In this document: positions 1 to 64,000 of the stretch, piece by piece
Numbering within the stretch: the stretch's first letter is position 1
Layout of the letters: each line of letters starts with the position of its first letter
Source of the DNA: Bugula neritina
Taxonomy: Eukaryota > Animalia > Bryozoa
Assembly (NCBI GenBank): GCA_964035545.1
Contig: OZ037771.1
Coordinates: forward strand, 11,722,480 to 11,786,479
Length of the DNA: 64,000 nucleotides
Direction: 5' to 3'
The notes under the pieces: model-generated
Database searches by the model: none
What the model saw: only the letters and a program-made list of their open reading frames with translations
What the model was told of the DNA's origin: nothing
Made by a program: the position numbers and the translations under genes

Positions 1-300
1 TATATGTGGTAGCTTGGTTTGTGTAAATCTGAATTTTATTTCTACCTATAATTGATGTTTGCCAGCAACGCTTAACTGACAGCTTGTGAGTATCCAGAAC
101 TTTCCATACCTTCCAGAACTTTTTACACTCTTTCCCGGAGGTCTTGGAACTTGACCCAATTAGGATCAAGATCAAGATATGGGTGAATATTATACTTTGT
201 TGTCATTCCAGGTAGCTGCTTCTCAGATAAAAGCTTATAAGCTAAATCTTTTACATTTAGATGCTTCTCTTTTGGCTACTTATTAATTTTGGTACAATCT

Positions 301-457
301 GTGTATTTTATGACACCAAAACAAAAAAGTATAGGTTTCATTCCAAAACTTAAAACCAGACCAAACCTAAAACTCTATAGAGTCTTAGGTTTGGTCTGGT
401 TTTAAGTTCTGGAATGAAACCTATACTTTCTTGTTTTGGTGTCATTCAAATATACAC
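301..457. repeat. Near-perfect ~157 bp palindrome (no loop)
   Basis: Arms 301-377 and 378-457 are reverse complements with a few mismatches around the centre ACTCTA|TAGAGT (372-383). Confidence 0.9.
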
Positions 458-856
458 TTAAAAATTTTAACAATGTGGCCATTTGTAGACAGTCCTACAT
501 TTGCGTAGAATATAAATAGCTAAAAAGATTTTACTAAAAGTCGTCATTAGAAGTTAAACGAAATCCCATGATTGCTTTTTTCAAGCTGTGCAAAAGTGTT
601 ATAGCAGCTGTTAGGATGAGAGTACACTAAACGCCTGCTGATACTACTTCTGCTACGTACTCTGAATTATCAACAGGAGCCATCATAAATATTTAAAAAC
701 AAATAATAATTATATTATGAGCTTCTAATCTCAGTTCACATATTAGCTGTCTGTTGTATAAAAGCTACAAAGGTTTGCATTCTATTACAATGTAGACTTG
801 TTCTCTCACACGATGTATGTATGACGTTCCGGTCTTCTGGCAACTTGCTTTTTAAC

Positions 857-900
857 AACATTACAGGATGGTTATGCATGCATAACCATCCTGTAATGTT
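857..900. repeat. Perfect 44 bp palindrome
   Basis: AACATTACAGGATGGTTATGCA|TGCATAACCATCCTGTAATGTT. Confidence 0.95.
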
Positions 901-1650
901 TATTTTAAAGACTGCAGTCTTCAAAAAATAAATCTACTAAGTTTATCATTATATATTTCAACTATGAAAACTAAATAAATTTATCTACATTATATAAATC
1001 ATTATAAAGTCTAAAAAAGCTAGTTGGTGCTAATAAAATTAAAATGCAACATTATGTCGTGATTATGAGTATCGCTCAGTGCATGACAAGTAAAGCTGAG
1101 TTAGCATCATTCATTTGAAATTTTCTAGAATTTACAACAGCTTAGTCTAATGCTTTTAGTCTTTAATAAATCAAAAATTGTGCAATCTATTTTAGCCAAT
1201 CAACTTTCAAGCTGTTGTACTAATAAGTTTATAGGTCATAATTGTAGTGGTTCTCGGATAACTTATTCATAAGGTTTAGGGGGTGCTTTCTGTAATTGCT
1301 AAAAAGTAGCCAATATGCAAGAAATTGTAAGAAATAGCTATAAAATAGCTTTTAGTAAAAGTACTTGAAGAAGGATTGACCAATTAAATGCCCTCTTTGG
1401 TAGCTGGTCCAGCCCATCCCTCCCACATATATAAAGTCTCTGATCTACTGGAGCTCACCATTCAAGCACAGATCTTCAAACTGAGAGAAGCTGAATAGAA
1501 GAATTAGTACAGAGCAAGAGTAGCAGAGACACTCCCCTATCTGGAAACTGGTTGGGTATTGAAGATGTGACACCTGGTGCATGGCTGGTTCAGCTGAACT
1601 AAATATTGCATAGAACATGTTTATTGTTTATCTGATAACATGAATAAACC

Positions 1651-1868
1651 GTAACATGTTCTACACAATCTTTAGGACCTACTCTCGTAACATGTTCTAC
1701 ACAATCTTTAGGACCTACTCTCGTAACATGTTCTACACAATCTTTAAGACCTACTCTCGTAACATGTTCTACACAATCTTTAGGACCTACTCTCGTAACA
1801 TGTTCTACACAATCTTTAGGACCTACTCTCGTAACATGTTCTACACAATCTTTAGGACCTACTCTCGT
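1651..1868. repeat. 36 bp minisatellite, 6 copies
   Basis: Unit GTAACATGTTCTACACAATCTTTAGGACCTACTCTC head-to-tail, one substitution in copy 3, no spacers. It explains the repetitive ORFs 1599-1880 and 1656-1922. Confidence 0.95.
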
Positions 1869-4800
1869 CCAAAGCAGCAAAGATGTTTATTTTTATTTGA
1901 TTGGTCAACAAAAGATGATTAGTAATTTTAGTTTTATATAGAATTTTTGAAAGTTTTCTGATAAGACATAGAAATTGTCAAGGTTTCTATATAAACTATA
2001 TTACACTGCACTACTTCAATCAGCTGTGAAGACATTATAATTCTAGCTATAATTCACTGAATTTGATGCTTTTTTTAAGGATTATATAAATATGTCCTTG
2101 GTAATTTAACACTCTATTTTATCTGATATTTTTATATTATAAATAAATGCGTAAATTATACTGTATATACTGCTAGCATAAAATGAGTTTCCTGTTTATT
2201 CTTAAAATACCCTGTTGCCTTACACTATATTCAACAGCTTTTAACTACTAAATCTTAGCAAAAGACTTAGAAACCTCTGTAAAGATATCAGAGTTAGTAA
2301 TAGAACCCTATTAATCTTTCAGATGATTATGTAGAGATTAAAGGTTTTCTATACTAACTCTATATTGGCAAAAGCAACGGTTCTCAAAGAATTATTGAAA
2401 ACAATTTTACTTTTGTAAATATACGTCTTTATTGTCTTTTTTTACAACTTGTTACATTGTGTCAGTTATTTGTAAAAAAATATAAAAAACTATATTTTTG
2501 ATATTACTTCCCCACCATAATTTAAACTGCATTACTCTGCCACACAGTAGAACCTTGCAAAAGCTGGTCTTTCCAAACTGCATGCATTACAATAAGTTGA
2601 TGAAACAAGATAAACCTTATCTTGTTGTACAATTGCTGCTTGTCTGTAAAACGTAGCTGCAATAGAATAGTAGTCCTTCCTTTCTCTAAACTTCCCGTTA
2701 GGTTATAAAACAGCCTTTCTCTACTGCACCTCTTTGATATTCCAAATTTATTAAACAAATTTCAATAATCAACGTGTTGCACTTTTCAAAGCTTATAACT
2801 TAAATTACTTGTCAACACTTTGCGCCTATTATAGGAAAAATTTGAAGAATGACATTGAAAAATGCACTAGCTAATGATGCATCTTGCACTAAATTCTGTC
2901 AAATTATTTATGCAAATAATATTTTGGAAAATACATGAACATTTACCAAGGCAAAATGTGCATTGTTGAAGAACTATTTTAATATTTAAGCCCACTTGTA
3001 AGTCAATAAGCTCAATTTTATAATTATAAGTTGTTTTGAGGCTCTATGTTTTGCAGAAAATTGAATCTACACCAACCCAGTAAAAATTTACAAAACTCTC
3101 TCAATTAGTATCCTGAAAACCGATGAGCTTAAACGTATACCGGTTATAGTTGCTGGAAACCTACAACATAAATCTATCCTAAAATCTAGTAGTTAATTTG
3201 CCTATAAGTAGCAAATGCTTAATAACAGTGACATAGCGTAGTACCTTTAGAATCTAGATGTCACCAACTCTTACAATGTAAACTGGATAAGTCTTTAACA
3301 AACTTACAGCTTTTTAATTTTAAAAATCCATGAATTATATTCTTGCACAGAAAACCTCCTCAAAACTATTTGAAGCCTAATCAAGCCACCTTAAAAGTAC
3401 AACAAAAATATAGCTTGCTTAATTAAAACTTTGTAACTAGCCTTGTATTATCTATGCTAACATTAAAAAGCACAGTCCTTCAGGTTAGCTTGCAAAACTA
3501 GGTTCTATAAGCATTTATCTACGTCATAATAATATGCAGCACATTTTACAAAACACATTTAGGGTTGTCTCACTATCTAAAAACTGAGGATAGAATGATA
3601 TTATAGTCAAATATTCTCATGCAATGACATGACCATAAATAAACAAGTTTGAATTTCTTATAAGCAAGCTTCAAGTTAATTTTATTTGCAAACTATAAAG
3701 TGGACACCAAAATGTTTGTAACTGGAAGATTGTCAAGTCAGACTTTGGTTATTGTACCCCTAATTACAGCATTACTAAATACCCCTTTACCCTACCTTTT
3801 AGCTGAGAACTGACTGTGTGTCCATTGTTACAGTGTACCTAATTTTAGTGCTGGCATTTCATTTTTGCTTGTGTTGGTTCTCTGCTTTTCTCACTCCTGC
3901 TGTTTTCTTGAGAGTAAAAGCAAATGTTCCTTTCTCCAAAGCTCACTGCTACATAATGAAAGGTTGTAACAAATAGCCCAGACCTACTCTGTACCATAAC
4001 TCTGAGAGATTATACAGTAGCCTTGGTGTAATGAGGTGCCTCTGAAATGTTATAATAAATAGCCCGGTGTTTTAGTTTAAAGAAACACGAGAAAGCTATA
4101 ATAATACCACATCCGTTCATTCAAACACTGCCTGTGCAGATGTGTCCACTGAGATCAGTCCTGAAACATCAAATTATAATATTTATAGAGAATTCACAGC
4201 TGATTTCATTGCTTTATTTTTGATTTTCTTTTTAAATGATTCTGGGAAAGTATTATTATTGCCATTACTTTGAATAACACTCAGTAATTCAGGATACTAA
4301 CAAATCTAGTAAAATAACTAAATAAACACCCAAACAAATGAAATATTATATAGAGGCGATACAATACAATGTAATGTACAGCTAATTGGTCTAAACTCTA
4401 AAGCAAAATTTTAAAATATATTTTTAATTTATTTTATAATGACATATTAGTCTAAATGGAGTCTTTTAATAAATTAAGTGGTAATCATTTTTACGGTATA
4501 GACTTACACTGATTGTATTTTATTTGATCAAAAAAGTAAGGAGTTTTTACATGAATTTAGTAATTGCGAAATGAATTAAATAGCTTAACGCTAAATGTTA
4601 GCAAAATTCCAAATTGCAGTAACTCAAAAATTTATGCAAGGGATTGTGTTGGAAAAGCCAGTTTTATCTATTAATCATATTTAGAGCTGAATATAGTAAT
4701 TTTGTTTTTATAACTTAGGTATTTTTGTAGTATATGGTGTAATTCAAATGACAATTTGTTTCAGTTAAGCACCATTAGATGTTATTTATTTTATTGAAAT

Positions 4801-6834
4801 GCTGAAGACAGTTTTAGTTATTCTCAATCAGTCCAATCAGAAATTCTTTTTTCAAAATGCAGTCAAAACACTGTCAATGAAGTGCATTCTATTTTTAACG
4901 CAAAATAATATTAGCTCAGTGGCTTAGCAAACAGTTTGAACCATATAACAAATCCCATTATATATTTTTCTGTTAGCTACTAAACTGCCATGTGAAAACA
5001 ATAATCACTTATATAAGGTCAACTGTAGATGTGACATGTTAACAATTTTTAACTTTTGTCAAAAATAATGTTCACCAATACTGATAATAAATATGACTTT
5101 AAAACTCTTAAGCATTATAATCATTTGGGGTACCATGCATATTTCATAAAGCACAGAATGGTTGCATCACCACTTTTCTCTGGGTCCTGTGTTTCTAAGT
5201 ACAACATGTAATGTTTGTTTAAAAATGAAAGTAGGGATGAAGTTTGCTAAGCTTTACATAACCAGGTTCCCATAAGTAATAATTAGATTGGGTACAAACT
5301 GAAAGTTTGTGTACTTTGTAATTTCACTATCCTATAATTAAAGGTTTCCTTAAAACTGTTTCTCTTGCCATGCATGTCTGTCAGACAGGTTTTAGCTAGA
5401 AATCAAACATTAGACTTTTATCGCCCAAAACTAGCTCAGCTGGCTCTCTGGTCACAAGGTAAATTATAGTTATAAGTTCTACAGGTAATCCTTTAAATAG
5501 GGGGCTTTTAATAAAGGTAAACTATTTGCAAACAGTTATTAACAAAGAAAGAAGTGAAAATGGCTGAAGAATTTTACGAGTAAAGACTACCACTAAATAT
5601 TTGAGAAAGTATTATACTAGGCTAACTAATTTCTTCTGCCACAGACCCTTGAACTCAACCTAGCTGCTCTCAAGTTACTGTAATATGAAATAAAAAATTA
5701 AATATAACTCTCCTACATAAAATCATTTAAAATTCTATATATTAACCAATATAGATATGACAAGCTTATCTCCAGGCAGCTAATTATAGCATAGCTCTAA
5801 CTAAAGACAAATTACATCAAATTCATTTCTATATGATGAGGTTTTGTAGGATTTTTACTAATAGAATTACAAAACTAAAAAATAGGAAAATAGATGAAGT
5901 AAAATTTGATTTAATCATCGTAGAGATCTTTACTGTTTTCAATTCTAAAACAAATAATTTATAATTTAACTAAATGCATTAATTCATAAAGTCCCTCTTA
6001 TAAAACTACTTAGGTACTCATGGTGTGATATGAATCATGTTGCCATTCTATACACTGAACAAACAACTACAGTCAAAACTAGTTTAAAATTCATGAAAAT
6101 TATTTGTTTTAAGCGTGTAACAATGGACAGCATGAGATAATTTTAATAAAACTGTGTCCTTTTTAGCACAAACACAATCAAAAGATGTGTAGTAGAGAAA
6201 TTTGTGAAAGCTAACGCTGCTTATGATCTTGCTATACCAGATAAAACCTTAGTAATATTTGTTTTTGATAATTGAATAATTGAAATCTGTGTAAATGTTA
6301 GTAGATTATAATATTTTATAGAATATAACTTTTGAAAATGTACTCACTGACTATCTTTGAATAATTATATTTATAAACCTGATGCTAAAATTATAATTGA
6401 AACCTGTGTATTTGAACTACAAAATCAGCATATAATGTAAAAAATATATCTTGAAACTAAAGTTATTTGATGTTTTGCTTTTTATTTATTACTACTCTAT
6501 TATCGTTAGGAGAAAATATACATATTAGCAGCAAGAGTTTACTTGAGAAAAATAAGGAGGCTCATAGTATGCTAAATTAATTTACCTGGCCCTATTTCTA
6601 GATTGTATCATATAATGAAAGAACTGGTAACGGAAGCATGGAAAACTATTATTAGTTAGTAAAGCAGCAGTAGCTGTCATAAACACTTTAGGCAGTCAAA
6701 AGCAAATATATTATTAAAGCTTTTGTCTTCATCAGCTTTCATGTTATAAGTTATCCCTATCCAGTTTCATTTTCTAAGAAGTGCTCACGTAGTTTTCAAG
6801 GACAAAACTCACATTTGACCTAAAAGAAATAAAA

Positions 6835-6975
6835 CCAATGGATTGCTTTTGCAGAGGAGTCAACTGGGCGTGAACATTCTATCTGGTGGTTCAGCGTCCA
6901 ATCACAAGTCATCTGAGTGGTTGCCCTTTTCCCAGACCAATATAAAGAGCTGCACTTCCAGGGAATCTCAGTGTC
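6835..6975 (+). promoter_or_regulatory. Pol II core promoter, unit 1 (CCAAT boxes, TATA, TCAGT initiator)
   Basis: CCAAT at ~6836, ~6898 and ~6937; TATAAAG at 6941; TCAGT at 6968-6972, with the A 29 nt after the TATA T. This is canonical spacing and is conserved in all three units. Confidence 0.7.
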
Positions 6976-9900
6976 GACCAAGCACCAACAACACCAGAAG
7001 AAGACCTGGAGATGAAACACTTGGACTCTTAATTACTTTGACACATAAAGCAAATCTCAACTGGTTGGGTTTGCAGAAGAATGAAAGATACCGGTAAAGA
7101 ACTATACAAGAACTGCTAAAGAAGAGTTGAACAAGAAATGAAATATACGTTTCAAATCTTAGTCAGGTAATCAACATCACTAACTACTTTCTCTTTATTA
7201 TATCTGCTTCAGAATTTGGTCTTGCTAGCTTCAAACACTCCTATATTTAAACTGGCACATAAATAACTTTACACCATTATTCTAGTTAACATAGAAGAAC
7301 TTCAATCTCTTCTGATAGTAAGGGTTGGGGTAGTTCTATACTAACTGTATTCTGTATATTCTCCAATAGTTTATCTTATCTGCAAACAGAAAACTCATTG
7401 AAAATATTTTAGCTGACAGAAATTATTTTGCATTTTTGCTAACATACAAAGTGTAAGGTGCTCTCTACACCAGCTTCATATTGCTTCATCATAGAACACA
7501 ACTCTACTCTAGTGACAACAACAATATTTTAGTTAACATAAAATAACGTTAGTTTTGTATGATATAATGCATGGAGTTGGGGTGGTTCTATATTAACTGT
7601 ATATTTTACATTCTCCAATATTTTATGTTCATATCTACAAACAGAAAACTCATTGAAAATATTTTAGCTGGCATAGAAATCATCTTACATTTTTTGCTAA
7701 CATACAAAGTGTAAGGTGCTTTCTATACCAGCTCTGTATTCCTTCTTTCATCTGGAACACAACTCTATATTTTAGTGACAACAACAATATTCTAGTTAGC
7801 ATAGAACAACTTTAATCTTGTCTGACAGAAAGTACAAGGTGAGGGTTGTTCTGTACTAACTGTATATTTTGTATTCTCCATCTATATATTCCTTCACCAG
7901 GGAACAGAACTCCAATTTCTAGTTAGAGCAATAGTCTTCTAGTTAACATAGACTTGATCGTGTCTGTCATAAGTCTTTCCAAATAGTTGTGTTAATAATC
8001 TTTTTTTTTTAATTTCAATAGAACTTCATGACTTTCATATCTTCAAAGATCTACTAACAGGAGTAAATTTAAAATATTTTAGCTGGCATAGAAGTCATTT
8101 AACATTTTTTTGCTAACATACAAAAGTGTAAGATGATTTCTATACCAGCTTTATGTTTCTTTGTCAAGGAACACAACTCTATACTCTAGTATCAACAGTA
8201 TATTCTAGTTAAAATAGAACAACTTTAATTCCATATAATATAATGCATGGAGTTGGAGTGATTCTGTACTAATTGTATATTTTGTATCCTCAGTATGACA
8301 GAGCACTGGGTTGGAGTGGTTCTGTAATAACTGTACGTTTTACGTCTACAATTATCACAGCCTATACAAGTATGGCTTTATGAAATATTTTTAATGTCAA
8401 TAGCTTTGAAGACTTTCCAATCTCAATCTTTAAAAATCTACCAACAGAAATCCAATTAAGCTATTTTAGCTGGCATAGAAATAGCTTTGCATTTTTTGTT
8501 GATATACAAAGTGTAAAGTGCTTTCCATACAAGGTTTATGTTCCTTTGTCAGGGAACAGAACTCTACTCTAGTGAGAAACAATATTCTGGTTAGCATAGA
8601 CTTACTTTTACCATGTCTTGTATAATGCACAAGGTGAGAGTTGTTCTATACTAACTGTATCTTATATCCTCAGTTTGATAGAAAGCTCTGAGTTTGGGTA
8701 GTTCTATACTAACTGCATATTTGATGTTTACAATTATCCCAGTCTACCAATATTACTTTATAAAACATTTTCAACTTCTAGTGATATAAGCAACAATATA
8801 CTCTATTCAACATAGAACAACTTCAATTTCATATGGTATAATGCATGGAGTTTGAATAGTTTTAAAGTAAATGTATATATTTTATGACAGAAGCAATATT
8901 CCAGTTACCATAGAACAACTTTTATCCAGTCTGATATATGGCACTGGGTTGGGGTAGTTCTATTGTAACTGTATATTTATTTTATGTCTTCCATTGTCAA
9001 AGCTAATCAATATTGTTTCACCAATTTTTGTTCAAATTTACTAAATATTTTGTACCTTCATATCCTGAAAGGTTCTGCAAACAGAAAGTGATAATTAAAA
9101 CATTTTAGCTGGCATAGAAATCATTTTATACTTTTTGCTAGCATACAAAGTGTAAGGTGCTTTCTATACCAGCTTTCATTTCCTTCATCAGGAAACATAA
9201 CTCTGTATTCTAGTGACAGCAACAATATTCTAGTTAGCATAGAATAACTTTAATCTTGTCTGACAGAAAGTTCAAGGTGAGGGTTGTTCTATACTAACTG
9301 TATATTTTGTATTCTCCATCTATATATTCCTCCATCACGGAACACAACTCCAATTTTTAATTAGAGCAACAGTCTTCTAGTTAACATAGACTTGATCTTG
9401 TCTGTCATAAGTCTTTCCAAATAGTTGTTAATAATTATTATTTTTAATTTCAATAGAACCTCATGACTTACATATCTTCAAAGATCTACCAACAGGAGTA
9501 AATTTGAAATATTTTTAATGTTAATAGCTTTGGAGACTTTCCAATCTCAATCTTTAAAAATCTACCAACAGAAATCCAATTAAACTATTTTAGCTGGCAT
9601 AGAAATCATTTTACATTTTTTGTTATCATATGAAGTGTAAGGTGCTTTCTGTACCAGCTTTTTATTCCTTCATCAGGGAACACAACTCTATACTCCAGTC
9701 ACAACAATATTCTAGTTAACATAGAATAACTTTAATCTTGTCTGATTAAAAGCACAAGGTGAGGGTTAGTCTATACTAACTGTATATTTTTTATTCTCCA
9801 TTTTAAAAATCTCTCAATGTAATTGGTTGTATGACAAGAGAAATTATACAGATGCTGTCTTGGTCATCATCAAAATTAGTAAGAAATCTACAAATAGCAT

Positions 9901-10150
9901 AGTTTTGAATCTAATTCCATATAATATAATACATGGAAGTTGGATCAATCTTGACTATAGCTGTATATTTTATCTAGATCTGCACTTAACAAAGCCTGCC
10001 AATATGTTTTAATTTTTAGTAAACATTGTGATTTTCGATTAGTCAAATATTCTGTGGACTCATTGATCATATTTAGCAGGCATAGAAGCCATTATAAATT
10101 TCCATATGATATAATGCATGTAGTTGGGGTGGTTCTATACTAACTGTATA
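6970..10150 (+). ncRNA. Candidate pri-miRNA host, unit 1: non-coding exon 6970-7166 then ~17 pre-miRNA-like hairpins
   Basis: Donor CAG|GTAATC at 7166. Family A hairpins, e.g. 9107-9174 (AGCTGGCATAGAAATCATTTTATACTTT...AAAGTGTAAGGTGCTTTCTATACCAGCT). Family B hairpins, e.g. 7793-7862 (TAGTTAGCATAGAACAACTTTAATCTTGT...ACAAGGTGAGGGTTGTTCTGTACTAACTG). Many stem mismatches are G:U on +. Confidence 0.65.
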
Positions 10151-10222
10151 TATTTTATATTCTCCAATATTTCATGTTCATATCTACAAACAGAAAACTC
10201 ATTGAAAATATTTTAGCTGGCA

Positions 10223-10356
10223 TCCTTCAGCTATTCCATATTTATGTTTGTGAGTTTCGAAAAGGTTTATAAGAGCTGCAACATATCTAGTGTGAAGTTC
10301 ATTGATCTCTTCAGATGTTGGGGTATCGTTCTGGTCTACTTCTATTGGTGAACCAA
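10223..10356 (-). pseudogene. Duplicated, truncated MOGAT last exon (dead copy)
   Basis: Translates (V)GSPIEVDQNDTPTSEEINELHTRYVAALINLFETHKHKYGIAEG, then is fused to array sequence. The acceptor AG is mutated to AC (10357-10358). Confidence 0.85.
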
Positions 10357-12310
10357 GTAAAAACAAGAGCTGAAAGGTTTATATTGTATTACCCATCACT
10401 TTCAAAAACACTGTGATAACATTAAGATGTAAATACCAATCTACTCTCCAGTCTTCATTATTGTATGTTTCGCAGTATATTACAAGCAGTCTCATGGCTA
10501 CATAATGAAAGGTTGTCACAAAAAGCTCAGACCTACTCTGTACCATGGTGCTAAAGGATTATACAATAGCCTTGGTGTAATAAGGTGCCACTGAAATATT
10601 ATAATAAATAGCCAAGTGTTTTAGTTTAATGAAACAAAAAAAAATAATAATACCATATCTGTTCATCCTAACACTGCCTGGGCAAATGTGTCCACTAAGA
10701 TCAGTCCTGAAACACTAAATTGTAGAAAGTTCACTGCTGATCTTTTTGCTCTATTTCTGATTTTATTTTTAAATGATTCTGGGAAAGTATTATTATTGCC
10801 ATTACATTGAATAACACTCAGTAATTCTGAATACTAACAATTCTAGTAAAAAAACTAAATAAACACCCAAACAGATGAAATATTATATAGATATGATACA
10901 ATACAATGTAATGTACAGCTAATTAGTCTAAACTCTAAAGCAAAATTTTAAAATATCTTTTAAATTTATTTTATGATGACATATTAGTTCAAATGGAGTG
11001 TTTTAATAAATTAAGTTGTTATCATTTTACGGTATGGACTTATACTGATTGTATTTTATTTGATCGAAAAAAGTGAGGAGTTTTTACATGAATATAGTAA
11101 TTGCGAAATGAATTAAATAGCTTAGCGCTAAATGTTAGCAAAATTGCAAATTGCAGTGACTCAATAATTTATGCAAGGGATTGTGTTGGAAAAGCCAGTT
11201 TTATCTATTAATCCTATTTTATAGCTGAATATAGTTATTTTGTTTTTATAACTTAGGTATTTTTGCAGAACGTGGTGTAATTTAAATGGCAATTTGTTTT
11301 AGTTAAGCACTATTAGATGTTATTTATTTAATTAAAATTCTAAATTCTAAAACAAATATCTTATAAAACTAAAAGCATTAATTCATAAAGTCCTTCTTAT
11401 AAAAATACTTAGATACTCATGCTGTTATATGAATCATGTTGCCATTCTATACACTGAACAAACAACAACTAAAGTTAAAATTAGTTGAAAATTCAAAAAA
11501 TTATTTGTTTTAAGCGTGTAAAAATTGACAGCATGAGAGAATTTTAATTAATACTGTGTCTTTTTTAACGGAAACACAATTAAAAGATGTGTAGTAAAGA
11601 AATTTTAACTAACTATTTGTGAAAGCTAACGCTGCTTATGATCTTGCTATACCAGATAAAACATTGGTATTATTTGTTTTTGATAATTGAATAATTGAAA
11701 TCTGTGTAACTGTTAGTAGATTATAATATTTTATAGAATATCACTTTTAAAAATGTACTCACTGACTATTTTTGAATGATTATATTTATAAACCTGATGC
11801 TAAAATTATAATTGAAACCTGTGTACTTGAACTACAAAACCAGCATATAATGTAGAAAATAGAACTTGAAACTGAGGCTGTGAGATGTTTTGCTTTTTAT
11901 ATATTACTACTCTATTATCGTTAGGAGGAAATATACATATTAGCAGCAAGAGTTTACTTGAGAAAAATAAGGAGGCTCATAGTATGCTAAATTAATTTAC
12001 CTGGCCCATATTGTAAACTGTGTGTCACTATGTAGCAAATTTGTGAGAAATGCTACTGAGAAGTTCCTAGGGTTACTTGAGCTCTTATTTCTGGACTGAA
12101 TAATATAATGAAAGAACTGGTAAAGGAAGCATGGAAAACTATTATTAGTTAGTAAAGCAGCAGTAGCTGTCAAAGCGAAAGCAAATATATTATTAAAGCT
12201 TTTGTTTTTATCAGCTTTCATGTTAGTTATCCCTATCCAGTTTCATTTTCTAAGAAGTGCTGATGTTGTTTGCAAGGACAAAACTCACATTTGACCTAAA
12301 AAAAATAAAA

Positions 12311-12450
12311 CCAATGGATTGCTTTTGTAGAGGAGTCAACTGGGCGTGAACATTATATTTGGTGGTTCAGCGTCCAATCACAAGTCACCTGAGTGGTTGC
12401 CCTTTTCCCAGACCAATATAAAGAGCTGCACTTCCAGGGAATCTCAGTGT
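12311..12450 (+). promoter_or_regulatory. Pol II core promoter, unit 2
   Basis: TATAAAG at 12417, TCAGT at 12444-12448, upstream CCAAT boxes; paralogous to unit 1. Confidence 0.7.
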
Positions 12451-15400
12451 CAACCAAGCACCAACATCAGAAGAAGACCTGGAGATGTAACACTTGGACT
12501 CTTAATCACTTTGACACATAAAGAAAATCTCAACTGGTTGGGTTTGCAGAAGAATGAAAGATACTGGTAAAGAACTATACAAGAACTGCTAAAGAAGAGT
12601 TGAACAAGAAATGAAATATACGTTTCAAATCTTAGTCAGGTAATCAACATCACTAACTACTTTCTCTTTATTATATCTGCTTCAGAATTTGGTCTTGCTA
12701 TCTTCAAACACTCCTATATTTAAACTGGCACATAAATAACTTTACACCATTATTCTAGTTAACATAGAAGAACTTCAATCTCTTCTGATAGTAAGGGTTG
12801 GGGTAGTTCTATACTAACTGTATTCTGTATATTATCCAATAGTTTATCTTATCTGCAAACAAAAACTCATTGAAAATATTTTAGCTGGCATAGAAATCAT
12901 TTTGCATTTTTTGCTAACATACAAAGTGTAAGGTGTTTTCTATACCAGCTCTGTATTCCTTCTTTCACCTGGAACACAACTCTATATTTTAGTGACAACA
13001 ACAATATTCTAGTTGGCATAGAACAACTTTAATCTTGTCTGACAGAAAGTTCAAGGTGAGGGTTGTTCTATACTAACTGTATATTTTGTATTCTTTATCT
13101 ATATATTCTTTCATCAGGGAACACAACTCCAATTTCTAATTAGAGCAACAGTCTTCTAGTTAACATAGACTTGATCTTGTCTGTCATAAGTCTTTCCAAA
13201 TAGTTGTTAATAATTATTATTTTTAATTTCAATAGAACCTCATGACTTTCATATCTTCAAAGATCTACCAACAGGAGTAAATTTAAAATATTTTAGCTAG
13301 CATAGAAGTCATTTAACATTTTTTTGCTAACATACAAAAGTGTAAGATGATTTCTATACCAGCTTTATGTTTCTTTGTCGGGGAACACAATTCTATACTC
13401 TAGTATCAACAGTATATTCTAGTTAACATAGAACAACTTTAATTCCATATAATATAATGCATGGAGTTGAAGTGATTCTATACTAATTGTATATTTTGTA
13501 TCCTCAGTATGACATAGAGCACTGGGTTGGGGTGGTTCTGTAATACCTGTACGTTTTAAGTCTACAATTATCACAGCCTATACAAGTATGGCTTTATGAA
13601 ATATTTTTAATGTTAATAGCTTTGTAGACTTTCCAATCTCAATCTTTAAAAATCTACCAACAGAAATCCACTTAAACTATTTTAGCTGGCATAGAAATAG
13701 CTTTACATTTTTTGTTGGTATACAAAGTGTAAGGTGCTTTCCATACAAGCTTTATGTTCCTTTGTCAGGGAACAGAACTCTACTCTAGTGAGAAACAATA
13801 TTCTAGTTAGCATAGACTTACTTTTACCATGTCTTGTATAATGCACAAGTTGAGAGTTGTTCTATACTAACTGTATCCTATATCCTCAGTTTGATAAAAA
13901 GCTCTGAGTTGGGGTAGTTCTATACTAACTGTATATTTCCCAGTCTACCAAAATTGCTTTATAAAACATTTTCAACTTCTAGTGATATAAGCAACAATAT
14001 ATATTCTATTTAACATAGAACAACTTCAGTTTCATATGGTATAATGCATGGAGTTTATATAGTTTTATAGTAAATGTATATTTTAAGAAAGAAACAATAT
14101 TCCAGTTAACATAGAACAACTTCTTTCCAGTCTGATATATAGCACTGGGTTGGGGTAGTTCTATATTAACTGTATATTTATTTTATGTCTTCCATTGTCA
14201 AAGCTCATCAATATTGTTTCACAAATTTTGTTCAAATTTACTAAATATTTTGTACCTTCATATCCTGAAAGGTTCTGCAAACAGAAAGTCATTATTAAAA
14301 CATTTTAGCTGGCATAGAAATCATTTTATACTTTTTGCTAGCATACAAAGTGTAAGGTGCTTTCTATACCAGCTTTCTATTCCATCATCAGGGAACATAA
14401 CTCTGTATTCTAGTAACAGCAACAATATTCTAGTTAGCATAGAATAACTTTAGTCTTGTCTGACAGAAAGCACAAGGTTAAGGTTGTTCTATACTAACTG
14501 TGTATTTTATGTCCTCTGTATCCTCAGTCAGCACTGCAAACGATAATTCATTTAAACTATTTTAGCTGGCATAGAAATAATTTTACATTTTTTGTTATCA
14601 TATGAAGTGTAAGGTGCTTTCTATACCAGCTTTATATTCCTTCATCAGGGAACACAACTCTATACTCTAGTCACAACAATATTCCAATTAACATAGACTT
14701 ACTTTAATCTTGTCTGATATCTAAAGCACAAGGTGAGGGTAATTCTATACTAATTGTATATTTTATGTCTACTGTTATCCCAGTCTAAGAATATTGCTTA
14801 ACAAAACAAATTTAATTTTAGTAAAGCTTTATGACTATCATATTTTTAAAGTTCTGTAACCAACAACTATTCATTTGAATAATTTTACGTATTTTGCTAA
14901 CATACAAAGTGTAAGGTGCTTTCCATACCAGCTCTATATTCCCTCATCAGGGAACAAAACTCTATTCTAGCACCATCATATCTTGAAATGTTCTGCAAAC
15001 TGAAATTCATTTAAACTATTTTAGCTGCCATACAAGGTGCTTTTTATACTAGCTTTATATTCCTTCATCAGGGAACACAACTCTATATTCTAGTGACAGC
15101 AATAATAGTTTAGTTAACATGAAACAAACATAATTCTACATGATATAAAGCAAGGGTTGGGGTGATTCTATACTAACTCTATATATTGTATGTCCTTGTC
15201 AATATTGCTTTACAAAATTTTTCCTAAATTATTCAAACATTACCAAAGCCTTTGCACTTTTATATCCTAAAATGCTCTGCAACTAGAAAGCATTGAAAGT
15301 GATTTAGCTGGCATAGAAATAATTTATTACTTTTCTCCCCCATACAAGGTGTAAAGCTCCAATACCATCTTTATATTCCTTCATCAGAAAACACAACTCC

Positions 15401-17070
15401 AGTTTTTAGTTACAGCAACAAAAAAATTTAGTCAAAGTGGAACAACTTTTACCCAGCAAAGATATATTATATCATTTGGGTCTTTCCTTATTAACTCTAT
15501 TATGTTATACCTAAAATTATCTCGACCTACCAATATTGCTTTATAAAAGATTTTCAAGTAAAGCTTTATGGCAATCATACCTTCAAAGATCTACCAACAA
15601 CCGTTCATTTGAAATATTATTTTAGCTGGCATAAAATTCATTTTACATTTTTGCTAACATACAAAGTGTAAGGTGCTTTCTGTACCAGCTTTATATTTCT
15701 CTATCAAGAAACACAACTGCTTATTTTAATGACAGCAAAAACTGTTTAGTTAACATACACCAGGAACTTTATATGTATGTTGTTTTATCAGGGGACACAG
15801 CTCTTTATTCTAGTGACAACAATGTTCTAGTTAGCATAGAACAACTTCTATCCAGTCTAATATAGAGCACTGAGTTGGGGTAGTTCTATATTAACTGTAT
15901 ATTTTATGTCTGCAATTATCCTAGCCTACCAAGTATTTTCAACTTCTAGTGATAGCAACAATATTCTAGTTAACATAGAATAACTTTAATCTTGTCTGAT
16001 CAAAAGCACAAGGTGAGGGTTAGTCTATACTAACTGTTTATTTTTTATTCTCCATTTTCACAACCCCTCAATGAAATTAGTTGTATGACAGAAGAAATTA
16101 TACAGATGCTGTCTTGGTGGCATAGTTTTGAATCTAATCCATATAGTATAATACATGAAGTTGGATAAATCTTGACTATGGCTGGCTGTGTATTTTATCT
16201 CGATATATGCATTTAACAAAGCCTCTCAATATGTTTTAAGTTTTAGTAAAGATTGTGATTTTCAATTAGTTAAATATTCTGTGGACAGAACAACTCATTG
16301 AAAATATTTAGCAGGCATAGAAATAATTTTAAATTTCCATATGATATAATGCATGTAGTTGGGGTGGTTCTATACTAACTGTATATATTTTATATTCTCC
16401 AATATTTTATGTTCATATCTACAAACAGAAAACTCATTAAAAATATTTTAGCTGGCATGGAAACAATCTGGTATTTTTTGCAAACCTACAAAATGTAAGG
16501 TGCTTTTTATACCAGCTTTATATTCGCTCATCAGGGAACACAACCCTATATTCTAGTCACAACAATATTCCAGTTAACATAGACTTACTTTAATCTTGTC
16601 TGATATCTAAAGCACAAGGTGAGGGTAATTCTATACTAACTGTATATTTTATGTCTAATATTATCCCTGCCTACCAATATTGCTTAACAAAAAAATTTCA
16701 GTTTTAGTAAAGCTTTATGACTATCATATCTTCAAAGATCTGCAACCAACAACTGTTCTTTGGAAATAATTTTCTATTTTATGCTAACATACAAAGTGTG
16801 AAGTGCATTCTATACCAGCTTTATATTCCTTCATCAGGGAACACAACTTTATATTCTAGTTACAGCAACAATATATTCTAGTTAACATAGAACAACTTTA
16901 ATCTTGTCTGACAGAAAGTACAAGGTGAGGGTTGTTCTATACTAACTGTATATTTTGTATTCTTCATCTATATATTCCTTCATTAGGGAACACAACTCCA
17001 ATTTTTAGTTAGAAAAACCTCTATCCAGTCTGATATATTGCATTGGGTTGTGGTGGTTCTATTGTAACTG
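12446..17070 (+). ncRNA. Candidate pri-miRNA host, unit 2: non-coding exon 12446-12639 then ~22 hairpins
   Basis: Donor at 12639. Alternating family A/B hairpins, e.g. 14103-14172 CAGTTAACATAGAACAACTTCTTTCCAGT-loop-ACTGGGTTGGGGTAGTTCTATATTAACTG. Confidence 0.65.
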
Positions 17071-17875
17071 TATATATATTTTATGTTTTCCATTGTCAAA
17101 GCTAATCAATATTGCTTTCCAAAAATGATGTCTTTGATATTTTACAAAAAGGTCGGAAATGGCTATATCTCAACTATTATTCTGGGCAAACAAACTAATA
17201 ACAGTGATCAGGGTGCAATGGTTAGGTGGCCCATTGTGCCCAGTGTGGCCAAGTTGAAAATAAATGTGGTTCAAGGAAAATTTATTTTAGAGTTTGCTAT
17301 TATACTAGTTGAGCAATGTAGAGACAAGCAATGGCAACAATATCAGTAGAACCTAAGCTTGTTAGCTTTGAGTGCAACAAGTTATAAAGCTTTTATGACA
17401 TGTACAAAAAGTAGGCAAAAACAGTTTTTGACTCGCCTCTTCAACATGTATGCTCTGCAAGTGTTGAAACTACAATGGTTGAATAATTACGTCATTGCCT
17501 TTTTATTAAAGAAAAATTACAAATCTAAGTCACTAAGTTCTCTCACAATTTAACTGGCTTTTTGTACCCCTATGACAGTTGTGCCACTCCCCCCTCTGTT
17601 ACCCCTATATGTCTGGTATTAGAATATCCTCATACATAAGCTATTGTAAATTAAACTGTGATTACCAAAATACTTGTATAATTGAGTAACAACACCATTA
17701 TTTTTATGGTGTTGATACAAACATGATATATTGCTGCATATTTAAATTTTGATTTCTAACAAAATCAATACATTATTTCATAATTAATAATATTAAACTG
17801 GCTTAAAAAGTCTCTAAGTTTAGCATTTTTTTGAATTCTCAATAGGAATTCATTATTCAAAGCAGTATCGTTTTC

Positions 17876-18030
17876 TTAAAACAAGTTCAAGTGGGTTCCT
17901 TTAGCTACTTCATATTTTTGTTTGTGAGTTTCAAAGAGGTCTATGAAAGCTGCAACATATCTAGTGTGAGGTTCATTGATCTCTTCAGATGTTGGGGTAT
18001 CGTGCTGGTCTACTTCTATTGGTGAACCAA
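17876..18030 (-). CDS. Duplicated MOGAT last exon, intact (possible alternative terminal exon)
   Basis: 155 nt like the parent exon, intact TTTTTAG acceptor, open frame (V)GSPIEVDQHDTPTSEEINEPHTRYVAAFIDLFETHKQKYEVAKGTHLNLF*. Homology is certain; use in transcripts is unproven. Confidence 0.5.
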
Positions 18031-20477
18031 CTAAAAACAAGAGCTGAAAGGTTTATATTGTATTACCCATCACTTTCAAAAACACTGGGATAATATTAAG
18101 ATGTAAATACCAATCTACTCTCCAGTTTTCATTATTGTATGTTTCACAGTATATTACAAGCAGTCTCATGCCTACATTATGAAAGGTTGTTACAAAAAGC
18201 CCAGACCTTCTCTGTACCAGGGTGCTAAAAGATTATGCAATAGCCTTGGTGTAACGAGGTGCCACTGAAATATTATAATAAATAGCCAGGTGTTTAATGA
18301 AACACACAAAAATAATAATACCATATCTGTTCATTCAAACACTGCCTGGGCAGATGTGTCCACTGAGATCAGTCCTGAAACACTAAATTATAGAAAGTTT
18401 ACAGCTGATTTTATTGCTTTATTTCTGATTTTATTTTTAAATGATTCTGGGAAAGTATTATTATTGCCATTAGCAAACAGTTTGAATCATATAACAATTC
18501 CCATTATATATTTTTCTGTTAGCTACTAAACTGCCATATGAAAACAATGATGACTTATATAAGGTCAACTGTAGGTGTGATATGTTAACGACTTTTAACT
18601 TTTGCTAAAAATAATGTTCACCAATCTTAATAATAAATATAAAACTTTAAAACTCTTAAGCATTATAATCATTTATAGGGCACCATGCATATTTCATAAA
18701 GCACAAAGTGGTTGCATCTCTGTTTTCTGCCATTTTTCTCTGGGACCTGTGTTTCTACATATAAGCACAACAGGTAATGTTTGTTTGAAAATGAAAGTAG
18801 GGATGACATTTACTATGCTTTACATAATCAGGTTCCCATAAGTAATAATTAGATTGGGTACAAACTGAAAGTTTATGTACTTAGTAATTTCACTATCTTA
18901 TAATTAAGGGTTTCCTTAAAACTGTTGCTCCTGCCAGGCACATCTGTCAGACAGGTTTTAGCTAGAAATCCAACATTAGACTTTTATTGCCCAAAACTAG
19001 CTCAGCTGGCTTTCTGGTCACAAGGTAAATTATAGTTATAAGTTCTACAGGTAATTCTTTAAATAGGGGGCTTTTAATAAAGGTAAACTATTTGCAAACA
19101 GTTATTAACAAAGAAAGAAGTGAAAATGGCTGAAGAATTTTACGAATAAAGACTACCACTAAATATTTGAGAAAGTATTATACTAGGCTAACTAATTTTT
19201 TCTGCCACAGACCCTTGAACTCAACCTAGCTGCTCTCAAGTTACTGCAATATGAAATAAAAAATTAAATATAACTCTCCTACATAAATTCATTTAAAATT
19301 CTATATATTAACCAATATAGATATGACAAGCTTATCTCCAGGCAGCTAATTATAGCATAGCTCTAACTAAAGACAAATTACATCAAATTCATTTCTATAT
19401 GATAAGGTTTTGTAGGATTTTTACTAAAAAAACTACAAAACTAAAAAATAGGAAAATAGATGAAGTAAAATTTAATTTAATCATCGTAGAGATCTTTACT
19501 GTTTTCAATTCTAAAACAAATAATTTATAATTTAACTAAATGCATTAATTTATAAAGTCCCTCTTATAAAACTACTTAGGTACTCATGGTGCGATATGAA
19601 TCATGTTGCCATTCTATACACTGAACAAACAACTACAGTCAAAACTAGTTTAAAATTCATGAAAATTATTTGTTTTAAGCGTGTAACAATGGACAGCATG
19701 AGATAATTTTAATAAAACTGTGTCTTTTTTAGCACAAACACAATGAAAAGATGTGTAGTGGAGAAATTTGTGAAAGCTAACGCTGCTTATGGTCTTGCTA
19801 TACCAGATAAAACCTTGGTAATATTTGTTTTTGATAATTGAATAATTGAAATCTGTGTAACTGTTGGTAGATTATAATATTTTATAGAATATAACTTTTG
19901 AAAATGTACTCACTGACTATCTTTGAATAATTATATTTATAAACCTGATGCTAAAATTATAATTGAAACCTGTGTATTTGGACCACAAAATCAGCATATA
20001 ATGTAGAAAATAAAACTTGAAACTAAAGTTATTTGATGTTTTGCTTTTTATTTATTACTACTCTATTATCGTTAGGAGAAAATATACATATTAGCAGCAA
20101 GAGTTTACTTGAGAAACATTAAGGAGGCTCATAGTATGCTAAATTAATTTACCTGGCCCATATTGTAAAGTGTGTATCATTATGTAGCAAATTTGTGAGA
20201 AATGCTACTGAGAAGTTCCTAGGGTTAGTAGAGCTCTTATTTCTGGATTGAATAATATAATGAAAGAACTGGTAAAGAGAGCTTGGAAAACTATTATTAG
20301 TTAGCAAGGCAGCAGTACCTGCCATAAACACACCAGGTAGTCAAAAGCAAATGTATTATCAAAGCTTTCAGCTTCATCAGCTTTCATGTTATAAGTTATC
20401 CCTATCTAGTTTCATTTTCTAAGAAGTGCTTATGTTGTTTTCAAGGACAAAACTGTGTTTGACCTAAAAAAATAAAA

Positions 20478-20617
20478 CCAATAGATTGCTTTTGCAGAGG
20501 AGTCAACTGGGCGTGAACATTCTATTTGGTGGTTCAGCGTCCAATCACAAGTCATCTGAGTGGTTGCCTTTTTCCCAGACCTATATAAAGAGCTGCACTT
20601 CCAGGGAATCTCAGTGT
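20478..20617 (+). promoter_or_regulatory. Pol II core promoter, unit 3
   Basis: TATATAAAG at 20582-20590, TCAGT at 20611-20615, upstream CCAAT boxes; paralogous to unit 1. Confidence 0.7.
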
Positions 20618-23600
20618 CAACCAAACACCAACATCAGAAGAAGATCTGGAGATGTCACACTTGGAATCTTAATCACTTTGACACATAAAGCAAATCTCAA
20701 CTGGTTGAGTTTGCAGAAGAATGAAAGCTACTGGTAATGAACTATACAAGAACTGCTAAAGAAGAGTTGAACAAGAAATGAAATACGTTTCAAATCTTAG
20801 TCAGGTAATCAACATCACTAACTACTTCCTCTTTATTATATCTGCTTCAGAATTTGGTCTTGCTATCTTCAAACACTCCTTTATTTAAACTGGCATATAA
20901 AAAACCTCAAACCATTAGTGACTCAACAATATTCTAGTTAACATAGAAGAACTTCAATCTCTTCTGATATGAAGGGTTGGGGTAGTTCTATACTAACTGT
21001 ATTCTGTATATTCTCCAATAGTTTATCTTATCTGCAAACAGAAAACTCATTGAAAATATTTTAGCTGACATAGAAATCATTTTGCATTTTTTGCTAACAT
21101 ACAAAGTGTAAGGTGCCTTCTATACCAGCTTTCTATTCCTTCATCAGGGAACATAACTCTGTATTCTAGTGACAGCAACAATATTCTAGTTAGCATAGAA
21201 TAACTTTAATCTTGTCTGACAGAAAGTACAAGGTGAGGGTTGTTCTACACTAACTGTATTTTATGTCCCCTGTATCCTCAGTCAGCACTAGGTTGGGGTG
21301 GCTCTCTACTGTATATTTTATGTTTACAACTTTTAAAGTTTGTCAATATTGCTTTACAAATCTGTTTCTATTTTATTAAAGCTTTTGCACCTTCATATCT
21401 TGAAATGTTCTGAAAACTGAAATTCATTAAAAATATTTTAGCTGGCATACAAGGTGCTTTCTATACCAGCTTAATATTCCTTTATCAGGGAACACAACTC
21501 TATACTCTAGTCACAACAATATACCAGTTAACATAGACTTACTTCAATCTTGTCTGCTATCTAAAGCACAAGGTGAGAGTTATTCTATACTAACTGTATA
21601 AAAATCATTTCATACTTTTTGCCTACATACAAAGTGTATAAGGTGCTTTTTATACCAGCCTTACACTCGTTCATCAGGGAACACAACTCAAAATTACAAG
21701 AAAAATATTCTAGTTAGCATAGAATAACTTTAATCTTGTCTGACAGAAAGCACAAGGTTAAGGTTTTTCTATACTAGCTGTGTATTTTATGTCCTCTGTA
21801 TCCTCAGTCAGCACCGCAGACGAAGATTCATTTAAACTATTTTAGCTGGCATAGAAATCATTTTACATTTTTTGTTATCATATGAAGTGTAAAGTGCTTT
21901 CTATACCAGCTTTATATTCCTTCATCAGGGAACACAACTCTATACTCTAGTCACAACAATATTCCAATTAACATAGACTTACTTTAATCTTGTCTGATAT
22001 CTAAAGCACAAGGTGAGGGTAATTCTATACTAATTGTATATTTTATGTGTACTGTTATCCCAGTCTAGGAATATATATATTGCTTAACAAAAAAATTTCA
22101 GTTAACATAGCTTTTGCATTTTCATATCTTAAAATGCTCTGCAACCAGAAAGCATTGAAAGTGATTTAGCTGGCACAGAAATAATATTTTTCTCCCCCCC
22201 CCTCATACAAGGTGTAATGCTCTAATACCATCTTTATATTCCTTCATTAGAGAACACAACTCCAGTTTTTAGCTACAGCAAAAAATTCTTAGTCAAAGTG
22301 GAACAACTTTTACCCAGCAAAGATATATAGCATTTGTTTGGGTCTTTCCTCGTTAACTCTATGTTATACCTACAATTATCTCAGCCTACCAATATCGTTT
22401 TATAAAATATTTTCAAGTAGAGCTTTATGGCTATCATACCTTCAAGGATCTACCAACAATTGTTCATTCAAAATATTATTTTAGCTGGCATAAAATTCAT
22501 TTTACATTTTTTGCTAACATACAAAGTGTAAAATGCTTTCTATACCAGCTTTATATTCCTTCATCAGGGAACACAACTGCTTATTTTAATGACAACAAAA
22601 ACTGTTTAGTTAACATACACCAGGAGCTTTATATGCATGTTGTTTTATCAGGGGACACAACTCTTTATTCTAGTGCTAGTGACAACAATATTCTAGTTAG
22701 CATAGAACAATTTCTATCCAGTCTGATACAGAGCACTGGGTTGGGGTGGTTCTATATTAACTGTATATATTATGTCTGCAATTACCCTAGCCTACCAAGT
22801 ATTTTCAACTTCTAGTGACTACAACAACAATATTCTAGTTAACATAGAACAACTTTAATCTTGTCTGACAGAAAGTACAAGGTGAGGGTTGTTCTATACT
22901 AGCTGTATATTTTGTATTATCCATATATATACTCTTTCATCAGGGAACACAACTCAAAATTACACCAAAAATACTCTAGTTAACATAGAACAACTTCTAT
23001 CCAGTCTAATACAGAGCACTGGGTTGGGGTAGTTCTATATTAATTGTATATTTTATGTCTGCAATTACCCCAGCCTACCAAGTATTTTCAACTTCTAGTG
23101 ATAGCAACAATATTCTAGTTAACATAGAATAACTTTAATCTTGTCTGATTAAAAGTACAAGGTGAGGGTTGTTCTGTACTAACTGTGTATTTTTTATTCT
23201 TCATTTTCAAAACCTCGCAATGTAATTGGTTGTATGACAGAAGAAATTATACAGATGCTGTCTTGGTCATCATAAAAACTAGTAAGACATCGATAAGTGG
23301 CATAGTTTTGAATCTAATCCATATAATATAATACATGGAAGTTGGATAAATCTTGACTGGCTGTTATATATTTTATCTCGATATGCAAAGCCTATCAATA
23401 TGTTTTAAGTTTTAGTAAAGATTGTGATTTTCAATTAGTTAAATAGTCTGTGGACAGAATAACTCATTGATAATATTTAGCAGGCATAGAAATCATTTTA
23501 AATTTCCATATGATATAATGCATGGAGTTGGGGTGGTTCTATACCAACTGTATATATTTTATATTCTCCAATATTTTATGTTCACATCTACAAACAGAAA

Positions 23601-24245
23601 ACTCATTAAAAATATTTTAGCTGGCATGGATACAATCTGGTATTTCTTGCAAACCTACAAAATGTGAGGTGCTTTCTATACCAGTTTTATATTCCTTCAT
23701 CAGACAACACAACTCTATATTGTAGTCACAACAATATTCCAGTTAACATAGACTTACTTTAATCTTGTCTGATATCTAAAGCACAAGGTGAGGGGAATTC
23801 TATACTAACTGTATATTTTATGTCTACTGTTATCCCAGCCTACCTATATTGCTTAACAAAAAATTTTAATTTTACTAAAGCTTTATGAGTATCATATCTT
23901 TAAAGATCTGCAACCAACAACTGTTCATTTGAAATATTTTTCTATTTTATGCTAACATACAACGTGTAAAATGCTTTCCATACCAGCTCTATATTCCTTC
24001 AACAGGGAACACAACTTTATATTCTAGTTACAGCAACAATATATTCTAGTTAACATAGAACAACTTTAATCTTGTCTGACAGAAAGTACAAGGTGAGGGT
24101 TATTCTATACTAACTGTAATATAATCCTTCATTAGGGAACACAACTCCAATTTTTAGTTAGAGCAACAGTCTTCCAGTTAACATAGAAAAACCTCTATCC
24201 AGTCTGATATATTGCATTGGGTTGTGGTGGTTCTATTGTAACTGT
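20613..24245 (+). ncRNA. Candidate pri-miRNA host, unit 3: non-coding exon 20613-20804 then ~20 hairpins
   Basis: Donor at 20804. The same hairpin families run from ~20934 to ~24245. Confidence 0.65.
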
Positions 24246-25010
24246 ATATATATTATGTTTTCCATTGTCAAAGCTAATCAATATTGCTTTACAAATGATG
24301 TCTGATATTTTTCAAAAATGTCCGAAAGGGCTATATCTATAGATTTTATTAACATCTCAACTATTATTCTGAGCAAACAAACTAATAACAGTGATCAGGG
24401 TGCAATGGTCAGGTGGCCCATTGTGCCCAGTGTGGCCAAGTTGAAAATAAATGTGGTTCAAGGAAAATTTATTTTAGAGTTTGCCATTATACTAGTTAAA
24501 CAATGTAGAGACAAGCAATGGCAACAATATCAGTAGAACCTAGGCTTGTTACCTTTGAGTGCAACAAGTTAAAAAACTTTTATGACATGTACAAAAAGTA
24601 GGCAAAAACAGTTTTTGACTCCCCTCTTCAACATGTATGCTCTGCAAGTGTTGAAACTACAATGGTTGAATAATTACGTCATTGCCTTTTTATTAAAGAA
24701 AAATCACAACTCTAAGTCAATAGGTTCTCTCACAATTTAACTGGCTTTTTGTACCCCTATGGCAGTTGTGCCACTCCCCCATCACCCCCCTCTGTTACCC
24801 CTATATGTCTGGTATTGGACTATCCTCATACATAAGCTATTGTAAATTAAACTGTGATTACCAAAATACTTGTATAATTGAGTAACAACACCATTATTTT
24901 TATGGTGTTGATACAAACATGATATATTGCTGCATATTTAAATTTTGATTTCTAACAGTATTTTTTTGAATTATCAATATGAATTCATTATTCAAAGCAG
25001 TATCGTTTCC

Positions 25011-37451: not shown

Positions 37452-40242
37452 TTTTTTTTTATCTAGCTATATTTTTAGACCATGAACATACCTACAGATA
37501 TAAGTATAACTACATGTATACTAGAACGAACGGTAACTCTATAAGCTGATTACTTAATGCACATTGGGTTTCTTTTTAGTAGGTACTGATATTAATAACT
37601 AATAACTATAACAAGTTAATTAAATTTCAATTTTAATTAAGAATTTTGTCAGTGAGTAATACATTTTTATATACAGATATACATTCACCTTCAGTAATTC
37701 AACACTGCAACACCAACATTGATATCCTAATGTTATAAATATAATATGATAATAAATAGCATAACAGAATAATTATATCATCTGATATTATATAAATCAA
37801 AATAAGGATAACATGTAGAAATAATATGTAATAAACAAATATTAATTAAAATAAAAATCATTCAAATAGAATTATTGTCAGAATAGAAATGAAAATACTA
37901 TTTTAATAATTATAATACAATATTAGGAATAGGATGAAGGTTTTATCACAAGTTGAATTATCATATTTTATATTTATTGCCATCATGAATTTTAATGAAA
38001 ATTACCAATTTAAAGTTAACAAACTACTTAAACTTGCTACTAGTTTAAGTAATAGTTAATTACATTTACTTGATAGTTATACTTGTACTTATAGTTATAG
38101 CCTATATTTATATTAACTCAAAGTCAATGAGTTTCACCACCAGTTATACTTAATAGTTAATGTTATAGACTAATAGTAATAGTAAATGTAACAATGAGTA
38201 TTGCAGTCAGTATCGATAAAGGAGCCGAAGCGCTCCGAGTGAGATTAACATTAATTAGATGAGATGAGTCAGAGTATCACTATGATTTTGATGATACTGA
38301 TAGTCATTGATTGTTAAATTGGACTCGGTGAAACTGAATGTGACACCAACACTGACAGAGGTTTGGTGTGCAAGTCATTATGATTATCATTATGATTATT
38401 ATTACCAACTAATAGTAACTGTAAGTGTAACACCATAGGCCGATTAGGGCATAGCGGTAACCGCAGGTCTAATCATTACGACTAAATGATTAATATTACT
38501 TAACAATAATTTAATGATAGTAACTATTAGTATAAGTATTATAATTATTTTTAGACTTACTCTTACTCTTGGTATTGTACTGATAGTAATACTTATTACT
38601 TAGAGTTCGTAACACTGACTAGTGACTAACATTATCAATATCAATATGAATATATATTAGTATTTTACCGTACCAAAAGTAAAATCAATGATAATAATGA
38701 AAGAGTTTAAATGCGGTGTACGATAGCTTCTAGTTACTAGTACTGATAGTATCAGCATCTATTACAATTACCATCTTACAGTTACTAAGGGTAAGGGACT
38801 TGCACTTACAGTGCGAGTGTACACAGCATGAGCATGCATTTATCCTTTGAAAAATAAACGCGGTAATACTGGCTCGCTGTAACAGTCTATAAATGCAGCT
38901 CGTGCAATAAAAATTATAACATGCAAAAGGTTACAGTGATTGGTTGAATGAAGTACAAACATCAACATTAATTATTTTGTTCGCACATTTGAAATGTTAG
39001 ATTTGGTAGCTCTGAAAATATTGTTAAAAGTTTGGTTGGCTGACCATAGAGGCATGAAAAGACCTATAAGTTTGGCTTTCTGTTATTCTGTAAAATTAGG
39101 AGTAGGCTATTTGCTTTTCAGGAAAAAGGGTAATTGTAAAGTTATCACAAAGCATAATTATTTCAAGTTGCAAAAGTAGCATGACGGAATGAATATCCAA
39201 CAGTTTATTAAGCATTCAACGTTGCGTTTAGCGCAACGTTCTACTCAAATAGATGATCACATCAAGTGATTCTTGCCTATATACGCAACGCAGCGACTGC
39301 AATAGTTGTCAATTCATTAATTAGATAGCAGCACGCCCTCGCCCATTGGCTGTGGCTTTACGTCTTGGCAGCCCGGATGTTTCAGTGCAGACGCTGACCC
39401 TACAGTTAGTAGAATAGTAGCGCGCTAGCAATGCAAGTTCCATCGCATAAATAACAATACATTTTAAAGATATAATTAGCAAAATATAAACGAATTTGAA
39501 TTGGAATTAACTTCAAGAGGTACAGGTCAGTTTTGTTTTTCAGTATTTGTATGATTTGAAGCTTTCTCTAAGTATTGTTTATCTATTTCAACTTAATAAT
39601 AAATATTTGGTTTATTTAACATGTTTAGGAGTTTAACAAGTTTGAAATACCAGTGTGGTCGGTGCATGATTAAAATTCATGGCTATGTGTTTACTTTATA
39701 ATAGATTTCTCATAAAATTACAAATGTTTAAGACAGGCTCTCCAGTTATTGATCAGATTGTCACAGGATAGAACCCTAATTTGTAGCTTAAAGTTTTACT
39801 TTTACTCAGAGCAGTAATTCACTGCAACTACTAATTCAAGTCAGCTTTGAATACAAGTTCAATCTTTGTTTATGTAATACATGCACTAATACTTGTCTTA
39901 ACTGATAATTAATTAACTTTGTCTATGGCAGTTATCATTTGTTGTCATTTTTATTATAAACTTTAATATTTTTAGTAGACCTACAATGTCATTTCCTAGA
40001 GTCAAACTCACCCTAGCTAGCCACTAAAAGAAGGCAAAAGGTGATTAATCTAAAATCTGCATATATGTTTGAATACTTTAAAATGTCATAAATAATTTTT
40101 GTTTGTTTTGTTTTAAAAACCTATTATAATAATTGTATATATTAACCTACTTTTATAGTTTCTTACGGCAGTTGGAATACGTAAAAATGAAGTTACAAAA
40201 ACCAACACCAGTACAACTCATCTATAGTTAGTGGCGACGCTA

Positions 40243-40517
40243 CAGTAAGAAACTCAACCATCTGTGAGACAAAAGCTAAGAACTCAATAGAGGCCTGTCC
40301 TGAGAAATCTTAGTAAACCACCAAGAAGTTTCAGTGATCAACTCCTTGGAGAGGCAGCTGAGTACACCTGCTCCATATATAGTAAGAAACTCAACCATCT
40401 GGGAGACAAAAGCTAAAGAATTCACTAGAGGGCTGTCTTGAGAAATCTTAGCAAACCACCAGGAAGTTTCAGCAATCAACTCCTTAGAGAGGCAGCTGAG
40501 TACCCTGCTCCATATAT
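40243..40517. repeat. Two-copy tandem duplication, ~137 bp
   Basis: AGTAAGAAACTCAACCATCTG...CCTGCTCCATATAT at ~40243-40380 and 40381-40517. Confidence 0.85.
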
Positions 40518-41455
40518 CATACAGTATTAAGCTGATAAGGCTAGTTCACAGTTGGTTTAAGGTCATTACTTTCCAGATTCAGGCACTGCTTTATGTTATA
40601 TATAAACGGTTTCCAGGGGATAGCTCGAACAGTTTTTGTCTCACATTAACAAATTTTACATGAAAAGATAGCTCTTGCATTCCTCTTTCATATACTTTTT
40701 TAATTTTTCAATAAAAAGTTTTTTGAAAAAGTTGTTGCATAATAAGTAAAATTTTACACCCTCCATGTTCCACTGCTGTAGCACAGGGGATTCATTTTAT
40801 AAAGTATAAAAGTGAAACTTGACATTCCTTGATATGTTTTCTCTAATATACTTTCTTTGTTTTTTGAAATTCTGTTTATGCTCTTCACAATTTGGTAAAA
40901 ACATACACCATTTTGCAAGTTTCACTGCAATTTTCTAAATTCTTCATATGGTGGTTCTAGCTACGCTCCTGTGACTAATTATAACATTCCTAGTACGTTT
41001 GCCGCTCTGCGCTATCACAATAACATATAGTACCCTCTCGCACAAATTGGCAGTCTATTGGATTTCTGCCAATATAATGTTCCCTGTTTTACATTAGCAC
41101 TTAGCTGAATCATCTCACTATGTTACAATAATATATTGAAAATGCCTCAGCACAACATAATTCTTTGTTTGTTTGGCAGAGTTAATTTCAGCTAAATCAC
41201 TTCACTTTGCAGTCTTGTCAGTAAAGGTCTGTCTATAGAGCAGCAGGTGTACTTTCAGTTTCTCTAATTCACATATGATTATTTTAAGTACATTGTATTC
41301 TATAAGATCAATTTAAGGTTTAGTCCAGTGTTCAGTATCTAATTATTATGCATGTATGTTGTCTTACTGTTGAACAAAAGTTAAAAAAAAACTTTACAAT
41401 TATAGCCATATTTATTATACATGCGTAGGATTTGCATAAGTTGACAAAAAAAATT

Positions 41456-41530
41456 GCGACAAAACAGGGTTGAACCATAACCAACTAACTCCTCGCTGAC
41501 GCCTCTAACCTCTAGACCACGCAGTCACCG
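41456..41530 (-). mobile_element. tRNA-derived SINE head
   Basis: Minus strand has A box TGGTCTAGAGG and B box GGTTCAACCC. Confidence 0.45.
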
Positions 41531-43634
41531 TTAATAAAACGCGCACTATATGAGTAACTATCATTACATAAATATTTCGCGCCTCAAAAGGGTTATAATT
41601 ATTAGGCTGTCAATTCATGTTGATAGCAGTCAACTGTTGCAATAGTCTCGGGTTACTAGCAAAGCTAATGGTTTTGAACAAATAACCCAAAAGTTTAAAA
41701 ATAAGTAGCTTGCGTATTACTAGCTACAAAAACAGGTCTGAAATAGACTGGTAAAGCAAGCTCTTATTGTAGAGTTTGCAGATGTGCTCTAAAATAAAAC
41801 TTAAACTGTATGGTATTACATAAGTATTTGTATGCGAGAGATAAATGGACATTACTGAGTTTCTGGAAAACAACATACTTGAAGTTAACTTTGACAATGG
41901 TGTGTTATTTTCATCATACACTAGCACAGATAGGGCCTATAGCATAAATCTCTAATCATATGAATCTTTATGAAGCCCACAGCTCATGTAAGGGTGGCAA
42001 ATGTAATTTGAAACTAAAAATTATGTTGCTGCATTTTGTCTAAGGTATATTATAGAGCAGAATTTGGTTTTACTAGCCTGCCCCAACGGCATTCTACAAT
42101 GCAGCTTATATGCTGGCAGTTGTAATACGTACTGCCAATAGCAAGGTTACTATCACTGCTAGCTCTGTGCAGTATGTAACCTCTTGAATAATTGCGCCAA
42201 TTTTAAACTCTTGGAAGTTGGCCAAGTTATCATATCGCAGCCAGCCACCGGAGACAAAGCATCAGAGCTATTCATATAATATTATACTGATGCACTTGGT
42301 AGCAGAGTGGCTAATCTAATATAGTTCATAGTTCAACACCCTTTACTTTGGGAATACAGCCTCTTTTTTTAGGTTTACCTTACAAAGCATGAAAATATCT
42401 AAACTGATATTCTGATAATTTAGAGGTACATTTTGAAAACTAGGTTAATTGCACTTGTTTGCACAACAACAATAATAAATTAGATATTATGCAGGATAAT
42501 AAAAACACACATAATACTATATAATATATTATAATGATAATAATATAATATTATAAGTACCATTACTGCATTTTATAAATTACATGGTTGCCAAAAAAAT
42601 GTATCACAAATTTTGTAATTATACATCAAAAATAGAACTAGCTAGGCAGCAGGTTAGAATAGAGTAAATTTTTAAAACATGAAATCATGATTTGACTATT
42701 GTTTTATTTAGGCCAACCAACCTAGGAATACAAGATTGGGTTTTAGCTGACAGTTTATAACATTTAGCTTTTGAGCCAGCAGCACTGGCACTTGTGAAGT
42801 ATAGGCAAAGTTAGTGAAGCGAGACTAACAAGCACTCAAATACAAGGCATATTGAGACGCAATAACAAGTCAGGAGCGTATAAATTGAAAAGAATGTGGA
42901 AGGGGGACTATGTTTTTCAACAAGCTATAACTTAAACATGAATTGGCTTTTGAAAAAAATAAAAAAGTATATTGGAGAACATAAGTTTCTTTATCTTTTC
43001 ATATTTTTTTTGTTCCTGTGACATTCAACCTGTTCGAGCTATCAGTGGAACATTGTTCATATAGAACATAAAGCACCTGGCAAAGAGCCAGAAAATGAAA
43101 AGTATGACCTTAAACCAACTGTGTTTACTGTAAAGTCCAAGTGACAGTTTTTAAATAAGGAATCTGATTAAAAGGTCATTTTAATTGTTTTGCCCTAGCT
43201 CTTATGAAAGAGCAATCTACTATCCTAAGCTATTATTAAAATACTTGATAAGCTGATTTAAACTATTTAAGTTGAGTCACTCAGAATATTATTGTTTGTT
43301 TTTGATAAATTAGTGTGCTACTTTTCATACCTATTGTAAGTGGGAAACTGATCAATTAACAGGGAGCTTGCAATGTCACCATAACTAAACAAACTAATAG
43401 GTAAACAGCACTTGCAGTGCATTGTAGTTCTGCAATTCACATAGCCTTAGATTTGCCTTGTGCACAGATCACACTGTGTGCCTGTGATTTTCCCTTTGCA
43501 TTGTAGTCAGGTTTTTGTTGCAGCCTCACTAGATATTTATTCAGTGTTTTCTATTGTTTACAGTAAATTGGTATCCCTGTCATACCGAATGTATTTTTTT
43601 ATGTAATATAAATTGGACCGATTAACTAATAACC

Positions 43635-43843
43635 ATGTCAATGCACTCAGAAAATGGCACTGGGGCAGCCAGAAAAAGTATTAGGCATAAATGGCTGAGA
43701 CAAAAGGCCAATGAAGCTCGAGTACACGAGCAGGTGAAAATTCTAGACCAGGCTATTAGCGAACAGGTGTCTAAAAATAAACAGATTGAGACTAGAATAG
43801 CTAACCACTTTAGTTGTATCGATAATGATTTATTACAAGAAAT
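43635..43843 (+). CDS. Possible coding exon of an unknown protein (coiled-coil-like)
   Basis: ATG-initiated ORF with protein-like composition ending at a strong donor GAAAT|GTAAGA; partner exons not established. Confidence 0.3.
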
Positions 43844-44615
43844 GTAAGACAGTTTAACACTCATTGATAATATTTACTAATGTTTCAAAATATTAGGTTA
43901 AATTGTTAGTTAGCAGCAGCATTCAGCTATAGTTGGGCAGCATTTTCTAAAAGCTGTGGTAGATACAGGCTTTATAAGTAGTGTTTGTAGTTTAAGGGTT
44001 GTCCCATCAATTATAAGTATATAGTTTCTGGAACCTATAGCTGTCTAATTATTGTGTACTATAATAGTTCTTATGAGTAGCCATCTCATAAAGTTTTATA
44101 TGCAATAACTATCCACTAATCTTATTTTATTGTAATACAATATGTAGTACTGCTTTGCAGGAATATTGCTAGTCCAAATTATCCCCCCCCCCAATGTATG
44201 GGGTAAAGTTTCGAAATACTTGAGGTCTCTTAAAGGCTGTGATTTTAATACTATATAGTTAGTATATAGCAAGATATCAATCCATTATTAGATTGTTATG
44301 ACAACTTCTTAAGTCATTTCTCCAGACAGAATTATTCATAGATAGGCATAATATATTACATCAAATTGTTTTATATTTCATGCATGTACTCTATTTAAAG
44401 CTCTATTTTATTTTTATTACCATTATAATATGCTTTTATAATTAGTTTTTTATTACAGACCACCATATTGTTTACTTCCAATGAACAGTAAACATTCACC
44501 ATGATGATCATATTTTTTGAATTTTATTAGCAAAATACCCCATATATAGTTAGGGTAGTATACATAGTATTGTATAGTATATGTATATTATAATTATTAT
44601 ATCAACAGAAATAGA

Positions 44616-45828
44616 TTATAGACGCACATCCACACATTCACAAATCCACACACACACACATGACAAACTCATTAATCTCGCTCTGGCATGCAACAGCACA
44701 TCCTTCGCATAAATCTTGCAAATCTTCCCCTCTCTTTTCTTGCCATTCTTTCTCCTACAACAAATAGAACTGTCAGTGTTGCTCATATAGTCATAATTCA
44801 TGCAGCACAGACCAAGCATTGTACAACAAGATACTATGATTAATCTTCAGGTGCTAAATAAATACAATAGTCTGCATGTATGCATCTACTCGTATGTTAA
44901 ACACTAACTTACCATTATTATATACATTGGTATTGATTTCCTCTTCGGCTGCCACATCAGGTTCAATAGCTCTCTTTACCATGCTATCACTTTTTTCCTC
45001 TTTCTCATTTTTCCTGACTTCTGCCATAGATTTATCACCTTTCGCCTGTTCAATTTCATATACTTTCTCGACTGCTGATCCATTTTCTGAAAGGCCTCTC
45101 TCTTATTTGCATTTTCAACTGCTGCCATATAATGAGCTATGCCAATACTCTGCTCTGTCACCTTTTTCTCAATAATCTCTGTTTCCATTATTATTTTGCC
45201 ATTTTGTTTATTTTCGTCTTTCACCGTATCATGTTTCTCTTTATTTAAATATTTACTTTTATCCTTCACTTTTTTGACTACTCTGCTCTGTCACCTTTTT
45301 CTCCATAATATCATTACCAATCTCTATACTTCCATTATTATTTTGCCATTTTGATTATCTTCATCTTTCACCAAGTGTCCATCTCTTCCCTTATTTAAAT
45401 ATTTACTTTTACCCTTCACTTCTTTAATTTCATCATTATCTCCCTCCTCATATATCTTTTCACATCTTTCTTTCTCAACGGCCCACCATCTAGCTTTGCT
45501 TTATTTTCTCTCTCGCCCACTATCTTCTCAATTGCAACTTCAATATCTTTTGCTTTTTTAGCAGGCTTGCATGTCTTTACCTTTACTACTTTCTCTTACT
45601 TTCACTGTTCCTTCTTTATTAATTTTCTTCAAATGCATTGACTCAGTTACTTTGTCCTGCTTTTCATTTTTCTTTTCTCCCTCTTCCCTTGGCTCTGTCT
45701 CGATAAACCCTTTTTCACTCACTCGGCTACTGTTTTCTGTTTGAAACTCTTCTCTCTCTTTAAAGTTATCGTCATCCTTCTCTACCACCTCACTTCCTGT
45801 CACATCTGAAGATCCATGACTTGTCCAT
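44616..45828 (-). pseudogene. Decayed Glu/Lys-rich coding region with internal ~140 bp duplication
   Basis: Acceptor at ~45829 and donor G|GTAAG at ~44912. The E/K-rich reading hops between frames with stops. VKGKSKYLNK and VKDKSKYLNK..NGKIIME blocks are duplicated. Confidence 0.55.
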
Positions 45829-48442
45829 CTAAAAAGTAATAATTAGTCTTAGCTTATATCGGCATAGCTTATTTGTAATGTTACATGTTTGCTCAGTAAC
45901 CTTTTACAGTTGAAATATACAGCATTCAAATAGTAATGGACTATACTTTTAAAACTATCTAAACTACTACTTTAATAGATGAAAGTAGCATCTGTCACTG
46001 CATGTAGCCTATAGTATTTAAGGTCTATATTGACACATCATGAAGTTCATGCCTTATTCATTGGTGATGCCAGGAAGAGTATCTGAGCACAGTTACCCCT
46101 GAGCTACATTAGAATCTCTCCGACCATGTTGCAACCATATGGCCTGAGACTTAATCTGCTTAAAAACTCCTTACATGAAAGCTTTGCACGATAATAAAAA
46201 CTTTGAAACTTAATAGGACAACCTTCGTTAAAATATTATGTGCTCAATAAACTGTACCTAAAATAAAAAAAAATGCATGATCTAAACTTAGGAGCTTCAA
46301 TAGAAAAATAAAAACAATTCCTTTAGTGTTGCCTATATAAAGTAAAATTTCAACCTAAATCAGCACTTATCTATTGGAACTAAGTTGCTTCTTAAATAAA
46401 TATTATTACATGCATGGTCAATAAAACTGATTCAATTTAATTATCCTAAAAACAATCGAATAAACTTACGAGTACACAAAGCTATCTGCAGCCCCCATCT
46501 TCCTAATCAAGCAGAAGATGCAAAAAGGCAATAAAAATACGCATGTTGTTTGCAATAGAGGAATACTGAAATAATAAATATCACTTATAACCTCCATTTT
46601 GTTTAAGTTAAAAAATCTAATAGTTATGAAAATATTTTGATTGTTGGGAAGAATGTAAACAATCATGCAAGGAATTTTATTGCCTTATTGTTGCAATTAA
46701 CCTCTACACATATTTTTGCAAGTATTATTATTTACAATACAGCAGTTTTTTCAATTGTTGAGGAGATATTATTGTCCTGTCTTTACTTTTAATATGTTTA
46801 TTGAGAAGTTGTTTCCTCTAAAGGCTATGTTGTCCATGTACAGTGCTTAACTTTATGCTATAAAATTGCAAAGCAAAAATAGATGGGCAGTAATTTATTA
46901 GAAATGTGCTGAAATGGCTTCAAAAGTATAAGTACTAATTATTGAATGATATATCAGTGAGACTTTTCTTGTTTGTAACTGACGATTTGCAAAAATATGC
47001 ACCGAAGATTGCACTTAGCTTGCAAATGAAAAGACTTTATATGAGGATAATTATGATATATTTCATATTTCATATTTATATTTATTATTTATGTTTATTA
47101 TATTTAATTGTATTAAAACTGTTATGTAAACATGTGAGCTGTGCATATTTTATAAATATGAAAGTATCATATGTGATGTTTTATGATAATATATTATTAT
47201 GTAATACTATGATATGCATGATTGTGCGAGAGTCACAGCTGCTCTATAATATACAAAACTTTGAAAATTGACAAAACTGGAATTCTGCCATATTTACTTT
47301 TTCTATTATATAAAATTGGTAGTCTATAGCATTCACAAATGATAAGCGCAATGTAGCATTGTCATGTTATAAATCAAAGAGAATCACACACACGCGCACA
47401 CACACACACACACACACACCAGTTTATAGAAAACTTTGGAATTTAAGCATATTTTCGTATTCCATAGAAATTAGCAATATAAAAATTGCTCAAGTGTAAA
47501 AAATAATATGTAAGCAGCTTCAGGGGAGGTTAGTTGAAGACATTAACATCAGACAAGCATAATTACTCATGGCATTCAAATTAAATAATACTTCTGCAGG
47601 TAACCTGAAAGACAAAGCAGACAGCACCAGCTCTATAAATAGAGTAGGCAGAAGAAATTTTTTCTGCTTACTTTACATTTTATTATATCATTAACTTACC
47701 AGGCTTGAACATTATAAATTTAGGCTATAATTGAAGCTCAAGTGTAGGTTATATAAGAAAATTTGCCTATGTTTGCTGAAAGTGTGTAGACCAAAGCCTG
47801 CATGTGAGGTTTTGTAAGATTTGAACCATGATTTAACTGGGCAAAACTTGTTCAAAATAAAAACAGTTTTATTGAAAAATTTAAGTAGTTTCAAAGTGCT
47901 CAGAATCAAAGTGTGGCTATACAGGTTCCTGTGTTCCTTATATGCCCCGAGCCCTAAAGAAATATGGGTACCTCTCTACCCCCCATCCACCACCGAACCT
48001 GATGGATAAAACATTGCATGTAGATGATACAGAGCTTCAAACTGGTGAAATGTTCTATATTCAGGTATTGTACAGGGTCTTTTCTTTAGTATAAAGACGA
48101 CATTTGACATGGTTTGCAATCACCCTTTTGGCTGAAATAGCGAATACTCTAATAATTCCTAGCGGAAGAGAGAGCTGTATCTTTAGACATACTTGTGTTA
48201 GCAAAGAGTACCTGTTGATAATTGATAAAGTCAGCTGACTAAAAATATGCACAAGTCAAATAACAACATATAGTATTGCATAATTGTGAATATGAAAAAT
48301 ATAACTTTCTAAAAAGTGTCATGGTCGAAATCTTTATATCATTAGTGCTTTGCTTTTCAAAGCAAGGGCCACGGTAAAGGATTAATATTCTGGTGAAGAG
48401 GACCGCATTGCAAACTTTAGCTTGAGCTTGGGGCCATGATAT

Positions 48443-48854
48443 TGTGGTGAATTTTAGCTATGTTATTAGTTAACATGTGATTATATCGAAAAGGGTCAAC
48501 TCTATGTCATGTTGTTATGGATACCGACAGCATCTGGCCTGGCCGACAGCTCCTTATGGTCGACAGTGGTACCACTAATGCCAGCCAATCAGGAAAGTCT
48601 ACTAATTACCACTAGGCGGAGCTACACACGTGTACTGGAAGCACGCTAGGCAGTTAGCTGGCCAGAGCAGCTTGCGACTTGTTATGGAGTAGTAGTGTAT
48701 AGATTGCTCTGTGTTATGTAATCGTTTAATTTAGTGTAATAGTTTTACCTGTTGTATCATTCGCAGCTAATAAACTCTAATAATTGTAAAACCTGGTGAA
48801 GTAGCTTTACATAAGAAGACCCACACATTATCGTGAATTGAGAAATTCACTACA
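48443..48854 (+). mobile_element. Solo LTR (Gypsy family) with ATAT target-site duplication
   Basis: TGTGGTGAATTT...AAATTCACTACA inverted termini, ATAT on both flanks, clearly homologous to the LTR at 51917-52336. Confidence 0.88.
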
Positions 48855-49462
48855 ATATCAGCATTTTGTTCAATTTAAACTTTATTCCAAATTCTTATGA
48901 ATCATTTCACAATAAAGTCCCAATGGCTTCATGTTTTGTAGCTTGGCTACATAAATAACACATTTAAAAGGTGGCTTTTCATTCTAATTCATGTATACAT
49001 GTAAAACGCAATTTTTGTTTTATGCATAAAATCTAGGGCCACATAAATGTAGGCTGGAGAGTCACATCCGGCCCTGGGGCCGTCTGTTGGACAGCCCTGT
49101 TTTATATAGAAACACATACACCTACTTTAAGGTAGCTCTGTTATATATTGACCACACCCACTAAGGCAAATATCTGCTATATAAACCATTTTAATTGTTC
49201 AATAGCAAGCTGTTAACTCCAGAAGTACTTGAGTAACACATTCTTTTGAATGACAACTTGAAAATTTCTTAAAATCTAAATTTAAATAAAACTGATATAT
49301 AAATTTAATTGTGATTCAAAGTTTATTTAGCAAAAAGGAACAAATCAAAGAAATTTTGCATGCAATAATCAAAGGAAGGTTTCTCAAGTAAACATGATAA
49401 TTCAATAAAACTCAATAAAAAACTGACAATCAATTTTGTGGTGAATTAGTCTTTTTAGTTAC

Positions 49463-51750
49463 TTGACAGACGCGTCGACCTGAGTATCTAAGTGCTGATG
49501 TTATAGCTGCTGCCTTCTTCATACTGGTAGCATAGTCCTCCAGAAGGTGCTGGTCGTAGATCACTATGTCTATGATTCCCAGAGAGCTGTGGGGTTGGCC
49601 ACAAAGGTAATCTACTATACCTTTGGTGAGAACCGTAGACATCAATTTTGCTGACATTCCATAGTTACCTGCAACAGAGCATTAAATTTAAGACTAACCA
49701 GGGTAATGCGGTTTTAGCTTTCACTATTCTGATGTACGCTAGTGGAGCTCCAAAACTTGTTTGATAATATATGTCCATACATTCCATTTCAGCCAAAGTA
49801 GCAATTGTTTCCAATAGTGAAGTGAATAATTTTATGTTTGTCGTCAGTATAATTATGCCAAATTAATCACTCACACGTATAAATACAAGAAACGGCATCA
49901 TATATATACAGAACTAATTAAACCGATATATACATGGAAGATGTCTCTGAAACACAACTGATCAACACTGTAGAGCTGCTTTCTGATTGGTCTACCTGTT
50001 CCCAGAGCAGGGAATGCTGCAGATCTCACTCTCATCTTATTGCACTGCTGCAGACACGCCTCCACGTACTTCAACTGACTGACACCACTGTTTCCACTAG
50101 CACGGCAGAAACGGAACAGGTACCTGGCAGGTAAATTCGGAGCCGTGGCGATTGCTATAGAGCCACTAGACTGCACTGCAAACAAAAATTCACACAATAG
50201 AAAAGGCTACAGCTGCTTATTATTATATAGAGGAAAATTATATTTTTCTGAGGCTACTAGGATGCTGGTGTGACAACTCTACATGATAATAAATAATTAA
50301 GTTCTTGTTAATTAGATATATTATCCACTCAATGCTGTAGTAGCAGTTGCCATTATCACTTAAATAGGCATAGTATATATTTTAAAGTTAAAATGATACA
50401 ATGCATATGATTGGCTGAGTTCTAGCAATCAATCACAGATTCATAACTAATATTTTTCTATTTAGTTAATAACTCTTGTCTGTAATGGTAGCTGAAGTTA
50501 CTATTTACCTGATGACTGACTTTCACAATAATGACAAGCAAATGAAGTATAACTTTATTAAAAAAAAATTTTACACCTTACTAAGATTTACCCAAATTGT
50601 GCTATATAATTCTGACTGCTTTTCAACATCCCACTCTTAATATAACACTCCCAAGATTTAAACTACATTTTATCTAATAACAGGTTGCATATATTTAGTT
50701 TAAGATTTAGTTTTTAAAGATGACAAACTACAAGTCTTTGTGCATTGATCATAAACCCAGGATCAATTTCCTGGTATGTATAAAACAGATAATTAAAATT
50801 AACTATAAAAAATATGCTTTATATTACTATTAGAAGATGATGCAAAGGTTCAACAGGTACGTACACATACTTACAGTCAACAGTTTTAATTAACTTGGAT
50901 GATGTAGGTTGGGTATTGCACTCCTTGTATAGCATTTCACTCACTGAACCTTGATATATAGCAAATACACATGTGCATTATAATCACAACAGATATTCGC
51001 TGATGAAAACTTCATCTGGAAATTATTGGACAAAGGCTTTTACAAAATCTTGCTTTTCTACTGTTCCATGTACCCGATGACTGCTTTTCTTAAAGTAAGG
51101 TAGTCACTGGCTTAAAAATCTATGTCAAAACATATACAAAGTGCTTTGAAATTTCTGCTCTCATCTGTACTTTTAACACATACAGAATATATGCTTGTAA
51201 GGGTGATACAGCAGTTTGCCACTACAGCTGCTGCAGACTGTTTTATAGCTTTTTGCTTGGCTTAAACCTTTAAGTTTTGCTTTAAGGCAGTGATTTTAAC
51301 TTCAATTATTTTTTTACAGGGTTATCAGTTTTATTATTATTATTACAATTTTTAATTCAACTAAATTCTTATGGCTTTTGTTGCTGGAGTTGGTTTTACC
51401 ATTGCACTGAGTACATACTATATCAGATTATTATGATTATATATCGATAATAAAATGATATAATTATAAAATACTGAGCATATAGATGACAAAGCAGCAC
51501 ACCTTTGCTATGAATTAAAACTTCAACTGCATGCTTTCTCAAATCTCCTTTAATCAATCTGACTACACAGTTGATGATTTGAATACAGCATTGTAGACTG
51601 ACAGGTGGAACAAAGGGTATAGGGATCAGAGCATGCTGTACAGCGAAGGGCTGAACAGGTGCTTGTTGATTGGCCGATGCAGGTACTTCCTCCAGGCTAG
51701 GATTAGATAGAGCGGCTCTGTGATTGGTTCAGACATTAGATGACTTTCAA
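49463..51750 (-). CDS. Macro domain exons (PARP9/14/15-like ADP-ribose-binding macro domain)
   Basis: Exons ~51750(or 51716)-51503 (VRLIKGDLRKHAVEVLIHSK), 50949-50875, 50175-49996 (..RSAAFPALGT) and 49668-49463 (GNYG..IDIVIYD) have consistent phases. SxAFPALGTG is the macro-domain signature. Gene ends are not resolved. Confidence 0.75.
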
Positions 51751-51916
51751 CTACAAAAGAAGGCAAATAAACAAATTACACACGAACCAAATGAGCTACA
51801 GACACAGGAGATATCCCATTTTACCAACAAGCTTCTATATAATACTTTCTTGAAAATAACTTTAATGCTTTTCTGCCTGCAATAAATTCTTTGAGCAAAG
51901 CTCTGTGATGTAATAT

Positions 51917-53770
51917 TGTAATGGATTTGAGTTGTGCAATTAGTAATTAGTTTATATATATATCGAAAGGGTCGACTCTATGTTGTATATTATTGTGGAG
52001 GTCGACTACATCGACTCCCAGCCGACGTACATCTTATGGTCGACAGTGGCATCACTAATACCAGCTATTCAGGAAAGACTGTTAATTGATAGCAGGTGGA
52101 GCTAGCTACGCATAGTGGAAGCACGCTGAGTAGCTAGCCCGGCAGAGCAGCTTGGGAGTTAGCTTAGAGTAGTTGTGTGCAAAGTTCTCAGTGTTATGTA
52201 ATCGTACAATTCATGTTAATAGTAATTCAATTCTTGTATCTTGTAAATAATAAACTTGTTATAACGCAAATAACCTGGTGTAGTACCTTTGTATAGGTTG
52301 ACCCACATAACATAGTGAATTGAGAAATTCACTACAGTAGTGGCAGCGGTGGGATACCACTTAATACAAATGCTCCTAGCCAGGGAGTAGAAAGAAGATG
52401 GCCAACGAGGACGACGCACCCGGACAGGAACCGGTAGCAGTAGAGGAGGATCGCATAGGCGGCCCAGCGCTGCCTATGGACAGGTACCACTTGCGGGCTC
52501 CCATCTTCTCAAGAGAAGAAGATGTGGAGCAATTCATCACTGAGTTTAGTGATGTGGCGGCCATCTGCAGATGGCCGGATAGGGTTACTCTGATCCAGCT
52601 ACGGTTATGTCTGACAGGGTCGGCTAAACCCTATGGGATAAGCTAGAATGTCAGGGACATATTTGAGGCATTGAGAGCTCGATTTGGATTAACCGCTCGA
52701 GAAGCCCGCGTGCAACTCCAGGGGCTTAGGAGAAATCCTAAGACTGACCTGCGAGAGCATGCTACCGTAGTCGAACGACTTGCCTGCTGATAGTCGACAG
52801 AGCTTAGCACTGGATGCATTCTTCCAGTCAATTAACAACCTCGAGTTGAAACAGCATCTGCTGGTGGCCGAGGTTGAGACCAGGGAGAGAGCTCTAAGGC
52901 TTGGAAATACCTATTTTCAAGCCGACAGTGCGTGCCGACCTGGTACGACAATACAGCAAGTCGGAGCAGACGACGACGTGTCGACGTCGCCAGCGAAGAC
53001 AGCTGTACATGTCGCCACGGCAGCAGCCGACGAGCCGACTAGCTTGACCACAAGCTTGGTTCGAGAGTTACTAGCTGAGATCAGGCAATTACGCCAACAG
53101 TCGACAGCCAAGCGACCTCGAGGGTCGTCGACAGCTGTCGATGACATGCGCCGCCCGGTATGCTGGGGCTGTGGTAGTGGCAGGCACTTCATGCGAAGTT
53201 GCCATCACGGTAGAGGGAGGCAGTTAAACGGCAACGGCCCACAATAACTTCTGCCAACCGTGGGCCCCAGTTTAACCCTCCAAGGCAGAGGCCAAGGCCC
53301 AAACCCCACCGGGTGAGGAGGCCGCCTTCGCCAGAGTGTATATAGCAGCTATTTTTTCCCCGGCAAGCTTGCCGGCAAAATTGTCACATTCCTGTTGAAT
53401 ACTGGGTGTACCACAAACCTACTGAGTCGGCGTCTATTCGACACTCTCAGTGCCAGGGACAGGGCTAGCCTAGAACCATATGAAGAGGAGCACGACACGT
53501 TGGCGGACGGGTCGTGTATTCTTTTCTATGGGGTAATCCAGTTGACTGGTAGAGTCCGTGATCAGACAATCAGCGAGACCTTCATCGTCAGTCAACTCAA
53601 GGAGGACGCCATCTTGGGCATGTCATTTCTGAAGCGACACAGGTGCTACATTGACTTTAACAAGTCGGCGGTGGTGATGGCCGGACGTGAGCTGGCCTGT
53701 GTCGACCGATTTAGCCGACCCTTGGTGGGGGGAGTGCAGGTGGTACAGCGCTGTACTGTTCCTTGGCGCT
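51917..53770 (+). mobile_element. 3'-truncated Ty3/Gypsy LTR retrotransposon (5' LTR, PBS, gag, protease)
   Basis: LTR 51917-52336 (TG...CA). PBS TAGTGGCAGCGGTGGGAT at 52338-52355 is complementary to a tRNA-Leu 3' end. Gag starts at 52398 with a stop, a frameshift and the zinc knuckle CWGCGSGRHFMRSC. The aspartic protease has DTG mutated to NTG and ILGMSFL. No RT is present. Confidence 0.9.
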
Positions 53771-54703
53771 CTCAGTTTTTAAATGCTGAATAATAAATAT
53801 TGTTTACACAGACCAACTCCCAGTCTTCAAGTGTTGAGAGACTAAGCAGATGGGTATCAGAGACTACGTCAGTCAGTTTCATCTAAACTGATAATATAAC
53901 TATATAATATAGTAACTTTCCAGAGAGGATAATATGACAACTGGGATTTCACAGCCGATTGTCTAAAATATTAACTTCTTTACCTCAAGCTGTGTGTCAC
54001 TGCAAATTACACTATCAAATAATTTAAACAATAAACAATATTACGATGCGGCTAGCCATAATACATTGCACAATTGGCACAGGTACAAATAGCGCAGGTA
54101 ATAATAGCACAAATAAAAAAAGTAAGTAAAATAGAACACTGATGTTGCTTTTGGCCACACCTAAACCCCAATTCCTAGCCAACCAATTCCAAATCCCAAA
54201 CCTCAAACAACTACTCCTAACCTCTAAACCTCAAATCCTATATCACCTTCAACCCCCAAACCCCAAACCCCAAACCCTCAAACCCAAACATATACTCTCA
54301 GTTTTAACCCAAAATTTCCCAACAATAAAAATGTACTAGTTTTGCCTACTTTTCCATTTGTGCAATTAATTATTGCACCTGCAAATTTACCTGTAATATT
54401 TTTATTGCATCATTTTAACCTGTGTCAGCTAGTATTTTTTTGTGTCATTTTAACAAAACATCATAAGACTTTTTACATCATATAATAACAAGTTGAATTA
54501 ATAATATAGCTGGTGCCATTATGGAAGGATGTATTATATTATACAGTAAATTTCTAGAAGATATAATAGCTGTCATAATAGACTGCTGACATACATGATA
54601 TTTTAAACACCTGAGCTTTCACAGCTGGTTGTTAAAAATACTATCTTCCTTACTTCAAGCTGTGAGTTATTTATAAGAGCTGCACAATCAAACTAATTGA
54701 ACA

Positions 54704-58596
<3,893 letters not shown>

Positions 58597-59027
58597 ATAT
58601 ATATATATATATATATATACATGTATATATAAGTAAAATCGCATACTTATGTTAAAATTACCTAAACTCAAACCCGATCCCAATAACCCAACTCCTACTC
58701 CAATGCCCTACGCTAAACTTAACACCTCTCCCTGCAAACTCAAGTCCAAGCTTTCAACCCCAAACTCAAACTCCCAATTCCCAATCCCTCCCTAATCTCA
58801 ACTTGACCACATTAACCCAGCCTCAAACCCCAATATAAAAAATGTGTAGCATTTACCTAATTTTTCATTTGATACCACTAATTACTGTTAACTCCGGCCA
58901 TTAGTTATTACCCTCCCCAATTTTGCTGTGAAATTTTCACCAAGCGCACCATTTATTTGGACTTTATATAGGAATTAACAGCTCAATGCATACTCTGTGA
59001 GATGCACTAATTATAAAAATATTTTAT

Positions 59028-59162
59028 GATACTTACTATTTTATATACTTACTATTTTATATACTAACAATTTATATACTTACTACTTTATATACTTACT
59101 ATTTGATATACCTACTATTTTATATACTTACTATTTTATATATTTACTATTTAATATACTTT
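59028..59162. repeat. ~18 bp AT-rich minisatellite (TATACTTACTATTTTA-like), ~7 copies
   Basis: Directly visible degenerate tandem copies. Confidence 0.8.
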
Positions 59163-59354
59163 TTATTTCATATATCTGATATGCGATTTGCACATGTACA
59201 AAGTTTCTGCTTAAAACTTTATTTTCATATACACTTAGTAATCTATAGGTATTTTGCAGTCATTGCCAGCACCCAGAAATGAATACATTTGTAAGGGAGA
59301 TAATTATAATATTAAGCCCTGGCCTCACACTTGTGAAAATCACACGAAATCGTC

Positions 59355-59460
<106 letters not shown>

Positions 59461-59889
59461 ATTATGATATATTACAATATATTATGATATTCTTAGTGAG
59501 GATGCCCTTAACTATCCTGTGTACGTAAGAGTTTTTAGGTGAACTACCAGACATATAGAAATATATGAAATCAAAGCACAAGTTTTTAGATGATCGAGTA
59601 TTTGTTACATTTTTTGCATAAAAATGAGCAACCTATTTATTTTTTTTATAAAAAGTTGCATAGCTTCTCAAATTTCAGAAGCCCAATTAAATAAGCTCAG
59701 GCATGTATTTTCAACATAATTTCAAAGCTGGAAAAAGACTTAAAGTTGCAGAGATATCTTATTCACAGCAGATGAAATGACAATGATTTGTAGCATGATA
59801 GTGTTGGGCTAGTTAAACCACATAGGAAGTGGGGCAAGTTGAACCAGGTACAACTTGCCCCACTAAGTATTTTCACTATTTGAATTATT

Positions 59890-60945
59890 GGTGCAACCAA
59901 AAAGGGTGGCCACTCGGTGTTGAGGTCTGTGACACTCATTTTAGTCATTAGAAGGGGTTTTGATTAAACTAGGTGCCGCGAAAGATTTTTTATGTTATCT
60001 TTAGATTTTTAAACAGCTCCGATTGTCAAGATTATTGTTAAATAAATCTTCAGTGAATAATAAACAGTTCACAATAATTTTAACCAAAAAACATGATTAA
60101 AAAATGATAAAATTGAAATAATTGTAACAAAAACCAAATTCGTCAAGAGTTATATTTCCTTGTAAAAGATTCAGTTTAAGTTTAATCTTATTGTTATTTT
60201 TGTGATAATAGACATGCTGACTTATGAAACATATACGTTAAACTAGTAAAAAGGCTAGGAGCAATATTAAAAAAATTAAAAGTGTTCACAAAGCTTAAAA
60301 AAAACTCAACATCTTTGCGACACCCATTTTAGTAAGAACATCCCCACCCCGAATGACTAAAAAAGGTGTCATGGTGATTTTTGCTTTAATTTTAGCTTTA
60401 ACTGGGCAGTTTTAGATTTTACAAATTATATCATAATACAACTTTTACAAATCAAGAATTCTTGTGACACCCATTTTAGTCATGGGGGGGGGGTGTTTCA
60501 ACTAAAATAGGTGTCGCACAAATGTTTAGCTTTCTTAAACCTTGTGAAAATTTTTATTTTTCCATTATTGCTCCCAGCGTTTTTACTAGTTTTAGGCTTA
60601 TGTTTTATAAGTCAGCATGTTTATGATCACAAAAATAATAATATAATTGAGTGAAAAAGAAATTTTTGACAAGGAAAGATAACTCTTGATGAGTTTGATT
60701 TTCCTTATAATTAATTCAATTTTGTTTTTATTTATTTATGTTTTTTGGTGTAAAGGATTGTGAAATGTTCAATATTTACTGAAGATTATTTTAATAATAA
60801 TTTCAGCAGTCACAACTGTCTAAAACGCTGAAAATGAAATGAAAACTTTTTCGCGACACCCATTTTAGTCAAAACCCCCTCTATAATGACTAAAATGGAT
60901 GTCATGGACCTCGACACAGGGTGGCTACCCACTTTAGTCACACCC
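59890..60945. mobile_element. Foldback-type non-autonomous element with ~480 bp imperfect inverted arms
   Basis: 59890-60372 is an imperfect reverse complement of 60465-60945, which gives the mirror ORFs MTKMSVTDL (-) and MTKMDVMDL (+). The sub-motif GACACCCATTTTAGTCA is reiterated. Confidence 0.75.
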
Positions 60946-63098
60946 GTTAATTATGTCTGGGCACACCAGTTTTTACATTTAATTTTATATTTTTCTCAAT
61001 CAAAGTCTTTCTGCCATCAATATTATATAAATTCAAATGTACATTTAGTCCTAGACCAAGTGAAAACATAGGTAAACAGTGTAATTAAACTGTTTTGCAA
61101 ATGTGACCCATTGCGACAAAATCGGCAACTAATTGGCGGCACTCATGAAGTGTAGTATAAATAAAGGTTTTATTTGGAAAAACTAAAAATTGAAAGGCTT
61201 TGTCTTCGTTTTTCCATTTTTAAATTTCCCTATAGAGAAAAGTTCAAGGATTTCAATAATCACATTCCCACAAGCATTTGTCAACTCCTTCAATCTTAAA
61301 GTTGCTTTTAAAGTTGGTAACTAAGGTTTATAATTTTTCAAACTGGCTGATTGTGGTAAAATTAACGCGGAGTTTTTATTAAAATTAAAAAAATAACATT
61401 AGTATTTTCTATAGCGTAAAATCTTGCAAATAAATCTTTGTTTAACAATGGTAACGTATGCATTTACTTGGTTTGATACATATAGGGTTAAAGTTCAAAG
61501 TGACATCAATGGCGCCTTTGACCTTCACCATGGGGACATCATTATATCTCTTATCTGTGACGCTAGTTTATATAAGTTGGAGAAGGAAAATTTTGCTGCC
61601 TTTGTTATTTTATTAACATTTTTATTTAAGATGTATAATTTTTTAGTTTTGGTTATTGGTATGATTTTAAAACATTTTCTATGCCTATAAAGTTAAAAAA
61701 AATTTTCAAACTCACTCCTGGACAAAAACACAAAGGGATAAAGTTTTAGTTTTGCAGTGATTACAATGTGAATATGAATAAAAATTATGCTTGAAATAAC
61801 CATTCTGAGCAAAATACATTACAATTGCTATAAATGTAAAACTAGTAAATTAAATGCAAATAAGCGTATATAGTAACACTATGTAATTAATGTTATCTGT
61901 TCACAATTGACTTTTAAAACTATTAATGAATAATTGTCGTGCTCACTGTTAATGTGGCCTAATCACTCTTGAAACATGAGATAATGGTAGTAATGAAGAA
62001 ATTGAGAAAGTTTTGTGCTCAAGATTAGAAATTTAGCAAAATATCCTCATTTTAAATATTAGAATCGCCTGATATAATAGGACTTATAAAAATCTACTAT
62101 TACCATTGTTATATTAAAAATTATTAACATGGTTAGCTAACAGTGTCACTGGCCATGGATCTAGGAACAATTAAGCTATAAGTATTATAAAAATAGTAAT
62201 TTGCAAATGGACAGAGGACATTAGCAGTTTGAGTAATATTATTGGGCTTAAGGTCACTTGGGAATAAGTCAGTACCCTACACACAACAGCTTGAACTTCA
62301 TTCTGTGTGCTTCATCAATAAACACCAACTTACATAATATTCAGTGAGTCGCAATAACCCCAAAGAATTGGATTTCCGTTACAACACTATTTAGTTTTAT
62401 TTTAAATTAGACTTTTGTTAAACTCCAATATAAATAATTATTTGGCACATTAAACTAATATGTTCATGGTTTAGTGGTGATGGGTCACATAGATGTGTGA
62501 GTGCATGTGTATGTGTGTGTATGTACCATGTATTTTTTTATTTAAATACTATCAATGGAATTATGTGGCTTCGAATAAAATTTACTGTTATCTAGAAATG
62601 TTGTATGTAACTTGCTTAAACTGTGCTATAAGAATATGAAACCTTAGATTGTATGGCGCTAGAGCACTACTATATATAGACATCATATGTCAAAAGATGC
62701 TGCTCTAAAAACTGTCATCCTAAGGCCATAAATACAATTTCAGAAAACGTCCTGTAATCATAAATCACACCTGGAATTCCAATTCCGATCATGGCTGATG
62801 AATGTGGGACTGCATAGTTTATTTATATTGATGACAATTGAGAATTAATTATTCTGAATATATGGGATATTTTTGACATTTGTCTTCTTATGCTTAACAA
62901 ATAATTGATTTATGTTTGTTAGCAATATATAAAAAACGTCTGTATATTGGACAAGTATCGTAATGCAATGTGTTGCCAAATAACTGCAGTGCACAAACTT
63001 TAAAACTATGTTTTTTCCCCAATGTCTATAATATGCTATTGACTACAAAACAATAAATAAAATAGTTTTAGCTACACTGAAATTACTTAACTCATTTA

Positions 63099-63234
<136 letters not shown>

Positions 63235-64000
63235 ACGATAGTGTGAGAGACTTGCGTGACCAACAGGTTCAACAAACATCATAGTGGATCGAAGAACTTG
63301 CGCATTAGCAGCAGCAGCCGAAAGCAACAATGAAACACACAATCTTGTAATCAGTATTAGACGAGCTATATTTATGCGTGCATTAAATTATGTCAGTGTA
63401 TAATTAGACTCAAAAGTGTCATGGTACAAAATCAACTGATGGTAGCTTGGCTGTCAAATGCATATCTATCAACAAGTTATATAAAATGATCATGGTCAAA
63501 TATACAGCACAAGACAAGAGTAAAGATTTAGACACAATAAAATTTTAATTCTAGGGAAGCAGTTCTTTGAAAATTGGAGAAAAAAGAGGTTCTGGTATAT
63601 TATATTTTTTCGCCTATTTTGTTTACTAAATATTTTCTGCGGAATCGTTATACTGGCCATTTTTAGCTCATATGCAGTGACTTGAACTTTTACAGTCGTA
63701 CTAAGCAGCGGGGTTTGATAATTTGTCATTAGTCCCACAATATTGGAAATAGTTATAATTTTGCAGTGTTTGGTTCTTGTTGTTGTTATTCTCTTCAGAA
63801 TCATTTACAGCGCATACAAATAATTGTGTGCCAATGTACTATGTATAGAGCAGCTTGCGGCTGCGCATATTATGCTTGAAACCATTTTATCACTCTATCT
63901 GAAAGATTTACAGAAATAACTTTGTGTTATAATTTCACATTCTATTCTCCTTGTCAAAAATACAAAATCCTGAAGTTGGCATCACACTCCTGGTAATCAG

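What the first reader, a model, noticed from the sequence alone, without database searches (positions are those of the whole stretch)
7280..24245. Large array of pre-miRNA-like hairpins: candidate undescribed polycistronic small-RNA locus
Seen: what looks like messy satellite is a string of ~70-nt stem-loops every ~100-200 bp, roughly 55-65 by manual count in three blocks (7.3-10.1, 12.7-17.1 and 20.9-24.2 kb). Family A is AGCTGGCATAGAAATCATTTTACATTTT-loop-AAAGTGTAAGGTGCTTTCTATACCAGCT. Family B is TAGTTAACATAGAACAACTTTAATCTTGT-loop-ACAAGGTGAGGGTTGTTCTATACTAACTG. Both share a CATAGAA...TTCTATA core. Many stem imperfections are U:G on + but would be A:C on -, which points to + strand RNA structure rather than DNA palindromy. 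Stems are ~30-35 bp with 10-13 nt loops, and family A has a CNNC motif (CATC) 17 nt after TTCTATA. Known: these are Drosha/DGCR8 substrate features. Inference: a cut UAGAA.../...UUCUAUA gives 22-nt duplex arms with 2-nt overhangs (B: UAGAACAACUUUAAUCUUGUCU / ACAAGGUGAGGGUUGUUCUAUA). I do not recognise the arms as a known miRNA family.
Basis: partly seen in the sequence, partly recalled or inferred. Interest (0 to 1): 0.92.

Follow-up and report, generated by a model that had tools for sequence, protein, structure and literature searches.

The report
Bryozoan multicopy microRNA gene cluster
A colonial sea animal (the bryozoan Bugula neritina) carries about 80 related RNA hairpins under five copies of one promoter; they look like an undescribed microRNA family selected to fold as RNA, but no small-RNA data were available to show that they are made.

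Summary
The window is Bugula neritina chromosome 7. Three blocks hold 65 family units (42 intact hairpins), spaced about 135 bp apart, all on the + strand. Families A and B are one superfamily. Each block follows its own CCAAT–TATA–Inr promoter and a ~197-nt leader ending in a splice donor. A fourth block lies ~105 kb away, one solo copy 7.5 Mb away, and an older single-copy unit at window 1380–2370. The family is not dispersed, so it is not a MITE. Stems show selection on sense-strand RNA: Watson-Crick pairs changed to G:U 48 times and to A:C about 20 times (22 vs 6 on internal branches), and spacers show no such mutational bias. There is no Rfam match and no homolog outside this genome in the little animal data searchable. 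Best reading (0.8): a lineage-specific multicopy pri-miRNA cluster, like miR-430 or Tribolium mir-3851/3836. No RNA run was available, so expression, processing and function are untested. The scan noted this same stretch before, and a possibly similar cluster elsewhere in this genome.

The parts
6896..6972 (+). Block 1 core promoter: CCAAT 6898, TATAAA 6941, initiator-like TCAGT with A at 6970 (29 nt after the first T of TATAAA)
   Evidence: same element before all four blocks and nowhere else in the genome; function inferred
6970..7166 (+). Block 1 non-coding leader / first exon, ending at donor-like CAG|GTAA (GT at 7167)
   Evidence: promoter plus leader 3.9% diverged between blocks vs 6.3% for flanks; no acceptor or second exon found
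7275..10223 (+). Hairpin block 1: 17 units plus half-units, cut off in mid-unit at 10223
12372..12641 (+). Block 2 promoter (CCAAT 12374, TATAAA 12417, Inr A 12446) and leader to donor GT 12640
12748..17078 (+). Hairpin block 2: 27 units
20539..20806 (+). Block 3 promoter (CCAAT 20541, TATAAA 20584, Inr A 20613) and leader to donor GT 20805
20927..24252 (+). Hairpin block 3: 21 units; covered end to end by contigs of public run X1
1378..2374 (+). Older, diverged, single-copy unit of the same family: CCAAT 1380, TATATAAA 1428, donor-like GT 1556, hairpins at 1921-2006 and 2283-2368, weaker ones at 1603-1674 and 2009-2092
   Evidence: The 1921 and 2283 hairpins were in the model's training alignment, so their scores are not independent; the shared core, the fold and the similar promoter are the evidence.
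7800..7857 (+). Example family B precursor in the preferred 58-nt register (5p starts CAUAGAA; 3p ends 2 nt past the C:A mismatch)
   Evidence: inferred
24380..24830 (+). Dispersed high-copy repeat after block 3 (copy at 17193-17634); a neighbour, not part of the hairpin family and not a second exon
   Evidence: 459 candidates genome-wide; depth ~85,000 in X1
25002..26864 (-). Last three exons of a MOGAT/DGAT2 gene, tail to tail with block 3; last-exon fragments also follow blocks 1 and 2 and mark the duplication unit
   Evidence: a copy also lies beyond block 4

Best explanation
A Bugula-lineage multicopy microRNA locus. Each block is a Pol II transcription unit: CCAAT/TATA/Inr promoter, a ~197-nt non-coding leader with a splice donor, then 16-27 tandem hairpins, probably intronic (anatomy shown; transcription inferred). 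Drosha/Pasha would cut each ~35-bp stem about 11 bp above its base to release a ~58-nt precursor, which Dicer trims to a ~22-nt duplex (inferred). The 5p arm, with a mismatched weak 5' end and the seed AUAGAA in 50 of 62 units, is the likely shared guide. The varied 3p arms could add about a dozen further seeds (inferred, about 0.55 for 5p dominance). One promoter firing would give a high dose of one seed family. By analogy with miR-430, miR-309 and the Tribolium clusters, the likeliest use is bulk mRNA clearance in a short developmental window: early embryo about 0.4, germline about 0.3, metamorphosis or budding about 0.3 (analogy only). History: an old single unit (window 1.4-2.4 kb), a tandemly amplified A-B dimer, then segmental duplication of promoter + array + MOGAT tail into four blocks.
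For: (1) Strand-specific structure: hairpin density and folding favour the promoter strand. (2) On a tree of 58 distinct units, WC->G:U 48 vs WC->A:C 19.5 events (binomial p=0.0009); 22 vs 6 on internal branches (p=0.004); 26 vs 14 on tips, so A:C changes are purged. In unpaired spacers the G:U-making transitions are not faster (C>T 2.1, A>G 1.4 vs G>A 2.8, T>C 1.8 per column). (3) 88% of cells pair, 14 of 27 pairs have changes on both sides, covariation 0.42 vs 0.07-0.16 for slid controls; about 10 double and 38 G:U->WC events on the tree. (4) One promoter per block, same orientation in all four blocks including the inverted one; conserved more than flanks (p=0.002). (5) Core length is 54 nt in 43 of 62 units, with pairing from -15 to +22 in family B. 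(6) ATAGAA has 1.2 changes per column vs about 5 in the rest of the 5p arm, 3.5 in the candidate 3p seed and 1.7 in its own partner strand. (7) No AATAAA on the sense strand of blocks 1-3 vs 13 expected (units not independent). (8) Confined to chromosome 7.
Against: No RNA data at all. Between block copies the stems are only slightly better kept than spacers (5.2% vs 7.5%, p=0.001) and not clearly better than outer flanks (6.3%, p=0.08), and the 3p arm and loop diverge about equally. About a third of units are broken or weak. No basal UG at the canonical place; CNNC in at most 28/62; a 5' C is unusual for a guide (own knowledge). The basal extension pairs weakly in family A (probability ~0.3). 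Gene conversion makes the tree-based counts approximate. No homolog was found in another species. No second exon was found.
Confidence: 0.8

Rival explanations
1. A once-functional or still partly functional miRNA unit whose tandem copies now evolve mostly as satellite: most of the ~80 hairpins are redundant or silent, and the structural signal is largely inherited.
For: Weak constraint between recent block copies; many half-units and chimeric units; G:U bias is weaker on terminal branches (26 vs 14).
Against: Promoters and leaders are better conserved than flanks in all four blocks; 42 window units are intact; the seed-like hexamer is nearly invariant.
Confidence: 0.09
2. A structured long non-coding RNA, or a source of endo-siRNA or piRNA, rather than Drosha-cut miRNAs; the hairpins would be repeated protein-binding modules or would be diced without fixed register.
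For: Sense-strand RNA structure and a Pol II promoter fit this too; the conserved core could be a protein-binding site.
Against: Unit geometry (about 35-bp stem, fixed core length, short loop, unpaired spacers) is that of pri-miRNAs. The two arms tested have no near-perfect match elsewhere beyond two 3-mismatch hits at control level and one 2-mismatch sense hit. The array contains no transposon fragments.
Confidence: 0.07
3. Non-transcribed palindromic satellite or MITE relics; hairpins are DNA inverted repeats kept by gene conversion.
For: AT-rich tandem A-B repeat with unequal-crossover history; one solo copy 7.5 Mb away; some A units fold equally well on both strands.
Against: A DNA palindrome predicts G:U = A:C; observed 230 vs 39 cells and 48 vs 20 events. 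No dispersal, unlike the true dispersed repeat next door. The solo copy carries about 35 nt of 3' spacer beyond the inverted repeat, so it is not bounded by TIRs. All blocks are oriented with their promoter.
Confidence: 0.04

Closest known systems
Tribolium castaneum multicopy microRNA clusters, mir-3851 / mir-3836 (PMC4691753)
   Same: Species-specific families in large clusters of paralogs that differ in copy number, sequence and order; shared seeds across diverged hairpins.
   Different: No sequence relationship tested positive; the Tribolium clusters lie at several genomic places and have small-RNA and early-embryo expression evidence, this one has none.
Zebrafish miR-430 locus (bioRxiv 10.1101/2021.08.09.455629; role as summarised in PMC4691753)
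   Same: Repeated promoter-plus-hairpin units with TATA-box promoters; more than 50 paralogs; one dominant seed (here inferred).
   Different: miR-430 has the AAGUGC seed on the 3p arm (own knowledge); here the closest 3p sequence is AAGUGU in family A only. Five promoters with up to 27 hairpins each, not many short promoter-triplet units. No Rfam match.
Drosophila testis-restricted recently evolved miRNA clusters (as described in PMC4238352) and the mir-309~6 cluster
   Same: Fast turnover by local duplication and divergence.
   Different: Far fewer hairpins per cluster (own knowledge); tissue here unknown.
MITEs and palindromic satellites
   Same: Short inverted repeats, tandem amplification.
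   Different: Not dispersed, strand-biased wobble pairs, dedicated promoter, mobile fragment not bounded by the inverted repeat.

Membership tests
Canonical (Drosha/Dicer) microRNA genes | Single imperfect hairpin, about 35-bp stem with unpaired flanks (PMC6298569) | tested here: met
   family B pairs from -15 to +22; the basal 5 bp are weak in family A
Canonical (Drosha/Dicer) microRNA genes | Structure kept by selection on the RNA strand (compensatory and wobble changes) | tested here: met
Canonical (Drosha/Dicer) microRNA genes | Both arms expressed as 20-26 nt reads with homogeneous 5' ends and 2-nt 3' overhangs | not testable with these tools
   no RNA run holds the stretch; X1 is contigs only and behaves like DNA
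Canonical (Drosha/Dicer) microRNA genes | Processing motifs: CNNC, basal UG, apical UGU, mismatched GHG (each optional) | tested here: inconclusive
   CNNC at 16-18 nt in 15-28 of 62 units depending on register; basal UG absent at the canonical place; UGU near the 5p end of many B units and no mismatched GHG, by inspection only
Canonical (Drosha/Dicer) microRNA genes | Mature arm conserved more than loop and star arm, seed most of all | tested here: inconclusive
   the seed-like hexamer is slowest across the family, but between block copies arms 4.9% and 5.8% vs loop 6.1%
Canonical (Drosha/Dicer) microRNA genes | Dependence on Drosha/Pasha and Dicer; machinery present | tested here: inconclusive
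   RNase III domain exons on C3 and C9, not assigned to genes; dependence untestable
Any named Rfam miRNA family (including mir-430) | Match to the family model at gathering score | tested here: not met
   none at gathering; best weak hit mir-651, 27 bits vs 106 needed. miRBase and MirGeneDB were not searched directly.
MZT-type clusters (miR-430, mir-309~6, Tribolium mir-3851/3836) | Burst of expression at zygotic genome activation and seed enrichment in cleared maternal mRNAs | not testable with these tools
   no staged RNA data or 3' UTR set available
MITE | Dispersed copies bounded by TIRs with target-site duplications | tested here: not met
   dispersal and boundaries tested, TSDs not searched separately

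The most novel reading that the evidence does not exclude
An active bryozoan counterpart of miR-430 or miR-309 that arose independently: about 80 hairpins under five TATA promoters, delivering one shared 5p seed plus a diversifying set of 3p seeds to clear mRNAs at a life-cycle switch (zygotic activation, metamorphosis or budding). I found no such cluster reported for Bryozoa or, in one narrow search, other spiralians.
Probability: 0.35. Interest if true: 0.78.

Novelty: new member of a known kind. Interest (0 to 1): 0.6.

Why it matters
I found no paper on bryozoan microRNAs in the library searched. If expressed, this one family would be a large share of the hairpins in a typical invertebrate miRNA set (own knowledge), and profile-based annotation would miss it. 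Large fast-evolving clusters are known from fish, insects and mammals. A bryozoan case would test whether they recur across Bilateria as a way to clear mRNAs at developmental switches. The locus also keeps its own history (old single unit, A-B dimer, four duplicated blocks, one solo copy), which shows how arms and seeds diversify. Predicted start sites, precursor ends and seeds make it testable with one sequencing experiment.

Tried and rejected
Rfam at gathering and E-value thresholds: nothing meaningful. Resemblances recalled from memory (miR-430 tail, miR-281 CAUGGAGUUG, miR-8 star) are out of register or limited to one subtype; dropped. A second exon at 24395 and 17200 was considered and rejected: it is a dispersed high-copy repeat; no convincing acceptor was found. 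Homologs elsewhere: a JGI metagenome pattern scan gave 27 isolated hits, none arrayed; the best is a near-perfect palindrome picked out by the pattern. Metagenome contigs with MOGAT exons 74-75% identical (organism unnamed) have no family hairpin in 10 kb upstream or 3 kb downstream; orthology is unproven. In one search my two innermost pairs were mis-registered over a gap column, which only lowers the scores. The sigma-70 scan is irrelevant to a eukaryote.

Full report
Organism and place. The window is G000:C7:11722480-11786479 of a 216.0-Mb assembly. FoxA from this genome is 98% identical to Bugula neritina FOXA1. Assembly size and the 15.81-Mb length of C7 match chromosome 7 of tzBugNeri2.1 (PMC11480708), a HiFi assembly.

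Observation. A motif-anchored fold and an unbiased scan both show the array: 4.0 hairpins per kb in the three blocks vs 0.75 outside on +, and no enrichment on - (1.4 vs 1.2). Families A and B align column for column over the arms. A covariance model finds 17, 27 and 21 units in the blocks, spaced 131-139 bp, of which 42 are intact single hairpins; about nine half-units lie between them. Median z against dinucleotide shuffles is -4.6, and the sense strand folds better in 52 of 62 units. Contigs of one public run cover all of block 3; its independence from the assembly is not established.

Anatomy. The blocks are segmental duplicates, 85-95% identical. Each begins with the same element: CCAAT, TATAAA, an initiator-like TCAGT whose A is 29 nt after the first T of TATAAA, and a ~197-nt leader ending CAG|GTAA. 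This element has exactly four copies in the genome. The fourth is at C7:11.615-11.618 Mb on the - strand and heads 16 more units in its own orientation. One solo A unit lies at C7:4218299. At window 1380-2370 is an older single-copy unit with a similar CCAAT/TATA promoter, a donor-like site and two clear plus two weak hairpins with the same core. A MOGAT/DGAT2 gene lies tail to tail with blocks 3 and 4, and its last exon follows blocks 1 and 2, so the duplicated unit was promoter + array + MOGAT tail. Genome-wide, all model matches are on C7 (only the best 150 candidates were scored). Pattern hits elsewhere are at control level and the eight I tested do not match the model.

RNA or DNA? A DNA palindrome should gather G:T and A:C mismatches equally. 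Paired cells are 230 G:U vs 39 A:C. On a tree of 58 distinct units, Watson-Crick pairs change to G:U 48 times and to A:C 19.5 times; 22 vs 6 on internal branches and 26 vs 14 on tips (p = 0.0009 and 0.004). Unpaired spacers show no mutational bias in that direction (few columns). Fourteen of 27 pairs show changes on both sides, and covariation is 0.42 vs 0.07-0.16 when partners are slid (related sequences inflate such scores). Promoter plus leader diverge 3.9% between blocks vs 6.3% for flanks (p = 0.002). Stems diverge 5.2% vs 7.5% for spacers (p = 0.001) but not significantly less than flanks (p = 0.08). Per-copy constraint is therefore weak, as expected for redundant copies, but this is also the main caution. 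AATAAA is absent from the sense strand of blocks 1-3 (13 expected) but present twice in block 4; suggestive only.

Mechanism. Drosha measures about 11 bp from the basal junction of a ~35-bp stem, helped by optional motifs (PMC6298569). In family B pairing runs to 14 nt past the conserved TTCTAT. A 3' end 3 nt past TTCTAT leaves exactly 11 nt and gives a 58-nt precursor starting CAUAGAA. That register also maximises CNNC at 16-18 nt (28/62 vs 15, 17, 23 for the other three), makes the 5p end the weaker end in 41/43 units by a rough pair score, and puts AUAGAA at seed positions 2-7 in 50/62 units. That hexamer is the slowest-evolving part of the family, including the old unit (1.2 changes per column vs about 5 elsewhere in 5p and 3.5 in the candidate 3p seed). 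The 3p arms carry about 12 different seeds in any register. All of this is inference from sequence. The run search found no RNA holder.

Targets and relatives. Two representative arms have no convincing near-perfect match outside the family, so seed-type targeting is more likely than siRNA-like slicing. Rfam has no matching family. No homolog appeared in JGI metagenomes or near MOGAT genes of unnamed relatives, but these collections hold few animal genomes, so lineage restriction is likely and not shown.

Comparison. It works like the multicopy clusters of Tribolium (PMC4691753) and the TATA-driven miR-430 locus (bioRxiv 10.1101/2021.08.09.455629). It is not a member of any Rfam family. The feature that defines a microRNA, precise small-RNA reads, could not be tested. 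Fast-evolving clusters can also be testis-restricted (PMC4238352), so the stage of action is open. I found no report of bryozoan microRNAs.

Earlier notes. The scan had noted the promoters (s1-451207) and 3p-seed diversification (s1-451101) on this DNA. I had seen the promoters before that look-up and tested both. My data confirm varied 3p seeds but point to a shared 5p seed as well. Another candidate cluster elsewhere in the genome (s1-456879) was not matched by my model and was not examined.

Verdict. Real and strongly non-random. Probably (0.8) an undescribed, lineage-specific multicopy microRNA cluster of about 80 hairpins in five transcription units. New member of a known kind; interest 0.6, held down by the lack of any expression data.

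Noticed in passing
window 1650-1868: Tandem repeat of 6.1 x 36 bp, 98% matched, whose unit begins with the 3' arm of the old-unit hairpin at 1603-1674.
   Followed up: partly
window 9889-9968, about 16110-16180 and 23298-23375: A third, strongly diverged hairpin type inside each block (core ATAG..CTAT); the block 1 copy folds at -20.6 kcal/mol but barely matches the model.
   Followed up: partly
G000:C3:29360899-29360920: Isolated 20/22 sense match to the family A 3p arm with no 5' ATAG partner upstream; control pattern had no hits. Chance or a stray fragment.
   Followed up: partly
L013:5300-5410 (G000:C7:4218299): Solo family A hairpin with about 35 nt of its 3' spacer, 7.5 Mb from the cluster; still folds (z -5.6) and has compensating changes; no promoter copy near it.
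   Followed up: partly
window 20556-20917: Run X1 shows only the block 1/2-type promoter-leader sequence here, not the block 3 form; possible haplotype or copy-number difference.
   Followed up: no
window 335-420: Near-perfect 39-bp inverted repeat (-58 kcal/mol) that folds equally on both strands; unrelated to the family, likely a DNA element relic.
   Followed up: no
window 55612-58516 (-): LINE retrotransposon with endonuclease and reverse transcriptase in two frames.
   Followed up: no
window 52780-53793 (+): GC-rich LTR-retrotransposon-like gag/protease fragments; no Pfam hit.
   Followed up: no
window 30709-31830 (+): Exons with ShK-like cysteine patterns (CVDNRWEC.. and a second at about 31720-31820); no Pfam hit for the first ORF.
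   Followed up: no
window 49898-50197 (-): Macro-domain exon (PF01661).
   Followed up: no
L011:1-5825 vs window 17125-28736: A second MOGAT/DGAT2 copy, about 93% identical, lies beyond block 4, so the gene was duplicated with the cluster in inverted orientation.
   Followed up: partly

Follow-up and report, generated by a model that had tools for sequence, protein, structure and literature searches.

A stretch of 64,000 nucleotides from chromosome 7 of Bugula neritina (the window) carries a tandem series of hairpins in which the two arms of the stem change together from copy to copy. The locus raises the question of whether these paired changes reflect selection on RNA structure and whether, as the original prediction held, they diversify the seeds of 3p microRNAs on one conserved processing scaffold.

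Hairpin arrays and their promoter-like element

The window units form a single hairpin family and lie on the + strand throughout. The array had been placed at 7283-17070; it is present there, but its true extent is larger, from 7270 to 24252, and it is split into three blocks, each headed by a copy of a promoter-like element.

6790-7269, + strand: promoter-like element ahead of block I, with two CCAAT boxes, TATAAAG (6950-6956), TCAGT about 30 nt downstream and then a predicted GT...ACTAAC...AG mini-intron
12266-12742 (ahead of block II), 20435-20921 (ahead of block III) and one before the distal array: further copies of the element, by sequence identity
7270-10154, + strand: hairpin array block I, about 16 folded units with families A and B alternating (anchors, folds and model R1 matches of 52-101 bits)
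8256-8333 and 8638-8715, + strand: truncated half-units in block I (anchors, folds)
12743-17078, + strand: hairpin array block II, about 21 folded units (folds, model R1)
13472, 13854, 14857 and 16744, + strand: decayed units in block II (folds, model R1)
20922-24252, + strand: hairpin array block III, about 17 folded units (folds, model R1)
1589-1678, 1913-2006 and 2275-2368, + strand: three diverged hairpins of the same family (R1 matches of 36-48 bits; fold z-scores of -4.4 to -4.8)

The first 1.7 kb of block II is a duplicate of 7576-9308 with 93.5% identity. The three diverged hairpins retain the ATAGAA/TTCTA(T) core and differ in their upper stems and partly in their basal stems. A second array, inverted, lies 105 kb upstream of the window array on the same chromosome, and its units are not one-to-one orthologues of those in the main array. 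Searching the 216-Mb genome with the model, which scored the best 150 first-look candidates, and with BLAST placed copies of the family at C7:11.615-11.618 Mb and C7:11.724-11.747 Mb and a solo copy at C7:4.218 Mb. The window, the distal array and the solo copy hold about 70 related hairpins, each with a stem of about 35 bp, and the units fall into at least eight sequence types. The promoter-like element has exactly four copies in the genome, one upstream of every array; they share 82-96% identity, and the CCAAT, TATA and TCAGT motifs are retained in all four. The arrays behind them are short (2-4 kb). About 18 of the roughly 70 units are decayed or truncated, so much of the array may be drifting, and the presence of chimeric and truncated units indicates frequent recombination.

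An 88-aa ORF lies directly 3' of block II; it was without an entry on record in a look-up from which records of the same genome were possibly excluded. In the one public sequencing run found to hold the locus, which is not listed as RNA, contigs span the promoter, hairpins, spacers and a 2.6-kb gap alike at a depth of 60-300. Because spacers and gaps are covered as well as hairpins, the run is DNA-like and therefore silent on expression; it is probably from the same species, with allelic differences.

Stem plan, paired substitutions and strand asymmetry

One stem plan is common to all units, which upholds the idea of a single scaffold: about 13 nt of basal stem, about 22 bp of upper stem and a loop of 10-14 nt. 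Intact units pair about 20 of the 22 predicted duplex positions, and the units possess the features that define a canonical animal microRNA hairpin, namely a predicted 5p/3p duplex with 16 or more paired bases and a loop no shorter than 8 nt (Ambros 2003; MirGeneDB). The consensus also has the stem of about 35 bp, the single-stranded flanks and the optional CNNC motif of a Microprocessor substrate. Most units of either family have CNNC at +13 to +22 from the predicted 3p end, and a motif check of the hairpins found no basal UG at -14. Fold z-scores lay between -4.4 and -7.1 in eight of the nine + strand units tested. The representative units and the stems next to their loops are as follows.

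7657-7734, + strand: representative family A hairpin, UAGCUGGCAUAGAAAUCAUCUUACAUUUU / AAAGUGUAAGGUGCUUUCUAUACCAGCU (-31.8 kcal/mol, z = -7.1)
7815-7840, + strand: type B1 loop-proximal stem, ATCTTGT (7815) ... ACAAGGT (7834), in unit 7785-7862
14125-14150, + strand: type B2 loop-proximal stem, TTCCAGT ... ACTGGGT (14144)
13442-13467, + strand: type B3 loop-proximal stem, ATTCCAT ... ATGGAGT (13461)
7305-7326, + strand: type B4 loop-proximal stem, ATCTCT ... AGGGTT (7321), with a shorter loop; z = -2.0, the weakest type
17023-17048, + strand: type B2' loop-proximal stem, ATCCAGT ... ATTGGGT (17042), in which one G:U replaces G-C

The five family B arm pairs singled out in the original prediction were thus all found at or near their expected positions, and they adjoin the loops of hairpins with a single long stem. 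The exception is the B2' unit (16993-17070), whose upper stem is intact and whose basal 5' arm is broken; it has an intact paralogue at 24167-24244. Relative to B1, two pairs are swapped in B2 (U-A to C-G and U-A to A-U) and four in B3.

Conservation and compensation were measured among paralogues of one genome, in an alignment of all 54 window units, in one of the 40 family B units and on a tree of 65 distinct units; sliding the 3' partner by 1-3 columns provided the control. Across the 54 units, 85.5% of cells were paired, compared with 39-45% for slid partners. Both sides change in 15 of 35 pairs, giving 206 double-change cells against 19-56 in the slid controls, and the covariation score of 0.343 (at most 0.121 when slid) was reached by none of 500 shuffles. 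The proposed swaps of both arms near the loop were borne out within family B alone, where both sides change in 9 of 32 pairs and 68 double-change cells, 38 of them in four loop-proximal pairs, stand against 3-16 in the controls. Covariation also held under phylogeny: on the tree, 12 of 16 same-branch double changes led from one standard pair to another, compared with 4 of 52 in the slid registers (0-2 per control; Fisher p = 3e-7), figures in which the true register is somewhat favoured because the alignment structure and the tree were built from the same sequences. Five loop-proximal pairs hold six of these 12 compensatory events. Of 220 single changes away from a standard pair, 100 retained pairing, where 36% would be expected (p = 0.003). 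The two alignments and the tree all support the claim that the paired double substitutions mark selection on an RNA hairpin. They do not confine it to the loop-proximal stem, as had been supposed, since the basal and middle stem covary too, mainly between families A and B.

The non-standard pairs are strongly asymmetric. There are 228 G:U and 47 A:C combinations, which indicates that structure was selected in the + strand RNA. The + strand folds better in 47 of the 54 units, and model R1 scores 90-100 bits on the + strand versus 20-40 bits on the - strand; family A folds about equally well on both.

Several other identities were considered for these sequences. A structured transcript from the minus strand was ruled out by the ratio of G:U to A:C and by the R1 strand scores. 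Satellite DNA with an internal palindrome was ruled out by the number of sequence types, the same G:U excess and the short promoter-headed arrays, and a MITE or other dispersed transposon by the model and BLAST searches, which placed copies at only three sites on one contig of the genome.

Competing explanations and arm usage

We favour the view that the locus is probably a lineage-specific, tandemly amplified, polycistronic cluster of microRNA-type hairpins, with most of it held in the window. Its transcription units would number four, those of the three window blocks and the inverted one upstream, each starting with the TATA promoter-like element and carrying 14-21 same-strand hairpins. A transcript of this kind would present stems and loops with the geometry of substrates for Drosha/DGCR8 and then Dicer. 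The arrays may have grown as units and blocks were duplicated and copies were born and lost; the copies would have diverged while selection on the + strand RNA preserved the stem, which would explain why changes are matched on both arms and why wobbles are almost all G:U. The changes adjacent to the loop would affect the predicted 5p at its 3' end and the predicted 3p in its first bases.

One-step double changes could also arise without RNA selection if the array were an unprocessed, hairpin-forming tandem repeat subject to template switching in the palindrome, gene conversion and unequal crossing-over. Template switching would move neighbouring pairs jointly, as is seen for the three to four pairs that differ between B1, B2 and B3; the chimeric and truncated units speak for frequent recombination, and recent duplicates (90-93% identity) show hairpins that are not clearly better preserved than the spacers, the 3' arm changing as fast as spacer sequence. 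Copying at the DNA level, however, predicts Watson-Crick arms that are equal on both strands, whereas G:U far outnumbers A:C and the + strand is the stabler in most units. The stem also holds to a fixed length of about 35 bp and conserves its internal mismatches, which copying would not be expected to produce. The repeat is restricted to four promoter-headed arrays in a single orientation, and single changes retain pairing above expectation; we regard such a repeat as improbable. An array transcribed for another small-RNA pathway (hairpin endogenous siRNA or piRNA precursor), or as a structured long non-coding RNA, is very improbable: same-strand arrays behind promoters would suit any long precursor, but the hairpin size, loop size, internal mismatches and unit-by-unit structure resemble pre-miRNAs and not long hpRNA stems, and piRNA clusters require no hairpins, which leaves the covariation unexplained.

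For the microRNA-type cluster that we favour, the remaining issue is which arm would be used. The 13-nt basal and 22-bp apical rulers agree in predicting that Drosha would cut at alignment column 33, ahead of CAUAGAA. In this register the covarying pairs occupy nt 19-22 on the predicted 5p side and about nt -1 to 3 on the predicted 3p side. The original prediction took the covarying segment as the 5' end of the 3p; by stem geometry the covarying pairs do touch the first 1-3 bases of that arm, but they also lie at the 3' end of the 5p. The proposed seed repertoire fares similarly, in that about six classes of predicted 3p seed exist in either the geometric register or that of the original prediction, but only part of the covarying segment lies inside the seed (1-3 bases in the geometric register). 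The predicted 3p seed of family A reads AAGUGU in the register of the original prediction and GUGUAAG in the geometric one. Variation across the family is lowest in CATAGAA, nt 1-7 of the predicted 5p, and even the three diverged hairpins at 1589-2368 retain this core. Its predicted seed, AUAGAA, occurs in 53 of 70 units, and the segment shows zero double changes, though the flanking pairs show them. Because ATAGAA/TTCTAT is a paired segment, this conservation is not assignable to one arm with certainty, and the core could be a processing determinant. Recent duplicates differ at 4.5% of 5' arm, 7.3% of 3' arm, 6.6% of spacer and 4.4% of loop positions, the lower divergence of the 5' arm being a weak signal of selection.

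These features bear on a version of the cluster in which the 3p is loaded and the loop-proximal compensations constitute a seed repertoire on one scaffold, possibly selected for a broader target range. The covarying pairs reach the first bases of the predicted 3p, half of the tree-aware compensations lie in the five loop-proximal pairs, the 3p seeds fall into their several classes, and the 3' arm has an invariant GU (alignment columns 78-79). Against this, the 3' arm of recent duplicates changes at the spacer rate while the 5' arm changes more slowly; conservation peaks at the base-proximal predicted 5p seed and not at the loop-proximal 3' arm; and few covarying bases fall in the 3p seed. In addition, a conserved C:A mismatch and the A-U pairs after it make the 5' end of the predicted 5p the weaker end of the duplex, so the usual asymmetry rule would favour 5p loading. 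We therefore consider 3p loading possible but unlikely. A dominant, near-invariant 5p arm, the outcome named beforehand as contrary to the seed-repertoire idea, appears from the sequence to be slightly more likely than a loaded 3p. If the locus is a microRNA cluster, our inclination is that its constant product would be the 5p with seed AUAGAA, accompanied by 3p species as variable partners. It is doubtful that a working microRNA locus here loads its 3p arms and that loop-proximal compensations were favoured for creating new seeds, which would combine a diversified repertoire with a constant 5p seed under four co-regulated promoters.

Relation to known microRNA clusters

No Rfam family matched the whole window at the gathering score. 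When matches over 5-20 kb were admitted up to E = 10, only mir-651, MIR7723 and snoRNAs appeared, chance matches far below their thresholds. A literature search with three core sequences, spelled as RNA and as DNA, returned no paper, and one for bryozoan or Bugula microRNAs returned unrelated papers only; absent from Rfam and from the papers found, the cluster looks undescribed. A metagenome scan for the two-arm pattern gave 64 single matches, none of which fits model R1, so they were taken as chance.

In its organization the cluster resembles mir-430 of zebrafish and other teleosts (and mir-427 of Xenopus): dozens of tandem hairpins lie on the same strand, a higher-order unit of two or three alternating sub-families recurs along the array, which also has repeated promoters within it, and the locus is lineage-restricted and evolves by duplication. 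It does not belong to the mir-430/427/302 group as judged by the 3p seed AAGUGC and the Rfam model, which gave no match even at E up to 10. Whereas all mir-430 copies share this 3p seed, the Bugula hairpins are predicted to have different 3p seeds, with their constant segment located on the 5' arm; the AAGUGU of family A, as read in the original prediction, is not AAGUGC.

If the roughly 70 hairpins are microRNAs, this cluster with a repeated promoter of its own would rank among the larger lineage-specific microRNA loci known outside vertebrates and arthropods, and offer a clean case for the birth, diversification and decay of tandem microRNA genes. Paralogues at graded divergence offer a within-genome record of compensatory evolution and, were both arms in use, would illustrate seed diversification on a fixed processing scaffold. 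Should the hairpins be unprocessed, they would be a useful warning that strong covariation and a strand-specific G:U excess can arise in a mere repeat.

Other large lineage-specific microRNA clusters include primate C19MC, the mouse Sfmbt2 cluster (mir-297/466/669), the early-embryo clusters of Tribolium and octopus-specific families. In these clusters a single locus has amassed tens of young paralogous hairpins, copies are gained and lost, and the sequence changes fast without loss of the hairpin. The Bugula cluster is like them in these traits; Rfam and the core-sequence literature search revealed no sequence similarity to any of them. C19MC and the Sfmbt2 cluster sit in repeats or in the intron of a host gene, whereas in Bugula a separate TATA promoter-like element heads each array and the units are without a flanking transposon.

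Hairpin arrays on chromosome 7

The locus is best classed as a candidate cluster of the microRNA type, so far undescribed, lineage-specific and polycistronic. Some 55 related units, each roughly 78 nt long, lie on the plus strand of the AT-rich animal DNA of the window (∼31% G+C), between 7270 and 24252, grouped in three blocks that form the main array. These blocks are segmental duplicates with 90-93% identity, including the sequence upstream of each.

Hairpin units and arrays
7270-10154, plus strand: hairpin block I
12743-17078, plus strand: hairpin block II
20922-24252, plus strand: hairpin block III
8256-8333, 8638-8715, 13472-13549, 13854-13931: half-units
10069-10146, 16304-16381, 23473-23550: chimeric units
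Chromosome 7, 11,615,412-11,617,699: distal array (14-15 units), lying 105 kb upstream of the main array and inverted relative to it
Chromosome 7, 4,218,292: solo copy

Each intact unit folds into a single long hairpin (-21 to -33 kcal/mol in 94-nt folds). Compared with dinucleotide shuffles, z was -4.4 to -7.1 in 8 of 9 tested plus-strand units; the type B4 hairpin, one of the family B types defined by the loop-proximal stem, had a weaker fold (z = -2.0). Families A (arms UAGCUGGCAUAGAAAUCAUUUUACAUUUU and AAAGUGUAAGGUGCUUUCUAUACCAGCU) and B (arms UAGUUAACAUAGAACAACUUUAAUCUUGU and ACAAGGUGAGGGUUGUUCUAUACUAACUG) alternate along the arrays. Their homology is clear from the core CAUAGAA/UUCUAUAC and the flanks, which are common to both.

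A further 18 or so units have decayed or are truncated or chimeric. The half-units lack the basal 5′ arm, and their 3′ arm together with its upper 5′ arm directly abuts the preceding hairpin's 3′ flank; since both duplicated blocks have them, the deletions are older than the block duplication. The unit at 16993 has also lost its basal 5′ arm, and its paralogue at 24167 is intact. The units at 10069, 16304 and 23473, which combine a family-A-like basal 5′ arm (UAGCAGGCAUAGAA) with a family B 3′ arm and have an unpaired basal stem and weak folds, are probably recombinants. Three diverged hairpins (1589-1678, 1913-2006 and 2275-2368) retain the ATAGAA/TTCTA(T) core; their upper stems and part of their basal stems are different, with pairing maintained. 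A 36-bp tandem repeat at 1650-1868 (6.1 copies, 98% identical) is built from the 3′ arm of the hairpin at 1589-1678 together with its flank (CGTAACATGTTCTACACAATCTTTAGGAC...), indicating that a single hairpin arm was amplified alone.

Covariance-model and BLAST searches of the whole genome (216,009,554 bases in 321 pieces, the window's piece being 15,813,509 bases) found the family only in the main array, the distal array and the solo copy, with the 150 best preliminary candidates scored in the model search. This restriction excludes a dispersed transposon. Rfam and literature searches returned nothing similar to the hairpin family, a metagenome scan gave chance matches only, and the single match for the locus among public sequencing runs was a DNA run.

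Covariation between arms and strand asymmetry

The original prediction held that family B variants had exchanged both arms together next to the loop, under selection on RNA structure. All five arm pairs it named were found (7815/7834, 14125/14144, 13442/13461, 7305/7321 and 17023/17042). RNAalifold on an alignment of 54 window units gave 18 consensus pairs, with compensatory changes at 9. With a 35-pair structure derived from individual folds, standard pairs occupied 85.5% of cells, compared with 39-45% when the 3′ partner was slid by 1-3 columns; both sides had changed in 15 pairs, double-change cells numbered 206 (19-56 with slid partners), and the covariation score was 0.343 (at most 0.121 in the slid controls). 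None of 500 shuffles attained the observed values. Family B alone (40 units, seven of them from the distal array) gave 68 double-change cells against 3-16 in controls, and four loop-proximal pairs held 38 of the 68.

The signal survived correction for relatedness. On a tree of 65 distinct units (window units, distal array, solo copy and one diverged unit), with ancestral states per column reconstructed by parsimony, 16 branches carried a change on both sides of a true pair, and 12 of these led from one standard pair to another, as did 4 of 52 double changes in the slid-partner controls (Fisher p = 3e-7). Five loop-proximal pairs carried 6 of the 12 compensatory events, the remainder falling in the middle or basal parts of the stem. 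Single changes from a standard pair kept pairing in 100 of 220 cases, compared with ∼36% expected from the observed transition bias (p = 0.003). Structure and tree were both derived from the same sequences, which favours the true register somewhat, but the effect size leaves little doubt. The covariation between arms is genuine and statistically robust.

Selection on RNA structure is further supported by strand asymmetry. An A:C opposition on one strand is G:U on the other; among paired cells, G:U outnumbered A:C by 228 to 47 (binomial p = 1e-29). The plus strand folded better in 47 of 54 units and scored 50-101 bits with the covariance model of the family, compared with 16-42 bits for the minus strand. 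The structure is therefore tuned for a plus-strand transcript. Palindrome formation at the DNA level would not on its own account for this tuning.

Predicted processing and the loaded arm

The stem spans ∼35 bp. Its lowest ∼13 nt run from AUAU through a small internal loop to U:G and AGUUAG/CUAACU; above this basal part come a conserved C:A mismatch and a further 22 bp that reach the loop. Judged by the known geometry of Microprocessor substrates, the 13-nt basal and 22-bp apical rulers alike would place the Drosha cut just before CAUAGAA (column 33 of the 54-unit alignment). Dicer cutting 22 nt further on would release, from the unit at 7785, CAUAGAACAACUUUAAUCUUGU as 5p and AAGGUGAGGGUUGUUCUGUACU as 3p. 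The covarying loop-proximal pairs would then correspond to 5p nucleotides 19-22 and 3p nucleotides -1 to 3; the original prediction, in which these pairs diversify the 3p seed on one scaffold, starts 3p two bases earlier.

About six predicted 3p seed classes do appear in either register, but functional diversification of the 3p seed, though possible, is the less parsimonious reading. Four lines of sequence evidence lean towards 5p as the loaded arm, whose predicted 6-mer AUAGAA occurs in 53 of 70 units. No stretch of the family varies less than CATAGAA; this segment has no double changes and its neighbouring pairs do, so the constraint there is on sequence and not on pairing alone; and its core persists in the diverged upstream hairpins. 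Recent duplicates differ by 4.5% in the 5′ arm, 7.3% in the 3′ arm and 6.6% in spacers (5′ versus 3′ arm, p = 0.01; 5′ arm versus spacers, p = 0.011; the comparisons overlap and are not fully independent). The duplex is also weaker at the 5p 5′ end, where the C:A mismatch and A-U pairs lie, and this adds to the lean. Counting against 5p loading, the CATAGAA core lies within a paired part of the stem and could instead serve as a processing determinant.

The 3′ arm of B2 and B4 units (for example 14144-14165) includes GUUGGGGUAG, which we take to match the 3′ terminus of zebrafish miR-430a/b; family A, for its part, begins AAAGUG. We regard the GUUGGGGUAG likeness as chance, since the arm position differs and the Rfam search gave no mir-430 match.

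Array flanks and other features of the window

A 380-bp promoter-like element upstream of block I has exactly four copies in the genome, each preceding one array and oriented like it.

Flanking and neighbouring features (L031, the stretch including the distal array)
6790-7269, 12266-12742, 20435-20921: promoter-like element
L031:5690-6225, minus strand: promoter-like element, distal copy
17125-18039, 24295-25174: duplicated array-downstream sequence (∼0.9 kb, 84-91% identity), also past the distal array in L031
52000-54000: island with 50% G+C (background 31%)
54245-54289: C-rich 7/14-bp repeat adjoining the island
55612-58516, minus strand: non-LTR retrotransposon with endonuclease (Exo_endo_phos_2) and reverse transcriptase (RVT_1)
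54704-54833, 55284-55389, 59355-59490, 63100-63235: long (AT)n microsatellites (53-68 repeats) around the retrotransposon

In all four copies two CCAAT boxes and TATAAAG are retained, followed after ∼30 nt by TCAGT; each also has a predicted mini-intron of roughly 65 nt with the pattern GT...ACTAAC...AG. The distal copy is 82% identical, best conserved in its core promoter part, and carries CAA where the acceptor is otherwise CAG, as well as a 21-nt insertion within the pyrimidine tract. The duplicated downstream sequence may form the 3′ portion of the transcription unit; it begins with an ATG open reading frame of 88 aa (17083-17349) or 72 aa (24318-24536), the former matching no protein on record. 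In the G+C island, the open reading frames at 52780-53247 and 53395-53793 had no Pfam matches. The retrotransposon is divided between two overlapping open reading frames of 662 and 310 aa.
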